From an uncultured Spartobacteria bacterium (lineage in GTDB: Bacteria; Verrucomicrobiota; Verrucomicrobiia; Chthoniobacterales; JAATET01): 64,000 nucleotides of DNA. Below, piece by piece: positions 1 through 64,000 of the stretch. The first letter of the stretch is position 1. Every line of letters starts with the position of its first letter. The DNA is taken from assembly GCA_938011325.1 (NCBI GenBank), contig CALLUD010000013.1:7461-71460 (forward strand), in the 5' to 3' direction. Position numbers and translations under genes: made by a program. A model generated the notes under the pieces. That model saw only the letters and a program-made list of their open reading frames with translations, did no database searches and was not told where the DNA came from.

Positions 1-2754
1 GATGAGCCCGATGGCGATGCCGCTGATCGCCGTGAGAGTCATCGCGACGAACAGAATCCAGAACAGTCCGCGCACCGACAGCAGCCAGTTTCCAAGGACC
101 GTGTAGGCAGCGCACTGGACGATCGCAAACAGCGTGAGCGTGAATGCCTTGGCGAACACGTAGTAGCCGAGGCGCACGTTGAGATTTCTCTCGCGAAGCA
201 GCACGGGACGGTCGCGGATGATGTCGTCCACGCTGTTCGTCAGACCGAGGAACATCGCCACGACGAGCGATAGAAACAGATAGGTCGGAATGTGAAACGC
301 CGACGCGAAATCGTAGGTGCCACCCTCGCTGTAGCGAAGGACGACGCCGATGAGGAGCGCCAGCAACGGAGCCTCGACCAGCGTCGTGAGCAGGTTCGCA
401 CGATTGCGGAACTTGCTGATGAACGCGCGTTGCAGAAGCACGGAAAATTGATTCCATTCCTCGCGCCAACGAATCGGCTCCCGGCGACGGATCGAAGGAG
501 TGCTCACCGGCACGGGCGGAGCAGGCGCGGGCTCCTCCTTCTCGACCGGCGTGCTGCGCACGTCCTTCACGAGCCGGTAGGCTTCGTATTTGTCGCGCCA
601 GTAATCCGGCGAATAGCGCCGTGCCGGGACGAGCTGGCCGCGGTTGTTTTCCTCGAAAATGATGTCGCCGCTCAGATCGCGCAGCGGGGTCTCGAGCACG
701 TCGAAAATGAATTCCGGTCGCGCGGTGTCCCCGACGTCGGCGGCGCCGGTCGTGCCGAAATGCTGAAGGTGCTCCGCGTCGGCGAAATACTGCAAGGTTT
801 CGTGCGGCGTGCCGAAGAACACGACCTTCCCCCCCTTGTCCAGCAGCAGGACCTTGTGGAACATGTGGAAGATCCGCGAGGTCGGCTGGTGAATGGTCAC
901 CATCACGATCTTGTTGTGCGACATCGAACGGATGATCTCGATGACGTGCTCGGAATCCTTCGACGACAGTCCCGAGGTCGGCTCGTCGAAAAGAAAGATG
1001 TCCGCCGAGCTGATCATATCGAGCCCGATGTTGAGCCGCTTGCGCTCGCCGCCGGAGAGCGTCTTCTTCTGCGAGCTGCCCACGACACTGGACCGCCGCT
1101 CGTTCAGGCCGAGCTCCGCCAGCTTGCTGTCGATGCGGCGCAGACGCTCGCGACGTGAAAGGTGCGGCGTGCGAATCGCCGCCGCGAAATCGAGGTTCTC
1201 CTCGATGGTCAGATGCTCGTCAAACGCGTCGTATTGCGGCACATAGGTGACGTATTTCCGCAGAGCGTCGTAGTTGGCATACAGCGAGCGGCCATTGAAA
1301 AGCACTTCGCCATGCACCGGCGCGAACTGGCCTGAAAGCATCCGCAGAAGCGTGCTCTTGCCGCATCCGCTCGCGCCCATCACGCACACCATCTCGCCGC
1401 GCTGCACGGTGAAAGACACGCCGTCGAGAGCGACGTCTCCATTGCGGAAGCGGCAGACAACATCGCGCACCTCCATCGTCCGGATGATGTTGCGCTCCTC
1501 CTCGATCAGGCGCTCGGAGAAGTTGCATCGCAACACCTGCCCGGCATCGATGCGGATCGTGTCGCCATCCGCCAGCGGTGCGGAATTTCGGACCGGATTC
1601 CCGCGCACGAGGATCGGACGATCCGACTTCAGCACATCCACGCGGCCTTCCTTGCGGTCGTAGTCGCAGTAGATTTTGAGCAACACGTCTCCGCCGGAGC
1701 CTGGAGAAAGCAGGATGTCGTCCTCGTTCAGGAGCCCCGGGTTGTTCGAGACGAGATACTCCGATTTCGACGCCTTGAGCTGGAAACGGCCGCCGTAGGA
1801 GCGCGCGCGCCGGCGCAGGTCGTCGAGTTCGAGCTCGCTGTCGTCGTGGAAGATGATGCGATCCTCGAGCGACGCCTCGACCGTTGTTCCTTCCGTCAGA
1901 CGCGTGTTCTTCAGCACGGCATCGACATCCTTCAACGCGACCACGCGCACCTTGAGACCGAACGTCACTTCGAGACAGCTGTCCCTCGAGCGATTCTTTT
2001 CGAGCCGCACCTCGTCGTCGTCGCTCACCGCGACGAAAATCGTGGCCACCGACACGTTCTTCTTCGCGTTGAAGTAGAAGACCAGATCCTGATGCGTGAG
2101 GACCTGCTCATCGATGATGATGCGCTGTCCCGGATACAACCGGCAGAAATCGTTCGGCTTGAGGACGCGGCCCTGCACGATGAGGTTCCGCCCGCTCATG
2201 TTCTTGAGAATGATCAGATCGTGATAGCGATAGGCCAGCAACCGCTGGTCTCCCGTGAAATCACGAAGCGCGACGTCCGCGCGATCCTCCGCGCCGAAAC
2301 TCACCGCTTCGAGTGGCGACGTGCCCTCCTGATAAATCAACGCATCACCCTGCTCGTTCGCATTGAGCTGGTAGACGATGTCGATCGCCTGCGCCGCCAT
2401 GCCAAGCTGCGACATGAACGAATAGTAGGCGATCACCTGCTCCTGTTTCAGTCCGGCCTTGGAAATGAGGTCGTAGAGCTGGACGCCAAGCAGGATCTTC
2501 CGGTCATCGCTCAATTCACCCGCGAGCTTCTGCGCGATCGCATTCAAGTCCTGCTGCTCGTGAAGCGCGTCGCGAAACAGCTTCCTCAGCTCGGAATAGA
2601 CCGCATCCGGATAGTCGTAGCGCAGAAATCCGAGGCTCGAGTCGATTTCCTCCTCGAGGACCTCGCCGTCCGCTCGCGCGAAGGCGGCGAGCACCTTGAT
2701 GAGCGTGGGCAGAAGATTCGGGCTCTCCGTGACGGTGCGCGGCTTGCGCATCAT
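1..2754 (-). CDS. ABC transporter with fused ATPase and ABC-2-type permease (ABCG-like), plus an N-terminal TerB-like region and two FHA-like regions; the 3' end runs off the left window edge
   Basis: Hand translation of the minus strand; absent from the ORF track because there is no in-window stop. Starts [38 protein letters not shown]. Walker [10 protein letters not shown], signature LSGGERKRL, Walker [15 protein letters not shown] motif, then hydrophobic permease segments reaching position 1. ATG is the complement of 2752-2754. Confidence 0.85.
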
Positions 2755-2911
2755 CCGACGGAGAAGCCTTCTGCCGGCCTGCCGGGTTCTCGAGGCGAGC
2801 AGGAGAAACCCCTCCAAGCGCTTCTGTAGAGAGGGTTCCTTCACATCTGTGGCCACGGGCGGAACCTAGCACGAGCCGTTCAAGACTCGCAAAGCGATTT
2901 GCAGGTTGGGA

Positions 2912-2940
2912 TTGCACGGAGGGCCAATCAGGCGGATACT
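2912..2940 (+). promoter_or_regulatory. Weak sigma70-like promoter candidate upstream of the DAHP synthase gene
   Basis: TTGCAC (2912-2917), 17-nt spacer, GATACT (2935-2940), 17 nt before the ATG at 2958. Only partial matches to consensus. Confidence 0.25.
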
Positions 2941-2957
2941 GCTCCCCTTTTTCACAT

Positions 2958-4022
2958 ATGACCACCGCCACAGAATCCGCCGGAGCTTCCACCACCGGCG
3001 CCGTGGAAAACCTGCGAATTCGCGGGGTTTCCAAGCTGATCACCCCTGTGCAAATCAAGGAGCAGCTTCCGGCTCCCGAAGCGTCTCTCGAGACCGTTCT
3101 CAATGGCCGTGACGCCGCCCGCAGGATCCTGAATCGCGAGGATCCGCGTCTGCTCGTGATCGTGGGTCCCTGCTCGATCCATGACCCCGCCGCCGCGCTC
3201 GACTACGCGACCCGTCTCGCGGAACTTCGGCAGGAGCTCGCGGATCGCTACGAGATCGTCATGCGCGTTTATTTCGAAAAGCCCCGCACCACGGTGGGCT
3301 GGAAGGGTCTGATCAACGACCCGCATCTCGACGACTCCTGCGACCTCGCCCACGGACTGGCAATCGCCCGCAAATTGCTCATCGACATCACCGCGATGGG
3401 ACTCCCCGCCGCGACGGAATTTCTCGACCCGATCATTCCGCAATACACGGCGGATCTTGTCTCCTGGAGCGCGATTGGAGCCCGCACCACCGAGTCGCAA
3501 ACCCATCGCGAACTCGCCAGCGGCCTTTCCATGCCGGTTGGCTTCAAGAACGGCACCGACGGCAGCGTGCAGACCGCGATTGACGCGATGAAGTCGTCGC
3601 GTTCTCCGCACAGTTTTCTCGGCATCGATCAGGATGGTTCGACGAGCATCGTCAAGACGACGGGCAATCCGCATTGTCACGTCGTTCTGCGCGGCGGCCG
3701 AAACGGCACGAACTACGAAGCTCCGCAGGTCGCGGAGGCTGCCGAGAAGTTGCGTGCGGCCGGACTGCCGGATTCGCTCATGATCGATTGCAGTCATGCG
3801 AACTCCGGGAAGGATCCGCGTCGCCAGCCGGATGTGTGGCGTTCCATCCTCGCGCAACGGGCCAGCGGCACCCGCGAGATCATCGGTGCCATGATCGAGA
3901 GCAACCTGCATTTCGGCAGCCAGCCGAATCCGGGCACCGGGCTTGCCAGCCTGAAATACGGCGTTTCCATCACCGACGCCTGCCTCGACTGGGAATCGAC
4001 CGCCGCACTGCTGCGCGAGTAG
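2958..4022 (+). CDS. aroG: 3-deoxy-7-phosphoheptulonate (DAHP) synthase, class I
   Basis: 354 aa. Contains [42 protein letters not shown] and IDCSHANS, typical of class I-alpha DAHP synthases. The isozyme type is not resolvable. Confidence 0.93.
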
Positions 4023-4028
4023 CCGGCA

Positions 4029-4628
4029 ATGAAGGCCCGCGATCTCGAATTTGCGGCCATTGATTTCGAGAGCGCCGGGGTGCGCCGTGGAGAGACGGAC
4101 GTGCCGATTCAAGTTGGCATTGCCGTCATGTCCGGCGGCGTAATCCGGGACACCTTCAAAAGCTATCTTCGCTGCGACCGGCCGGTCGCCTGGACGGCCC
4201 GGCGTGTGCATGGCATCAGCGAGCACGATCTCGCCGATGCCCCGACATTGCTCGAGCTCTGGCCCGAGCTGCGATCGCGCCTCGCCGGCCGCTGGGTTGT
4301 TTCCCATGGCGCGGGCACCGAGAAACGCTTTCTTCGCGCGTTTCCGGCGCATGGATTTGGACCGTGGGTGGATACCCTGCAGTTGTTTCGCGCGGCCGCC
4401 CCGAAGGCGCCCTCTCACGCACTTTCCGCGCTGGCTGCCTATTGCGGCTGTGAGGCAGCCTGCCTGGAAACCACGCCGGATTTCCGGTGGCACGACGCGT
4501 TGTGCGACGCGGCGGCCACGCTCGTGCTGCTCCGATTTCTGATCGAGCGATTCGAGCTCGACGCCGACGCCCTGCTCAACCCGGACGCGTCGCGGTATCG
4601 GGCATTTCGATCCAGCCGCTTTCTGTGA
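4029..4628 (+). CDS. DEDDh-type 3'-5' exonuclease (DNA polymerase III epsilon-like domain protein)
   Basis: 199 aa. Exo I-like FAAIDFESAG near the N-terminus, VSHGAGTEKRFL in the middle, and H-x4-D-like WHDALCDA near the C-terminus. Confidence 0.7.
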   Translation: MKARDLEFAAIDFESAGVRRGETDVPIQVGIAVMSGGVIRDTFKSYLRCDRPVAWTARRVHGISEHDLADAPTLLELWPELRSRLAGRWVVSHGAGTEKRFLRAFPAHGFGPWVDTLQLFRAAAPKAPSHALSALAAYCGCEAACLETTPDFRWHDALCDAAATLVLLRFLIERFELDADALLNPDASRYRAFRSSRFL

Positions 4629-5154
4629 CCACCGCATCCATGCGGACATCGTGCGGCTCCGACGGCACCTCTTCGACGACCTGCAGGTCGAAGCACACGC
4701 CGATTTTCAGCACCTGCGGTCCGGTCACTGCCAGAAATCGATCGTAGAACCCCCCGCCCCGGCCAAGCCGCCGCCCGAGCCGGTCGAACGCCACTCCCGG
4801 CACCAGCACCGCGCGCGCCGACGAAATCGGCGCCACCGTTCCCAACTCATTCACAGGTTCCCGTGTCCCAAAGGCGCCGGAAACCAGCACATCCAGCGAG
4901 TCTACGTGGTGGAAGACAAGGCGCTCCTGCTCGATTCTCGGGAGTGCAATTTTCCACCCCGCGGCAAGCGCAGCCGTCCAATCCGGCTCCTGCCGCAGCG
5001 GTGCAAATCCGAAGATCGTTCCGGCATTTTCCCCCAGCCGCTGCACCAGATTTGCCGCGACGGCCGCCGAGGCGCGGACCCGTGCATCAGGCGACATCCT
5101 GGAAAGTTCGGCGCCAATGCGGCTGCGCAGCATTTGCTTTTCGGAAGAAATCAT
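4576..5154 (-). CDS. 5-formyltetrahydrofolate cyclo-ligase (MTHFS)
   Basis: C-terminal 192 codons of track ORF 4576..6129, from MISSEKQMLRSRI (ATG is the complement of 5152-5154). Contains VLVPGVAFDRLGRRLGRGGGFYDRFL, the family hallmark. The upstream part of the long ORF is antisense to the MBL hydrolase gene. Confidence 0.85.
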   Translation of the reverse strand: MISSEKQMLRSRIGAELSRMSPDARVRASAAVAANLVQRLGENAGTIFGFAPLRQEPDWTAALAAGWKIALPRIEQERLVFHHVDSLDVLVSGAFGTREPVNELGTVAPISSARAVLVPGVAFDRLGRRLGRGGGFYDRFLAVTGPQVLKIGVCFDLQVVEEVPSEPHDVRMDAVVTESGWIEMPDTATRPG

Positions 5155-5277
5155 GGAAACTGGCGCCAGTTTAGTATGGTTCAGCGCCTCCTCACGAAGG
5201 GAATCCGCAAGGCCCGCCGCAAAATTGCCGTTCGCGCGGGCCGCCGCCGCAAGGATCGCCCGGAGCATCACGCGTCG

Positions 5278-6144
5278 ATGAAACTCGGGCCTGGCTGGCA
5301 CGAGCGGAATTTCCTCACCGAGGTCATCATTCCCACGATGTTCGCCCGCCGGGACGGGTCGAAGCTCAAGCCCGAGTTTCCGGCCGTTAGCGAGGGACAG
5401 GTCTGCATCACCTGGATCGGCCACGCGTCGTTCCTTATCCAGACTTCCCGGACGAGCATCCTGATCGACCCGATCTGGGCGAAGTGGTTGAAGGTTTTCA
5501 AACGGATCAAGCATCCGGGGTTCGAGATTCACGACCTGCCGGACATCGATCTCGTCCTCGTCAGCCACGCGCATTTTGATCACCTCGATCGCAAGACGCT
5601 GCGCACCGTCGCGGCCGAGCAGCCGATTGTCGTGCCGGAGCATGTCGGAAATCTCGTTCATGACCTCGGCTTCAACCGCGTGCATGAGCTCAAGCGCTGG
5701 GAATCCATCGAGCACGAGGACCTCAAAATCACTCTCACGCCCGCCTACCATTGGGGCGCGCGCATGCTCCACGACTCGCATCGTGGGTTCGGCGGATTCC
5801 TGCTCGAGTTCGACGGCCGCTCGATTTTCCACTGCGGCGACAGCGCCTACGTGGAGAATTTCTTCCCAAAGATCGCCGAGCGAAGCGCCGTCGAGATCGC
5901 CTTGCTGCCGATTGGCGCCTACGACGCGCCGACGAAGCGCAATGTGCACATGAATCCCGAGGAGGCCGTCCAGGCGTTTGTCGAGTTGAAGGCGCAGAAG
6001 CTCGTCCCGATGCATTACGGCAGTTTCCGTCTCAGCTACGAGCCGCCTCACGAGCCACCGACGCGATTGATCGAACGGGCTCGGGAAGTCGGCATTCTCG
6101 ACCGCGTGCACGTCCTCACCGAGGGGCAACCGGTGGTTTTCTAA
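5278..6144 (+). CDS. MBL-fold metallo-hydrolase
   Basis: C-terminal part of track ORF 4651..6144. Contains ITWIGHASFLI and VLVSHAHFDHLD (HxHxDH). Start is ATG 5278 (MKLGPGWH) or ATG 5338 (MFARRDG); the earlier part of the ORF is antisense to MTHFS. Confidence 0.8.
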   Translation: MKLGPGWHERNFLTEVIIPTMFARRDGSKLKPEFPAVSEGQVCITWIGHASFLIQTSRTSILIDPIWAKWLKVFKRIKHPGFEIHDLPDIDLVLVSHAHFDHLDRKTLRTVAAEQPIVVPEHVGNLVHDLGFNRVHELKRWESIEHEDLKITLTPAYHWGARMLHDSHRGFGGFLLEFDGRSIFHCGDSAYVENFFPKIAERSAVEIALLPIGAYDAPTKRNVHMNPEEAVQAFVELKAQKLVPMHYGSFRLSYEPPHEPPTRLIERAREVGILDRVHVLTEGQPVVF

Positions 6145-6236
6145 CGGCCCGCCGCCCTATTAAGCGCAATTTCTCCGCCGGGAGAGTGTAAATCCGCGTT
6201 GGCCGATTCGCGGAGCTGTGCCACCATTCCGCGCCA

Positions 6237-7157
6237 ATGGTCACCTACATCCTGCGCAGGTTGCTGGCATTTGTCGTTGTTCTGTTCTGCGTCGTCTCGG
6301 TGACCTTCTTTCTGATCCGCCTCTCTCCCGGCGGGCCGTTCGATGCCGAGCGACGAATTCCCGAGGCGATCGAGAAGCAGCTCCTCGCGAAATACAAACT
6401 CGATGGCACGCTCTGGCAGCAATATTCCGGCTACATCGCCGATCTCGTGCGCGGCGATCTCCGACTCTCGACGAAATACCGGAATCGATCGGTCAACGAA
6501 ATCCTTGCCCAGACCCTGCCGGTCACCTTCGCGCTCGGGAGCATTGCGTTTCTGATTGCCACCGTCGCCGGAGTGTGGATCGGCACCTTCGCCGCCTGCC
6601 GGCGCGGCACGCCCGGCGATACACTGGCGATGCTTGGCGCGCTGTTCGCGATTTCCCTTCCATCATTCGTCACCGGTCCGCTCGCGATCCTCGTCTTTGC
6701 GCTGTGGTTGAAATGGCTGCCCGTGGGCGGCTGGGGCGGCTTCAGCCATCTCGTGCTGCCGGCGATCATTCTGGCCGCCCCTTACGTGGCCTACATCGCG
6801 CGGCTCATGCGCGGCAGCATGCTCGAAACGCTCCAGCAGGATTTCGTGCGCACCGCGCGGGCAAAGGGTCTTGGAGAACGCACCGTCACGTATCGTCACG
6901 CGCTGCGCATCGCCATTCTTCCGGTGGTCTCCTACCTCGGACCGCTCGCCGCGCATTTGCTGACGGGCTCAATCATCGTCGAGACGATCTTCAACATTCC
7001 CGGCGCGGGCGGTTTCTTCGTGAACTCGATCTTGAATCGAGACGGCTTCCTGCTCGGTGGCGTGGTGATCGTCTATTGCACGCTTCTCGTGCTGTTCAAT
7101 CTCCTCGTCGATATCGCCTACACCTTCCTGGATCGGAGGATTCAACTCGATGGTTGA
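6237..7157 (+). CDS. ABC peptide/nickel-type transporter permease (OppB/DppB family)
   Basis: 306 aa. N-terminus MVTYILRRLLAFVVVLF, multiple TM segments, conserved FVRTARAKGL EAA-loop. Confidence 0.88.
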   Translation: MVTYILRRLLAFVVVLFCVVSVTFFLIRLSPGGPFDAERRIPEAIEKQLLAKYKLDGTLWQQYSGYIADLVRGDLRLSTKYRNRSVNEILAQTLPVTFALGSIAFLIATVAGVWIGTFAACRRGTPGDTLAMLGALFAISLPSFVTGPLAILVFALWLKWLPVGGWGGFSHLVLPAIILAAPYVAYIARLMRGSMLETLQQDFVRTARAKGLGERTVTYRHALRIAILPVVSYLGPLAAHLLTGSIIVETIFNIPGAGGFFVNSILNRDGFLLGGVVIVYCTLLVLFNLLVDIAYTFLDRRIQLDG

Positions 7158-8046
7158 GCCGCTCGTCTGGCGCCGACTTCGCCGCAGCCCCGTTGCGTGG
7201 GTGTGCTTCATTCTTCTCGGGTTGATCGCGCTTGCCGCGTTCGTGATTCCTCCGCTCCTCCCGGCGTCCTATGCCCATACGAGCCCGCTTCAATATGCAC
7301 CTCCCTCGTGGCAGCACCCCTTCGGCACCGACCTCAATGGCCGCGACCTCTTCTATCGCGTGCTCACCGGCACCCGCGTCTCGCTGGTCGTTGGGCTATG
7401 CGGCGCATGCGTAAGTCTCTGCATCGGCACGGCCTACGGCCTGATCGCGGGCTATGCCGGCGGACGGGTCGACAACGTGATGATGCGGCTTGTGGACATT
7501 TTCTACTCGGTCCCCCGCCTCATCTTCGTGCTCATCCTCATCAACTCGTTCAACAGCGAGCTGCAGGACTTCGCAGCCGCGCGAGGCTGGCAGTGGCTGG
7601 TTGACTACTCGAGCATCGTCATTCTGATTCTCTCCCTCGGCATCATCGAATGGCTCACGATGGCGCGCATCGTGCGCGGTCAGGTCCTTTCCTTGAAAAC
7701 CCGCCAGTTCGTCACCGCCGCCCGTTCGCTCGGACAATCGCATTTTCTGATTCTCCTCCGGCATCTGCTGCCGAATTTGACCGGCGTGATCGTCATCTAC
7801 CTCACGCTGACCATTCCCGCGGTCATCATCGACGAATCGTTCCTCAGCTTTCTCGGCCTCGGGGTGCAGGCGCCTCAGGCCAGCCTGGGCTCGTTGCTTT
7901 CCGACGGCGCGAGCGCCATCAATCCCCTGCGAAACATCTGGTGGATGATCGTCTTTCCTGCGGCGGCAATGGCCACCACCCTGCTCGCGCTCAATTTCCT
8001 GGGCGACACCCTGCGTGACGCGCTGGACCCGAAGCGCGAGGACTGA
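7150..8046 (+). CDS. ABC peptide/nickel-type transporter permease (OppC/DppC family)
   Basis: 298 aa. Overlaps the upstream permease by 8 nt. Contains HPFGTDLNGRDLFYRV and FVTAARSLG, typical of OppC/DppC. Confidence 0.88.
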   Translation: MVEPLVWRRLRRSPVAWVCFILLGLIALAAFVIPPLLPASYAHTSPLQYAPPSWQHPFGTDLNGRDLFYRVLTGTRVSLVVGLCGACVSLCIGTAYGLIAGYAGGRVDNVMMRLVDIFYSVPRLIFVLILINSFNSELQDFAAARGWQWLVDYSSIVILILSLGIIEWLTMARIVRGQVLSLKTRQFVTAARSLGQSHFLILLRHLLPNLTGVIVIYLTLTIPAVIIDESFLSFLGLGVQAPQASLGSLLSDGASAINPLRNIWWMIVFPAAAMATTLLALNFLGDTLRDALDPKRED

Positions 8047-8712
8047 TCAATGAAAGTGCAGTTCGAAACACTGCCACTCCGCGGTGCGGTGAAAGTCGCG
8101 CTCCGTAAGCAACGCGGTTGAGGAGAGCACCGGACGCAGCCGCCCGCGCGTGTGATCGTAGCGCGCGAAACACATCCGCACCTTGCTCCGTTCCCACGGC
8201 ACATCGCTCTCGAAGATGCGTTTCAGCGGAATCTCCGCCGTCACATCCCAGCCCTGCCGGATCACCCGCGCCTGCGCACGAATTCTCCAGCGATCGATCT
8301 TGTAGGGTGCCAGCGGGTCGGCCGCACCGCTCCAGTCCAGCGGCAGGCTTCGCATCGATGCCGGCCATCGCAGCTGCAGCAACGTCCCTCCCGGCGTCAC
8401 GTGAAACTCGAAGTAGCTTTCCTGCCCTTCGGGCTTGATCAGCATTTCGAAAATATCCCCGTGCGGAAACGCCGCGGTGTTGAACCGCTTCACCGGATTG
8501 AAAACATCGCGATCCTTCAAGGTCGCGTGCACCGCGATCGCCATTCCCGCCAGCCCGACGCGCACCTGCCCCGGCGCAAACAACGGCTCCGGCTCCTCCA
8601 GCCACGACTGACGCAGCGGAAGCGCGGGATGACTCCGCAGCGCGTGGCGTCGGGATTCCCAGTCACGCGTGCCCTTTGGCCCCAGCGGCGTGAGCGGGAT
8701 CGCATCCATCAA
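8047..8712 (-). CDS. Hypothetical protein, possibly carbohydrate-binding family 9-like (DOMON-like) fold
   Basis: 221 aa ORF with coding-like composition. The segment GDIFEMLIKPEGQESYFEFHVTPGGTLLQ resembles the CBM9 core pattern. The family call is from memory only. Confidence 0.5.
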   Translation of the reverse strand: MMDAIPLTPLGPKGTRDWESRRHALRSHPALPLRQSWLEEPEPLFAPGQVRVGLAGMAIAVHATLKDRDVFNPVKRFNTAAFPHGDIFEMLIKPEGQESYFEFHVTPGGTLLQLRWPASMRSLPLDWSGAADPLAPYKIDRWRIRAQARVIRQGWDVTAEIPLKRIFESDVPWERSKVRMCFARYDHTRGRLRPVLSSTALLTERDFHRTAEWQCFELHFH

Positions 8713-9098
8713 TCGAGCACCGCGATCGCCTCGATCTCGACGTCGAAATTCAGCAATTGCGCGCCGAGCGTCGTTCGTGCCGGTTTGTCCGTCCCGAAAA
8801 ACTCCTCATACACGCCGTTCATCTCGGCGAAGGTTTCCTTCGTGAGCGGCTGGAGATAAACGCGGCAATGCACCACGCTGGCCAGCGAAGCCCCGGCGGT
8901 CTTCAGCACACGCTCGAGATTCGTCAGCACGATTCGCGTCTGCTCGGCAATGCTGCCCTTCACAATTCCACCGGCCTGCACGTCGTAGGGAATCTGGCCG
9001 GAGACAAAGAGAAATTTCCCTTCGGCAACGACCGCCGGAGAATAGGGACCAATGGCCGGAGGCCCGTCTGGAATCGTGGAAATACGCTCGCGTGACAT
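8709..9098 (-). CDS. ridA: RidA/YjgF-family reactive intermediate deaminase
   Basis: Contains IGPYSPAVVAEGKFLFVSGQIP, AEQTRIVLTNLERVLKTAG and PARTTLGAQLLNFDVEIEAIA. Preferred start is MSRERIST (complement of 9096-9098) rather than track start 9134. Confidence 0.88.
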   Translation of the reverse strand: MSRERISTIPDGPPAIGPYSPAVVAEGKFLFVSGQIPYDVQAGGIVKGSIAEQTRIVLTNLERVLKTAGASLASVVHCRVYLQPLTKETFAEMNGVYEEFFGTDKPARTTLGAQLLNFDVEIEAIAVLD

Positions 9099-9176
9099 GA
9101 AACGGAGTCTGCGCAACCCGAATCGGCGACGCAAACCAAACCACGAGGCGCGTCCACGGTCAGGTCTCGGGCGGGT

Positions 9177-9204
9177 TTGACTGCCCGCTGATCGGCTCTA
9201 TAGT
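9177..9204 (+). promoter_or_regulatory. Sigma70-like promoter candidate for mnmA
   Basis: TTGACT (9177-9182), 16-nt spacer, TATAGT (9199-9204). The -10 element ends 11 nt before the ATG at 9216. Confidence 0.5.
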
Positions 9205-9215
9205 TTCCGGCTCGA

Positions 9216-10328
9216 ATGAACGGAAACGGCAGGCGCGTGCTCGTCGGCATGAGCGGTGGTGTGGACTCCAGTGTCTGCGCCTGGCTGCTCAAGCGGGACG
9301 GATGGGATGTCATCGGCGTGACCATGAAGGTCTGGCCGCAGGACTGCATTTCGCGCGCCGAGGACAAATGCTGCGGCCCTTCCGCGATCGCCGATGCGCG
9401 CAGCGTCGCGCACAAGCTTGGCATTCCCCATTACGTCGTGGACGAGGCGGACGAATTCGAGAAGCTGGTGATTGATTACTTCTCGAGCGAATACCGCGCC
9501 GGTCGCACGCCGAACCCGTGCGTGATGTGCAACGAGAAGCTGAAGTTCGGCAACCTCTGGACGAAGGCTCAGGCACTCGGCGCCGAATACATCGCGACCG
9601 GCCACTACGCGATCATCGAGCACCACGAAAACCATGCCGTCCTTCGCAAGGGCGTGGACGCGCGCAAAGACCAGTCATATTTCCTGTTCAGTCTGCGCCA
9701 GCCGCAACTTCAGCGTGCACTCGCGCCGCTCGGCGGAATGACCAAGCCGGAGATTCGCGAGATCGCCCGCGAGATCGGCCTCAAGGTCGCCGACAAGGTC
9801 GACAGCCAGGAAATCTGTTTCGTGCCCGGCAACGACTACAAGGCCTTCCTTCGCTCGCATCTCGGTGAAAGCGAATTTCATCGCGGCGGCATCTACGACA
9901 CCGCGGGCAATTTTCTCGCGGAGCACGAGGGCATCGAGATGTTCACGATCGGCCAGCGCAAGGGCCTGCCCGGAGGATCGCCCTACCCGCTCTATGTCAT
10001 CGATATCGATGCGGAGAACTCACGCGTGATCGTTGGCCCGGAAAGCGAACTCGTGCGCGACGAATTTGAGATCAACCAGGCGAACTGGCTCATCGACGAG
10101 CCCACCGAGCCGCTGGAGGTCACGGTCAAGATTCGCTATGCGCATCCCGGCGCAGCCGCGATTGTGGAGCCTGCCGTAAACGGCCAGCACGTGGTGCGTC
10201 TCGTCGAGCCGCAGCGCGCCATCACCCCCGGTCAGGCCGCCGTCTTCTACGTCGGCGACCGTGTGGTCGGCGGCGGCTGGATCGTTCGAAAGGCCTCAAC
10301 CCTCAAGCTGCATGCCGCCGCTGCCTGA
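9216..10328 (+). CDS. mnmA: tRNA 2-thiouridine(34) synthase MnmA
   Basis: 370 aa. PP-loop VLVGMSGGVDSSV, plus RTPNPCVMCN and ATGHYA motifs. Confidence 0.93.
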   Translation: MNGNGRRVLVGMSGGVDSSVCAWLLKRDGWDVIGVTMKVWPQDCISRAEDKCCGPSAIADARSVAHKLGIPHYVVDEADEFEKLVIDYFSSEYRAGRTPNPCVMCNEKLKFGNLWTKAQALGAEYIATGHYAIIEHHENHAVLRKGVDARKDQSYFLFSLRQPQLQRALAPLGGMTKPEIREIAREIGLKVADKVDSQEICFVPGNDYKAFLRSHLGESEFHRGGIYDTAGNFLAEHEGIEMFTIGQRKGLPGGSPYPLYVIDIDAENSRVIVGPESELVRDEFEINQANWLIDEPTEPLEVTVKIRYAHPGAAAIVEPAVNGQHVVRLVEPQRAITPGQAAVFYVGDRVVGGGWIVRKASTLKLHAAAA

Positions 10329-10635
10329 GCTTCGGTGCATCGTCACCACGTTCGAAACGGAGGAGCAGGCCGCGGAGGTGATTCGCACGCTTGTCCGCGA
10401 GCGCCTGATCGCCTGCGGCACGTTTATCCACGGCGCGCGATCCATCTACATCTGGCAGGGGGAAATGCACGACTCTGAGGAGATTGTCGCCATCCTCAAG
10501 ACCACCCGACCCGACGAAGCCGCCTCCCGTCTTGCCGAGCTGCATCCTTACGAGGTGCCGGAGATTCTTGTGATGACTCCCGAATCCGTGAACGAAGCCT
10601 ACCTCGGTTGGACGCGGGATTCGGCGAACGCCTGA
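10312..10635 (+). CDS. cutA: Divalent-cation tolerance protein CutA
   Basis: Contains RERLIACGTFIHGARSIYIWQGEM and HPYEVPEILV. Preferred start is MPPLPELRCIVTT at 10312, overlapping the mnmA end; the track start is 10261. Confidence 0.85.
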   Translation: MPPLPELRCIVTTFETEEQAAEVIRTLVRERLIACGTFIHGARSIYIWQGEMHDSEEIVAILKTTRPDEAASRLAELHPYEVPEILVMTPESVNEAYLGWTRDSANA

Positions 10636-10676
10636 TTTTTCCTGCATTTCGACGGCCCTTTCCGGATACTTCCGCC

Positions 10677-11501
10677 GTGACGTTTCTCGACCAGATTCTC
10701 TCAGACGTGCGCAACGAGCTCTCGTCAACGAAAGCACGCCGCACCGCAGCGGATGTGCGGGCGATGCTTGCCGACGCGCCCGCTCCGCGTGATTTCCACG
10801 CGGCGCTGGAAGGCTCCTTCGGTTTGATCGCCGAGATCAAGGAGCGCTCACCCAGTGTGGGCCCCATGCGCGCCGAAAATGTCGCCGAAGCGCCCGGTGC
10901 CTACGAGGAATCGCCGGTCGTGCGCGCCCTGTCGGTCCTCACAAACATGCAGTATTTCGGGATGAGCATTGAGCGGCTGACCGAGGTGCGGAATCGCGTC
11001 ACGAAGCCCATCCTTCGCAAGGACTTCATGGTCGACGAGTATCAGGTGCGCGAGGCACGTGCATTTGGGGCGGATGCGATCCTGCTCATGGCAAACGTCC
11101 TCGACGCGTCCCGCCTCGCCGGCTTTTACGACCTCGCCCGCGAGCTCGGCATGGAAGCGCTCTTCGAGGTGCATACGGAGGAGGAAATCTCGAAACTGCC
11201 GCGCGACGCGAGCATCGTCGGCATCAACAGCCGCAAGTTCAAATCGACCACTGGTTTCGTCGGTTCCACCGGCTCGTCTTCAAAGGATTTCAGTCTCTCG
11301 CTCGACACCTTCGACCTTGCGGACAAGCTTCCGCAAAACGCACTTCGCGTCGCGGAAAGCGGTCTGTCGATCGACAACATCGGGCTCGTCAGTGAACGAT
11401 TCGACGCCGCGCTGATTGGCACCTCGATCCTCCGCGATCCCGAGGGAGCGCGAAACTGCCTGGCGAAGTTCGAGAGCGCGCTGAATCCCGCCCTGTCCTG
11501 A
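10677..11501 (+). CDS. trpC: Indole-3-glycerol-phosphate synthase TrpC
   Basis: Contains GLIAEIKERSPS, ILRKDFMVDEYQVREARAFGADAILLM and LFEVHTEEE. A GTG start at 10677 gives the typical N-terminus TFLDQILSDV; the alternative ATG at 10608 would overlap cutA by 28 nt. Confidence 0.88.
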   Translation: MTFLDQILSDVRNELSSTKARRTAADVRAMLADAPAPRDFHAALEGSFGLIAEIKERSPSVGPMRAENVAEAPGAYEESPVVRALSVLTNMQYFGMSIERLTEVRNRVTKPILRKDFMVDEYQVREARAFGADAILLMANVLDASRLAGFYDLARELGMEALFEVHTEEEISKLPRDASIVGINSRKFKSTTGFVGSTGSSSKDFSLSLDTFDLADKLPQNALRVAESGLSIDNIGLVSERFDAALIGTSILRDPEGARNCLAKFESALNPALS

Positions 11502-11547
11502 CGCTTTCTCCGTGCTCTCGACGCCTTTCATTGGTTAGCTTCTCCCG

Positions 11548-12573
11548 ATGCTTCCCGAGGAAGTCCGCCACATCAACGACACGCCGGACACGCCGTTCGA
11601 CATCTCATTGCGTCCCCCGCTCTTCGAGGAGTTCTCCGGCCAGGAGAAAACCGTCGAGCGGTTGAAGCTCATGGTCGAGGCGGCGCAGATGCGTGGCGAC
11701 GTGTTGCAGCACATCCTGCTGAGCGGCCCTCCCGGCCTTGGAAAGACGACACTGGCCTACATCATCGGAAATGCCGTCGGCGCGGAGGTCAAGACGACCA
11801 GCGGCCCCATGATCGAAAAAGCGGGCGACCTCGCCGGCCTGCTCACGAATCTCCAGCGTGGTGATGTGCTTTTCATCGACGAAATCCACCGTCTGCAGCC
11901 CGCGATCGAGGAATACCTCTACCCGGCGATGGAGGACTTCAAGGTCGACATCATGATCGACCAGGGCCCCAGCGCTCGCAGCGTCCGGTTGCACCTCGCG
12001 AAGTTCACGCTCGTCGGAGCAACCACCCGCAGCGGCATGATCAGCGCACCGTTGCGCTCCCGGTTCGGCATGAATTGCCGCCTCGACTACTATGCCGTCG
12101 ACGCCCTTGCTGCGATCGTGCAGCGAAGCGCGGGCATTCTCGACATCGAAATCGATCCGGAAGGCGCGATGGAAATTGCCCGCCGCTCGCGCGGAACTCC
12201 TCGCATCGCCAACAACTACCTCCGCTGGGTCCGCGACTACGCCCAGGTTCGCGCACAGGGAAACATCACCGCCGGGGTCGCGGCCGCCGCGCTCGCGATG
12301 CTCGACGTCGACGAGGACGGCTTCGACGAAATGGACAAGCGCATCATCGAGTGCCTGATCATGAAATTTGATGGGGGTCCGGTCGGCTTGAATGCACTCG
12401 CCGTCGCCGCGGGCGAGGAACCCGGCACCCTCGAGGAGGTCCACGAGCCGTATCTGATCATGCAGGGTTATCTGAAGCGAACCCCGCAGGGCCGCGTCGC
12501 CCTCACCCGTGCCTACCGCAAGCTCGGCCTCGACGCCCCCCAAAAAGCGCAGACCGAGCTGTTCTACGAATAG
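11548..12573 (+). CDS. ruvB: Holliday junction branch migration helicase RuvB
   Basis: 341 aa. Contains [33 protein letters not shown] and [16 protein letters not shown]. Confidence 0.95.
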
Positions 12574-12734
12574 GCCGCGCCACGGCCACCCGCGCGTCTT
12601 CTACTGCCGCCAAGATCCCGAATTGTCGCGTCCAGCTTTCGAAGGGCGATCGATTTTCCCAACCAAGTTCCTCCCTTTGAGGGTGTTGAATCCTTCAAGG
12701 GATTACCTTAATACCTGTCTCAGTTTTTGCATCG

Positions 12735-12899
12735 ATGAGACAGCATAGGGTTTGGATGTTGATCCCCCTCCTCTGGATCTTGACTGCCGCGTGGCACACA
12801 CGATCCCGAATTGTCGCCTCCGGCTTTCGAAGCGCGGTTGATTTTCTCTATCAAGTTCCTCCCTTTGAGGGTGTTGCATCCTTCAAGGGATTACTTTAA
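12735..12899 (+). other. Possible decoy or upstream ORF (54 codons) created by the duplication
   Basis: Starts MRQHRVWMLIPLLWI, differing from the start of the 12923 gene only at codon 4 (CAT His vs CAC His, synonymous). It then reads through copy 2 out of register to a TAA at 12897-12899. It is below the track length cutoff, and I have no evidence that it is expressed. Confidence 0.25.
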
Positions 12900-12902
12900 T
12901 AC

Positions 12903-12931
12903 CTGTCTCAGTTTTTGCATCGATGAGACAG
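12903..12931 (+). promoter_or_regulatory. Hairpin that sequesters the start codon (8-bp stem CTGTCTCA/TGAGACAG, 13-nt loop); an identical copy lies at 12715-12743
   Basis: A perfect inverted repeat read directly from the sequence. The TG of the ATG at 12923-12925 sits in the 3' arm. An imperfect 11-bp inverted repeat lies upstream (TCCCTTTGAGG at 12860-12870 and CCTTCAAGGGA at 12880-12890). Confidence 0.45.
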
Positions 12932-15511
12932 CACAGGGTTTGGATGTTGATCCCCCTCCTCTGGATCGTGGGGTCGAGCACTCAGGCGCAGCAGGCCTTT
13001 TACTGGAAGGGCTATGACAGTTGGGGGGCGGAAATTTTCGCCTGGGGAACAAGTCCCTACCCGTATGGAACAGCCCAGTTCAAATGGGGGTATGATTATT
13101 CCATCGCGGTCTTCGACGGAGGCTCGATCCGGAACATCCATGTCGTTGGGCCGGTCAATACAGGCGGAATCGTGTTTCAGAACGGCAGCTGGACGCTCTC
13201 GGGCGGTTCCCTGAGACTTGCGCCTTCCTCCGAAATCGACACGGGCACCGGGGCGGTGACGATTACCTCTGCGCTCACGGATGCCTCGCTCGTGAAGATC
13301 GGTGCCGGATCGCTCACGCTCAGCGGCACAAACACCTACACCGGCCCCACCGTCATCAACCAGGGCACGCTCCAGTTTGCAAAACGAAGCGCGCTCTACA
13401 ACGGCACCACGGCGAACTGGACCGCCGCGAATCTCATCGTCCATCCCGGCACGACGGCCGCGTTCCACATCGGGGGCGAGGGCGAGTTCACGGCCGCCGA
13501 TCTCAACCTCCTCAAGACCCTTGGCACCAATACGGGGGGATTCATGGACGGCGCCTCTCTCGGCCTCGATACCTCGAACGCCTCCGGCGGAAATTTCATC
13601 TACAACTCCTCCATCGGCAATTCGAACGGCGGCGCGAATACCCTCAATCTTGTGAAGCTGGGTTCCGGCACCCTCACCCTCGGCGCCGCAAACACCTACA
13701 CCGGCTCCACCACGATCAACCAGGGCACCCTCGCCATCGCCGCGAATGACCGTCTCCCCACCGCGACGGCGGTCTCCATCGCCTCCGGGGCCACCCTTGA
13801 TCTCGCGGGCTTTGACCAGACCGTCGGCTCCATCGCCGGTTCAGGCAGCATCACCCTGGGGTCCGGCTCGCTCTCCGTCGGCGGCAGCAACGCCTCCACC
13901 ACCTTCTCCGGCGTCATCTCGGGTTCCGGCTCCCTCATCAAGACCGGCTCCGGGACCCTTTCCCTCGGCGGCGTCAACGCCTACACCGGCCCCACCATTA
14001 TCAACCAGGGCAGGCTCACCACCACCTGGCATGAACGTCTCCCCGACTCGACCGCCGTCTTCATTGCCTCCGGGGCCACCTTCGATATCTCTTCCTACAA
14101 CGAAACCGTCGGCTCCATCGCCGGCGACGGCAGCATCAACATCTACGGTGGCGTGCTGACCGTCGGCGGCAACAACACCTCCACCACCTTCTCCGGCGTC
14201 ATCACCGGCACCGGATTCAACGGCGCCCTCACCAAGGTCGGCTCCGGCACCCTCACCCTCTCCGGCGCCAACACCTACAACGGCCCCCTCATCATCCACG
14301 CGGGCACGGTCGCCATGGGGGGCAATGACCGTCTCCATTCCTGGACCGATGTCACCGTCGCTTCCGGAGCCACCTTCGATCTCGCCGGATTCAATCAAAC
14401 CGTCGACGCCATCACCGGCTCGGGCAACATCACCCTGGGCTCCGGCTCCCTCACCGTCGGCTCCTTCATCAGCTACACCCCCTCCACCTTCACGTTCGAC
14501 GGTGTCCTTTCCGGTTCCGGTTCCCTCACCAAGACTGGACTCAGCACCCTCATCCTTGGCGGCGAAAACACCTACACAGGCTCCACCTTGATCAATCAGG
14601 GCACCCTCGCCATCGCCGGCAACGAACGCCTCTCCGACTCCACCAACGTCTCCCTAGGCTCCGGAGCCACCTTCAATCTCGCCGACTTCCACGAAACCGT
14701 CGGCTCCATCGCCGGTTCGGGCAGCATCGCCCTGGGCTCCGGTTCCCTCACCGCCGGCGGCAGCAACACCTCCACCACCTTCTCCGGCGTCATCTCCGGC
14801 TCCGGCTCCTTCACCAAGACCGGCTCCGGCACACTCACCCTCTCCGGCGAAAACACCTACAACGGCCCCACCCTTGTCAACGCGGGCACACTCCGCGTGG
14901 AGGGTTCGATCGTCGGCGCAACAACGGTCAATGCCGGCGGCACGCTGGCCGGAACCGGCTCGGTCGGCCCGGTGACCCTTGCCGCCGGAGGCACCATCTC
15001 GCCCGGAAACAGCCCCGGCACGCTGACGACCGGCTCGCAGACGTGGGAAGGCGGTGCGACCTACATCTGGGAACTCAGCCACGCCTCCGACTCAGATGAC
15101 GCAAAGGGCGTCACCTACGATTGGCTGAACATCTCCGGCACGCTCGACATCGCCGCGACTCCCGAAAACAAATTCATGATTTACGTCACCTCGCTCACCG
15201 AGGACCTCACCCCCGGCGCGACGTCCGGATTCACCCCCGGCCAGAGCTACACTTACATTCTCGTGACCGCCAGCGGCGGCATCACGAATTTCTCCGCCGC
15301 GAAGTTCCACATCGACACCAGCGCCTTCTTCACCGATCCGCCGGGCGACGGGCGTTTCGCGATCTCGCAGATCGGCAACAACCTCGTGCTCACCTACACC
15401 GCCGTTCCCGAGCCCGCGGCATGGAGCGTCCTGCTTTGCCTGGCGCTCGCCGGTCTGGCCCTGCTGCGTCGGAGAAGCGTGCGACGCCCGTCAGTCTCCC
15501 CTCGGTTGTGA
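12923..15511 (+). CDS. Autotransporter-associated beta-strand repeat protein with C-terminal PEP-CTERM sorting signal
   Basis: 862 aa. Signal peptide MRQHRVWMLIPLLWIVGSSTQAQQ. Repeated units of the form GSGTLTL-x-G-x-NTYTG-x-T-x-INQGTL. C-terminus VPEPAAWSVLLCLALAGLALLRRR matches a PEP motif, a TM helix and a basic tail. Confidence 0.9.
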   Translation: MRQHRVWMLIPLLWIVGSSTQAQQAFYWKGYDSWGAEIFAWGTSPYPYGTAQFKWGYDYSIAVFDGGSIRNIHVVGPVNTGGIVFQNGSWTLSGGSLRLAPSSEIDTGTGAVTITSALTDASLVKIGAGSLTLSGTNTYTGPTVINQGTLQFAKRSALYNGTTANWTAANLIVHPGTTAAFHIGGEGEFTAADLNLLKTLGTNTGGFMDGASLGLDTSNASGGNFIYNSSIGNSNGGANTLNLVKLGSGTLTLGAANTYTGSTTINQGTLAIAANDRLPTATAVSIASGATLDLAGFDQTVGSIAGSGSITLGSGSLSVGGSNASTTFSGVISGSGSLIKTGSGTLSLGGVNAYTGPTIINQGRLTTTWHERLPDSTAVFIASGATFDISSYNETVGSIAGDGSINIYGGVLTVGGNNTSTTFSGVITGTGFNGALTKVGSGTLTLSGANTYNGPLIIHAGTVAMGGNDRLHSWTDVTVASGATFDLAGFNQTVDAITGSGNITLGSGSLTVGSFISYTPSTFTFDGVLSGSGSLTKTGLSTLILGGENTYTGSTLINQGTLAIAGNERLSDSTNVSLGSGATFNLADFHETVGSIAGSGSIALGSGSLTAGGSNTSTTFSGVISGSGSFTKTGSGTLTLSGENTYNGPTLVNAGTLRVEGSIVGATTVNAGGTLAGTGSVGPVTLAAGGTISPGNSPGTLTTGSQTWEGGATYIWELSHASDSDDAKGVTYDWLNISGTLDIAATPENKFMIYVTSLTEDLTPGATSGFTPGQSYTYILVTASGGITNFSAAKFHIDTSAFFTDPPGDGRFAISQIGNNLVLTYTAVPEPAAWSVLLCLALAGLALLRRRSVRRPSVSPRL
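13290..14900 (+). repeat. In-frame coding repeats (about 80-95 aa units) of the beta-strand repeat family
   Basis: Near-identical nucleotide blocks occur, for example near 13818 and near 14703: GGCTCCATCGCCGGTTC.GGCAGCATC...ACCTCCACCACCTTCTCCGGCGTCATCTC. The boundaries are approximate. Confidence 0.7.
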
Positions 15512-15642
15512 CCGCCGGGGGCGGGCAATGACAGCCCGTGCAGAGACCCGCCGCAAGGCAGCCGGACCGCGGGGAGCTTTCCCGGAATTCCCGCGCCTCT
15601 TGACTTCCACCCGGCACGCGCGATGCTTTACGTGCAGTTCCG

Positions 15643-16326
15643 ATGATCCACGCCAATTGTCGTGCCCGGCTCACGGCGGACGATTTCGAGTTCATCGTCC
15701 GGTCCCTATCCCGCTCCCCCGAAAGCGCCGTTTCACTGCAGGAACTCCTGCTCGATCCTGAGACACGCGACCAGATTCTCGAACACGACGCCCTCGCCGC
15801 GGCGATCTTCGATTCGACGGACTCGCTGAAGATTTCCACTCCGCTGTATTTCTACGTGCTCTGCCGGCGCGTGCTGAAAAACACCTCCGTCTCGAGTCGC
15901 GACGCCGCCGATTACATCGCCGCGATGCTCGACGCGTTCATGCACACGAGCCGCGTGACGAATCCGCAGGTGGCGAGTCACGACGAGGAGATGCGCTATC
16001 TCTCCGACATTCTGCTGGCAATTCGCAATGCTCCGCCTCGCGAGGCATTTCTTCTACGGATTCATCTGGCGAACTACGCGTTGTTCCTCACCGGATTGTT
16101 CGCCGAAAACATCGACAAACGGGCCCGCCGCGGCGCGCCCGACATGTCGTTCTATGAAAACCTCGGCCGCGCGAGTTTCGGCGAAGCTTCCGAGCACCGG
16201 GAAGCCCGGAAGTTCGATTTGCAGCGGATCTTCCGCGAACTTGCCGATGGCTTTCGTGATGCGCGCCTCGCGCTGAACGACCTCGGCGAGCGGCTGCTCC
16301 ATTTCGAATCACCGGCGATGCCATGA
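15643..16326 (+). CDS. Hypothetical protein with no recognisable domain
   Basis: 227 aa ORF with coding-like codon usage, predicted helical and soluble. Its stop overlaps the start of the next gene (ATGA at 16323-16326). Confidence 0.65.
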   Translation: MIHANCRARLTADDFEFIVRSLSRSPESAVSLQELLLDPETRDQILEHDALAAAIFDSTDSLKISTPLYFYVLCRRVLKNTSVSSRDAADYIAAMLDAFMHTSRVTNPQVASHDEEMRYLSDILLAIRNAPPREAFLLRIHLANYALFLTGLFAENIDKRARRGAPDMSFYENLGRASFGEASEHREARKFDLQRIFRELADGFRDARLALNDLGERLLHFESPAMP

Positions 16327-17042
16327 GAACCCTGTTCAGCGAGATCCAGAGTCTCTTCGAACGAACCTACACGAGCGTGGGAATCAATCTGGAGGAATGC
16401 CTGGTCGACTCGCACCGCAGCCGCCAGCTCACGGCGCTCGCCGGCGCGCAGGCTCGCGAACTCGCCGAGACGGCACGCACCTTTCTTCGCACCACGGACG
16501 ATGGGTGTCTGCGCATCGGGATCTATTACTCACAATGGCTCATCGAGCAGCTCGAGCGACACGACCCCCGGGCCGGATTGAGCGACCACAACATTCGAGA
16601 GCTCATCGCGTTCGTCGAAGAGATCAACCACGCGCTGCATGCGGCGATTCAATTCCGCAACGGCATCGTGCCGGTGAACGACGAGAACTACGCGCGCAAT
16701 CTCGAGCTGCAGGCATCCGTCGACACGTATCTTGTGCTGACGCTCTTCATGGCGTTCTTTCGAAAACCGAAACCTCTCACCGCGTTCGATCGGAAGTGGC
16801 TGCGGTTTCATCTCTTCGAGTCGCGTAATCCAGATGACTACTCCGATCGGGAGCTCCGCGGTCGGTATCTCGAGACGACAGTCCTCGCCCGCAAATACAC
16901 GCGCTTCCTCGAATCGCTTTCCGCATCGCGCCGCGTCGAGGAGATTCGGCGTTTTCACGCCCTTTCCTACGTCGAAAAGAAGGAGCGCATTCTCGCACTC
17001 TGCGACAAACCGCCCGCGCAGAATTCATCGGCTTCCTCCTGA
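16323..17042 (+). CDS. Hypothetical protein with no recognisable domain
   Basis: 239 aa ORF coupled to the upstream gene by a 4-nt overlap. No motif I can name. Confidence 0.65.
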   Translation: MRTLFSEIQSLFERTYTSVGINLEECLVDSHRSRQLTALAGAQARELAETARTFLRTTDDGCLRIGIYYSQWLIEQLERHDPRAGLSDHNIRELIAFVEEINHALHAAIQFRNGIVPVNDENYARNLELQASVDTYLVLTLFMAFFRKPKPLTAFDRKWLRFHLFESRNPDDYSDRELRGRYLETTVLARKYTRFLESLSASRRVEEIRRFHALSYVEKKERILALCDKPPAQNSSASS

Positions 17043-17073
17043 CAAACGTGTGAATCCGCGCTAGTTCACACGC

Positions 17074-17505
17074 ATGAAACTCCTCGGCGGCCTTGCCGCG
17101 TCCTTCGGCATGGGATTCGTGTATTTCATCGGCGCGATCCCGGCCGGCGCCGCATTGAACGTCCCCCTCTGGCTCGCCGCCTTCACAGCGTGGCTCGGTT
17201 ATTCCATGGGCGCGGTGGTCGTCGTGCTTGCCGGAGTTCCGTTTCGCGACTGGCTCACCCGGAAGCTCGGAATTCGCATCGACCAGGAAAATCCCGGCGT
17301 GGTTCTTCGCGCGTGGAACCGCTTCGGCCTTCCGGCTTTGGGCCTGCTTGCGCCGGTCACGGTCGGTCCGCAGGCGGGCTCGCTCATCGCTCTCGCGCTT
17401 GGCGCGCGGCGTGGACCCATCGTTGCCGCCATCGCCTTGGGTGCATTGCCGTGGGCGGTGGGATTTGCCGTGCTCGTCGGCCTTGGCGTGAAGCTCGTGA
17501 AATAA
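17074..17505 (+). CDS. Small integral membrane protein (about 4 TM helices), function unknown
   Basis: 143 aa, Gly/Ala-rich hydrophobic segments (GMGFVYFIGAIPAGAAL, LGYSMGAVVVVLAG, and others). Possibly related to small multidrug-export-like proteins, but this is not verified. Confidence 0.6.
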   Translation: MKLLGGLAASFGMGFVYFIGAIPAGAALNVPLWLAAFTAWLGYSMGAVVVVLAGVPFRDWLTRKLGIRIDQENPGVVLRAWNRFGLPALGLLAPVTVGPQAGSLIALALGARRGPIVAAIALGALPWAVGFAVLVGLGVKLVK

Positions 17506-17508
17506 GTC

Positions 17509-20500
17509 TCAGCCCGCCTTCTCCGGTTCGGCGGATGGCGGCGGATCGCGATGATCCTCCCCCTTCGAAGCAAACTTCTCGACGACGTAGAAGGTGACGG
17601 GAATCAGGAAAATGGCGATGAGTGTCGCGGCCAGCATTCCACCAATGACCGCGGTTCCGAGAATGCGCCGGGAGACGGCGCCGGAACCCGTGGCAGTCCA
17701 GAGAGGCACGCAGCCGAGAATGAACGCAAACGCCGTCATGAGAATCGGCCGCAAGCGCAACCGCGCGCCGGCAAGCGCCGCATCCACGACGGACTTGCCC
17801 TTCTCGTATTCCATCTTCGCGAACTCCACGATGAGGATCGCGTTCTTCGCCGTGAGGCCGATCAGCATCACAAGACCGATCTGCGCGTAAACGTCGTTCT
17901 CGTAAAACGTGCTCTGGAAACGCCGGAGATTCAGCGCGACGTAGGCGCCAAAGACGGCGATCGGCGTGCCGAGCAGCACGCTGAATGGCAGCGTCCAGCT
18001 CTCGTATTGCGCGGCGAGAATCAAAAACACGAAGAGCAGCGATAGCCCGAAGATGACGGCCGGCGACACGCCTTCCGCCGCCTGTTTCTCCTGGTAGGAC
18101 ATGCCGAAATAATCATAACCCATTTCCTCCGGCATCGTTTCGGCAAAGACCTCCTCGAGCGCCGCCATGCCCTGTCCACTGCTATAGCCGGGTGCCATCG
18201 TCGCATCGATCTGCGCGGAGCGATACATGTTGTAGCGCATGGTAAACTCCGGCCCGGTGCGCGGTGTCACTTCCACGACCGAAGAAAGCGGCACAGCCTC
18301 GCCGTTCTTGTTTCGCACATAGAAGAGCCCCATCTGCTGAATCTCCGTGCGGAACGGTCCGTCGGCGGCGAGATACACCTGCCATTGGAGGCCGAAGCGG
18401 TTGAAGTAATTGATCATCGTGCCGCCGAGAAACGCCTGCAGCGTCGTGTAAACGTCGCTGATGTCGACGCCCTGCTTCATCACCTTCTCGATGTTCACGT
18501 TCACGCCGAGCTGCGGCACGGACGGCAGGAGCGTCGTCGAGATGCGACTGAACTCGGGACGCTTCTGCGCGGCCTCGAGGAAGGTCTGCGTATTCTTGGC
18601 GAGAAACTCGACCGTGCTACCCGAGCGATCCTCGAGGATGAACGTCACCCCGCCCGACGTGCCGATGCCGGGAATCGCCGGCGGCGGAAACGCGAAACCC
18701 ACTCCGCCCGGCACCTGCGAGAATGCGGCATTCAAATTTCGGAGGATTGACGGAATCTGCAGGTCCTTCGTCGTGCGCTTGTCCCAATCCGTAAGCCCGA
18801 TGAAAAAGAACGCGCTGTAGGTCATCTGGACCTGGCTCAGCATGTTGAAGCCGACCACGGTCGTGCAGTGTTCGACGCCCGGCGTGGCCCGGATGAGCTT
18901 CTCCATTTGCGCAGCGACCTCGGAGGTGCGTTGCAGCGATGAGGCCTCGGGCAATTGCACGAGACCGTAGAGATAGCCCTGGTCCTCGTTGGGCACGAAT
19001 CCGGGCGGCAGCTTCCCGCCAAGGAAGACCGCCAATCCCGCGATGATCGCCAGGAAGATCAAGGAAAACGCCGACTTGCGAATCAGACGCGCGCAGGTGC
19101 CGACGTAACTGTCCGTGGCGCGTCCGAAGACCTTGTTGAACCAGCGGAAAAACGCACCGAGCGGACCGCGGGCCTCCTTTCTCGGCTTCAAGAGCATCGC
19201 CGCGAGCGCCGGACTGAGGGTCAGCGCATTGAAGGCCGACAACACGACCGAGACCGCGATGGTGACCGCAAATTGCTGATACAGCTCGCCCGTGATTCCC
19301 GGGATGAAGACCGTCGGGACGAACACCGCCGAAAGGATGAGCGCGATGGCCACCACGGGCCCCTGCACTTCCTCCATCGCCTTGAACGCAGCCTCCTTTG
19401 GCGACAAGCCGCGTTCGATGTGCGTTTCCACCGCCTCGACGACCACGATGGCGTCGTCCACCACCAGACCAATCGCCAGCACGAGCCCGAAGAGCGAAAG
19501 GGTGTTGATCGAGAACCCGAGCATCGGGAACAGCGCAAACGTGCCGATGAGCGACACGGGAACCGCCATGAGCGGGATGAGCGTGGCCCGCCAGCTCTGC
19601 AGGAAGACGAACACGACGATGATCACGAGGATCAGCGCCTCGATGAACGTTTTGACGATCTCCTCCATGCCCGCCTTCACGGCGAGGGTCGTGTCGAGCG
19701 CGACATCGTAGGTCAGTCCGTCCGGAAAGCGGTTCGACAGCCGCTGCATCATGTTGCGGCACTGCTGGGCGCAATCCAGTGCGTTTGAGCCGATTTGCTG
19801 GTTGATGACGATGATGGCCGATGGTTCGCTATTGAATCGGCCCTGGAGAAGATAGGTCTCCTCACCGAGCTCCACGCGGGCGACATCCTTGAGCCGAACG
19901 ATCGAGCCATCCGGGTTCTCGCGGACGATGATGTTGCCAAACTGCTCCTCGGTAACGAGGCGTCCCTGGGCGATCACCGAGTAGGTAAACTCCTGCCCCG
20001 GCGGCACCGGCGGGGCGCCAATCTGACCGGCAGGATTCACCGTATTTTGCGTATTTACTGCGTTAACTACCTCATCGACAGTGATATCCAGCTTCGCAAG
20101 TTTATCGGGTTGAACCCAGAACCGCATTGCGTATTGCCCTGCGCCGTAAACGGTGACCTGCCCCACACCGGGCACGCGGGCAAGCTCGTTGGTGAGGTTG
20201 ATGTAGGCGTAGTTCGCCAGAAAGCTGGCGTCAAATTTACCACCCGGCGAGTAGAGCGCGAAGACGATGAGGGGCGAGGAGGCCGCCTGTTTGACGGTGA
20301 TGCCGTAGTTGCGAACCGATGAAGGAAGCTGGGCGGTCGCCTGCCCCTGCTGCATCTGGGTGAGGATCTGGTCGGTCGTCGGCTCGGTATCGATGCCGAA
20401 GATGACGTTGAGGACCATCGACCCGTTGTTCGAGTTGATGGAATACATGTATTCCATGCCCTCGACGCCATTGACCTGCGACTCGATGGGGGTGGCGACG

Positions 20501-20679
20501 GATTCCTCGACCGTAAGCGCGTCCGCACCCACATACGTAGTGCTCACCTGAATCTGCGGGGGAACGATGTTCGGGAACTGCGAGACCGGCAGCCCGAGCA
20601 TGCTGACGACGCCAAAGATCACGAGGATGATCGAAATCACCATCGCGACGATCGGGCGATTGATGAAGAAACGGGACAT
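17509..20679 (-). CDS. RND multidrug efflux transporter, inner-membrane permease (AcrB/MexB, HAE1 family)
   Basis: 1056 aa. N-terminus [23 protein letters not shown], with 12-TM architecture and two large periplasmic loops. Confidence 0.93.
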
Positions 20680-21869
20680 CAGTCCTTCGTGACAGGGGTG
20701 GGAGTCGGAGTGGCATCCGCCTCGGGATCGGAGGCAATCTCCTGCGGATCCTCCTTGTAGGGCTGTGGATTAACCAGAGTTCCCTGTTTCACTTTCTGCG
20801 TGCCCTCGATGATCACCCGGTCCCCCGCTTCGAGGCCCTTGAGCACGATCTGGTCGCTGCCGGTGGTCGGACCGAGGGTCACCTCGCGAATATCCACCTT
20901 GTTCTGCGCATCCACCACGGCGAGCATTGGGATTCCCTGGAGATCGATGACGGCGCGCTGGGGAATCACCATCACACCTTTGTCGATGCGCGTCACGGCG
21001 GTCACGAGGCCGAACTGCCCTGGTCGCAGCAGATTGCCCGAGTTCGGGAACAAGCCCTCCATGAGCAACGATCCGGTGTCCATGCTCACCGTGTTATCGA
21101 CACTGGTGAGCTTCCCCTTCTCCGGATACAGCTCGCCGTTTGCCAGTTGCAGTGTCAGTTCCAGATTCGGCCCGCCGGCCTGTTTGCCGACCGGTGACTT
21201 CGACGGATCATCAAAGAATTGCGAGATGAATCGCACGTAATCCTGCTCGGGCACGGCGAATTTCACCTTGATCGGATCCACCTTCACCACCGTCGCGAGC
21301 ACGCCGCTCGAGGGGCCGACCAGATCGCCAACCTGCACCGTCGCGATGCTCGCGAGGCCCGAGACCGGCGCGACGATTTTTGTGAAGTTCAAATTCAGCT
21401 GCGCCTGTTCGACCTGGGCCGCCGCGGCGTCGTAGGCCGCCTTGCTCGCCTCGTAGGTCTGCATCTGGTCATCGTATTGCTGCTGGCTGATGACCTGCTT
21501 CGCATAAAGCTCGGTCGAGCGCTTGGCATTCAATTCCTCCGCCGTGAGCTTTGCCTGGGCCTGCGCCAGGGTCGCCTTCGCCTGATCCAGCGTCGCCTGG
21601 AATGTCCGCGGATCGATCTGGAACATCACCTCTCCGGCCTGCACGTAGGCGCCGTTTCGATAGAGCTGCGACTGCAGGTAGCCGGAAACCTGCGCGCGAA
21701 TCTCGGCATTCACATCCGCCACCAGCGACGCGACCCATGTCTGCGTGATGGGAACATCCTGCGGTTGCACCTCCATGACCTCCACCAACGGCGGCGGGGG
21801 CGCCTGAGGTTTTGGTTTCTCGCATCCGACAAAAGCCGCCATCAACGCGGTCGCGGTCGTCGTGAACAT
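20679..21869 (-). CDS. RND efflux periplasmic adaptor (membrane fusion protein) lipoprotein
   Basis: Preferred start is [16 protein letters not shown] (lipobox), complement of 21867-21869; the track start is 22049. It has coiled-coil and beta-barrel regions typical of AcrA/MexA. Its stop overlaps the RND start by 1 nt. Confidence 0.88.
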
Positions 21870-22010
21870 CAATGTTGGCGCCCTGAAAACGCGCCGGGGG
21901 TGGCCGGTTGCCGCTTGCACGCTGAATCCCTTAACAACCGGTTGGGACTTCGGGAATGAAAAAGAGAAACGCTTGCCCTCGCGCAAGCCGGTTTCAAGCG
22001 GTCTTTTGCA

Positions 22011-22039
22011 TTGGCACGCACTTTGCCGCCTTGCATAAT
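22011..22039 (+). promoter_or_regulatory. Sigma70-like promoter candidate for the EAL gene
   Basis: TTGGCA (22011-22016), 17-nt spacer, CATAAT (22034-22039), 12 nt before the ATG at 22052. Confidence 0.5.
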
Positions 22040-22051
22040 GCCCGCTCATCC

Positions 22052-23689
22052 ATGCGGAATCGCACAGCCATCCGCCTTTTGTATGTGCTTGCGGTCCTCG
22101 CCGGCATTGTTCCTCCCATCCTTTTCCTCGCCTACGCCTTCCGGCAAAGCGCAGCGCAGGTCGAGCGGGAGATGGACTTTGTGGGCGCCGGCACCGTTGT
22201 GCGCAGTGAATCGGTCGTCGACACCGTCGCGAGCACGCTGCGAAAAGTGGCCACGATCACGCAGGGCAACATCGACGAGTCCACGATCACCACGCTGCGT
22301 CAGGCGGTGTTTCTCGATCGCTATGTGCAGGCGATCGGCATTCGCAACGGCGACAAGCTTGTCTGCACGAGTGAACATTCGCTGATCACCGAAGTGGTCG
22401 ATTCCACGGCGGGCCAGCTCCCGCCAAAAGGCAGTTTCAAAATTGCCGGCCCCGTGGATCGCGATTTTCCGGGCCGCTCGATGGTGCTGCTCTATGCGTT
22501 CGACGAAGATCGCGCAATCGAGGGTCTGGTGAATCCGCAGATCTTCACCGAGTTCTTCGATCACTATGCGCTGGAGTCCAATTGCCGCGTGTTCGTTTAT
22601 TTCGCCGGCAATGCCATCGCGAGTTTCGGCGCGGAGGGATTGACCGTTCCCAACGGCGTGAACCTGGACTCCGACGAATCCCTGCAATGGATCGGCAACC
22701 GGCTCGTGCATATCGCGCGCTCCGACAAATATCCGATCTACACGATCACCGTCGCCAACTCGTCGCTCGTGATGTCGCGCTGGACGCGCAGTGCCACGGA
22801 GTTTGCAATCGCGGGCATTCTTGTCTCGGCGCTGCTTGCATGGCTGGTGATTCGCGTCGCCCAGCGCACGCAATCCCTCGAAGCCGACCTCCGCGAGGCC
22901 GTGCGCTATCACGAGCTCGAGGTGCATTATCAGCCGATCGTCGATCTCGAGACGGGGCGCTGCAAAGGCGCGGAAGCTCTCATGCGCTGGCGGCATCCGC
23001 GCCGCGGCATGATTCCCGCGGCCGAGTTCATCGACGTCGCCGAGCGCACGGGCCTCATTGTGCCAATGACGGAGGTGCTCCTGCACCGGATCGCCAGGGA
23101 GTTTGCCCCGTTGCTCGAGGACAATCCCGACATGACGATTGGAATCAATCTCGCACCACAGCATTTCGTCACCACGACGATCATCGATTCCGTAAAACGG
23201 ACGCTCGGCCGCTGCATTCCACCGGAGCAGATCGTTTTCGAAATCACCGAGCGCGGACTCGTCGCGGAGGAAGACTCGATCGCGCACACGGTCATGACCG
23301 GCCTGAGCGCAAGCGGCGCAAAACTCGCCGTGGACGACTTCGGCACCGGCTATTCGAGTTTGAGCTACCTGCAGCGTTTCCCGCTGGATTTTCTCAAGAT
23401 CGACAAGGCGTTCGTCGACGGCATCGAGTCGGAAACGACCAGCTCCGGACTCGTCGATCAAATCATCCGCATCGCCGACTCGCTGAACATGGCGGTCGTC
23501 GCCGAGGGCGTCGAGCATGCCTGCCAGGCGGTCTATTTGAAAAACCATGGCGTGCGCCTCGCGCAGGGCTGGCACTTCGGCAAGCCGATGCCCATCGACG
23601 AATTCCGAAAATTCGTGCTCACGCGAAACTCGCCGACCACACGCGTGCCGCAGAAGACCGACCCGGCCGTCGCGACTCCGAGAACCTAG
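22052..23689 (+). CDS. Membrane-bound cyclic-di-GMP phosphodiesterase (EAL domain) with periplasmic sensor domain
   Basis: Preferred start MRNRTAIRLLYVLAVLAG (TM1), then a periplasmic region, then TM2. The EAL domain has YQPIVDL, GAEALMRW, DDFGTGYSSLSYL and KIDKAFV. The N-terminal region resembles CSS-motif sensor domains. Confidence 0.88.
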   Translation: MRNRTAIRLLYVLAVLAGIVPPILFLAYAFRQSAAQVEREMDFVGAGTVVRSESVVDTVASTLRKVATITQGNIDESTITTLRQAVFLDRYVQAIGIRNGDKLVCTSEHSLITEVVDSTAGQLPPKGSFKIAGPVDRDFPGRSMVLLYAFDEDRAIEGLVNPQIFTEFFDHYALESNCRVFVYFAGNAIASFGAEGLTVPNGVNLDSDESLQWIGNRLVHIARSDKYPIYTITVANSSLVMSRWTRSATEFAIAGILVSALLAWLVIRVAQRTQSLEADLREAVRYHELEVHYQPIVDLETGRCKGAEALMRWRHPRRGMIPAAEFIDVAERTGLIVPMTEVLLHRIAREFAPLLEDNPDMTIGINLAPQHFVTTTIIDSVKRTLGRCIPPEQIVFEITERGLVAEEDSIAHTVMTGLSASGAKLAVDDFGTGYSSLSYLQRFPLDFLKIDKAFVDGIESETTSSGLVDQIIRIADSLNMAVVAEGVEHACQAVYLKNHGVRLAQGWHFGKPMPIDEFRKFVLTRNSPTTRVPQKTDPAVATPRT

Positions 23690-25101
23690 ACGAATTTCCC
23701 GGGATTCAGGATTGCCTGCGGGTCCACGGCGTTCTTGATGGCCGCGTGAAGCGCGCGGCCTTCCGCCGGCACAGCCTGGTCCCACCAGCGAAGTTTGGCG
23801 AGGCCGACTCCGTGTTCGCCCGTGATTGCTCCGCCCCACTCCAGCACCTTCGCAAAAAGCTCATCGAGCACCCGCTCCACCGCGTCGTGAACTTCGGGCT
23901 TCCCGTAATCCGCGGCCATGACGTTCACGTGGATGTTGCCATCACCGGCATGGCCGAAGCACGCGACGGGAAATCCCGATCGTTTCTCGAGCTTGCGGCA
24001 GAACGCGACGAGATCGACGAGACGTCCGCGTGGCACCACGATGTCTTCGTTCAATTTTGTGAGCCCAGTGGCTTTCAGCGAGTTCGAGAAATTTCGCCGC
24101 AACTGCCAGAGCGCCTCACACGCAGCCTCGTCGAAGGCCAGGTCGATCTGCGTTGCGCCCATCTCCTTCAACACTTTCGAGATCGCGCGTGTCTCCGACT
24201 TCACGCTTTCAAGTTGTCCATCAAGCTCGATGAGCACATGTGCGTCGCCGGGAGGAATGTTCGCCTCGGGGAAGCAGGCGCGCCCGGCCTCGAGCGTGAA
24301 TCGATCCGCCACTTCCATCACCGCCGGAAGATGCCCGCGCTGGAACACGGCCTGTATCGCCGCCGCCGCCGCACGCATGGAACGAAACCCGGCGGAAAGG
24401 ACATTGCGCGCGGGCGGGTGCGGCAGCAGACGCAGCGTCGCCTCCGTGACGATCCCGAGCAATCCCTCCGAGCCGACGAAAAGACCCGTGAGGTCGAACC
24501 CCGTCTTGTTCTTGTGGACGCGGCCACCGGTGCGCACGACCGTTCCATCCGCCAGCACGACCTCCAGTCCGAGAACGTAATTCCGCGTGACGCCGTATTT
24601 GAGACAGCGCGGACCACCGGCATTCGTCGCGATGTTTCCGCCGATGCTGCAGTCCTTCAAACTGGCGGGATCGGGCGGATAGAACAGCCCCCTGCGCCGC
24701 GCCCGCTCCTGCAACGCTCCGGTGATCACACCCGGTTGCACGCGGGCGACAAAATCCTTCGGATGAATTTCGAGAATTTTGTTCATCCGCATCATGTTGA
24801 TCACGATGCCGCCCCGCTCCGGCACACATCCGCCGACGTATCCATAGCCCGCGCCGCGCGTCGTTACGGGAATCCCGAGACTGCTGGCGATGCGCATCAC
24901 GGCCGCCACATCCGCTGTTGAACCGGGGAAAATCACGCCCTCCGGCCGGCGCGCCGCGAACCACTTGTCACCCGCGGCCTGCTCCAACGCCGCGGCATCC
25001 GTCCGCACCGCATCCGCGCCAATGGCATTCCGCAACTTGCGAAGGGCCGTCGCCCATGCACGATCTTTCATGGACAGCAGACTTCCCCGTGCGCAGGACA
25101 T
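23686..25101 (-). CDS. FAD-binding oxidoreductase (GlcD / D-lactate dehydrogenase family)
   Basis: 471 aa. FAD_binding_4-like VIFPGSTADVAAVMRIASSLGIPVTTRGAGYGYVGG and C-terminal GAITGEHGVGLAK. An alternative start at MKDRAW lies 10 codons in. Confidence 0.88.
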   Translation of the reverse strand: MSCARGSLLSMKDRAWATALRKLRNAIGADAVRTDAAALEQAAGDKWFAARRPEGVIFPGSTADVAAVMRIASSLGIPVTTRGAGYGYVGGCVPERGGIVINMMRMNKILEIHPKDFVARVQPGVITGALQERARRRGLFYPPDPASLKDCSIGGNIATNAGGPRCLKYGVTRNYVLGLEVVLADGTVVRTGGRVHKNKTGFDLTGLFVGSEGLLGIVTEATLRLLPHPPARNVLSAGFRSMRAAAAAIQAVFQRGHLPAVMEVADRFTLEAGRACFPEANIPPGDAHVLIELDGQLESVKSETRAISKVLKEMGATQIDLAFDEAACEALWQLRRNFSNSLKATGLTKLNEDIVVPRGRLVDLVAFCRKLEKRSGFPVACFGHAGDGNIHVNVMAADYGKPEVHDAVERVLDELFAKVLEWGGAITGEHGVGLAKLRWWDQAVPAEGRALHAAIKNAVDPQAILNPGKFV

Positions 25102-25203
25102 GTTGTCACGAAAAAATCGTCAGGCCTTTGGTGAAACTCAGCGTTTCCGGGCGGGTTATTTGTTGAACGGCGAATCCCCGGTGCCAACATCCCGCCACCC
25201 CTT

Positions 25204-26688
25204 ATGAAGTCCCGCTCCTCCATCTCGAATCCCCGCCTGTCATGGACACGCCTTGGACACGCGCTGCTCCTCGCGATGATTGGGATTCCGACGGCTCTCG
25301 TTGCGCAACAGGAACCTGCCGCAGAACTCACGATGCAGGACGTGGCCGCGAACCGCTTGCTCTGGCCGCCGCAGGTTCAACTCACGAGGCCGCTCACTCT
25401 TCCCATCGTTGTCAACGGAAAGACCGTCGGAAATGCAAACCACGCCGCAGGCGTGTCGTTCCGCGTCGTCCGGGTGTCCGAAGATTCGGTCGAGGTTTCC
25501 CTGCAAGGCACGAACACGACGATTCCGGCGGACGCCACAAACGTGCTCGAACTCGCCCGCGAGCGACAGCAGAAGATTCTCTCCCGCCCCACACCTCCTC
25601 CCCAGGTCGCCGCCACCCCCAGGCCCACCCCGGAGCCCACCCCCGAAGCCGCAGCATCCGGAAAGTATCTCGCCATGGCGCAGGAGGTCATGGCGGACAT
25701 CCAGAATCGTTTCTACGACGCGGGCGCCGGGCTCTACCGAGCCAAGGAGGACGGCGATCACGACATGATGTGGGGCAATGGCGTGATGTTCTCCGCCGTC
25801 GTCGCGGCGGCGCGTCATGATCCGGGCAAATACCGCAACGTGATGATCAAGTTCTTCGAGGCGATGGACGCCTACTGGGACACGAAGGTGAAGATTCCCG
25901 GCTACGAGCCCGCGAAGACCGCCGGCGGCGGGAACGACAAATACTACGACGACAACGCGTGGATGGTCATCACGTTCATGGAAGCCTATGCACTGACGAA
26001 CCAGCCGCGATTCAAGCGCCGTGCCGAGGAGACGCTGGAATTTGTTCTCAGCGGCTGGGACGACAAGCTCGGTGGCGGCATCTACTGGCACGAGCAGCAC
26101 AAGGGAAATGGCAAGAACACCTGCTCGAACGGCCCCGCCGCCGTCGGCTGCCTCGCCCTCGCGCCCTACCAGACCGCGGCGAAGTCGAAGGAACTCATCG
26201 ACTGGGCAAAGCGGATCGTCGAGTGGACGACGAAAACGTTCCAAGGGTCGAACGGGCTGTTCGGCGATTCCATCAATGTCGAGACGAAGGAAAAGAACAT
26301 GGGGCAGCTCACCTACAATTCCGGGTTGATGCTGCGCGCGAACCTCGGCCTGTATCGCCAGACCGGAGATCGTGCCTACCTGCGGGCCGCGCAGAAGATC
26401 GGCGAGGCCGGGAGGCATTTCCTGAACGATCACGGCGTCTACCGCGACGTGCCGAAGTTCTCGCACCTCATGATCGAGGCCGACCTCGAACTCTATCGCG
26501 AGACGAAGGATCGTTATCTCATCAAGCGGGCCCGCGACAACGCGGACGCACTTTACGAAAAGTGGAAGACGGATCCTCCGGAGGAAATGATCGAGAATGC
26601 CGCAATCGCGCGCACCTTATGGCTGATGGCTGACATGGAGACGGACGTCGGGCGCAAGTTTCACGCGCAGGTCGAGAAGAAGCGCTGA
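25204..26688 (+). CDS. Secreted glycoside hydrolase family 76-like protein (alpha-1,6-mannanase-like)
   Basis: 494 aa. Signal peptide, a small N-terminal domain, and a Pro-rich linker (PTPPPQVAATPRPTPEPTPE). The GH76-like core has YYDDNAWMVITFMEAY, GGGIYWHE and TCSNGPAAV. Confidence 0.75.
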   Translation: MKSRSSISNPRLSWTRLGHALLLAMIGIPTALVAQQEPAAELTMQDVAANRLLWPPQVQLTRPLTLPIVVNGKTVGNANHAAGVSFRVVRVSEDSVEVSLQGTNTTIPADATNVLELARERQQKILSRPTPPPQVAATPRPTPEPTPEAAASGKYLAMAQEVMADIQNRFYDAGAGLYRAKEDGDHDMMWGNGVMFSAVVAAARHDPGKYRNVMIKFFEAMDAYWDTKVKIPGYEPAKTAGGGNDKYYDDNAWMVITFMEAYALTNQPRFKRRAEETLEFVLSGWDDKLGGGIYWHEQHKGNGKNTCSNGPAAVGCLALAPYQTAAKSKELIDWAKRIVEWTTKTFQGSNGLFGDSINVETKEKNMGQLTYNSGLMLRANLGLYRQTGDRAYLRAAQKIGEAGRHFLNDHGVYRDVPKFSHLMIEADLELYRETKDRYLIKRARDNADALYEKWKTDPPEEMIENAAIARTLWLMADMETDVGRKFHAQVEKKR

Positions 26689-26692
26689 CGGA

Positions 26693-27277
26693 TCAGACGC
26701 GGCTCGAGGGGGAATTGGCGCGCCACTCCGCGATGCGGCGCACGGTGAAGTCGTAAAGCTTTCCGCCGAGAAAGTGACTGAATGCCGCGACGATGGCGCC
26801 CATGACGGTTCCACCGAGCATGAGGACGACCGGCGCGGCCTTGAGAATCTCCATCCAGGTCATTTCGTGGACCTGCTCGATAATCCCCGGCCTGCCGAGC
26901 AGGAAGGAGCCGATCACGAGCTGCGCATAGAGGAATGGAGCGAAGGTGAAGGGATTCGTGATCCAGCAACCGGCGATCGCGACCGGAATGTTTGCCCGCA
27001 GCAGAATGGCGATCATCACGGCTGGCAGACTCTGCAGTGGAATCGGGATCTGCGAGAAGAAGCCGCCGATCGCGAGGCCCAGCGCGACGCCCTGCCGGTC
27101 GAAGTGCCACAAATGCGGATCGAGCAGTCGATCGCCGAACGTGCGATGCAGCCACGAACCGCGCATGTGTTTTACACGCGGGAGATGTCGGAGATACTTC
27201 CCGACGGGACTGCGGCGCCACAAATGAGGTTTCACGGAATCGCTACGAGAAACTGACTGCCACCAAAGCGCAACCAC
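26693..27277 (-). CDS. DUF2062-family membrane protein
   Basis: 194 aa. Contains GVALGLAIGGFFSQIPIPLQSLPAVMIAILLRANIPVAIAGCWITNPFT, which matches my recollection of DUF2062. Confidence 0.65.
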   Translation of the reverse strand: MVALWWQSVSRSDSVKPHLWRRSPVGKYLRHLPRVKHMRGSWLHRTFGDRLLDPHLWHFDRQGVALGLAIGGFFSQIPIPLQSLPAVMIAILLRANIPVAIAGCWITNPFTFAPFLYAQLVIGSFLLGRPGIIEQVHEMTWMEILKAAPVVLMLGGTVMGAIVAAFSHFLGGKLYDFTVRRIAEWRANSPSSRV

Positions 27278-27312
27278 GATGTCCGCTTGCCACCCTTCGG
27301 GCTTTTCGGTAA

Positions 27313-27663
<351 letters not shown>

Positions 27664-27724
27664 CGACGTTTTTTCCGCGTTGCCCTCCGCTTTCGGCGGG
27701 TCTCGCGAAGTTTTCTAGTCCCGC

Positions 27725-28570
27725 ATGGAGTGGTGGCACGCCCTCATCCTCGGCATCGTCGAGGGAGTTACGGAATATCTGCCGGTCAGCTCGACCGGTC
27801 ATCTTTTGCTCGCGCAACGCCTGCTCGGCATCGAGTCGAGCGATTCGGCGGACGCTTTTGCGATCTGCATTCAATCCGGCGCGATTCTCGCCGTGCTCGG
27901 ACTCTATTTCCGCCGTGTCCGACAGATGGCGGTGGGTGTTCTCGGCCGGGACCCTGAGGGCCTCCGGCTCGCCATCAACATCATCGTCGCTTTTCTTCCG
28001 GCGGTTGTCGCCGGCCTCGTGCTGGAAAAGCCGATCAAGAAATACCTCTTTGGAGGAGAGGAATTCGGGCTCTGGCCGATCGTTGCCGCCTGGTTTGTGG
28101 GCGGCGTCGCCATCCTCGCCGTGGTCTGGTTTCGACGAAGCCGCGCGGTCGTCATGCGCAAGCCGCTCGGCATCGTGGACCTCACGGTGAAATCCGCCCT
28201 GATCATTGGCGTGATCCAGTGCCTTGCCATGTGGCCCGGGGTGAGTCGCAGTCTGGTAACCATCGTCGGCGGCCTGCTGGTCGGCCTTGGGCTGCCGGCG
28301 GCCGTGGAGTTCAGTTTTCTGCTCGGTGTGCTGACCCTCACCGCGGCGACCGCTTACGACGGCCTGAAATACGGCCAGGAAATGCTGGAGAGCTTCGGCC
28401 CGCTGCCGCTCGCGATCGGTCTCATCGCCTCATGGCTCAGCGCGGTGCTGGCCGTGAAATGGATGGTCGCCTACCTCAACCGTCACGGCATGGCGATCTT
28501 CGGATTTTATCGTATCGCGCTTGCCATTGTCGTGGCGGCCCTCATTCTGGCGGGAGTTTTTCAAGGTTGA
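27725..28570 (+). CDS. uppP: Undecaprenyl-diphosphate phosphatase
   Basis: 281 aa. N-terminal GIVEGVTEYLPVSSTGHL and PGVSRS motifs of BacA/UppP. Confidence 0.92.
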   Translation: MEWWHALILGIVEGVTEYLPVSSTGHLLLAQRLLGIESSDSADAFAICIQSGAILAVLGLYFRRVRQMAVGVLGRDPEGLRLAINIIVAFLPAVVAGLVLEKPIKKYLFGGEEFGLWPIVAAWFVGGVAILAVVWFRRSRAVVMRKPLGIVDLTVKSALIIGVIQCLAMWPGVSRSLVTIVGGLLVGLGLPAAVEFSFLLGVLTLTAATAYDGLKYGQEMLESFGPLPLAIGLIASWLSAVLAVKWMVAYLNRHGMAIFGFYRIALAIVVAALILAGVFQG

Positions 28571-28574
28571 TTTC

Positions 28575-28961
28575 ATGATTCCAGACCTCCAGGCCTGCCT
28601 CCTCTGCGAAGATGTCCGTGCCGAAATGAGCGGCCAGCAAACGCTCGTCGGCATCATCGGTGCCATTCCCGCCCCCGTCCTCCCCGTCGCATTTTTCAAG
28701 CTCTGCGTGTGGACCCGCTGGTGCGGCGGCGTCGGCACCTTCAACCAGCGCACCCTGATCGTTGCCGGCGACGACGAACGCATCCTTGGCGAGGCGAAAG
28801 TGGAATTTCAGCTCGAGAGCGTCGAAGCCCACGCCACGAACGTGAACGTCTTCGGCGGCACGAAATTCGAGAAATACGGACTGCACCACATCGAGATTCA
28901 CCTCGACGATGAACTGCGTCTGCGAATCCCTCTGCCGGTCATTCAGGTCCAGCGCCGATGA
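28575..28961 (+). CDS. Small hypothetical protein
   Basis: Preferred start MIPDLQACLLCEDVRAE at 28575, 4 nt after the uppP stop; the track start is 28521. Beta-rich, with no named domain recognised. Confidence 0.55.
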   Translation: MIPDLQACLLCEDVRAEMSGQQTLVGIIGAIPAPVLPVAFFKLCVWTRWCGGVGTFNQRTLIVAGDDERILGEAKVEFQLESVEAHATNVNVFGGTKFEKYGLHHIEIHLDDELRLRIPLPVIQVQRR

Positions 28962-29042
28962 TTTGCCACCTCTCAATCTTTTTGCAATCCGGGCGCTCCG
29001 GCGCTTGCGCAACCCCCTGACACCGTTTACCCTCCCGCGATC

Positions 29043-29795
29043 ATGCGCAAAAACTGGTTCTGGCTCGCTCTAGCTGCCCTTGTGGCGACGCTGATAGCGG
29101 CTCCGAGCGAGCAGACGGCCCGCACGCGCATTGCTGACGGGTTCGACTTCCCGGTCGGAAAGCCCGATGCGGAAGGCTATTACAAGGCCCGCGGGTTCCG
29201 TCCGAACGGCCATCTTGGCGAGGATTGGAATGGTATCGGCGGTGGAAACACGGACCTTGGCGACCCGATTTACTCCATTGGCCACGGGATTGTCGTCTTT
29301 GCCCGCGACGTCCGGCTCGGCTGGGGCAATGTCGTGATTGTCCGCCATCTCATGCTCGAAAACGGCAAGCTCGTGCCGATTGACAGTCTCTACGGCCACC
29401 TCGACCGCATCATGGTGAAGGAAGGCCAGCAGGTGGTGCGGGGCCAGCAGGTGGGCACGATGGGCACCAACCGCGGCATGTATCCGGCCCATTTGCACTT
29501 CGAAATCCGGAAGAATATTTTCATCGGCATCAACCGATCCGCCTTCAAGCGTGACTTCAGCAATTACTACTCCCCCACCGACTTCATCAATCCCCGCCGC
29601 AAGCTCAACGGCGGAGGCCGCAGCGCTCTGGTGGCCATCAATACCTTCAACGATTCGAGGGTTTTCAGCGCGCCTTCCCAGGGCACCGCAGTGAGCAAGG
29701 TTCAACGCGACACCGGGACGAATCGCATTCCGACGAAAAAGGAGCGTTCGACCGAATTCCGGGTGGATCGCTTCGGGGGTTTGGAGTCTCTTTGA
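29043..29795 (+). CDS. M23-family metallopeptidase
   Basis: 250 aa with a signal peptide. Contains GHLGEDWNG (HxxxD), then LYGHLDRIMVKEGQQVVRGQQVG and AHLHFEIR (HxH). Confidence 0.85.
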   Translation: MRKNWFWLALAALVATLIAAPSEQTARTRIADGFDFPVGKPDAEGYYKARGFRPNGHLGEDWNGIGGGNTDLGDPIYSIGHGIVVFARDVRLGWGNVVIVRHLMLENGKLVPIDSLYGHLDRIMVKEGQQVVRGQQVGTMGTNRGMYPAHLHFEIRKNIFIGINRSAFKRDFSNYYSPTDFINPRRKLNGGGRSALVAINTFNDSRVFSAPSQGTAVSKVQRDTGTNRIPTKKERSTEFRVDRFGGLESL

Positions 29796-29840
29796 CGCCG
29801 GATCCTGTGCGACTTCGCGCCTCCCGCTGAATCGTCTTTC

Positions 29841-31291
<1,451 letters not shown>

Positions 31292-31295
<4 letters not shown>

Positions 31296-32773
31296 TTTCC
31301 CGTCTTCGCCTCTTCGCGCTGGCGCTGGTCCTGCCGGTGGCCGCCATTCAAGCCGAGACCACTGCAGCAAAGGCCGATACCGACTCCGTGGTGCGGGTCA
31401 ACTCGACCAATCAGGCATTCAACTTTGTCCGCCCATGGATCAAGCGCCAGCCATTCACGCGGCGCGGCATCGGCGTCATCCTTCCCGGCAATCGCGTGCT
31501 CGTGACGGCGGAGCTCGTCGCCAATCACAACTACGTCGAGCTTGAGCGCGCAACGAGTTCCGAAAAATCGCCCGCCGAAGTCGTGCAGATTGACTACGAG
31601 TCGAATCTCGCGCTTCTCGAGCCGCAGATTCCGGGATTCCTCGACGACGCGAAACCCGTGCAGCTTGCGGACGACATTCGTGTCGGCAGCAGGGTGGAGA
31701 TCCTTCAGCTCGAAAGTTCCGACGCCATCGCGCTCACGCCCGGGGTGGTCACCACGATCACCGTGCTGCCGTATCCGATGGATGGCGTCGCCCTGCTCAT
31801 CTACAAGCTGAGCGTTCCGCTCCAGTATCGCGACAACAGCTTCACGATGCCGGTGTTCTCCGGCGACAAGCTGGCCGGTCTGCTCATGCGCTACGACATG
31901 CGTTCGCAGACCGCCGACATCGTGCCGGATGTCGTTATTTCCAGTTTCCTGCAGCGCGCCGCGAAGACGCCCTATCAAGGCTTTCCGCGTGCCGGCATCG
32001 CATTTGCCCCGACGCGGGATCCTCAATTCCGTCGCTATCTCGGAATGGCTCCCGGACAAAGCGGCGTTTACATCGTTTCCGTGCAGCATGGCAGCGCGGC
32101 GGAAAAAGCCGGCCTGCGCAAGGGCGACGTCCTGATGCGGATCGACGGCTACGACATCAACGAGGATGGCAACATCGAACATCCCCACTTCGGCCGCATT
32201 CCTTTCAGCCATCTCATTTCCACGGAGCATCTGCCCGGCGAGAAACTGCTGATGCACGTCTTCCGTGGCGGAACGGACTTCGATCTGGAATTGTCGCTGG
32301 AGCCGCGCGATCCGTCCACCGTGATCAGCGAGCCCCTGATTATGGACAAGGCGCCGCGTTATCTCATTCTGGGCGGCGTCGTGTTTCAGGAACTCTCCCG
32401 CTCCTATCTCCGCGAGTGGGGTGCGGACTGGAAGAACAGTGCTCCGCCACGCCTCGTTTACCTCGACGAATTCCAGGACGAACTTCCCGCCGATCGCGGC
32501 AAGATCGTCTTCATCAGCCAGATCCTCCCCGCCGACACCACGATTGGTTACGAGGATGTGGGCACAGTCGTCGTGGAGAAGGTCAACAACCGGGAAATCC
32601 GAAGCCTCGAGGATGTCGCGGAGGCGGTGAAGAATCCCGTCAACGGATTCCACAAGATCGAGCTCGAGTCCGACCCGGGCACGATCTACCTCGATCCCAA
32701 GGCTGTCGAGGAAGGCGCGGAAGCGCTGAAGGCGAGCTACGGACTGCCCGCGTTGCAAAACCTCGCCAGGTAA
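31292..32773 (+). CDS. S1C protease paralogue with a degenerate catalytic triad (predicted pseudoprotease) and a PDZ domain
   Basis: 493 aa. ATGA overlap with the upstream protease. Collinear alignment by eye gives VTAELVA in place of TNAHVV, ESNLALLE in place of DCDLAVLE, and RDNSFTMPV in place of PGNSGGPV. PDZ: GVYIVSVQHGSAAEKAGLRKGDVLMRIDG. Confidence 0.8.
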
Positions 32774-32801
32774 TCCGCTGCAACGGACGCAGCCGCGTCG
32801 A

Positions 32802-33794
32802 TCAGTTTGCGCGTTTCTCCGGCAGGTCGGCGGCGGGCCAGCCATCCACCCAACGGATCGGTATCACTCCAAGCGCGGGCTTGCCATCCATTCGCAGGTC
32901 GGCTTCGAAGTGGCAGCTCAGCCACTCCTCGCCGTCCTTGACGACGATCCCGGCATGACCCGGCGCAACAAGCGGGTCGTTCCGATTTTCGAGAAACAGC
33001 GTGCCACCACCCTCCAGGAGCGACTTGCCATCCTTGTCCACATAAGGTCCCTCGACCGTCCGGCTGCGGCCGACACGAATTTCGTAGGTGCTGTTTGCCC
33101 CCTGGCAGCAGGTGCCACGATTGAAAAACAGATAGTAATAGCCGTCGTGTTTGTGGAGATAGGCGGCTTCGAGCCCCATCTCCGAAGACGCGATGGGAAT
33201 GAGCGGCGCCTCAGGGTCGAGTCGCTTTCCGGTATTCGGATCCAGCTCGACCAGTTTCAACCCGCTCCAATGCGAACCAAACGCCATCCAGAGGCGTCCG
33301 TCGTCGTCCTGAAAAATCGCAGGATCGATCGCGTTCCAGTCGCCCCCCGTTTGTGAGCGCACGACGACGCCCTGATCCTTCCATTCGAAATTCGGATCGT
33401 CGGGATCGAGCGTTGCATTCGTCGCGAGGGCAATCGCGGAATCCATCGAGCCCATCGACGAAACCGAGTAGTAGAGCCGGTATTCGTCGCCGACCTTGAA
33501 AACATCGGGTGCCCAGAAGATCCCCTCCTTGTTGTTCGGCACGGTCTCCGCCACCCAATCCGGCGAGCGGTCGAACACCCGCGGGCCGCGCGTCCAGTTC
33601 ACCAAATCCTTCGAACGATAGCTCGGGATTCCCCTGCCCGTGTAAAAGGTCCAGTATTCATCGCCGCATTTCACGATCGTCGACGGATCGCGCGTGCTGA
33701 TGCCCCGGCTTGCGGATTTCTCGAGCGGCTTCGCGGCATGCATGGATTCCAAAGCGAAAGCGACAGCAGCGATAAAGAACGCAAGACGTGACAT
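32802..33794 (-). CDS. Glycoside hydrolase family 43 (endo-arabinanase-like)
   Basis: Preferred start MSRLAFFIAAVAFALES (signal peptide), complement of 33792-33794. Contains RDPSTIV, FWAPDV, YYSVSSMGS, NAIDPAIF and GSHWSG. Confidence 0.85.
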   Translation of the reverse strand: MSRLAFFIAAVAFALESMHAAKPLEKSASRGISTRDPSTIVKCGDEYWTFYTGRGIPSYRSKDLVNWTRGPRVFDRSPDWVAETVPNNKEGIFWAPDVFKVGDEYRLYYSVSSMGSMDSAIALATNATLDPDDPNFEWKDQGVVVRSQTGGDWNAIDPAIFQDDDGRLWMAFGSHWSGLKLVELDPNTGKRLDPEAPLIPIASSEMGLEAAYLHKHDGYYYLFFNRGTCCQGANSTYEIRVGRSRTVEGPYVDKDGKSLLEGGGTLFLENRNDPLVAPGHAGIVVKDGEEWLSCHFEADLRMDGKPALGVIPIRWVDGWPAADLPEKRAN

Positions 33795-33838
33795 GGGGAA
33801 CGGACATAACGTGATGTCCCGTCCTCCCCGCGTCAAAG

Positions 33839-34753
33839 TCAAAAGAGTTCGGCCTGGGTCTCGCCTGCCGCGCTGCCCGCCGAAGCGGCGGCAGCCTCCT
33901 TCTCGATCTCCGCGAGCAGCCCCTTGAACTCGCATCGCCGGAAGGCCTCGATGAGTTCGGGATAGCGTGGAACGATTTTCAGATCGTCGATCGGCACCGG
34001 CAGCTCGATGTCGAGATCCAGCGAAACCATCTGGCGGTTGTCGATCACCTGTTGCCGCTGTTCGATCAACTTCTCACGAGTTCGCGCGCTGGAGACTTCA
34101 TTGACACGTTCCAGCAGCGCCTCGACGGAACCGAATTCGCGGATCAGTGCGGCGGCGGTTTTCTGGCCGATGCCGCCAACGCCGGGAATGTTGTCCGAGC
34201 TGTCGCCGGTCAACGCAAGCACGTCGCCAATTTGATGCGGCTCCACGCCCCATTTCGCGCGCACGGCATCGGCACCAAGCAGGGCGAACGTCTCACCCGG
34301 AGGCAGATCCACCTTGTTCGTCGAGTAGATGCGGATGCGGCCGTTGACCAGCTGAAGGATGTCCTTGTCGTTCGTCGCGATGATGGTTTCGCCGCTGTGC
34401 TGCGTGGCGTAGGAGCCGATGAGGTCGTCCGCCTCGGTGTCGGGCAGCGACAAACTCGCGACACCGAGCAGCGGAACGATCTCCTGCATGAGCGATTCCT
34501 GCGAGCGCATCTCGTCGGGCATCGACGGCCGGTTTTGCTTGTAATCGGGCTGGAGCTGGACGCGCCGCGCCGGCATTCCGCGATCCCAGATCACCGCGGC
34601 ACGATCCGGCTTCACATCGACGATCATTTTCCGGAGCGCCTTCGAGAATCCATAAATGGCATTCGTGGGCTCGCCCTTGGAATTGCTCAATCCCCGGATC
34701 GCGAAAAACGAGCGATAGAGAAAATAATGTCCGTCGACGAGAAGCAGGCGCAT
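33839..34753 (-). CDS. Stand-alone 5'-3' exonuclease / flap endonuclease (DNA polymerase I N-terminal domain homologue)
   Basis: Preferred start MRLLLVDGHYFLYRSFFA, complement of 34751-34753. Contains EADDLIG, TNDKDILQL and LTGDSSDNIPGVGGIGQKTA. No polymerase domain follows. Confidence 0.88.
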   Translation of the reverse strand: MRLLLVDGHYFLYRSFFAIRGLSNSKGEPTNAIYGFSKALRKMIVDVKPDRAAVIWDRGMPARRVQLQPDYKQNRPSMPDEMRSQESLMQEIVPLLGVASLSLPDTEADDLIGSYATQHSGETIIATNDKDILQLVNGRIRIYSTNKVDLPPGETFALLGADAVRAKWGVEPHQIGDVLALTGDSSDNIPGVGGIGQKTAAALIREFGSVEALLERVNEVSSARTREKLIEQRQQVIDNRQMVSLDLDIELPVPIDDLKIVPRYPELIEAFRRCEFKGLLAEIEKEAAAASAGSAAGETQAELF

Positions 34754-34878
34754 GAGCCGGGTGAGTGCTGAAGGATTGGGAGAAGTGGCTGCCGGGATGA
34801 CGGGCACTTTGCAGGACATCACACGCCCTGCGCAAGCCGTTCATCCCCCGGCGATCGGACTTCCCGGTTCCGCCCCCG

Positions 34879-35913
34879 TTAGTGCGGATACTGCGGCGCA
34901 GGCGGCACGGGAGGTGGCGGCGGCGGCGGAACCGGCTTCGGCTGCTTCGGACCCGGAGGCGGTTTCGGCGGTTTGCACTCGGGCTTGGGAGGTTTTGGCG
35001 GCTTCGGTGGCTTGGGAGGTTTCGGAGGCTCCGGCCGATCGTGATGCTGCCGCACCTGCGGAAGCGTGCGTTGATTCCCGCTCACCGCGGCCACCCTTCG
35101 GACATTGTTGGAAGGCACCTCCGCATCGGTGCGCAATGTCGCCTGGTTGGCCACGCTCGTGACCTGAAGCGTCGGATTCTTCCGCTTGCCCTTGAGCGCG
35201 TAGTTCACGTTGATGAGCTTGCCCTTGGCCTTGAGGATCCGCTGCTCGTTCACCGTCTGCATGATGAACGGCTGGTTGTTCAGCTGCGAAAACTCGCTGC
35301 TCATGAGCCCGGACGTTTTGATGAGACGTCCGACGTCCACCACCATCGGCGCTTCGGGAAACTTCTGCGCATTGGCCGGGATCGTGATCATCTGGCCCGC
35401 CTTCAGCAGCATCGACTCACCGAGCCGGCCTTTCAGGTTCAGGCGCATCGTGCCTTCGAGCACGATGAACTTGACGATTCCCTTGGCGCGGTCCGCCGCC
35501 TTGCGGAACTCGATCATGATCGTCGTTCCGGTCACGGCCGCCGTCACCGCCGCGGTATTGATCGTCGCGCCACCCGCATCCTTCGGCACCTCGAGGAGGA
35601 TCACGCCCTCGTCGAGATTCAGGTCCCGCGTGCCGTGGTCGAAGCTGAAGAGCGAGTTCGCGCCGAGGCGGGCAATGGTTGAATCGTTGAACGCGAGCTC
35701 GGCCCGGGACTTCACGCCGGTCTGCACCGCCGTGCGGCCGCTCACGCGATCACCAACTTTCGCCGGGATCTTCGAGCTTTCGCCGGGAAGGAGTTCGACA
35801 ATGTTATAGACACGAGTCACTTCCGCGCTTTGCAAGGGCCCGGCCGCACGACCGAGCAACGGAACCGCGAGCAGGACCGCGCCCGTCAGGGAGATCTTAC
35901 GCACCAATGTCAT
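34879..35913 (-). CDS. FecR-domain protein with a C-terminal proline-rich (PKPP) tail
   Basis: 344 aa with a signal peptide. FecR-like VGDRVSGRTAVQTGVKSRAELAFNDSTIARLGANSLFSF. The C-terminal 50 residues or so are PEPPKPPKPPKPPKPPKPECKPPKPPPGPKQPKPVPPPPPPPVPPAPQYPH. Confidence 0.8.
   Translation of the reverse strand: MTLVRKISLTGAVLLAVPLLGRAAGPLQSAEVTRVYNIVELLPGESSKIPAKVGDRVSGRTAVQTGVKSRAELAFNDSTIARLGANSLFSFDHGTRDLNLDEGVILLEVPKDAGGATINTAAVTAAVTGTTIMIEFRKAADRAKGIVKFIVLEGTMRLNLKGRLGESMLLKAGQMITIPANAQKFPEAPMVVDVGRLIKTSGLMSSEFSQLNNQPFIMQTVNEQRILKAKGKLINVNYALKGKRKNPTLQVTSVANQATLRTDAEVPSNNVRRVAAVSGNQRTLPQVRQHHDRPEPPKPPKPPKPPKPPKPECKPPKPPPGPKQPKPVPPPPPPPVPPAPQYPH
34882..35034 (-). repeat. Low-complexity proline/lysine repeat with 9-nt periodicity, encoding the FecR-protein tail
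   Basis: The plus-strand sequence reads GGCGGTTTCGGCGG..GGAGGTTTTGGCGGCTTCGGTGGCTTGGGAGGTTTCGGAGGCTCCGG, which gives repeated PKPP codon blocks on the minus strand. Confidence 0.8.
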
Positions 35914-35917
35914 CAGC

Positions 35918-36865
35918 CTAAAAATTTACCAGAATCGCGATTCCGCCACCCAAATTTGCAGAAAAATAGCTGAACTGCTCTTCCGTGGAGCGGTTGATTC
36001 CAATCGTGCTCAACCCCTGCACACTCAACCAGTTCGTGAATGAGACCGTCAACCCGCCGCCGATGAGCTGATTGAAATCCGCCCGATCCTCGTAGCGGTA
36101 GGGCTGCGCGGCCATCCGATAGTAGAGATCGAGCTTCAGCATGCGCGTGAGGCTCGCTTGATAACCGGTGAGCCATGCAAACTCGTGGCGCAGCGCGTAG
36201 TCGGGCCAGCCACCGAGGGAGAAGTCCATGCTGGCCGACGTGTAAAAAAGGTGCGCCCGGCTCAGCACGAATGTCTTGCGCATGCCGGCCATCAACGCGT
36301 GATCGTGATAAATCTCCCGGTTGAGACCCCGCGCCGTGAGCAGGTCGTAGTTGTAATTCGCAAAGAGCGTGAGGTCCTGCAGTTCGCGGATCACGTAAAT
36401 GAAGCCCGCCGTGAGTGTCGTGGCATTGAAGTCGAGGCTGCTGTTCCGCGCGTAGCGGAACATGCTCTGCTCCACCGAAAACTCCGCAAAGAGATTCCCT
36501 CCGAGATGAGGCAGATAACTGCCACCGAGCGAGCCGGTCATGAACGTATCGGAGCCCTGCGTGTCGTCGAGCAGCTCGGCATTGTTCGTCCAGAAAACGT
36601 TCCAGTTCGTCCACGCGCTGAAGGGCTGATACTTCTGCTCGGGCTGAAGCAGAATCTGCTCGCCGATGTCCGGATCGGAAATGCTGGCCGGCGCAAACGA
36701 TTCCGTCGACGTCATCGAGCTCGTCACCAGGCCGCCTTCGACTTCCTGCGTCATCAACGCCTGCTCCTGTGCCTGCACCGCCTGGCTTGCCTGCTGTGCG
36801 GCAACGGGAGAAACAACGGCGGCACCGACGAGCAATACGGCGGCCCACTTCAGGGAGATCGACAT
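35918..36865 (-). CDS. Predicted outer-membrane beta-barrel protein
   Basis: 315 aa with signal peptide MSISLKWAAVLLVGAAVVSPVAAQQ. Alternating aromatic/hydrophilic strands and a C-terminal ...GGGIAILVNF ending in Phe. I chose it over the overlapping track ORF 35913..36932, which has Arg-rich shadow-like composition. Confidence 0.7.
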   Translation of the reverse strand: MSISLKWAAVLLVGAAVVSPVAAQQASQAVQAQEQALMTQEVEGGLVTSSMTSTESFAPASISDPDIGEQILLQPEQKYQPFSAWTNWNVFWTNNAELLDDTQGSDTFMTGSLGGSYLPHLGGNLFAEFSVEQSMFRYARNSSLDFNATTLTAGFIYVIRELQDLTLFANYNYDLLTARGLNREIYHDHALMAGMRKTFVLSRAHLFYTSASMDFSLGGWPDYALRHEFAWLTGYQASLTRMLKLDLYYRMAAQPYRYEDRADFNQLIGGGLTVSFTNWLSVQGLSTIGINRSTEEQFSYFSANLGGGIAILVNF

Positions 36866-36925
36866 GAGCGCGGATACTGAACGACGCCGTGAGAGGAGTC
36901 AATCGGCCATCCGGCGGGCTTTTCA

Positions 36926-39070
36926 ATGCCACCCGGACTCGGCTATCTGTGGCCCGTGCCCTCCGCCGAAGAAAAACGCCTCCGCCGCCGACTGGTGGAG
37001 CTTTTCTGCATTTGTTTCGCGGTTATTCAGATCGGCTGGTTTGTGCTTCCGTCGCTGGAGGTCGTGCGAGGCACCGAATTGCTCGCGCAGGACAAGATTA
37101 TCTCGGTGGACAAAAGTGCCGCGCACGCGGACGAGGTCGTCTTCATCGCGATCGACGAACGCTCACTGAAACTCGATCACCTCTGGCCGGAGGAAATCGA
37201 GGAATCCCCTGCCCTGGCCTCCATGGCGGAAACCGGGTTTCCGTGGAATCGCGCCGTTTATGCCGCCGCTCTCGAGCGAATCTTCGCGGCGGGTGCCCGG
37301 CTTGTTCTGCTCGATCTCATCTTCGACAAGCCACGCGAAGGCGATGCGGAACTTGCGGCGACGCTGGAGAAGTTTCCAGGTCGCGTCGTGCTGGCAGCCA
37401 ACTATTCCCTGGACGAGGCCGATCCAAATATTGCCCATGACGACATACCGGCCTTCACGTTGCCGGTCGAAACCGTTCAGCCGAAGAACGGTCCGCCGGT
37501 GCCGGCCGGTTACGCGAACTTCTGGACGGACAAGCGCGACCCCGTCGTTCGCACGGCGCTCTACCGCACCACCCTGTCGGAGCTGAAAAACGAACGCCCG
37601 AACCCCAGTGAAACGATCTTCGCGTCGCTCTCCTTCCGCGCGATCGAGCTTCTCGGATTGCCGACGGATCGGCTGACCACGCATCGTCCGCTGGCCTTCC
37701 GTTTTGCCGACACATCCGCCGTTCCCGTCTTCCCGTTTCATTCCCTGTTCGTGCCGCAGGAATGGAAGCAGGCGCTGAAAGACGGCGAAGCCCTTCGTGA
37801 CAAAATCGTGATCATCGGTCCGTCTGCCTCGCGCCTGCAGGATTTTCACGTCACTCCGGTGGGGAAGATTCCCGGGCCCATGTTGCACGCGCATGCCCTG
37901 CTCGCCGCGATGAACAACTCGTTCTACGTGCGCGCCGGCTGGCTGGCTCGCGCCGGTCTCATTGCCCTCGCATGTCTGGTGGCATTCGTCATTTGCTGGC
38001 GTTTCCGCCGGCGGCCGGTGCTGGCGTTTGTCTCCCTCATTGCGACGGCGGCGCTTTACGTCGGCATCGTCTATGCCCTCGCCCATTGGGCCGACTATCT
38101 GCTGTATCCGATTCAGCCCACCATTTGTCTTCTGCTTGCCGGCGCATCGTGCACGGCGTGGAATTTCGCGCAGGAGCGCCGCGAGAGCAGTCGCATGCGT
38201 TCGACACTGGAACGTTACGTCTCGCGAAATGTCGTCCGCGAAATTCTCGACAACCGCGAGGACTTCCTCAACGCGCTCGGCGGCACCCGACGCGCGATGA
38301 CCGTCTTCTTCTCCGACGTGCGTGGTTTCACGTCGTTCTCGGAATCCGCCGATGCCTCTGCCGTCGTCGAGCAGCTCAACGAATACCTCGGCGAGATGGT
38401 CAGCGTCATTTTCCGTCACAACGGCACCGTCGATAAATTCATGGGCGACGGCATCATGGCGGTCTGGGGAAACGTGGTGAGCGAAGGGGCTGCCACCGAT
38501 GCGCGACGGGCCGTGGAGGCGGCGTTGGAGATGCAATCGCGCCTCGCGAAGTTGAACGGGGAATGGACCCGGCGCGGATGGAAGACGTTTACCGTCGGCA
38601 TGGGTCTTCACCATGGCGAGGCGGTTTTCGGCAACATCGGCTCGAACGAGAAAATGGAGCCCACGGTCATTGGCGACACCGTCAACCTCGCCTCCCGCGT
38701 CGAGGGACTCACCAAAAAATACGGCGTCTCGATCTGCATCACGCAACCCCTCGCGGAGCTGGTCAGCGACACGTTTCTGCTGCGCTCCGTGGACCTCGTG
38801 CAGGTCGTCGGGAAATCACGCCCGGTCGAGATTTTCACCGTGGTCGGACCGCGAAGCGAGGAGCCGTCGGAGTGGTTGAAGCGCTACGAAGGCGCCATTG
38901 CCGATTTCCGCGCGAGGCGGTTCGAAGAAGCCGCCACAGCGTTCAAGCGATGTCTGGAAGAGAACGCCGGGGATCGGCTCTGCGCCATCCACCTGTTGCG
39001 TTGCGAGACCTTTATCGCAGAGCCGCCGCCCGAAGACTGGACCGGCACCGAAATTGCCACGTCGAAGTAG
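36926..39070 (+). CDS. CHASE2-sensor adenylate/guanylate cyclase (class III)
   Basis: 714 aa. N-terminal TM, a large periplasmic region, and 3 TM helices (CHASE2 topology). The cyclase domain has MTVFFSDVRGFTSFSE, DKFMGDGIMAVWG and VIGDTVNLASRVEGL. Confidence 0.88.
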   Translation: MPPGLGYLWPVPSAEEKRLRRRLVELFCICFAVIQIGWFVLPSLEVVRGTELLAQDKIISVDKSAAHADEVVFIAIDERSLKLDHLWPEEIEESPALASMAETGFPWNRAVYAAALERIFAAGARLVLLDLIFDKPREGDAELAATLEKFPGRVVLAANYSLDEADPNIAHDDIPAFTLPVETVQPKNGPPVPAGYANFWTDKRDPVVRTALYRTTLSELKNERPNPSETIFASLSFRAIELLGLPTDRLTTHRPLAFRFADTSAVPVFPFHSLFVPQEWKQALKDGEALRDKIVIIGPSASRLQDFHVTPVGKIPGPMLHAHALLAAMNNSFYVRAGWLARAGLIALACLVAFVICWRFRRRPVLAFVSLIATAALYVGIVYALAHWADYLLYPIQPTICLLLAGASCTAWNFAQERRESSRMRSTLERYVSRNVVREILDNREDFLNALGGTRRAMTVFFSDVRGFTSFSESADASAVVEQLNEYLGEMVSVIFRHNGTVDKFMGDGIMAVWGNVVSEGAATDARRAVEAALEMQSRLAKLNGEWTRRGWKTFTVGMGLHHGEAVFGNIGSNEKMEPTVIGDTVNLASRVEGLTKKYGVSICITQPLAELVSDTFLLRSVDLVQVVGKSRPVEIFTVVGPRSEEPSEWLKRYEGAIADFRARRFEEAATAFKRCLEENAGDRLCAIHLLRCETFIAEPPPEDWTGTEIATSK

Positions 39071-39093
39071 CCCCCGGCGCGGACCTCCGCGCG

Positions 39094-41265
39094 TTACTTC
39101 GTCCGCACGCCGGCAAGCGCATCCTTCAGCTCGGCAAAATTCAGCGGCTTTCCGACGTAGCCGTCCATTCCCGCTGCGATGCATCGCTGCTCGTCGCCGA
39201 TCATTGCGAATGCCGTCACGGCGATCACCCGGCAGCGCTTGCGATCCGGCTCCCCGGCCTCGATGGCGCGAATTCGGCGTGTCGTCTCGAAGCCGTCCAT
39301 CCCCGGCATCTGCACATCCATCAGCACCACGTCGAACAATTTTGCGCGAAACGTCTCCAGCGCCTGCCCGCCGTTTTCCGCGACCGAAACGTCCAGCTCC
39401 CATTTCGCGAGAATCGTCTCGAGAAGCCGGCGATTCGTCCGGTTGTCCTCGACCACCAGCACGCGCAGTCCGTTTAGCGAAGGATCGCGCACCTCCTCCT
39501 GCATCGATGGCGCCAGCTCGCCGTCATACCGCTCCACCTGAACGGTCGCGACAAAGGTCGAGCCTTCGCCTTCGCGACTTTCGACGACAATGTCGCCGCC
39601 CATCTGAACACAGAGATTCCTCGCGATCACCAATCCCAGACCGCTCCCGCCGAACTTCCGCCCGATCGAATTGTCGAGCTGGCTGAACGGCTTGAACAGT
39701 CGCTGCAGATTCGCTTCGGAGATTCCAATGCCCGTGTCGCGAACCACACAGCGCAGTGCGAGCTGTTTCGTCGCATCAACCTCGGGCGACACCGAGACCG
39801 AAACCCCGCCCTCCGAGGTGAACTTGATCGCATTCGACACGAGATTCCCAAGCACCTGCTCGAGGCGGCGTTCGTCGGCCACAATCTGCGGTGGGGTCTC
39901 CGGTGCCAGTTCGATGGTAAGCTGGAGCCCCTTTTGCTCGGCCTGCGAGGAGAAGCGTCGCCGGATCCGCCCCAGCAAATTACCGATCGCAAACGGCGCG
40001 GGATCCAGGGTCAGCTGTCCCGACTCGATCTTCGAGAGATCGAGAATGTCGTTGATGATCGCCAGCAGCAGCTCGCCATTCTCTTCAACGCACTGCAGGT
40101 ATTCCGGAGCCTTCGCCCCGTTGACTTCATCGCGCAACAATCGCGCGTAGCCGAGAATGCTGTGCATCGGCGTGCGAATCTCGTGGCTCATCATCGCGAG
40201 AAACTCCGACTTTGCGCGATCCGCCGCCTGCAGGCTGTCGGCGAGTTTCTTGCGATCGGTGATATCAATCGACAACCCTGCAATTCCCGCAACCTCGCCG
40301 TTTGCCCGAAAGACGGGATATTTGAACACCTCGTGCCATCGCTCCCGCCCCTTTGGCCCGACGGCGCGCTCCCAGTGAAATTGCCGGCCCGTGCGAAGCA
40401 CCTCGCCATCCTGCGCGCGAAATTCCCGTGCGACGTCCGGCCCGAAAATTTCGACATCGCTCATCGAAAGGATCTCCTCCTGCGTGTGGCCCAGCGCCGC
40501 GGCATAGGGACGGTTCACAGCCAGAAACCGCCCATTGTCGCTCTTCAACCACGCATGGAACGGCAGGTTCTCGAGGATCGCGCGCACGCGCTCCTCTCCC
40601 ATCCGCGCCCGCTCGGCCTGTTCGCGCATTGCCGACTCGTTTTGAAAATTCAAACGTCGCGCCCGGTAAAGGAACCATCCCACCAGAAACGCCACGAGCA
40701 CCCCAAGGCTGCCATTGAGGAACGAGGCACCGAGCACATCGGCACTCCCTTCCGTTTCCCTGGCGCCGAAAAAGAGTACGCAAAACGCGACGAAATAGGC
40801 GAACAACAATCCAGCCAGCAGCCGCGGCGGCAGCAAAATCAGCACCGCGGGCGTGATCGCGCCGAGAATAAACGTCGATGTTTCTCCGAGAATTCTCAGC
40901 CCGGTCGCGTAATAGCCGAACATCAGGATCAACCAGAACGCGAAATACGTCGGCCCGAGCCACCACCTCGCGCGCGGTGAAATCCTCCCCTTTCGCGTCG
41001 CCAGAAAGAGGACGAGGAAAATCAACGAGCCGCCGATATCGAAGGCGCTCCACGGATGAATCCGCCCCTCTCCGACCGCCGCGACATTGTAAACCGCCAA
41101 CAGAATGCTGAGACACGTGCTGGTCAGCAGCAGCCACCACATGCGCTGCAGGTTTTCCCCTGCCATGTGGTCGCGCATGGAATCAGACGGATCAACGCCC
41201 ATGCGGACTTCCCCTGCGGAACCGCAGGGAACGGTGGTCGCAATTTCAGGAAGCAGCACGGACAA
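39094..41265 (-). CDS. Hybrid sensor histidine kinase / response regulator with multi-TM N-terminus and PAS domain
   Basis: 723 aa. HisKA SEFLAMMSHEIRTPM. HATPase motifs DTGIGI and GGSGLGLVI. C-terminal receiver LRVLVVEDNRTNRR...VLMDVQMPGMDG. Several in-frame ATGs near the N-terminus leave the start uncertain. Confidence 0.88.
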   Translation of the reverse strand: MSVLLPEIATTVPCGSAGEVRMGVDPSDSMRDHMAGENLQRMWWLLLTSTCLSILLAVYNVAAVGEGRIHPWSAFDIGGSLIFLVLFLATRKGRISPRARWWLGPTYFAFWLILMFGYYATGLRILGETSTFILGAITPAVLILLPPRLLAGLLFAYFVAFCVLFFGARETEGSADVLGASFLNGSLGVLVAFLVGWFLYRARRLNFQNESAMREQAERARMGEERVRAILENLPFHAWLKSDNGRFLAVNRPYAAALGHTQEEILSMSDVEIFGPDVAREFRAQDGEVLRTGRQFHWERAVGPKGRERWHEVFKYPVFRANGEVAGIAGLSIDITDRKKLADSLQAADRAKSEFLAMMSHEIRTPMHSILGYARLLRDEVNGAKAPEYLQCVEENGELLLAIINDILDLSKIESGQLTLDPAPFAIGNLLGRIRRRFSSQAEQKGLQLTIELAPETPPQIVADERRLEQVLGNLVSNAIKFTSEGGVSVSVSPEVDATKQLALRCVVRDTGIGISEANLQRLFKPFSQLDNSIGRKFGGSGLGLVIARNLCVQMGGDIVVESREGEGSTFVATVQVERYDGELAPSMQEEVRDPSLNGLRVLVVEDNRTNRRLLETILAKWELDVSVAENGGQALETFRAKLFDVVLMDVQMPGMDGFETTRRIRAIEAGEPDRKRCRVIAVTAFAMIGDEQRCIAAGMDGYVGKPLNFAELKDALAGVRTK

Positions 41266-41370
41266 GCCGTTACTTTAATCCTGAAACGCGCTTGCACAAC
41301 TCCGCCGGCGAAAATTGGCGGCAAACCAAGCCCGCTTATTTTCGGGGGTTCGAGACGTATTCTACTCTCG

Positions 41371-41393
41371 AAAATGCCTGCTCCGGAGCGGGC
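41371..41393 (-). terminator. Possible intrinsic terminator downstream of the LamG/PEP-CTERM gene
   Basis: The minus strand reads GCCCGCTCCGGAGCAGGC (a near-palindromic GC-rich hairpin at 41376-41393) followed by ATTTT. It lies 25 nt after the stop at 41418. Confidence 0.4.
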
Positions 41394-41417
41394 GCAGCAG
41401 ACGTGACCGCGAACGCT

Positions 41418-42296
41418 TCAGCTGCGACGGCTGACGTCGAAAGCACGCCTGGTCGCGACGGCGGCAGGCATCAGCAATCCCAGTCCGATCAGCATCCACG
41501 GCTGCGGTTCCGGCACCACTGCGAGAATGGCTGCATTCGATGCATCGGGGCCCAGAAGATACAACTGGGCCACTTGCTCGGCCGAAACAGCGCCACTGTA
41601 GAGTCGGAAGTCGGAAGTGTTTCCGCCGAGCGAAGGATCGTTCCACGGGTTCTGTCCTCCCACCGCCGCTTTGAATCCCTCCATCGCCGCGAGGCTCGGA
41701 AGATCGAACGTTGTGTCGTTCACCAGGACACTCGAGGAAATCAGCTCGCCATTGATGTAGAGGGATGCCGTTCGCGTTTCCGCGTCGTAGGTGGCCAGGA
41801 ATTGCGTGAGTTGATCGAGGTCCGTCTTGAGCCCCGGCAACAACGTCTGCTTCGTAATCGCGTCTCCATCGATGATCGAGAGACTGGAAAGACCCTCGTA
41901 GTTTGGAAGGGCCTCCGGATATTTCGCGCGATCCCGCACGGCGACGAAGGAGAAGTTGGGATGCGTCCCGAATCCGAAAATCGTGAGGTAGGTCCCGGGG
42001 CCGGGATGGGTCGCCGTATACCACGACTCCACGGAAAAGCTCGTCCCTAGGTCGATGAGGCTTTGCGCCGGCAGCAGAAATGCACTCTGCGTCCCTATCG
42101 GGGTGTAAAGCGCCCCTTCGAAAATTTCCGCACCATTGGACAGGACGCCGGCCGGTCCCCCAAAGGAGTCGCTGCCATCCCCTTCGAAACTGTATCGGTG
42201 CTTGATGATCGCGCTGTGAGCGACACTCGTCACCGTCATCACAACGGCCAGTCCCGCCAGCCATCTGTTTGTGCGGAGTCTCATATCCTTCGTCAT
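41418..42296 (-). CDS. LamG/concanavalin-like domain protein with PEP-CTERM anchor
   Basis: 292 aa with a signal peptide. Contains LYINGELISS and DFRLYSGAVSAEQVAQLY, typical of LamG-type laminin-G domains. C-terminus VVPEPQPWMLIGLGLLMPAAVATRR. Confidence 0.8.
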   Translation of the reverse strand: MTKDMRLRTNRWLAGLAVVMTVTSVAHSAIIKHRYSFEGDGSDSFGGPAGVLSNGAEIFEGALYTPIGTQSAFLLPAQSLIDLGTSFSVESWYTATHPGPGTYLTIFGFGTHPNFSFVAVRDRAKYPEALPNYEGLSSLSIIDGDAITKQTLLPGLKTDLDQLTQFLATYDAETRTASLYINGELISSSVLVNDTTFDLPSLAAMEGFKAAVGGQNPWNDPSLGGNTSDFRLYSGAVSAEQVAQLYLLGPDASNAAILAVVPEPQPWMLIGLGLLMPAAVATRRAFDVSRRS

Positions 42297-44300
42297 TCAA
42301 AGAGTTCGGCCATTGCGATTTTTCCAAAAAACCAGCGCACCCAGTCCGAAGAAAAACAGCCCCAGCAAATGCGGTTCCGGCACGGCCACCACACGCAACA
42401 CCCCCGTCTCGAGCAGGGAAGACGTGTCCCAAGCCAGGCCGTCCTGAAGCGCGGGAAGATCGTAGTTCGAGAACTCTCCACTGGCCGAGCCGGACCAGTC
42501 GAAAAGATCAAATTCGTTTCCGGCCTTCGGAGTGAAGCCGCCGATCAAGTTGATTCGAAGCGTTCCACCCTCCAGTTGGAAGTCTCCCGAGATCGTCAAC
42601 TGATCGTAGTTCGCCAATCCGTTCAAATCGAACGCGATCGTGCCGGCATTGCCGAGTTCCAGCCCGCCGATTTGCAGCGCTCCGGTGAAGCCAACGCCCG
42701 CAACGGCCAGAGCGCCTCCCACGATTTCCAATTCACCGGTGCCGAGTGCCTGATTGCTTGCCGAAAGCGTTCCGGCCTCGAGCACGGTTCCTCCCGAGTA
42801 GGTGTTTGCTCCGGTGAGGGTCAACACTCCCGTTCCATTCTTCACCAGATTGCCTGTGCCGCTTATGGCGCCTGCATAAGTCCAGGGATTGGCACGGGAA
42901 ATCACGACGGTCGCGTTGTTCTCGATGTCTCCCGCGATCGAGCCACCCAAGCCGCCCTGTCCAATTTGGAGGGTGCCGCCCTCGACTTTGGTCAGGCCGG
43001 TGTAGGTGTTCTCTCCACTCAGCAGCAACCGGTAGTCGCCACGTTTCGTCAACCCTCCACTCCCCGAGATGCCTGCGTAATAGGAGTAGTCCATCTCCCG
43101 ATTGAAAATCAGCTCTCCATCGTTGATGACACTTCCATTCAGCCCTCCGAATCCCGCAATTTCGACCGCACCTTCGGCGATTGTCATCGTCCCCGTGCCA
43201 TACTTGCCATTCTTCATGACGAAGGTGCCGCTTCCCAATTTGGTGAAATCACCATTTCCTGAGATCCCGTTTTCGTAAACGAAGGTGCCTGAATGGTTCA
43301 CCACCAGGTGCGCTGAATTTATCACGCTTCCCGTGAGCGACGGCAATGAACCGCCGTTCCCGATCTGCAGGGTTCCTTCCTCGACGTAGAGCGTGCTGTC
43401 GATCTTCGCACCCAGCAACGTGAGTTTGTTTTCCCCTACTTTGGTAATCCTACCTCCGGCTCCGGTGACCGTGTTGGTGAAAACAATGTCGTCCGAGCGG
43501 TCAAAGACCAGATTGCCAGAGTTCTCGATCTTTCCCGTAATCCAGCCGGAAGATCCGCCATTTCCAATTTTAAGTGTGGCGTTACTGCCGATGGCCGTGC
43601 CTCCGGTGTGGGAAAGGTTGCCGGTGACGACTACGGTTCCGGTTCCCAACAACTGCACTTGGCCGGTGCCACTCACATTGCTGGCGAGGATGAAATTGTC
43701 ATTGTGGTTGAAGAGAAGGCTCCCGCTCGTCTTGCCAAATTCGATTGCTGCGGCGGAGAGCTTTCCCGACGGAAGCGGCTGCATACCGCTTCTCGCACCG
43801 ATCGTCAAAACGCCGGCATTCCCCACTCCGATTCCGGAAACGATGTGGATCGTTCCCTGCCCATCGCCGACGGACAATTCCCCGCCCGAGTGCAGGTAAA
43901 CATAGCCCTCACCGGATTCTCCGATCTCCAGCGAATCCGTATTCCACACACCTCCCACGTATACCGTGCCCTTCCCTCCCGACTCAGCTCCCAACACGGC
44001 GGATCCACTCTTCAGAGACCCTCCTTCGAGAATATAGACAGAGCCCGAATTGGCCGGGCCAATCATCAGGCTCTCGCCCGCATTCGCAGCAACTCTGCTT
44101 CCGATATTGGCACTCCCATTGCTGCCAATAATCGTGAGACTGGTGCTCTCATCGGGGACTCCGCCGCTCCAATTTTGCTCAGCATCCCACTGACCGCTCC
44201 CCGCGATCCATTGCGAAGTTGCGGCGAAAAGACTGCTCATCCCGGAAATCCACAGCACCGGAACGATAATACGCACCCGAGATGGGAGGACGTGAAGCAT
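42297..44300 (-). CDS. Autotransporter-associated beta-strand repeat protein with PEP-CTERM anchor
   Basis: 667 aa with a signal peptide. Repeats such as GTGVLTLTGANTYSGGTVLEAGTL and LLLSGENTYTGLTKVEGGTLQIG. C-terminus VAVPEPHLLGLFFFGLGALVFWKNR. It abuts the downstream LamG gene with no gap. Confidence 0.88.
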   Translation of the reverse strand: MLHVLPSRVRIIVPVLWISGMSSLFAATSQWIAGSGQWDAEQNWSGGVPDESTSLTIIGSNGSANIGSRVAANAGESLMIGPANSGSVYILEGGSLKSGSAVLGAESGGKGTVYVGGVWNTDSLEIGESGEGYVYLHSGGELSVGDGQGTIHIVSGIGVGNAGVLTIGARSGMQPLPSGKLSAAAIEFGKTSGSLLFNHNDNFILASNVSGTGQVQLLGTGTVVVTGNLSHTGGTAIGSNATLKIGNGGSSGWITGKIENSGNLVFDRSDDIVFTNTVTGAGGRITKVGENKLTLLGAKIDSTLYVEEGTLQIGNGGSLPSLTGSVINSAHLVVNHSGTFVYENGISGNGDFTKLGSGTFVMKNGKYGTGTMTIAEGAVEIAGFGGLNGSVINDGELIFNREMDYSYYAGISGSGGLTKRGDYRLLLSGENTYTGLTKVEGGTLQIGQGGLGGSIAGDIENNATVVISRANPWTYAGAISGTGNLVKNGTGVLTLTGANTYSGGTVLEAGTLSASNQALGTGELEIVGGALAVAGVGFTGALQIGGLELGNAGTIAFDLNGLANYDQLTISGDFQLEGGTLRINLIGGFTPKAGNEFDLFDWSGSASGEFSNYDLPALQDGLAWDTSSLLETGVLRVVAVPEPHLLGLFFFGLGALVFWKNRNGRTL

Positions 44301-44358
44301 AGGAAATATTCCCTACTTCATGCGCAATTCGAGGAAGTAATCAAGCAAATTTGGAAAA

Positions 44359-44697
44359 TCACATTTCGCCCGGTGATGTGGCGCAACGCACAACGGGAAT
44401 CGCCTCGCAACGCTCGCGCCAGCCGGGAAAATTCCACGTGTTGGGGAAGCCGCGGCATTGATGCGGCTTCACGGGCTGGATCGTGCAGTTGTTGCCTTCG
44501 AGGAAGATGCACTCGCCATTCGGCTTGTCGATGAGGGCAAGTCCGTCGCGTTTCGGGCGAAGCCGCGTGTAGCGCTGGATGAAGTCGTATTCATCCAGCG
44601 CGAGGAAATTTGCGATCGCGGTGATGTCCGCGTCGCTGAGTCGCACGAAGCCCGGCCAGCGGCAGCAATTCGCACAGCGCTGGCATTGATACCACAC
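44359..44697 (-). CDS. YkgJ-family (CxxCxxCC) cysteine-cluster protein
   Basis: Only the last 112 codons of track ORF 44359..45681 are plausible. Proposed GTG start (complement of 44695-44697) gives (M)WYQCQRCANCCRWPGFVRLSDADI...ECIFLEGNNCTIQPVKPHQCRGFP. The rest of the ORF is antisense to rfbB. Confidence 0.7.
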   Translation of the reverse strand: MWYQCQRCANCCRWPGFVRLSDADITAIANFLALDEYDFIQRYTRLRPKRDGLALIDKPNGECIFLEGNNCTIQPVKPHQCRGFPNTWNFPGWRERCEAIPVVRCATSPGEM

Positions 44698-44736
44698 GGT
44701 TGCAGCGCCGCTTGCGTCTCTGCTAGAACCGCCGCC

Positions 44737-45723
44737 ATGCGTCTTCTCGTCACCGGCGGAGCCGGGTTCATCGGCAGCAATTTCGTTCGTTTTGTTCTCG
44801 AGCACTATCAGCCGGAATTTGTCACCAACGTGGACGCCCTCACCTACGCGGGCAATCCGGAAAATCTTCACGGCATCGATACGACTTACGAGGGTCGCTA
44901 CGAATTCCACCGCGCCGACATCGCCGATCGCGAGGCGATGGACGCGATCTTTGCGCAGCACAAATATTACGCCGTCATCAATTTCGCCGCCGAGTCGCAC
45001 GTCGACCGCAGCATTGCGTCGCCGGAGAACTTCATTCACACGAACGTCGCCGGCACTCAGGTCCTGCTCGACGCCGCCCGTCGTCATGGCGTGAAGCGCT
45101 TCGTGCAGATTTCGACCGACGAAGTCTACGGATCGCTTGGCGAGGAAGGCCGTTTCACCGAAACGTCGCCGCTCGCGCCGAGTTCGCCGTATTCGGCCAG
45201 CAAGGCCAGCGCCGATCTTCTCGCGCTCGCCGCGTTCAAGACCTACGGCCAGGAGGTCGTCATCACCCGTTGCTCGAACAACTACGGGCCGTATCAGTTT
45301 CCCGAGAAACTCATTCCTCTGATGATCACCAACGCGCTCCGCGACGAGAAACTGCCGGTTTATGGGGACGGCCTCAACGTGCGCGACTGGATTCATGTGG
45401 ACGATCACTGCCGCGCCATCACCGCCGTGCTCTTCGAAGGCACGCCGGGCGAAGTCTACAACGTCGGTGCCGACGCCGAGATGCGAAACATCGACGTCGT
45501 GAAGCTCATCCTGAAAACCCTCGGCAAGCCCGAGTCGCTCATCGAATACGTCGCGGACCGCCCCGGCCACGACCGCCGTTACGCGATCGATTCGACCAAA
45601 CTGCGCGCGCAGCTCGATTGGAAGCCGATCCACGAGGCGAACGCAGGCATCGCCGAGACCGTGCAGTGGTATCTGGACCACGAGGCGTGGTGGCGCCCGC
45701 TTCTCAACCGCGCCCGCTTGTGA
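44737..45723 (+). CDS. rfbB: dTDP-glucose 4,6-dehydratase
   Basis: Start MRLLVTGGAGFIGSNFV at 44737; the track ORF starts earlier at 44458. Contains STDEVYG, YSASKASADL and DGLNVRDWIHVDDH. Confidence 0.93.
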   Translation: MRLLVTGGAGFIGSNFVRFVLEHYQPEFVTNVDALTYAGNPENLHGIDTTYEGRYEFHRADIADREAMDAIFAQHKYYAVINFAAESHVDRSIASPENFIHTNVAGTQVLLDAARRHGVKRFVQISTDEVYGSLGEEGRFTETSPLAPSSPYSASKASADLLALAAFKTYGQEVVITRCSNNYGPYQFPEKLIPLMITNALRDEKLPVYGDGLNVRDWIHVDDHCRAITAVLFEGTPGEVYNVGADAEMRNIDVVKLILKTLGKPESLIEYVADRPGHDRRYAIDSTKLRAQLDWKPIHEANAGIAETVQWYLDHEAWWRPLLNRARL

Positions 45724-46586
45724 AAGTCGCCATTCTCGGATCCCGTGGGCGTCTTGGCGCCGCCTTGCTCCGCGAGTGGAGCGAGAAATTCAACATGCGC
45801 GGCTTTGCACGCCCGGAACTCGATCTGCTTGTTCCCGCGACGATCGATCAATGCCTCGAAGGCGACTTCAACTGGGTCGTCAACTGCGCGGCGCACACGA
45901 ATGTCGACGCCTGCGAACGCCAGCCCGAGGAGGCGCGCCTTGCGAATACCGTCGCGCCCCGCCGGATCGCGGAGATTTGTGCGAAGAAGCGCGCCCGGCT
46001 CATTCACATCAGCACCGACTACGTCTTCGACGGGCGCAATCGCGAGCCCTACGACGAGGAAGCCGCGCCGAGTCCGCTCAGCGTTTACGGACGCTCGAAA
46101 GCGGATGGCGAGGCCGAGGTGCTCGCCGCGCTTCCCAATGCGATCGTCGCGCGGGTTTCTTGGGTGTTCGGACCTGACAAGCCAAGCTTCATCGACATGC
46201 TGCTCGGCCGCGCTTTGGCGAATGACCAGGTCGCCGCAATCGCCGACAAATGGTCCACGCCCACCTACACGATCCATCTCGCACAGTGGCTGCGAATGCT
46301 CATCGAAGCGGACGCCGCCGGTGGCGTGTATCACCTCTGCAACGACGGCGAATGCACCTGGCGTGAATACGGCGCCTATGCCCTCGAATGCGCGCGCGAA
46401 CTCGGCCTGCCGGTCAAGACGACGGAAGTCGCGCCGCTCGAGCTCGCAAGCATGGAGGGCTTCATCGCCGAGCGGCCCGTTTACACGGTGATGTCCACCG
46501 GGCGATTTCGCGAAGCATTCCACTACGATCCGCCACCGTGGCAAACCGCGGTGCGCGAATACCTCCGCGATCACCCGCCCTGCTGA
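45720..46586 (+). CDS. rfbD: dTDP-4-dehydrorhamnose reductase
   Basis: The GTG start at 45720 overlaps the rfbB stop (GTGA) and gives (M)KVAILGSRGRLGAAL. Contains VVNCAAHTNVDACE, ISTDYVFDG and YGRSKADGE. The earlier part of the track ORF is out-of-frame overlap with rfbB. Confidence 0.9.
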   Translation: MKVAILGSRGRLGAALLREWSEKFNMRGFARPELDLLVPATIDQCLEGDFNWVVNCAAHTNVDACERQPEEARLANTVAPRRIAEICAKKRARLIHISTDYVFDGRNREPYDEEAAPSPLSVYGRSKADGEAEVLAALPNAIVARVSWVFGPDKPSFIDMLLGRALANDQVAAIADKWSTPTYTIHLAQWLRMLIEADAAGGVYHLCNDGECTWREYGAYALECARELGLPVKTTEVAPLELASMEGFIAERPVYTVMSTGRFREAFHYDPPPWQTAVREYLRDHPPC

Positions 46587-46625
46587 GAAAACGTCGCGCG
46601 GATTTCAGTCCGGAAAAGAGCCGGA

Positions 46626-46985
46626 CTATAAAAAGAAGCTGACCATCAGCACCGCGAACACGACCGCGGAAACTCCCGCGTAGAGCCAGTCCTTCGACGC
46701 CCCATAGCCGATTCCGGCGAGCAGCACCCGCACGAGCGGATTCAGGAGCAGCAGCAACACGCCGATTTGAATCACCGCCGCGTCGTGTCCGCTCACCGCC
46801 GCCTGGAAGATCGCCACGGGATGCCGCAGGTCCGCCGGCTCACCCGTGAATTTCCGGTCTCCCGGTGTTTGCGAGCCATGTTCTGCGAGAAAAACGACGC
46901 CGCCAGCGAGCAACACCGCCGCCGCGAGCAGCACGCCCCAAAGCATGATCCGCGCAAGAAGGTTTCGAATGCTTTGCTCGTTCAT
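46626..46985 (-). CDS. DUF1634-family small membrane protein
   Basis: 119 aa with 3-4 hydrophobic helices. It lies immediately downstream of a TauE/SafE-like gene, a pairing I recall as typical for this family. Confidence 0.6.
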   Translation of the reverse strand: MNEQSIRNLLARIMLWGVLLAAAVLLAGGVVFLAEHGSQTPGDRKFTGEPADLRHPVAIFQAAVSGHDAAVIQIGVLLLLLNPLVRVLLAGIGYGASKDWLYAGVSAVVFAVLMVSFFL

Positions 46986-47017
46986 ATCAGCCAGGTCCGA
47001 TCCGTGCTCATCCGCGG

Positions 47018-47857
47018 CTACGTGTTCACATGGAAGCCTTTCAGGATCATCTGCACGCCGATCACCGCAATTGCGACGAGGAATATCCCTTTCAGAATTT
47101 TCGTTGGCACGACCGGCAGCAATCGCGCGCCAAGAAACGCTCCGGCCAGCACGCCGAGCGCAACGGGAAACGCAAGCACGGGGTCGAGGTAGCCGTTCTT
47201 CAGGTAAATGCCGACGCTCGCCGCGGCCGTCACCCCGATCATGAAGTTGCTCGTTGTCGTCGTGGCCTTGAATGGAATTCGCATGATCTGATCCATCCCC
47301 AGCACCTTGAACGCCCCCGATCCGATTCCGAGCAGTCCCGAGAGCACACCCGCGATCACCATCACGAAGAATCCCCAGCCCACGTGCTGGACGTGATACT
47401 CGGCTCCTCCGGCGGATGCCGGCAGGCGATCATCGAGTCGCAACAGCTGCGCCGCGCGATTGGCGGGCAGCTCGATGCCCGCGGAATCCTCCTTTTTGCG
47501 CAGCGACAATCCCGCCGTCGCAAGCAGCGCGAGGCCGAAGATCAGTGAGAGCAGCGAGGCGTTCGCAACGCCGGCCATCATTGCACCGCCGACGGCACCG
47601 AACGTCGTCGCCACGCACAGGAAGAGCCCGATGCGCATATTGCTCAAGCCATCCCGCAAATACGCCGCCGCCGCGCCGGACGATGTCGCGATTACGGAAA
47701 CGAGCGCCGCGCCCATCGCATAGCGAATGTCGATGCCGAAAATCAGCACGAGCACCGGCGTGATGATGATCCCTCCGCCAAGCCCGATCAACGCGCCAAT
47801 CAATCCCGCAATGAATGCCGACGCCGCCACCGCGAGATCGAAGCCGAGTTCATTCAC
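47018..47857 (-). CDS. TauE/SafE-family (DUF81) anion exporter
   Basis: Gly-rich TM helices (GLIGALIGLGGGIIITPVLV, GSGAFKVLGMD). Proposed GTG start (complement of 47855-47857) gives 279 aa. The track ATG at 48007 would overlap the divergent gene at 47958. Confidence 0.75.
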   Translation of the reverse strand: MNELGFDLAVAASAFIAGLIGALIGLGGGIIITPVLVLIFGIDIRYAMGAALVSVIATSSGAAAAYLRDGLSNMRIGLFLCVATTFGAVGGAMMAGVANASLLSLIFGLALLATAGLSLRKKEDSAGIELPANRAAQLLRLDDRLPASAGGAEYHVQHVGWGFFVMVIAGVLSGLLGIGSGAFKVLGMDQIMRIPFKATTTTSNFMIGVTAAASVGIYLKNGYLDPVLAFPVALGVLAGAFLGARLLPVVPTKILKGIFLVAIAVIGVQMILKGFHVNT

Positions 47858-47957
47858 GCATTCATTTGAACCCGGGGCGCCAGCCCGAACCAGCAGAAAT
47901 CCCCTCGCCAGAAAATCCGCCGGCAGATAACTTTGCGGTAAGCAACATTGCAAAACT

Positions 47958-49061
47958 ATGAAATCCATTGGTGCATTTCTGGTCGCCCTCGGGATCGCGT
48001 TCTCCACAATACCCGAGGTTCACGCGTTGACCTGCTACCTCCTCACCGAGGACAACAAGATCGTAAGCTTCGACTCCGCCAACCCAACTGCCGCCGGCGC
48101 CGCCGTTGCGATCACTGGAATTCCGGCCGGTTACGACATGGTGGGGATCGACATTCGAACCACGGTCCAGCCCGGATTTTCCAATCCGGGAGTGGGTTCG
48201 CTATGGGGTCTCGCCCATGACGAGGTGGCCAATACCGCCCTGCTTTACGTGATCAACCCGACTACGGGAGCGGCCACCCAGATCGGCCTGCCGCTGGTCG
48301 GGATTCAAAAGGGATCTTCCGGATGGTTCTTTGGATTCAACCCGGCCACGGACCGCATCCGCGTCCTGAACTTCATCTACAATTACGAGATCAACCCGAA
48401 TACCGCGACCTTTGTGAGGCAGGCTGACCTGACCGGGTTTAATCCCAATTCCAGCGGTTCCTCCTTCACCACCGCGTCCTATGGCGGCAGCAGCCGGATC
48501 TATTTTGTCGATCAGAATCCCAACGACAGCCTCCGCACCTCCAACGATATTTCGACCGGCATCACGTCCGTCGTCGGCGATCTTGGTATTCCGTTCACCA
48601 CCGCCGCGGGACTGGACATCGCCGGCGACCTGATGCTTTTCGCATTTAAAGACGGTGCCACGACCACCCTCTACACGGTGAATCGAAATACCGGGGCCGC
48701 GACCCCCGTTGGCAATATCGGCGGAAATCCCACGACGCGCGCGCTCGCCATCGTGCCCGCGAGCTTCCCGCCCAAACTTCAAGTCAAGGTGAAGGTCAAG
48801 GGGCCGAAGTCGTTCTCGACCACCAAGCGAAAGGTCAAAATCAAGGGCACTGCCAGCACGAACTCCGGCGAAGTGGAACTCGTCGAATACAAGGTCGGCA
48901 AGGGCAAATTCAAGAAGGCCAAAGGCACGAAACGCTGGAGGGCAAACGTCAAGCTCTCCCCCGGCCTCAACAAGATTCAGGTGCGGGCAACGGTAGGCAC
49001 CACCAGTTCCAAGCAGGCAAAGCTGAAGATCCGTCAGCTCTTCCCGGCGAACCCCGCCTGA
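47958..49061 (+). CDS. DUF4394-domain secreted protein with a basic C-terminal Ig-like domain
   Basis: 367 aa with a signal peptide. Contains IVSFDSANPTAAGAAVAITGIPAGYDMVGIDIR and LYVINPTTGAATQIG, which fit my recollection of DUF4394. The C-terminal ~90 aa are Lys-rich and beta-type. Confidence 0.65.
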   Translation: MKSIGAFLVALGIAFSTIPEVHALTCYLLTEDNKIVSFDSANPTAAGAAVAITGIPAGYDMVGIDIRTTVQPGFSNPGVGSLWGLAHDEVANTALLYVINPTTGAATQIGLPLVGIQKGSSGWFFGFNPATDRIRVLNFIYNYEINPNTATFVRQADLTGFNPNSSGSSFTTASYGGSSRIYFVDQNPNDSLRTSNDISTGITSVVGDLGIPFTTAAGLDIAGDLMLFAFKDGATTTLYTVNRNTGAATPVGNIGGNPTTRALAIVPASFPPKLQVKVKVKGPKSFSTTKRKVKIKGTASTNSGEVELVEYKVGKGKFKKAKGTKRWRANVKLSPGLNKIQVRATVGTTSSKQAKLKIRQLFPANPA

Positions 49062-49083
49062 CGCATCCTCTTGATTGGAAAAG

Positions 49084-49111
49084 AAAAGGCCCGGCAACCG
49101 CCGGGCCTTTT
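49084..49111. terminator. Bidirectional intrinsic terminator between convergent genes
   Basis: AAAA, GGCCCGGC (49088-49095), loop AACC, GCCGGGCC (49100-49107), TTTT. A perfect 8-bp GC stem flanked by A and T runs, located between the stops at 49061 (+) and 49137 (-). Confidence 0.75.
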
Positions 49112-49136
49112 CGCTGCAAGCGTGAATCGTGCGGGC

Positions 49137-50375
49137 CTACCAGCTCAGCGCCTTCAAGCGCCGGGCGACTTCCTCCGCATTCTCACGGCTGTTGAATGCC
49201 GAGATCCGAAAATACCCCTCGCCCGCGAGTCCGAAGCCGCTGCCGGGCGTGATGACAACATTCGCCTCGTTGAGGATCGTGTCGAACATCTCCCAGCTCG
49301 TGCGTCCCTTCGGACCGCGCACCCAGATGTAGGGAGCGCTTTTCCCGCCAAAAACCTCGAGCCCGCAGGCGCGGACCGCCTCGCTCAGGATCGCGGCGTT
49401 GCCCATGTAGAGCGATACGAGCGCCGCGACCTGCTCGCGTCCCTCTTGCGTATAAAGCGCTTCGGCGCCGCGCTGCGTGATGTAGCTCACGCCATTGAAC
49501 TTCGTCGAAAACCTCCGGTTCCACAGCGGATGCAACGGCTTCTTCTCCCCGCCGTCCGTCGAGCATTCCAGCTCCTTCGGCACGATCGTGAACGCACACC
49601 GCGTTCCGGTGAATCCGCCGTTCTTCGAAAAACTCCGAAACTCGATCGCACACTTCCGCGCGCCGGGAATCTCGTAGATCGAGTGCGGCACATCCGCATC
49701 CTGGATGTAGGCCTCGTAGGCCGCGTCGAAAAGGATCACCGACTCGTTCTCGAGCGCGTATTTCACCCACGCCTCGAGCTGCGCGCGCGTCGCCGTCGCG
49801 CCCGTCGGGTTGTTCGGGTAGCAAAGGTAGATCAGGTCGACCTTCTCGTTCGGGATCTCCGGCACGAAGCCGTTCTCCGCCGTGCAGGCCAGATACACAA
49901 GCCCACCATAGCGGCCCGATTCATCGGCCTCGGTCGTGTGGCCCGCCATCACGTTCGTATCGACGTAGACGGGATAAACGGGATCCATCATCGCGATCCG
50001 GTTGTCGTGACCGAAGATGTCGAGGATGTTTCCGCAGTCGCACTTCGAGCCGTCCGAGACGAACACCTCGTCGTCCGCAACGTCGAGTCCCTTCGCGCGA
50101 TAATCGTTCTCCGCGATCGCGTGACGCAGAAACTCGTAGCCCTGCTCCGGACCGTAGCCGTGAAATCCCTCACGCGTCCCCATCTCATCGACCGCCTTGT
50201 GCATGGCCTCGCGCACCGCGAGCGGCAGCGGCTCGGTGACATCGCCGATTCCGCAACGAATCAGCCGCTTCGCCGCATCGGGATTCGCATCGGTGAACGC
50301 CTTCACCCGCCGCCCGATCTCGGGAAACAGGTAGCCGGCCTTGAGTTTGAGGTAATGGGAATTCAGTCGAGCCAT
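49137..50375 (-). CDS. dapL: LL-diaminopimelate aminotransferase
   Basis: Start [20 protein letters not shown] (complement of 50373-50375); the track ORF extends to 50687. Contains [22 protein letters not shown] and [12 protein letters not shown] (PLP lysine). Confidence 0.9.
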
Positions 50376-50634
50376 GGGAAAGAGCGCTGATGGTTGATAG
50401 TTGGCCGTTGAGAGGAAAGGAAAAATCCACGCCGCACGTGGTGTTTCGCGCCGCCGTGTGAGACCTCCCCGGCTTCGCAAAACAACACGGCCACAGCATG
50501 ACTCGCTTCTCGTCGCCCGACCGACGTCACCCCCGATGTCCCCATACCCTCGACACACCATCTCGCCTGACTCATGCTCCGCATCGCGCCCCGTTTCCCG
50601 ACACGGGCCCTCGTCCCTCGACTCCCTTTTCCCC

Positions 50635-51474
50635 ATGTCTCCCCGCCTTTTCCTTTTCGCCGTTCTCCTGGCCGCCACCAATCTCACCCTCGCCCGCGCC
50701 GGTGAAGCCTGCCGATCCGTCCACCTCTGGTATTCGGATGCCCCCGTGGCGGACGCGTTTTACAACGAGGTCCGTGTCCAGGAATCCGCCGATGGCGCGT
50801 ATTTCGCGGTGTGCGGATGGAGTCGTGGATACTTCGGCATTCAGCAGCTGGGTGACGGACGCAAGGTCGTCATCTTTTCCGTGTGGGATCCGCCCGCCGG
50901 CGATCACCCCGACGAAGTGCCGCCGGAAAAGCGGGTGCAACTCCTCTTCCAGGGCGACGACGTCCGCGTCAATCGATTCGGATACGAGGGCACCGGTGGT
51001 CAGTCCTTCCTGGACTTTCCGTGGAAGACCGACGCCACCTACCGCTTCCTTGTCACCGCCCGTCCGCACGGTTCGACGCATGTCGCCTACGCCGGTTACT
51101 TTTATCTTCCCGAGGAAGGCCGCTGGAAACACCTCGCCACCTTCGCCACGCTCATCCCTCCCGGCGAGGGACTCCGCGGACTCTACTCGTTCGTCGAGGA
51201 TTTCATCCGCAACGACGAAAGCACCCGTCACGTCCGGCGCGCGATCTACGGTCCGGGCTGGGTGCGGACCGGGAATGACGAATGGACCCCGCTCCTGCAG
51301 GCCACCTTCACCGCCGACAACAACCCCGCCCGCAACATCGACGCCGGCCTCGCCCCACCAGGCTTCTTCCTCTCAACCGGCGGCACCACCCCGGAAAACG
51401 CCAGCCTCCTCCAAAAAACATTCCACCTCCCCAAAGCCGGCAAACCACCCGCGGATCTGCCTGAGGGCTCTTAA
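50635..51474 (+). CDS. Secreted DUF3472-like domain protein
   Basis: Start [22 protein letters not shown] (signal peptide) at 50635; the track ORF starts at 50401. Contains [17 protein letters not shown] and VIFSVWDP, which resemble DUF3472. The call is from memory. Confidence 0.6.
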
Positions 51475-51655
51475 CCACAAGGAACAGAGCGAGTTCCACG
51501 ACTCCACGCATCCCGGGACGCCCCGCTTCCCATTTCGGCTTCCGAAATCGGAATTCTGCATTCGAAGATTCCTCGGAAAATTTACACACGGTGTTGAATC
51601 TCCCACTCGGACGCGTATATTCCTGCGCCTGCTTTAACCAGCGCGGGCATTCCCT

Positions 51656-52588
51656 ATGAACAAACCAAGTCTCCCCGCAGTGAGCGCCTTGTTTGGCGCC
51701 ATCTTCCTTGCAACCGCCACCGCCGCCTCGGTCAACGTGCAATTTGGCTCCGACGTTTACATTGGCTGGGGGGCGATCCCCAACGGTGGCATCTATTGGA
51801 ATTTTTATGATGAGCCGTCCAATTCACCGACGCGGCACCTGAAAGACGGCTCTGGAGAGGAAACCCCGGCAGCCATTCACGCCATCTACCAAGGAAAGTT
51901 TAAGGGAGGCCCGCCGCCCACCACCAAAGACGGCAAAGGCCGGAATCCGGGACACCTTCTCGGTAGTGGACTCTACGGTCCAGTCGACCTCCACATCCTT
52001 GGGCTGGACCCCAGCAAGTCTTATGACGTTTACGTCTATGTTTTCAACAGCGATAACAACCCCACCACGGTGACACTCACCGATGCGAAAGGCTCGTCTT
52101 CCCGGAACCCCTCACCGGTCAATCAGGAAGATGATTTTCGGCTGAATGAGAACTACGTGGTATTTTCAAACACCACGCCCTCAAATACCGTTCTCCGACC
52201 ACACTCCGGCAGTTTGCAGATCAAAGTGGAAGGCGCCGAGACGGGATTGAATGGGCTTCAGTTGGTCGAAAAAGCACAATCCGAACCCAACCCGTCACCC
52301 TCGCAGGAACCGAATCCGCCCACTGTCAAAATTCGCCCAAACAGCGGAAAGATCGTCACCCGGAAATCGCGAGTCACTTTGCATGGCACCGCCAGATCCG
52401 ACGTTGGTCTGCGTGCCGTGCGCACATCCCTCAACCGCAATACCTGGCGGAAAGCTCGCGGAACGACTCACTGGACAGCCGTCATCTCCGCGAAAGAGCG
52501 CACCCGCGTCTTTGTCCGCGCCGAGGATGTGAACGGCACCTTTTCCTCCGTGGAATCGGTCGTCATTGTCCCGAAACGGAATCGCTGA
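51656..52588 (+). CDS. Secreted hypothetical protein with a C-terminal Ig-like domain homologous to that of the 47958..49061 product
   Basis: 310 aa with signal peptide MNKPSLPAVSALFGAIFLATATAAS. The C-terminal segment RVTLHGTARSD...WRKARGTTHWTAVI...VFVRAEDVNGTFSS aligns with KVKIKGTASTN...FKKAKGTKRWRANV...IQVRATVGTTSS. Confidence 0.65.
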   Translation: MNKPSLPAVSALFGAIFLATATAASVNVQFGSDVYIGWGAIPNGGIYWNFYDEPSNSPTRHLKDGSGEETPAAIHAIYQGKFKGGPPPTTKDGKGRNPGHLLGSGLYGPVDLHILGLDPSKSYDVYVYVFNSDNNPTTVTLTDAKGSSSRNPSPVNQEDDFRLNENYVVFSNTTPSNTVLRPHSGSLQIKVEGAETGLNGLQLVEKAQSEPNPSPSQEPNPPTVKIRPNSGKIVTRKSRVTLHGTARSDVGLRAVRTSLNRNTWRKARGTTHWTAVISAKERTRVFVRAEDVNGTFSSVESVVIVPKRNR

Positions 52589-52600
52589 GTCTTCAATCAG

Positions 52601-52638
52601 GGACACACGCGTGCTCCAAGCTCGCGGTGTCCATTTCC
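52601..52638 (+). terminator. Possible intrinsic terminator after the 51656..52588 gene
   Basis: GGACAC(A)CGCG, an 11-nt loop, then CGCGGTGTCC (10 bp with one bulge), followed by ATTTCC. The T-run is short. Confidence 0.35.
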
Positions 52639-52654
52639 GTCTAGAGACCGCGGC

Positions 52655-52846
52655 TCACACGCCCGCGTAGTAGTCCAGCTGATCGAGGTCGCTGAGGAGA
52701 TCCGGCCCTGTCGACGTCCAGCCGGGAAGGCGGTGTGTTCGCTCGATGCGCGCATGCCGGCCTCTGCAAAATGCGCGAACCATCCCAAGTGCTCGCGAGG
52801 CCTGTCACCTCTTGCCCCGCGTCGAGCAACTCCTCAACGACCGCCG
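52655..52846 (-). pseudogene. Possible 5'-truncated, frameshifted remnant of an NAD(P)-binding epimerase/NmrA-like gene
   Basis: One minus-strand frame reads SAVVEELLDAGQEVTGLAS, which resembles the conserved helix after the GxxGxxG loop of such proteins. A second frame ends ...PDLLSDLDQLDYYAGV-stop. No intact ORF or N-terminal Rossmann loop is present. Confidence 0.3.
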
Positions 52847-52850
52847 AGCT

Positions 52851-53627
52851 TTATTCCGCCAGCAGCTTCACGGTATTGACGCGCTCGAACATCTCCTGCG
52901 GATTGTCCCGCATCGCCTTCGCCGGGCCGACGCAAATTTCGTCGAGACCGGCAGCCAGTCCCGCCCAGGCCTCCGCGACGAATTCCGAAACGGGAATGCC
53001 GATCTCGCGTCCGCGCGGCCCGATGTAGTCGTGCAGCTCCGTCGCCACCGCGGGCGGCGCGATCTCGATCACCCGCACGTTCGTCTCCCGCAGTTGATGT
53101 CGCAGCGAGAGCGTGAAGGAATGGAGCGCCGCCTTCGTCGCGCAATACACCGGCACCTGCGCGAGCGGCACGAACGCGAGTCCGCTCGAGATGTTGATGA
53201 TCGTCGCGCGCGGCTGCTGGAGCAGGTGCGGAAGAAACGCCGCCGTGGCGCTGAAGAGCGCGCGCAGGTTCGTGTCGAGTTCCAGATCGCAGAAATCCAG
53301 CGGCGTCGGCTGCGTCAGGTCAAACACGCGCTGCACGCCGGCATTGTTGATGAGGCAGTCGACCGGGCCAAACTTTGCCGGAATCCCCTCCGCGGCGCGG
53401 GCGAGCGCGGCGCGGTCGGTGATGTCGAGCGGATACGCCTGGATGCCCGGCGTCCCGCGGGAGACCTCCTCCAGCGCCGCCACGCGCCGGCCGGTGATGG
53501 TCACGCGGGCGCCGTGCCTGGCCAGGGTTTCAGCCAGCGCGCGGCCAATGCCGGAGCCGCCGCCGGTGATCACTGCGTGCTGTGTGGAAAACTTCGAGTC
53601 GTCGTGAACTTGATTTTCGGTGCTCAT
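52851..53627 (-). CDS. Short-chain dehydrogenase/reductase (SDR) family oxidoreductase
   Basis: The last 258 codons of track ORF 52851..54662, from MSTENQVHDD (complement of 53625-53627). Contains ITGGGSGIGRA, NNAG and YCATKAA. Confidence 0.88.
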   Translation of the reverse strand: MSTENQVHDDSKFSTQHAVITGGGSGIGRALAETLARHGARVTITGRRVAALEEVSRGTPGIQAYPLDITDRAALARAAEGIPAKFGPVDCLINNAGVQRVFDLTQPTPLDFCDLELDTNLRALFSATAAFLPHLLQQPRATIINISSGLAFVPLAQVPVYCATKAALHSFTLSLRHQLRETNVRVIEIAPPAVATELHDYIGPRGREIGIPVSEFVAEAWAGLAAGLDEICVGPAKAMRDNPQEMFERVNTVKLLAE

Positions 53628-53690
53628 GGTTGTCAGTGAACGATCGCTCGTTCTTTTCCTGACGCATGCACCCGCTTCGCCAAATCCGCA

Positions 53691-54692
53691 ATGTCCGCTC
53701 CTCCGGAAGGATTGCCTGATTCTCCGGCACCCTGTTTTCGACCGATGCCAAACGCCCTCACCGTCCCGGTTCCCCGACAACGTCGCGTGCCGCCCGCCGT
53801 CCGGCCATCGGGCACGAATGCGCGGATGGTCCAGCTCCTTTCCGAGCTCGCGCGCGGTGAAGGCTTCCTGCCGTCGCGCCTGCCCGGAGTGCGGTTCATG
53901 CGGACCGTGCGGCACATTCCCCGCGCGCCGATTGTCTACGAGCCAAGCATCGTGATCATTGCCCAGGGACGAAAGATCGGCCACCTCGCCGGGCGCCGCT
54001 TCGTCTACGATCGCGACCACTTTCTCGTCCTTTCCATCCCCCTGCCGTTTGAATGCGAAACCTTCGGCACCCCTGACGAACCGGTCCTCGGCGTGAAGAT
54101 CGGCGTCACTCCCGCGCTCGTCACCGAGTTGCTTCTCGAAATGAACGCGACGCCGCCCGACAACGGCGCGGAAACCCTCCGCACCGCGCGCCTCGACGCG
54201 CCCATCGCCGACGCCACCGTGCGTCTCCTCGAGAGCCTGCGTTCCGACGCCGACGCACGCATTCTCGGCTCGCAGATCATCCGCGAGATCACCTACCGCG
54301 TGCTGCTCAGCGAAGCCGGCGAAATGCTGCACCCGCTCGCCGCGCCCGACAGCACGGCCGGCCGGATCCACCGCGTGCTGCATCGCATCCACACCGATTT
54401 CGCCCGCCCCCTCGACGTGCCCACCCTCGCCCGCGAAGCCGGGATGAGCGTTTCGACGTTTCACGAGCGGTTCAAGGCGGCCACCTCGTCCCCGCCCCAC
54501 CAATACCTCAAATCGATCCGCCTGCACCGCGCGCGCACGCTCATGGTCAACAACGGCATCAGTGCCGCCGAAGCCGCCGCCCGGGTCGGCTACGAGAGCG
54601 CGTCGCAATTCAGCCGCGAATTCAAACGCTTCTTCGGCACCACCCCCGCCGCCGCCGCCCAATCCCTCCGCCAGACCCTCACGCGGTTGTAA
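53691..54692 (+). CDS. AraC-family transcriptional regulator (AraC N-terminal sensing domain plus HTH)
   Basis: 333 aa, divergent from the SDR gene. C-terminal HTH: LAREAGMSVSTFHERFK...VGYESASQFSREFKRFFG. An alternative start MPNALT lies at 53745. Confidence 0.85.
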   Translation: MSAPPEGLPDSPAPCFRPMPNALTVPVPRQRRVPPAVRPSGTNARMVQLLSELARGEGFLPSRLPGVRFMRTVRHIPRAPIVYEPSIVIIAQGRKIGHLAGRRFVYDRDHFLVLSIPLPFECETFGTPDEPVLGVKIGVTPALVTELLLEMNATPPDNGAETLRTARLDAPIADATVRLLESLRSDADARILGSQIIREITYRVLLSEAGEMLHPLAAPDSTAGRIHRVLHRIHTDFARPLDVPTLAREAGMSVSTFHERFKAATSSPPHQYLKSIRLHRARTLMVNNGISAAEAAARVGYESASQFSREFKRFFGTTPAAAAQSLRQTLTRL

Positions 54693-54829
54693 CTCACGTC
54701 ACGGACGCGGAAGGGCGCGGAAGGTGCGCGCTGCAGGTTTATCGCCCTCGACGCCCGTCACCCGCCCTGGTCGCCTTTCGATTGAACGCGATTACCTCGC
54801 GCTGCATGGTCTGCTCCGGGAGGCAAACA

Positions 54830-55597
54830 ATGAAGGTTCATTCACAGGTGCCGGGTTCACCCCTGCGCGGAGTCGTCAGTCGATTTCTCGTGGTCGAATC
54901 GCCCGAGGAACGAAGTGACATGCATTTGCCCGAGACAGGATTCATCGCCGCCTTTCGTCTGAGCGGAGAATGCCAGGTTGGCGATCGGCGATTTGCCTCG
55001 CCGGCGATTCTGACCGGCTTGACCGATCATCTGCGTCGCCACCAACACGGTCGCAACAACACGACACTGGTCGTTCATTTCACGCCGCTGGGGGCGTCGG
55101 CATTCACGCACGAAGCACTCGACGGATTGTGGAATGCCAGCGTGGATCTCGGCAACGTGATCGGCAGCGCCGCCGAGGTCAGCGAAGTCGTCGAGCGTCT
55201 CTTAGAGGCGCCTGATCCCACGCAGCGCATCGAAATTGTCGAGCGCTTCTTGCTCGCCCGGCTCGACAGGCACAAGCCTGATCCTTTGGTGAGCGCCGCG
55301 ATCGATTGGATGGCCGAGCATGTGCCGGCCCCCGCGCGCGTTAGGGACTTGGTGCGCCACATCGGATTGAGCCAAAGCGCGCTCGAACGCCGCTTCCGCC
55401 GGGTGGTGGGCGCCGCGCCGAAGCGTTTTCTCTCCCTGCTCCGCCTCAAGCGGGCTGCGCAACTCCTTCAAAGCGGGACGTCGCTGACGACAGCTGCGCA
55501 CGCCGCCGGCTACTGCGACCAGGCACATTTCAATCATGAGTTCCGACGCATGGCCGGTCTCACGCCGGGCGAGTATTTTACCCAGGCACGAGCCTGA
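54830..55597 (+). CDS. AraC-family transcriptional regulator
   Basis: Preferred start MKVHSQVPG at 54830; the track start is 54782. C-terminal HTH: VRHIGLSQSALERRFRR...AGYCDQAHFNHEFRRMAGLTPGEY. Confidence 0.82.
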   Translation: MKVHSQVPGSPLRGVVSRFLVVESPEERSDMHLPETGFIAAFRLSGECQVGDRRFASPAILTGLTDHLRRHQHGRNNTTLVVHFTPLGASAFTHEALDGLWNASVDLGNVIGSAAEVSEVVERLLEAPDPTQRIEIVERFLLARLDRHKPDPLVSAAIDWMAEHVPAPARVRDLVRHIGLSQSALERRFRRVVGAAPKRFLSLLRLKRAAQLLQSGTSLTTAAHAAGYCDQAHFNHEFRRMAGLTPGEYFTQARA

Positions 55598-55656
55598 GCG
55601 CATCGAACGCCGAATTCTTACAATTCGCCGGCCTCGCCCTTTGCTAGACGTGGGGC

Positions 55657-56100
55657 ATGCACCAGTTTCCATCATCGCTGTTTTTCTTCGCGCTCGGGCT
55701 CACCGCCTTGTCTGCGCACGCAGACAGCGGAACCGGAGCAGGATCGCCGGAACGCAACTCCTACGTGATCATTTTCCGCCAAGGGCCCATCACGCTGACG
55801 GAAGAAGAAAAGGCACTTCGCCAGCAGGCCATCGTCGGGTGGGCCGTGAAGCATCACTATGCCGGGCACGCGCTGGATCCACGCGGACTCGAAGATGATG
55901 TCCGGCGTCCGGGCGTGGTCGCCCCTGCCGAGGCCAATGGGACGTGGCCAATTGTTGCGTTGGTCTTTCTCGAGGCGCGCAACATCGACGAAGCTGCCGC
56001 CATCGCAGCCGACCACCCCGCCAGGCACTACAATGTCAGCACGGAAGTCCGCCCTTATGTGGTCCGCAAAGTGCCGCCGGCCCCTGAAGCGGAAAAGTGA
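55657..56100 (+). CDS. YCII-related domain protein with signal peptide
   Basis: 147 aa with signal peptide MHQFPSSLFFFALGLTALSAHA. The segment VFLEARNIDEAAAIAADHPARHYNVSTEVRPY fits the C-terminal YCII pattern. Confidence 0.6.
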   Translation: MHQFPSSLFFFALGLTALSAHADSGTGAGSPERNSYVIIFRQGPITLTEEEKALRQQAIVGWAVKHHYAGHALDPRGLEDDVRRPGVVAPAEANGTWPIVALVFLEARNIDEAAAIAADHPARHYNVSTEVRPYVVRKVPPAPEAEK

Positions 56101-56567
56101 ACTGCCGTCGAGGCTCACAAGTTGAGCCGAACAAGGAACGTCGAGGGCGGCAACCTGCATCCCGCATATCCCGACCTCTGCCGCATGTCCTTTGGCTCAT
56201 GTGCCCATTGCGCCTCTTTGCGGCGATTCCTCGTCACGTTCCGCGCGTGAGCATCACTCGACCTTCAAGCCTGTGATATTCCGCCCGAACTCTCCCCGAT
56301 CCTGCAAACGGCTTCCCCAATCGGCGGCGCTATTTCCGCTGCGTCGATGACCTCACCCGCCCTGCGGCAATTCGGCGCCGGATGGCGAACCCGAGGAATG
56401 CGAGAACCCCAAGGCAACCACGGAAGGCTCCGGCACCAGTTCACACTCACTGGCCCCGGCCTGATCTCCGTCCTCTCCACCCTTGGCAGCAACCTGCAAC
56501 TCGCAACAGCACACCCCAAACCTCGTGCCTTCTGCCCTCGACTCTCGTCCTCGTCCGCGTTTCGATT

Positions 56568-57407
56568 CTAAAACTCGCGCCAGATGGCCACTTTGAATCC
56601 TCCTCCGCCACCGGTCGCCCGGCCCGCCACGGAAAAATACGGTCCGGCCTGAATCGTCCAGTGCCGCGCCGGGTGCACGAGCAGAGAGCCGCCAATCTTG
56701 ATGAGGTCGAAATCAGTGGTGAGCAGGATGTTGTTGCCGACGTATTGAGGCTGGTCATTGCCCAGGCCGTGAATGCCACTTGCCTCGAGGTAGTAAATTT
56801 CCAGCCAATCGGTGAGGTGCAACCCCGCGGTGACATACCAGCGCAGCTCGTCGGCGGGCGCACCCGTGCGCAGGCGAAAGCCGGCTCCCGCGTCCACAAA
56901 GCCCCAACGCTCGAACACCTTGTAACTCGAACCAATATAGTAGGCGAGTTCCACGTCCGTCTGCCCGTTGCCCAGCGCCGGCTGCACGTTCACATAATAG
57001 GGTCCGGGAATTTTCACCGTGAGCTGGAGCGACTGCGGAATTCGTTCGAAAAGCTGATAGCGCAATCCGACCTCCTGGTCGGCGGGGCCAAAGTTGTTCT
57101 GACGTCCAAAGCGATTCTCGAACGTCAACGCGTCGAGGAAGAAGTTCCCGATCAAGGTGAGCCGCTTGAAGAGGCCGTATTCGACATAGAGGTTCAGCTC
57201 GTTCTTGATGAACCGCCCCTCGTAGCCAAACGGCTCGAGATGCCAGCCGTCTCCGAATTGAGTGTCCGTGCCGTAGAAGTAATACGTCAGAATCGAGAGA
57301 CCGCGCCCCTCGGGTTGTGCCCAGGCTCCTGCGTGCAGGTTTCCCGGTAGAAGAAGAAGAACGAGCCCTGTCGCGAGGGTGGATAATTTCCGGCAAATAG
57401 GCGGCAC
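56568..57407 (-). CDS. Predicted outer-membrane beta-barrel protein, divergent from the synthase operon
   Basis: Alternating-pattern strands (LSILTYYFYG, LNLYVEYGL, VELAYYIGSSYKV, ...) and a C-terminus GFKVAIWREF ending in Phe. A GTG start (complement of 57405-57407) gives signal peptide (M)PPICRKLSTLATGLVLLLLPGNLHA. The track ATG at 57479 adds 24 non-signal residues. Confidence 0.65.
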   Translation of the reverse strand: MPPICRKLSTLATGLVLLLLPGNLHAGAWAQPEGRGLSILTYYFYGTDTQFGDGWHLEPFGYEGRFIKNELNLYVEYGLFKRLTLIGNFFLDALTFENRFGRQNNFGPADQEVGLRYQLFERIPQSLQLTVKIPGPYYVNVQPALGNGQTDVELAYYIGSSYKVFERWGFVDAGAGFRLRTGAPADELRWYVTAGLHLTDWLEIYYLEASGIHGLGNDQPQYVGNNILLTTDFDLIKIGGSLLVHPARHWTIQAGPYFSVAGRATGGGGGFKVAIWREF

Positions 57408-58662
57408 GGCGCGGATTCTTAGCTTGCCTGACCGGAGTCGCAAGGCACTATCTGCACGGATTTGCTCAACAGAAGCCAACGAATTGGAAGCATCCCCGAA
57501 TCGTCAAGCCATCGTCCACTATCTCCAGACGAATCGTTTCTGTGAAGGACTGCCGTTTCCGATCCTCGAGGCTCTGGCCAGCTCGATCACCGTCCTGGAA
57601 ATGGAAAAGGATGCCGTTCTTTTCGAGGACGAGGACCTCACGCACTCCGTCCATCTCGTCGCCTCGGGGGAAATCGGGTTTCTGATTCGCATGACCCCCA
57701 GCTCGGGCTTCACGGAAATCGCCCGCGTCGGGAAGAACGAATTTTTTGGCGAAGGCGCGGCCATCGACGACCTCGCCGCCCAGGAACAGAGTCCCGGCGC
57801 AAACGGCTTCATCCGCCGCTCGGCGCGCAGCGCGCGCATCATCTGCCGGGAAAAGGCGCTCCTTCTCCGGCTGCCGGCCACGGAGTTTGAGCGCCTGCTC
57901 CGCGAGCACCCCCTGCTGCTCTGCCGGAATCTTCTGCGTTCGTCGTCCGACAAGCTCCGCATGGGCGTGCAGCGCACGTTCGACGAAGCCCTCGCCCGGG
58001 AAAGCCGGCACCTGCTGGCCCACATCAGCCACTGGCTCGCGCGCCGCATGGAGAATCCGGTGTCCACCCTCCGCCTCCAATCGGGCCTCCTCGCGGAACA
58101 GGACGCCGCCCGATCGGCAGCCCCCATCGCCGCCGCAACCGACGACCTCGCGGCCACCCTCCATTCCGTGGCGCGCCTGGCCGGCACCGCCCGGCAACGC
58201 CTCACGTGGGAAACCTTCGCCGTGCGCGACTGGTGGAACGAGACCGAATCCGGGGTCCTCGACCAACTCGAGCCGCGCGGGATCGCTCTCGACAGCTACC
58301 TCGAGGACTTCACCGTGGAATCGAGCCGTCCCCTGCTGCGCGACGCCATGCTCGACCTGCTCGCGGGTGTCGCCCGGCTCAACCCCGGGGAGGGTCGGAT
58401 CGGCCTCCGGGCCGGCCGCCACCACGGGCATGCCGAGATTCACGTCCACGCCATCCTGCCCGGTTTCAATGACGTCGTGGCCCGACGGCTGTTTGAGCCC
58501 TTCTCCGGCGACGGGATCGACCACGAAGCCGCCGTCCGCTTCGCGCTTGCCCGTCAGACCGCCCGGCGCCTGGGCGGCGACACCACGGTGAAGCGTCGCG
58601 ATGGCGAACGCGTCACCTTCGCCCTTACCCTGCCCACCCGTCGCCCTGATGCATCTGTTTGA
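57379..58662 (+). CDS. Cyclic-nucleotide-binding domain protein fused to a histidine-kinase-like module with a degenerate ATP-binding domain
   Basis: 427 aa. CAP_ED-like LEMEKDAVLFEDEDLTHSVHLVASGE...FFGEGA...RSARIIC. DHp-like LLAHISHWLARRMENPVSTL. The C-terminal HATPase-like fold ends ...GERVTFALTLP, but I could not find the canonical N, G1 or G2 boxes. The start is uncertain (ATG 57379 or TTG 57424). Confidence 0.7.
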   Translation: MDNFRQIGGTARILSLPDRSRKALSARICSTEANELEASPNRQAIVHYLQTNRFCEGLPFPILEALASSITVLEMEKDAVLFEDEDLTHSVHLVASGEIGFLIRMTPSSGFTEIARVGKNEFFGEGAAIDDLAAQEQSPGANGFIRRSARSARIICREKALLLRLPATEFERLLREHPLLLCRNLLRSSSDKLRMGVQRTFDEALARESRHLLAHISHWLARRMENPVSTLRLQSGLLAEQDAARSAAPIAAATDDLAATLHSVARLAGTARQRLTWETFAVRDWWNETESGVLDQLEPRGIALDSYLEDFTVESSRPLLRDAMLDLLAGVARLNPGEGRIGLRAGRHHGHAEIHVHAILPGFNDVVARRLFEPFSGDGIDHEAAVRFALARQTARRLGGDTTVKRRDGERVTFALTLPTRRPDASV

Positions 58663-59143
58663 TCACGGCCACCGCCATCCGCTCCTGATCGTCTGCAGCG
58701 ATGAAGCTCTGGCAAAATCCATGGCCCGGGCGGCGCCGGAGGACGTGTTCGAGATCACGATCGTTCCCACCCGCGGGGCCGCCCTGGACGCCCCGTCTCT
58801 CGGTGATTACCGCAGCTTCATTGTCGATTCGGTCCTGCCCGACGCGACCGGGGCGGACTTCGTTCACGAGCTTCGCGGGAAAAGGATCCAGGCACCGGTG
58901 CTGTTGTTGCGCTCGCTCGACTCCCCCGCCGGGCCCCGCGAGGCGGACGCCACTCTCACGAAACCGCTTTCGCTGCCGGAATACCGCCGCACCGTCGCGG
59001 AGCTGTTCCTCGACGGCGAGCCATTACGGGAACTCGGCCGCCGCCCGCAGCGGCGCCTGGCCCTTCACCCCGCGGCGGTCGTCGTTCCCCTCCTCCTCGG
59101 CGCCGGCATCGTTCTCACCTGGTGGCTCCTTCAAATCCCGTGA
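58649..59143 (+). CDS. Receiver (REC)-like domain protein with a C-terminal transmembrane anchor
   Basis: Preferred start MHLFDHGHRHPLLIVCSDE at 58649, overlapping the upstream gene by 14 nt. Contains FIVDSVLPDATG (phospho-Asp position), LLLRS and TKPL. C-terminal TM: LALHPAAVVVPLLLGAGIVLTWWLL. Confidence 0.65.
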   Translation: MHLFDHGHRHPLLIVCSDEALAKSMARAAPEDVFEITIVPTRGAALDAPSLGDYRSFIVDSVLPDATGADFVHELRGKRIQAPVLLLRSLDSPAGPREADATLTKPLSLPEYRRTVAELFLDGEPLRELGRRPQRRLALHPAAVVVPLLLGAGIVLTWWLLQIP

Positions 59144-61119
59144 ACACACTCCGCCTGCTCCTCATCCTCCTGCTCGTGGCCCGCGTGGCTGCGGCCCGGC
59201 CGATCGAAGTTCCGACCACGCTCGACGATGCCGGCATCGCGCAACCCGACCGCGTCCACGGCACGCAAACCATAAAGGACTACTTTCTGCCGCTGCCCTC
59301 GCGTGTCTTCGACGCCGCGCGCTCCCGCATCCTGGTCGAGGTGCAGCCCTCTCCGTTCGTCCACCCCGCCTCGCTGATCACGATTCTCATCAACGACCGT
59401 CCCGTCGACACCGCTCGCGCGGGCACAGGCGGAGTCGTCGTTCTCGAAGGTCCCATCCCTCCCGGCACCCGCAACGACGACCCGAGCCGGAACATCCTCA
59501 AGCTTTCGGTAAAGACCCACCTCCGCCCCGTCGATCCCAACACCGAGCTCGACGACGAATCCGCCTGGGTGGAAGTGCTGCCGTCCTCCACCTTCACCTG
59601 CCGGTTCGACGCGTCGTCGCCCGACTGGACCGCGCTCGGACGACTTGCAATCACGCTGCGTCCGCAAATCGAGGTCGTGCTCCCGAAGGAATCCGCCGCC
59701 CCGCAGATCGACCTCGCCCTCAAGACCGCCGCCTGGGCCGCCCGCCACGCTCCGGCGAGCCGGCTGCGGTTTCTCGACGAGGACGCTCCCGACGCCAAAG
59801 ACGCGGACCGCTTCGTGATCGAGGCCGCGACCGCCGGCCGCCCGCCGGTTGACATCACCATCTCGGAAACAGGCCGCATAATTCATTTGCGTGCCGGCAA
59901 CGAAGCCGAAGCTGCCAACACGTGGAGCACGCTGCTCGCCGCCGCGAACGTTCCGCTGCCCGGACCCGCGTGGAACGCATCGCAGGCCGCTCCGGAGGCC
60001 ACCTCGGCGGACGGCGGCCGCTTCGTCGGCGATCTCGACGCATCAGCGCTGGCCATAAACCGCGGCGCCGGCGACACGAGCCGGAGCTTCCGGTTCGACG
60101 CTGCAAAAATTTCTCCGAAACCCGCCAGCCTCTCGCTGCACCTGGCCGGCACGATTTCCCCGATCCACAAAGGCGCCGAGCCCATCGTCGCAGTGCTCCT
60201 CAACGACGAGTTGGTGTTCTCCGAGCGGCTTCCCGCCGGCTCGCGCGCGTTCGACTGGGAGATCCCGCTTGCCGCATCCCAGCTCCGCGGCAACAACGAA
60301 GTCACCGTGCGGATCAGCCCGCCCGCCGGTGACCGCACCCCGTATCTCTGGCAGATCAGCCGGGCAAGCACGCTCCGTGTGCGGGAACCCGCCGAGGCGA
60401 AGAAACCCACCGGCCTCCTCGAAGCGGCGCGGTATTTCGCGCCCGAGCCGTTCCTAGTCTGGCTCGCGCGACCCACGGACTGGCGCGTCGCCGCGTTCGC
60501 AGTCGCCTGGCTCCAACGTGTGAATCCGGCCGTCCAGCTCACGCCGCGCCTGACGACAGCGCTGGACGAAAACGTGTCTGCCGTCGTCGTGGGCGGACTT
60601 ACCGGCAAACAGCCGGAGGCCCTCACGCAACCGCCGGTCACATTTGGAGAAAACACGCTGACAATCCACTCGCGGCCCGGCATGCCCGCGCTGACGCTCT
60701 CGCCTGCGACGTCGCTCGGCATCTGGCAGCTTGGGGAGTCCGCGAAGGGCGCTCCGGTTCTGCTCGCCGACGGCTGGGGGCCCGCCGCTGCCGCCGCGCT
60801 TGAAAGCGTCTCCGCGCAGATGGCCGACTCGGCCTGGGTCGAGGGCGGGGACGCCATCGTCGGCGACGGCTCGACCCCGGTGCTCACCTTTGCCACGCGC
60901 GACACGCCTCTGCCACCCGTCGACGCCCTGCCCGAGGCGCTCGCCGCACCGACTTCCGCCGGGGCCATGCAAAACGCTCCGGCCCCGGCCGGCGGAATCG
61001 AATCCGCCCACGACGGCACACGGCATCTACGCTGGGTGGTGATCGCCGCACTCTGGATCGTGTTATCGGCCGTCATTGTCTGGATCTTCGAGCAGGGACG
61101 CCGCCGGGCGGTGAACTGA
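59140..61119 (+). CDS. BcsB-like periplasmic synthase subunit candidate (signal peptide plus C-terminal TM anchor)
   Basis: A GTG at 59140 overlaps the upstream stop (GTGA) and gives (M)NTLRLLLILLLVARVAAA; the alternative ATG is at 59122. Two internal segments fit the BcsB pattern (ASLITILINDRPVD and IVAVLLNDELVFSERLP). C-terminal TM: LRWVVIAALWIVLSAVIVWIF. The family call is tentative. Confidence 0.55.
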   Translation: MNTLRLLLILLLVARVAAARPIEVPTTLDDAGIAQPDRVHGTQTIKDYFLPLPSRVFDAARSRILVEVQPSPFVHPASLITILINDRPVDTARAGTGGVVVLEGPIPPGTRNDDPSRNILKLSVKTHLRPVDPNTELDDESAWVEVLPSSTFTCRFDASSPDWTALGRLAITLRPQIEVVLPKESAAPQIDLALKTAAWAARHAPASRLRFLDEDAPDAKDADRFVIEAATAGRPPVDITISETGRIIHLRAGNEAEAANTWSTLLAAANVPLPGPAWNASQAAPEATSADGGRFVGDLDASALAINRGAGDTSRSFRFDAAKISPKPASLSLHLAGTISPIHKGAEPIVAVLLNDELVFSERLPAGSRAFDWEIPLAASQLRGNNEVTVRISPPAGDRTPYLWQISRASTLRVREPAEAKKPTGLLEAARYFAPEPFLVWLARPTDWRVAAFAVAWLQRVNPAVQLTPRLTTALDENVSAVVVGGLTGKQPEALTQPPVTFGENTLTIHSRPGMPALTLSPATSLGIWQLGESAKGAPVLLADGWGPAAAAALESVSAQMADSAWVEGGDAIVGDGSTPVLTFATRDTPLPPVDALPEALAAPTSAGAMQNAPAPAGGIESAHDGTRHLRWVVIAALWIVLSAVIVWIFEQGRRRAVN

Positions 61120-62951
61120 TGCAGCTCGTCAACCATCTCTTCGAACGCGGAATCATCGACCCGGCTGCGCGCCGTCATGTCGAGCGACAGGCGGAAAGAT
61201 GGGGCGTGCCTGCCCACGGGCTTCTCCGCACGCTCGGCCTCGTCTCGGCCGAGTGCTACCTCGAACACTACGAACGCGTGTATCGCATCCCGCGTGCCGA
61301 GGCCGCGAACCTGCGGCTCTCGGAGGAGCTCGCGTCCATGGCTCCCTGGGAAACCTGGCGCGACGCGCTCGCCCTACCGGTCGCCCTCCCCGACGGCACG
61401 CCGCGCATCGCAGCGGTCGATCCCGTGAACCTGCCGCCTGCCCTGCGTGGAACGGAGGCGGTCCTCATCCTCGAGGAGGAATGGGTGGAACTCGCCGGAC
61501 GCTTCTACGGAACACCCTTTCTCGACGAGGCGATCCACGGCCTCGCCCGCGCGCATCCCCGCCTCTCCGCGCAACGCACGTTCACGACCTCCCAGCTGGT
61601 TATCGCGTGGCTGGCCGGCACCGCGATGCTCCTCGCGATCGGGCTCGCCCCCCGCATCTCATTCATCGCGCTCAACTGCGTGCTGAATGTCTTCTTCGCC
61701 ATGTGCGTCGGCTTCAAGACGCTGCTCGCCTTCGTCGGCTCCACGCGCAACGTCTCGCAAAAGGTCTCCCCGCTCGAAATCGAGCGCCTGGATGAGCGTT
61801 CGCTGCCCGTCTACACGATCCTCGTCCCGGTCTACAGGGAACCGACGGTCGTTCCGAATCTCATCCGCCAGCTCACCAGGCTCAACTACCCGCTCTGCAA
61901 GCTGGACGTGAAGGTGCTGCTTGAAGAGGGCGACGACGAAACGATCGCCGCCTTCCGCAGCGCCGCGCCACCGCCGAATTTCCACGCCCTCATCGTTCCG
62001 AACGCCCAGCCGAAGACAAAGCCCAAGGCCTGCAACTACGGCCTCTTCTTTTCCCGCGGCGAATACCTCGCCATCTACGACGCGGAGGATTTTCCCGAGC
62101 CCGACCAGCTCGAAAAGGTCGTCGCCGCCTTCCGCAAGCTCCCCGATCGCGTCGTCTGCATCCAGGGCTGCCTCAATTATTTCAACTGGCGCGACAACCT
62201 GCTCACGCGCCTGTTCACGCTCGAGTATTCGGGCTGGTTCGACTACAACCTGCCCGGCATGGAGGCGCTCAAGGTGCCGATCCCGCTCGGCGGCACGAGC
62301 AACCATTTCAAAATCGACCGCCTCCGCGAACTCGGCGCCTGGGACCCCTACAACGTCACCGAGGACGCCGACCTCGGCGTGCGCGCGAGCGCCCGCGGCT
62401 ACACCGTCGCCACGATCGACTCCACGACCTACGAGGAGGCCAACTGCGCCTACGGCAACTGGATCCGGCAGCGCTCGCGCTGGATCAAAGGCTACATGCA
62501 GACGTTCCTCGTGCACATGCGCGACCCGGTGCGGCTCATCCGCACGATCGGCCTGCGCGCCTTCCTCGGCTTCGTCCTTTTCATCGGCGGCACGCCGCTC
62601 GTCTTTCTCCTCAATCCCATTCTCTGGCTGCTCCTCGTCGTCTGGATCGCCACCGGCGCCACCGCAATCGCCGAGATCTTTCCGCCGTGGTTGTTCTACC
62701 TCGCGTTCGCCAATCTCGCGTTCGGCAACCTCATGGCGATCTACACCTGCGTGCTCGCCGTCTTCCGGCGCGGCAACTACCCGCTCGGCCTCTACGCCCT
62801 GCTGAATCCGCTTTACTGGATCCTCCACTCGATCGCCGCCTACAAGGGCCTGTGGCAGCTCATCGTGCGGCCGTTCTATTGGGAAAAAACGGTCCACGGC
62901 CTCTCGGCGCTGCCGGCGTCGTTCCACAGCGTCACGAAATCCCATGCGTAG
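61119..62951 (+). CDS. Processive family-2 glycosyltransferase (synthase type, multi-TM) with an N-terminal T2SSE_N/MshEN-like domain
   Basis: 610 aa; TGATG overlap with the upstream gene. Residues 1-115 are collinear with the GspE/PilB N-domain pattern (LVNHLFERGIIDPAARRHVERQ...LLRTLGLVSAECYLEHYERVYRIP...LALPVALPDGTPRIAAVDP). GT2 motifs: ILVPVYREP, YDAEDFP, VTEDADLG and QRSRWIKG. TM helices flank the catalytic domain. Confidence 0.85.
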   Translation: MQLVNHLFERGIIDPAARRHVERQAERWGVPAHGLLRTLGLVSAECYLEHYERVYRIPRAEAANLRLSEELASMAPWETWRDALALPVALPDGTPRIAAVDPVNLPPALRGTEAVLILEEEWVELAGRFYGTPFLDEAIHGLARAHPRLSAQRTFTTSQLVIAWLAGTAMLLAIGLAPRISFIALNCVLNVFFAMCVGFKTLLAFVGSTRNVSQKVSPLEIERLDERSLPVYTILVPVYREPTVVPNLIRQLTRLNYPLCKLDVKVLLEEGDDETIAAFRSAAPPPNFHALIVPNAQPKTKPKACNYGLFFSRGEYLAIYDAEDFPEPDQLEKVVAAFRKLPDRVVCIQGCLNYFNWRDNLLTRLFTLEYSGWFDYNLPGMEALKVPIPLGGTSNHFKIDRLRELGAWDPYNVTEDADLGVRASARGYTVATIDSTTYEEANCAYGNWIRQRSRWIKGYMQTFLVHMRDPVRLIRTIGLRAFLGFVLFIGGTPLVFLLNPILWLLLVVWIATGATAIAEIFPPWLFYLAFANLAFGNLMAIYTCVLAVFRRGNYPLGLYALLNPLYWILHSIAAYKGLWQLIVRPFYWEKTVHGLSALPASFHSVTKSHA

Positions 62952-64000
62952 AAACCTCACGCCGGCCGCCGGTTTCCTCTTCCTCGGACTGTGGGCCACC
63001 TATTGCGCCTTCGGCCTGCTGCTGGCGGAGGACTTCGGATTCCTCACCCGCGAGAATGCCGCCATTTCCGCCCGGGCCATTCTTGCCGCACACGGCGCCC
63101 CACTCTCGATGCTCACGCTCGGCGTGCCGAATCCGCCCCTCCCCTACGTTCTCGCCGTGCCCTTCGCGGCCCTTCATCTTCCCTTCCCGGCGATCTGGGT
63201 TTCGTCGCTCATGGGTGCGCTTCTCTGCACGTGGTTTTTCGTGTGGTTTCGCCGCGACGTCGCCCAGGCACCGGTCCTGATCCTTCCCCTTCTCCTGCTG
63301 CCCGTGCTCCCCGGCGTGCTCCACAGCTCGGCGGCGGGAACCCCCGCGATCGCGGCGATGGCGTTTCTCGTCTTTGCCGTTCATCTCGCGGCGCGGTTCG
63401 CGCTCGAACAGCAGACGTGGAACGACCTGCGGCGCGACGGCCGGCTGCCGGCGTGGTCCCATTCCGCGCAGGAGCAGGCCCATGCGATCCGCTTTCTCTG
63501 GGCTTCGGCCCTCCTTCTCGGCCTTGCCTCTTGCGCGCAGCCCGGTCTCCTTCTCGCGCTGCCCGTGTTTCTCCTCGCCACGCCATTCCTCCTGCCGCCG
63601 GCCGAGCGTCGAAACTGGCCGCGCATCCTCACCACGGCACTTCTCCTCTACCTTCCCATCCTCACGCTGCACGTCGCCACCGCCTCGCTGGGCGGATTGT
63701 TCACCGGCGATTTCTTTGCGCTGATGAAACCGCAGGGGGAAACGACTTTCACCGCCTGGTCACCCTCCGTCGCAAGCCTTCGCGAGCCGCTTGTGGGATT
63801 TCTCCTCACCGCACCCGTGCTCCTCTATGTCGTGATTCGCCTTCGCAACGCCGCCGTCGCGTTGCTGTGCGGCGTTCCCTTTCTCGTTCCGCTCATCGAG
63901 ACTGCGCTCGGCGGATCCCCCGACTGGCGAACGCTGCTCACCACCGCCCCGCTTCTCGCAACCGCCCTTCTCTTCCTCGGCTTTCGCTCGAACCGTTTTT
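62944..64000 (+). CDS. Polytopic membrane protein, possibly GT-C-like or a polymer-modifying/export component; the 3' end runs off the right window edge
   Basis: Hand translation, absent from the ORF track: MRRNLTPAAGFLFLGLWATYCAFGLLLAEDFGFLTRENA... The frame stays open for all 352 codons to the window end, with at least 8 hydrophobic helices. The ATG at 62944 overlaps the GT2 stop by 8 nt. Confidence 0.75.
   Translation, partial: MRRNLTPAAGFLFLGLWATYCAFGLLLAEDFGFLTRENAAISARAILAAHGAPLSMLTLGVPNPPLPYVLAVPFAALHLPFPAIWVSSLMGALLCTWFFVWFRRDVAQAPVLILPLLLLPVLPGVLHSSAAGTPAIAAMAFLVFAVHLAARFALEQQTWNDLRRDGRLPAWSHSAQEQAHAIRFLWASALLLGLASCAQPGLLLALPVFLLATPFLLPPAERRNWPRILTTALLLYLPILTLHVATASLGGLFTGDFFALMKPQGETTFTAWSPSVASLREPLVGFLLTAPVLLYVVIRLRNAAVALLCGVPFLVPLIETALGGSPDWRTLLTTAPLLATALLFLGFRSNRF

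Follow-up and report, generated by a model that had tools for sequence, protein, structure and literature searches.

The locus and its genes

The window analysed here, a stretch of 64,000 nucleotides from an uncultured Spartobacteria bacterium, carries close to its end a synthase gene of the XagB family and its neighbours (Table 1). The open reading frame that the first-pass annotation had described as a GT2 synthase with an N-terminal MshEN (T2SSE_N) domain was confirmed. Its ATG overlaps the stop codon of the preceding BcsB-like gene (TGATG), and no in-frame alternative start exists 5' of this ATG. Next to the Pfam GT2 matches (PF13632, E = 2e-21; PF13641, E = 1e-18), the full-length AlphaFold2 model (pLDDT 89.6, pTM 0.89) matches the folds of BcsA, hyaluronan synthases (HAS) and chitin synthases (Chs), with 4P00 (E = 3e-12) as BcsA match. 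The catalytic signatures D272, D321-A-E-D324, T414-E-D416 and Q451-R-S-R-W455 are present, and D272, D321/D324 and the complete T414-E-D416 and Q451-R-S-R-W455 motifs are invariant in a 51-sequence alignment (A2). Carrying these D, DxD, TED and Q(R)xRW signatures between transmembrane helices, the protein is a membrane-embedded processive GT2 polysaccharide synthase of the XagB type. Helices 157-176 and 178-209 are predicted to span the membrane, and the C-terminal helices, in a fold similar to BcsA and HAS, presumably form the translocation channel; nothing C-terminal to the last of them was found with Pfam or in the model. The product is possibly mannan-like.

Table 1 Features of the synthase operon, with positions in the window
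Feature	Position	Strand	Basis
Conserved protein, unannotated, divergent, ~270-300 aa	56568..57479	-	signal-peptide-like start, ends WREF
cNMP-binding, histidine-kinase-like protein	57379..58662	+	PF00027 9e-9; HATPase_c 1e-4 (below cut-off)
Receiver (REC) protein, C-terminal TM helix	58601..59143	+	weak Pfam REC; NCBIfam CtrA/PmrA receiver models 3e-8
BcsB-like periplasmic partner, 665 aa, signal peptide, C-terminal TM anchor	59122..61119	+	PF03170 E = 2e-5
MshEN-GT2 synthase, XagB family, 610 aa	61119..62951	+	ORF; Pfam GT2 and MshEN
MshEN-fold N-terminal domain, residues 1 to ~150	61119..61568	+	AF2, Foldseek, hhalign
Degenerate 53-residue motif region, residues 2-54: QLVNHLFERGIIDPAARRHVERQA-ERWGV-PAHGLLRTLGLVSAECYLEHYERV	61122..61280	+	gap-free alignment to canonical members
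Two N-terminal TM helices (predicted), residues ~157-209	61587..61745	+	AF2 helices H157-176, H178-209; hydrophobic sequence
GT2 catalytic domain, residues ~220-470	61776..62528	+	Pfam
C-terminal TM helices, residues ~470-583	62529..62867	+	AF2 helices 479-583
XagC-like polytopic membrane protein, cut by window end	62944..64000	+	homology

The name XagB is the source annotation (JGI; NCBI, 'glycosyltransferase XagB') of the homologues P0023, P0045 and P0059, and the surroundings are those of an XagB-type cluster, in which the synthase gene is preceded by a BcsB-like gene and followed by one for an XagC-like membrane protein. A BcsB-like gene lies directly upstream of the glycosyltransferase (GT) gene in Truepera, Mucilaginibacter, Fibrisoma, Synergistaceae and all loci of the verrucomicrobial clade of the query, and a bcsB-xagB cluster has been described (PMC4643136). 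The XagC-like reading frame shares its first 8 nt with the end of the GT gene; at all loci examined a homologue of 440-541 aa comes after the GT, and the one at locus L031 has a weak PMT_2 (GT-C) match (8e-7). All clade loci, and at least 14 distant ones, carry a homologue of the divergent, opposite-strand protein beside the GT; this protein, which has no match in Pfam, NCBIfam or the PDB, is judged from its sequence to be probably an outer-membrane barrel.

Two further upstream genes encode signalling proteins. The cNMP-binding protein, whose start is probably downstream of 57379, shows homology to CreC (3.5e-6), with the cNMP pocket (FGE and R-x-A) conserved, the H-box His not conserved and the G boxes absent, and is a probable pseudokinase. 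The receiver protein, with an uncertain start (possibly 58649), has an acidic pocket that reads CSDE, retains the acceptor Asp and the Lys, carries a transmembrane tail in every clade homologue and has no DNA-binding output domain. Elsewhere in the window an EAL protein is encoded (21956-23689), which indicates that the organism uses c-di-GMP. A class III nucleotide cyclase is also encoded in the window. No c-di-GMP riboswitch or other Rfam family was found near the operon.

An MshEN fold at the N-terminus

PF05157, the model against which the first-pass annotation had proposed to check the domain, gives a significant match that lies just above the gathering score: the whole protein scores 23.6 bits (E = 5e-5; cut-off 23.1), and residues 1-154 alone score 26.7 bits. 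The match spans only residues 55-130, because the Pfam model lacks the first helices, which bear the ligand site (Wang et al. 2016, supplement). In direct sequence comparison, solved structures match weakly (PilB N-domain 9g1w, E = 0.006). For residues 1-154, AlphaFold2 gives a confident model (pLDDT 93.5) that shows the arrangement of an MshEN fold, i.e. a four-helix bundle (MshEN_N; helices 2-9, 15-28, 33-38 and 44-55) followed by an alpha/beta subdomain (MshEN_C; strands at 85-116), after which a long helix (119-145) runs toward the membrane. In a Foldseek search of the PDB, the best 20 matches of this model are all N-domains of MshE, PilF, PilB or XpsE, led by MshE with c-di-GMP (5HTL, E = 5e-6, TM 0.64/0.69), and the next match has E > 2. 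A profile of the clade also aligns without gaps to canonical GT-fused MshEN domains over residues 2-81 (hhalign probability 98.2%, E = 3e-14). The N-terminal MshEN fold thus stands as first described, but its end does not: the domain runs to residue ~150 instead of ~115-121.

State of the c-di-GMP motifs

Canonical MshEN domains carry two tandem 24-residue motifs, RLGxx(L/V/I)(L/V/I)xxG(L/V/I)(L/V/I)xxxxLxxxLxxQ, separated by a 5-residue spacer. In the gap-free register, motif 1 of the query reads QLVNHLFERGIIDPAARRHVERQA and motif 2 reads PAHGLLRTLGLVSAECYLEHYERV, and both fail the strict as well as the relaxed pattern of Wang et al. As noted earlier, the leading Arg-Leu-Gly is missing from both, being replaced by QLV and PAH. 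When the 12 contact positions of VcMshE are scored (R9, L10, G11, L25, L29, Q32, R38, L39, G40, L54, L58, Q61), 11 are substituted and only L10 is kept, so that the c-di-GMP site is not intact in its canonical form. Both glycines that read the guanine via their backbone amides are replaced (V4, H33), both motif arginines are lost (Q2, P31), one leucine triad now reads R18/E22/A32, and the second hydrophobic triad (L3, Y47, Y51) is retained in conservative form. Both motif glutamines are lost as well. The terminal Gln that the first-pass annotation had found retained in motif 1 results from a register that is off by one, since motif 1 comprises Q2-A25 and the equivalent of Q32 is A25; the Q24 position is not conserved in the clade (Leu 60%, Gln 28%). 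Its preserved glycine core holds for the query itself, in which the second turn glycine (query residue G40) is present, but this glycine is not conserved in the clade.

What the clade conserves at the former ligand region is a signature of its own, R18, W28 (100%), H33, R37 (92%), T38, Y47 and Y51, which on the sequences compared appears mildly new. Across the clade, the N-domain is 36-66% identical to that of the query, as against 56-80% for the rest of the protein; the N-domain thus evolves faster. The conserved signature, the confident model and this level of identity together show that the domain is still constrained.

The substitutions have precedents. XpsE, which does not bind c-di-GMP, carries changes that include G11V/R38G/G40L/Q61V (PMC5013675); G11V and Q61V occur identically in the query, and R38 and G40 are altered at the same positions. 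In NfrB, a Gly-to-Leu replacement at the equivalent position (G491L) caused the strongest defect (PMC8669469), while single substitutions in MshE or NfrB merely lower binding (PMC5013675, PMC8669469). In view of the altered contact site and of these XpsE and NfrB precedents, the options offered earlier, weak binding, another ligand or a protein-interaction module, are fair ones.

Distribution and gene context

The N-terminal fusion with altered motifs cannot be called a distinct arrangement, as was originally proposed. An 'MshEN - Glyco_trans_2_3' architecture is listed beside the reversed order of NfrB in Supplementary Table 4 of Wang et al. 2016, with Rhodobacter sphaeroides Rsph17029_0522 as example and with the remark that the motif is missing from some listed proteins. 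The fusion is very common: a word-index search gave at least 8000 homologues (PF05157 is found on most of 120 among the matches listed), and the family is found at 563 or more species-level genome loci, with at least 2,562 representatives of 50%-identity clusters (E <= 1e-30). Loss of the motif is recurrent in the XagB family, e.g. in all sampled Bacteroidota. The MshEN domain is kept in every branch examined, motif-less branches included, and degenerate copies build up in tandem arrays of relatives. What is new is the rewritten ligand site and the accompanying signalling genes only; the fusion itself is known.

The verrucomicrobial clade with the rewritten site is rare. Its gene order, OMP-like (minus strand), cNMP-binding, REC-TM, BcsB-like, GT, XagC-like and GH113, is found in the window and at loci L001, L003, L004, L168 and L169, and at L088 without a detected REC gene; the cNMP-binding pseudokinase and the REC-TM protein belong to the operon of every clade member for which enough upstream sequence is available. 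No GGDEF or EAL gene occurs within the clade operons at the loci examined, whereas the canonical locus L031 has REC-GGDEF-EAL in cis. An upstream two-component gene is present at 50 of the 54 examined loci where both motif cores are lost, at one of eight with one core kept and at none of eight with both kept, counts that ignore phylogeny and represent about two independent lineages (Bacteroidota and the verrucomicrobial clade). L005 and L082 are exceptions without such a gene, and with looser criteria two-component genes also appear near some canonical loci (L031, L034).

Comparison with known systems

The order of BcsB-like protein, GT and ~500-aa membrane protein is the same as that of Xanthomonas xagABCD and of the bcsB-like-xagB-xagC-xagD clusters of stalk-forming iron oxidisers, which serve as biofilm/EPS synthases (PMC3609779, PMC4643136); the verrucomicrobial clade differs by the added cNMP-binding pseudokinase, REC-TM protein and GH113, and by the lost MshEN motifs. 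The homologue of Truepera radiovictrix (P0066) has the same domain order as the query and 48% full-length identity, and matches c-di-GMP-binding PilF domains (3e-13) and MshE 5HTL (1e-10). Its RLG...RLG motifs are intact where the query has QLV...PAH, and its operon lacks two-component genes.

E. coli NfrB, a c-di-GMP-activated EPS synthase and the sole experimentally studied GT-MshEN fusion (PMC8669469), is likewise a processive GT2 with DxD/TED/QxxRW signatures. Its MshEN domain is C-terminal, however, with fully conserved, c-di-GMP-binding motifs, and its partners are NfrA and YbcH; with an N-terminal MshEN and nothing after the C-terminal helices, the query does not belong to the NfrB family. 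With BcsA-BcsB the query shares a membrane-embedded processive GT2 and a BcsB-family partner with a C-terminal anchor, but it has no PilZ, fewer transmembrane helices and an N-terminal regulatory domain of another fold. A BcsA cellulose synthase was rejected (no PilZ match; TIGR03030 at 52.8 bits, with a cut-off of 699).

The N-domains of XpsE (2D27/2D28) and X. citri PilB (7LKO) have the fold of the query domain and lost their motifs by like substitutions (G11V, R38x, G40x, Q61V). They function as protein-binding modules, although on secretion and pilus ATPases and with other partners, whereas the query domain is on a glycosyltransferase. The XpsE N-domain binds XpsL. The X. citri PilB N-domain, one of the best fold matches, binds a PilZ protein according to the title of PDB entry 7LKO.

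Possible role of the degenerate domain

By sequence comparison and by analogy with these modules, canonical c-di-GMP binding has probably been lost in the clade while the MshEN domain is kept for docking in a regulatory role. The synthase would work with the BcsB-like partner, the XagC-like protein and the probable outer-membrane barrel, with the GH113 hydrolase as a further partner in the verrucomicrobial clade, and its MshEN domain would lie on the cytoplasmic face, just before the first membrane helices. In canonical members such as that of Truepera, with intact tandem RLG...Q motifs, c-di-GMP binding presumably activates the synthase as in NfrB. The dismantled pocket of the clade would not bind c-di-GMP in the known mode, and the most likely function left to the domain is regulation and docking independent of a ligand, through which it may control the GT; its probable partners are the receiver with its tail anchor and the pseudokinase that binds cNMP.

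Other roles have to be weighed against this. Residual control of the synthase by weak or non-canonical c-di-GMP binding could be argued from the mild effect of single substitutions in MshE and NfrB, the retained second triad and the c-di-GMP enzymes of the organism, but it is quite unlikely, since the 11 contact positions have changed together, both Gly and both Gln included, like changes abolish binding in XpsE, even the relaxed pattern is failed twice, and the clade operons lack the GGDEF/EAL gene seen at L031. That the remodelled pocket binds another small molecule, e.g. another cyclic nucleotide, via R18, W28, H33, R37, Y47 and Y51 is quite unlikely. The substitutions do coincide with the old ligand positions and have been kept by the clade as Arg or aromatic side chains, nucleotides are often bound by Arg, Tyr, His and Trp, MshEN binds cGAMP more weakly in ITC (PMC5013675), and the window encodes a nucleotide cyclase; yet no known nucleotide-binding motif is recreated, the operon already has a dedicated cNMP-binding protein, and a more stable bundle or a protein interface could explain R37 (for a core hydrophobic residue) and W28 (located in the spacer) just as well.

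It is also conceivable, though unlikely, that the domain has no part in signalling and persists as a structural remnant, which the synthase requires only to fold, insert into the membrane or oligomerise, and that the cNMP and REC genes regulate something else, e.g. transcription. Its faster evolution and the build-up of degenerate copies in the tandem arrays of relatives are consistent with this, but the surface-type residues W28 and R37 are maintained in the clade, every branch examined has kept the domain, and the REC protein is membrane-anchored, without a DNA-binding output and encoded beside the synthase genes.

The docking module that we favour can be extended to a more specific scheme, which we regard as doubtful. 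c-di-GMP control would have been replaced by a phosphorylation-independent relay, in which cAMP or cGMP is sensed by the pseudokinase, whose effect passes through the tail-anchored, partly degenerate receiver, and this receiver docks onto the remodelled pocket (R18/W28/H33/R37/Y47/Y51). A parallel switch would have occurred in the Bacteroidota, with a degenerate MshEN domain and a histidine kinase in the operon, and degenerate MshEN domains would be general adaptors by which synthases can be connected to new signalling inputs.

Implications

MshEN is the second widespread c-di-GMP receptor module after PilZ, and genome surveys often count each PF05157 match as a c-di-GMP receptor. The sequences compared here suggest that in a very large synthase family entire lineages have the MshEN fold with the binding site gone. 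PF05157 is blind to this loss because the model omits the motif-bearing helices, and labelling such motif-less proteins as c-di-GMP-regulated would be wrong. The Xag-type synthase is widespread, and a mannan-like polymer is hinted at as its product. Should the association of motif loss with two-component-like genes withstand a phylogenetic test, canonical synthases of the Truepera type and degenerate ones of the verrucomicrobial and Bacteroidota type would form a tractable system, and, if the link is true, their comparison could show what a degenerate MshEN domain does and how EPS synthases swap regulatory inputs.

The MshEN domain of the synthase

The segment 61119-61480, in which the first-pass annotation had placed a T2SSE_N/MshEN-like domain, forms the 5' end of an open reading frame of 610 codons that encodes an XagB-type glycosyltransferase (GT; the query). 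Since no in-frame ATG, GTG or TTG is present upstream and homologues from the clade (the verrucomicrobial relatives sharing its degenerate motifs) start at the same position, the protein opens directly with the first 'motif'. The ATG overlaps the upstream gene's stop by one base (TGATG), and the stop lies in an 8-nt overlap with the next gene (ATG at 62944); in view of these overlaps at both ends, the BcsB-like, GT and XagC-like genes look translationally coupled.

The query matches PF05157 (MshEN) with E=5e-5 and 23.6 bits, just over the gathering score of 23.1, and residues 1-154 alone give 26.7 bits. The match covers residues 55-130 only, which is no weakness of the query protein, since the PF05157 model lacks the motif-bearing helices (supplement of Wang et al. 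2016). Scoring the motifs with this model, as had been proposed, was unworkable for the same reason, and they were read instead from family alignments and a profile-profile alignment. A phmmer search of the N-domain against PDB sequences was marginal (best match the PilB N-domain 9g1w, E=0.006), and homology was therefore established via the family and the fold. A Truepera radiovictrix protein with the same architecture, 48% identical to the query, matches c-di-GMP-binding PilF domains (3e-13) and MshE 5HTL (1e-10). The AlphaFold2 model of residues 1-154, made with an alignment of 51 sequences (pLDDT 93.5), has predicted helices at 2-9, 15-28, 33-38 and 44-55, followed by an alpha/beta unit and a long helix at 119-145. 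Its best 20 fold matches in the PDB are all MshEN-type N-domains, led by 5HTL, which is MshE with c-di-GMP (E=5e-6, TM 0.64/0.69), and including PilF GSPII-A and GSPII-B, X. citri PilB(N) in complex with PilZ, and XpsE-N; the match ranked after these has E>2. The Pfam score, the family bridge and the fold matches thus confirm the proposed domain; it extends to about residue 150, somewhat past the end first estimated.

In the remainder of the protein, the GT2 families PF13632 (2e-21) and PF13641 (1e-18) are matched. The full-length model (pLDDT 89.6, pTM 0.89) resembles processive GT2 synthases embedded in the membrane, namely BcsA, chitin synthases and the hyaluronan synthases of viruses and vertebrates, and D272, D321-A-E-D324, T414-E-D416 and Q451-R-S-R-W455 are invariant in 51/51 homologues. 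No PilZ domain was found in the query, which scores far under the cut-offs of the BcsA and PgaC equivalog models.

Loss of the canonical c-di-GMP site

The clade profile aligns with that of canonical GT-fused MshEN domains (RLG...RLG motifs intact) at 98.2% probability (E=3e-14) and without a gap from residue 2 to residue 81, so that a query position equals the VcMshE position minus 7. The 12 contact residues of VcMshE (Wang et al. 2016; PMC5013675) accordingly map to the query as R9 to Q2, L10 to L3, G11 to V4, L25 to R18, L29 to E22 and Q32 to A25 in motif 1, and as R38 to P31, L39 to A32, G40 to H33, L54 to Y47, L58 to Y51 and Q61 to V54 in motif 2. Only L10 is retained; the turn glycines G11 and G40 of the query's own numbering are both present. 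This position-by-position mapping bears out the earlier observation that RLG is absent from both motifs, and it traces the supposed retention of the terminal Gln of motif 1 to a register error, as the equivalent of Q32 is A25 and the neighbouring Q24 varies among clade members (L 60%, Q 28%).

Degenerate MshEN domains have been described before in XpsE, which does not bind c-di-GMP and for which the listed changes include G11V, Q61V, R38 and G40 (Wang et al. 2016; PMC5013675). In VcMshE numbering, G11V and Q61V are identical in the query, and R38 and G40 are altered at the same positions. In NfrB, mutation of the equivalent glycine (G491L) gave the strongest defect (PMC8669469). By analogy with these two proteins, loss of the canonical c-di-GMP binding mode from the query N-domain is well supported. 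Because the relaxed regular expression of Wang et al. rejects even the clearly canonical Truepera protein, owing to the last motif positions, domains were classified by their h-G cores and per-position tables.

The former ligand region has a character of its own in 25 clade sequences: position 18 is basic (92%), and W28 (100%), H33 (60%), R37 (92%), T38 (84%), Y47 (80%) and Y51 (88%) are conserved. Across the clade, identity to the query is 36-66% in the N-domain versus 56-80% over the whole protein. The domain evolves faster than the remainder of the sequence and yet is clearly constrained; on these alignments it is remodelled, not decayed. Synonymous sites are saturated at protein identities of 58-80%, and the one sequence closer than that has 99% identity. 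Among genomes, two Chthoniobacterales MAGs come nearest (65-66% identity). The clade is rare in public data, and since metagenome and genome scans added just five members, several of them cut off upstream, its sample stays small.

Distribution of the architecture and of motif loss

The fusion of MshEN to glycosyltransferases was stated by Wang et al. (2016; PMC5013675), whose Supplementary Table 4 contains 'MshEN - Glyco_trans_2_3' (R. sphaeroides Rsph17029_0522) beside the 'Glyco_trans_2_3 - MshEN' of NfrB, with the remark that a recognisable motif is missing from some listed proteins. The N-terminal fusion, initially regarded as a distinct arrangement, is therefore not new, and it belongs to a very large family. 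A word-index search gave at least 8000 homologues, with PF05157 in most of the 120 matches listed and some named 'glycosyltransferase XagB'; among cluster representatives, 10,848 match at E<=1e-3, 2,562 of them still at E<=1e-30, and species-representative genomes of many phyla contain at least 563 loci. An MshEN-like domain stands before the GT in 92 of the best 150 representatives, some with 3-6 tandem copies. A literature match that seemed to tie MshEN and exopolysaccharide to Opitutaceae was a false positive caused by an author name, 'Mshensky'.

Among 79 GT-proximal domains of cluster representatives, both h-G cores are kept in 63, both lost in nine and one lost in seven; one of the nine, P0125, is a 63%-identical fragment with the clade motif-2 sequence PAHTLLRT. 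In the best 80 genome loci, all Bacteroidota (Mucilaginibacter, Pedobacter, Chitinophagaceae, Fibrisoma) read SIPELL...SFIKIAL, and the canonical RLG...RLG form is seen in Truepera, Aquificota, several Deltaproteobacteria, Thermotogae and HR37. Altered motifs are thus, by these alignments, recurrent in the family. Relatives of about 1,300 aa were considered as BcsB-GT fusions and rejected, as a BcsB-like region was not detected in them; P0128, P0134, P0144, P0146, P0148, P0150 and others (1,250-1,335 aa) have 3-6 tandem MshEN-like domains before the GT, the GT-proximal copy usually with h-G cores and the upstream copies mostly degenerate. The (MshEN)2-4 arrays listed by Wang et al. (PMC5013675) are all on T2SSE ATPases.

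Operon and neighbouring genes

The core order of BcsB-like gene, GT and a polytopic protein of ~450-540 aa is found in Truepera, Kryptonia, Fibrisoma, Synergistaceae, Mucilaginibacter and the query clade. It is the bcsB-like/xagB/xagC cluster that has been reported from stalk-forming iron oxidisers, a relative of Xanthomonas xagABCD (PMC4643136, PMC3609779).

Features of the window discussed in the text
Feature	Position	Strand	Remarks
862-aa protein	12923-15511	+	Six PATR (passenger-associated transport) repeats
CSS-motif and EAL c-di-GMP phosphodiesterase	21956-23689	+
GH76 family hydrolase	25204-26688	+
CHASE2 and class III nucleotide (adenylate/guanylate) cyclase	36926-39070	+
PAS-HisKA-HATPase-REC hybrid kinase	39094-41265	-	Adjoins cyclase gene
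GDP-mannose-4,6-dehydratase/epimerase-type enzyme	44458-45723	+
Unannotated 303-aa ORF	56568-57479	-	Signal-peptide-like start, ends WREF
cNMP-binding protein	57379-58662	+	DHp/CA homology, CreC 3.5e-6
REC protein	58601-59143	+	CtrA/PmrA models 3e-8
BcsB-like gene	59122-61119	+	PF03170
MshEN-GT2 synthase (query)	61119-62951	+

In the clade, an OMP-like gene on the minus strand is followed by genes for the cNMP-binding protein, the REC protein, the BcsB-like protein, the GT, the XagC-like protein and GH113, often with a giant protein after GH113 and GH5 nearby. This order is kept down to 58% identity (window, L001, L003, L004, L168, L169); locus L088 has it too, with a REC-sized gap in which no REC was detected. 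In L001 the public call at 5447-7531 (694 aa, minus strand) fuses the OMP-like gene with an antisense ORF over the cNMP-binding gene; this is evidently an annotation artefact typical of high-GC DNA, as homology indicates two divergent genes. At least 14 loci from distant phyla have a homologue of the OMP-like 303-aa ORF beside the GT. The ORF, which matches nothing in Pfam, NCBIfam or PDB sequences, encodes a conserved part of Xag-type systems and probably an outer-membrane barrel. Nothing anywhere in the window matches an Rfam family, and so no c-di-GMP riboswitch was found; promoter and terminator scans stayed at chance level.

The REC protein, by homology a genuine receiver, has a single receiver domain, always with a C-terminal TM helix (window, L001, L003, L004, L007, L168, L169). 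The acidic pocket degenerates step by step over the clade, from intact in L004 (DDDE) through partial in the window (CSDE) to lost in L003 (AGNA), and L001 has lost the acceptor Asp. The cNMP-binding protein was considered as a histidine kinase, a reading rejected in view of the replacement of its H-box His by Arg in three relatives and of the missing ATP-lid G boxes; with its pocket residues FGE and R-x-A conserved, it is a probable cNMP-sensing pseudokinase. The cyclase and the EAL phosphodiesterase in the window indicate that signalling in the organism involves cNMP as well as c-di-GMP.

The polymer produced may be mannan-like, as several features hint. In all clade loci (L001, L003, L004, L006, L007, L088, L089, L168-L170) the XagC-like gene is succeeded by one for GH113, a beta-mannanase family, and GH5 lies near the clade GT operon. 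In a Synergistaceae locus (L087, 5.2 kb region) the BcsB-like gene comes after one for ManC (GDP-mannose pyrophosphorylase), a weak PMT_2 (GT-C) match is given by the L031 XagC-like protein (11811-13367), and the mannosyltransferase PcManGT is among both the sequence and the fold matches. The window has two more genes of sugar metabolism, for the GH76 hydrolase, of an alpha-mannanase family, and for the GDP-mannose-4,6-dehydratase/epimerase-type enzyme. Elsewhere in the window, the 862-aa PATR protein has a codon-position GC unlike its neighbours (gc1 0.52, gc2 0.57, gc3 0.84), and a GC3-based ORF screen gave no confident gene in 32773-33839, 42296-44458, 45723-46626 and 50687-52851 (0.9-2.2 kb each).

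Motif loss was compared with the presence of a histidine kinase (HK) or REC gene just upstream on the same strand, in those loci whose upstream sequence reaches 6 kb or more. Such a two-component gene is present in 50 loci and absent from four where both motif cores are lost, present in one and absent from seven where one core is kept, and present in none of the eight that keep both. The caveats are serious: these counts ignore kinship, and the 50 loci belong in essence to two lineages, which differ in kinase type, and thus represent about two independent events. Mucilaginibacter has an orphan HisKA/HATPase kinase immediately before the BcsB gene, and Fibrisoma has REC and HK upstream. In L031, a canonical locus from Deltaproteobacteria, the upstream genes are instead REC-GGDEF-EAL and a hybrid kinase, i.e. 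c-di-GMP enzymes in cis, and L048, which keeps the motif 1 Gly, has a REC-GGDEF gene within the operon. Exceptions to the pattern are L005 and L082. Overall, the pattern suggests that pocket-less lineages are controlled via operon-encoded proteins.

Functional implications

The observed fold, family membership, substitutions, clade conservation and synteny can be combined in a model in which the cytoplasmic MshEN domain would rest on the GT domain and gate its activity, as inferred for c-di-GMP-bound MshEN in NfrB (PMC8669469). In the clade the domain would have given up c-di-GMP binding, and the remodelled surface may have become a docking site, with the tail-anchored REC protein as its most plausible partner; the REC protein would itself be under the control of the cNMP-binding pseudokinase. 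Fusions of REC to MshEN are listed by Wang et al. (PMC5013675). A precedent for MshEN as a protein-binding module is X. citri PilB-N with PilZ (7LKO), found among the fold matches. XpsE-N is another MshEN domain serving in this way.

The domain could also be a purely structural remnant, a reading to which its faster divergence might be reconciled and which is unlikely beside the recurrent residues of the former ligand region. Those same residues would suit a pocket that now serves another ligand; this too is improbable. Residual c-di-GMP binding, for which the EAL phosphodiesterase in the window offers a context, is likewise improbable, with one contact residue retained out of 12.

Docking of an operon-encoded partner would be the preferred role of the domain. 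The domain observation holds, in an architecture that was already known: the query belongs to a known, very large and poorly characterised XagB-type MshEN-GT2 family, within a rare verrucomicrobial clade whose MshEN pocket is constrained, remodelled and almost certainly non-canonical, and which has its own pseudo-two-component module.
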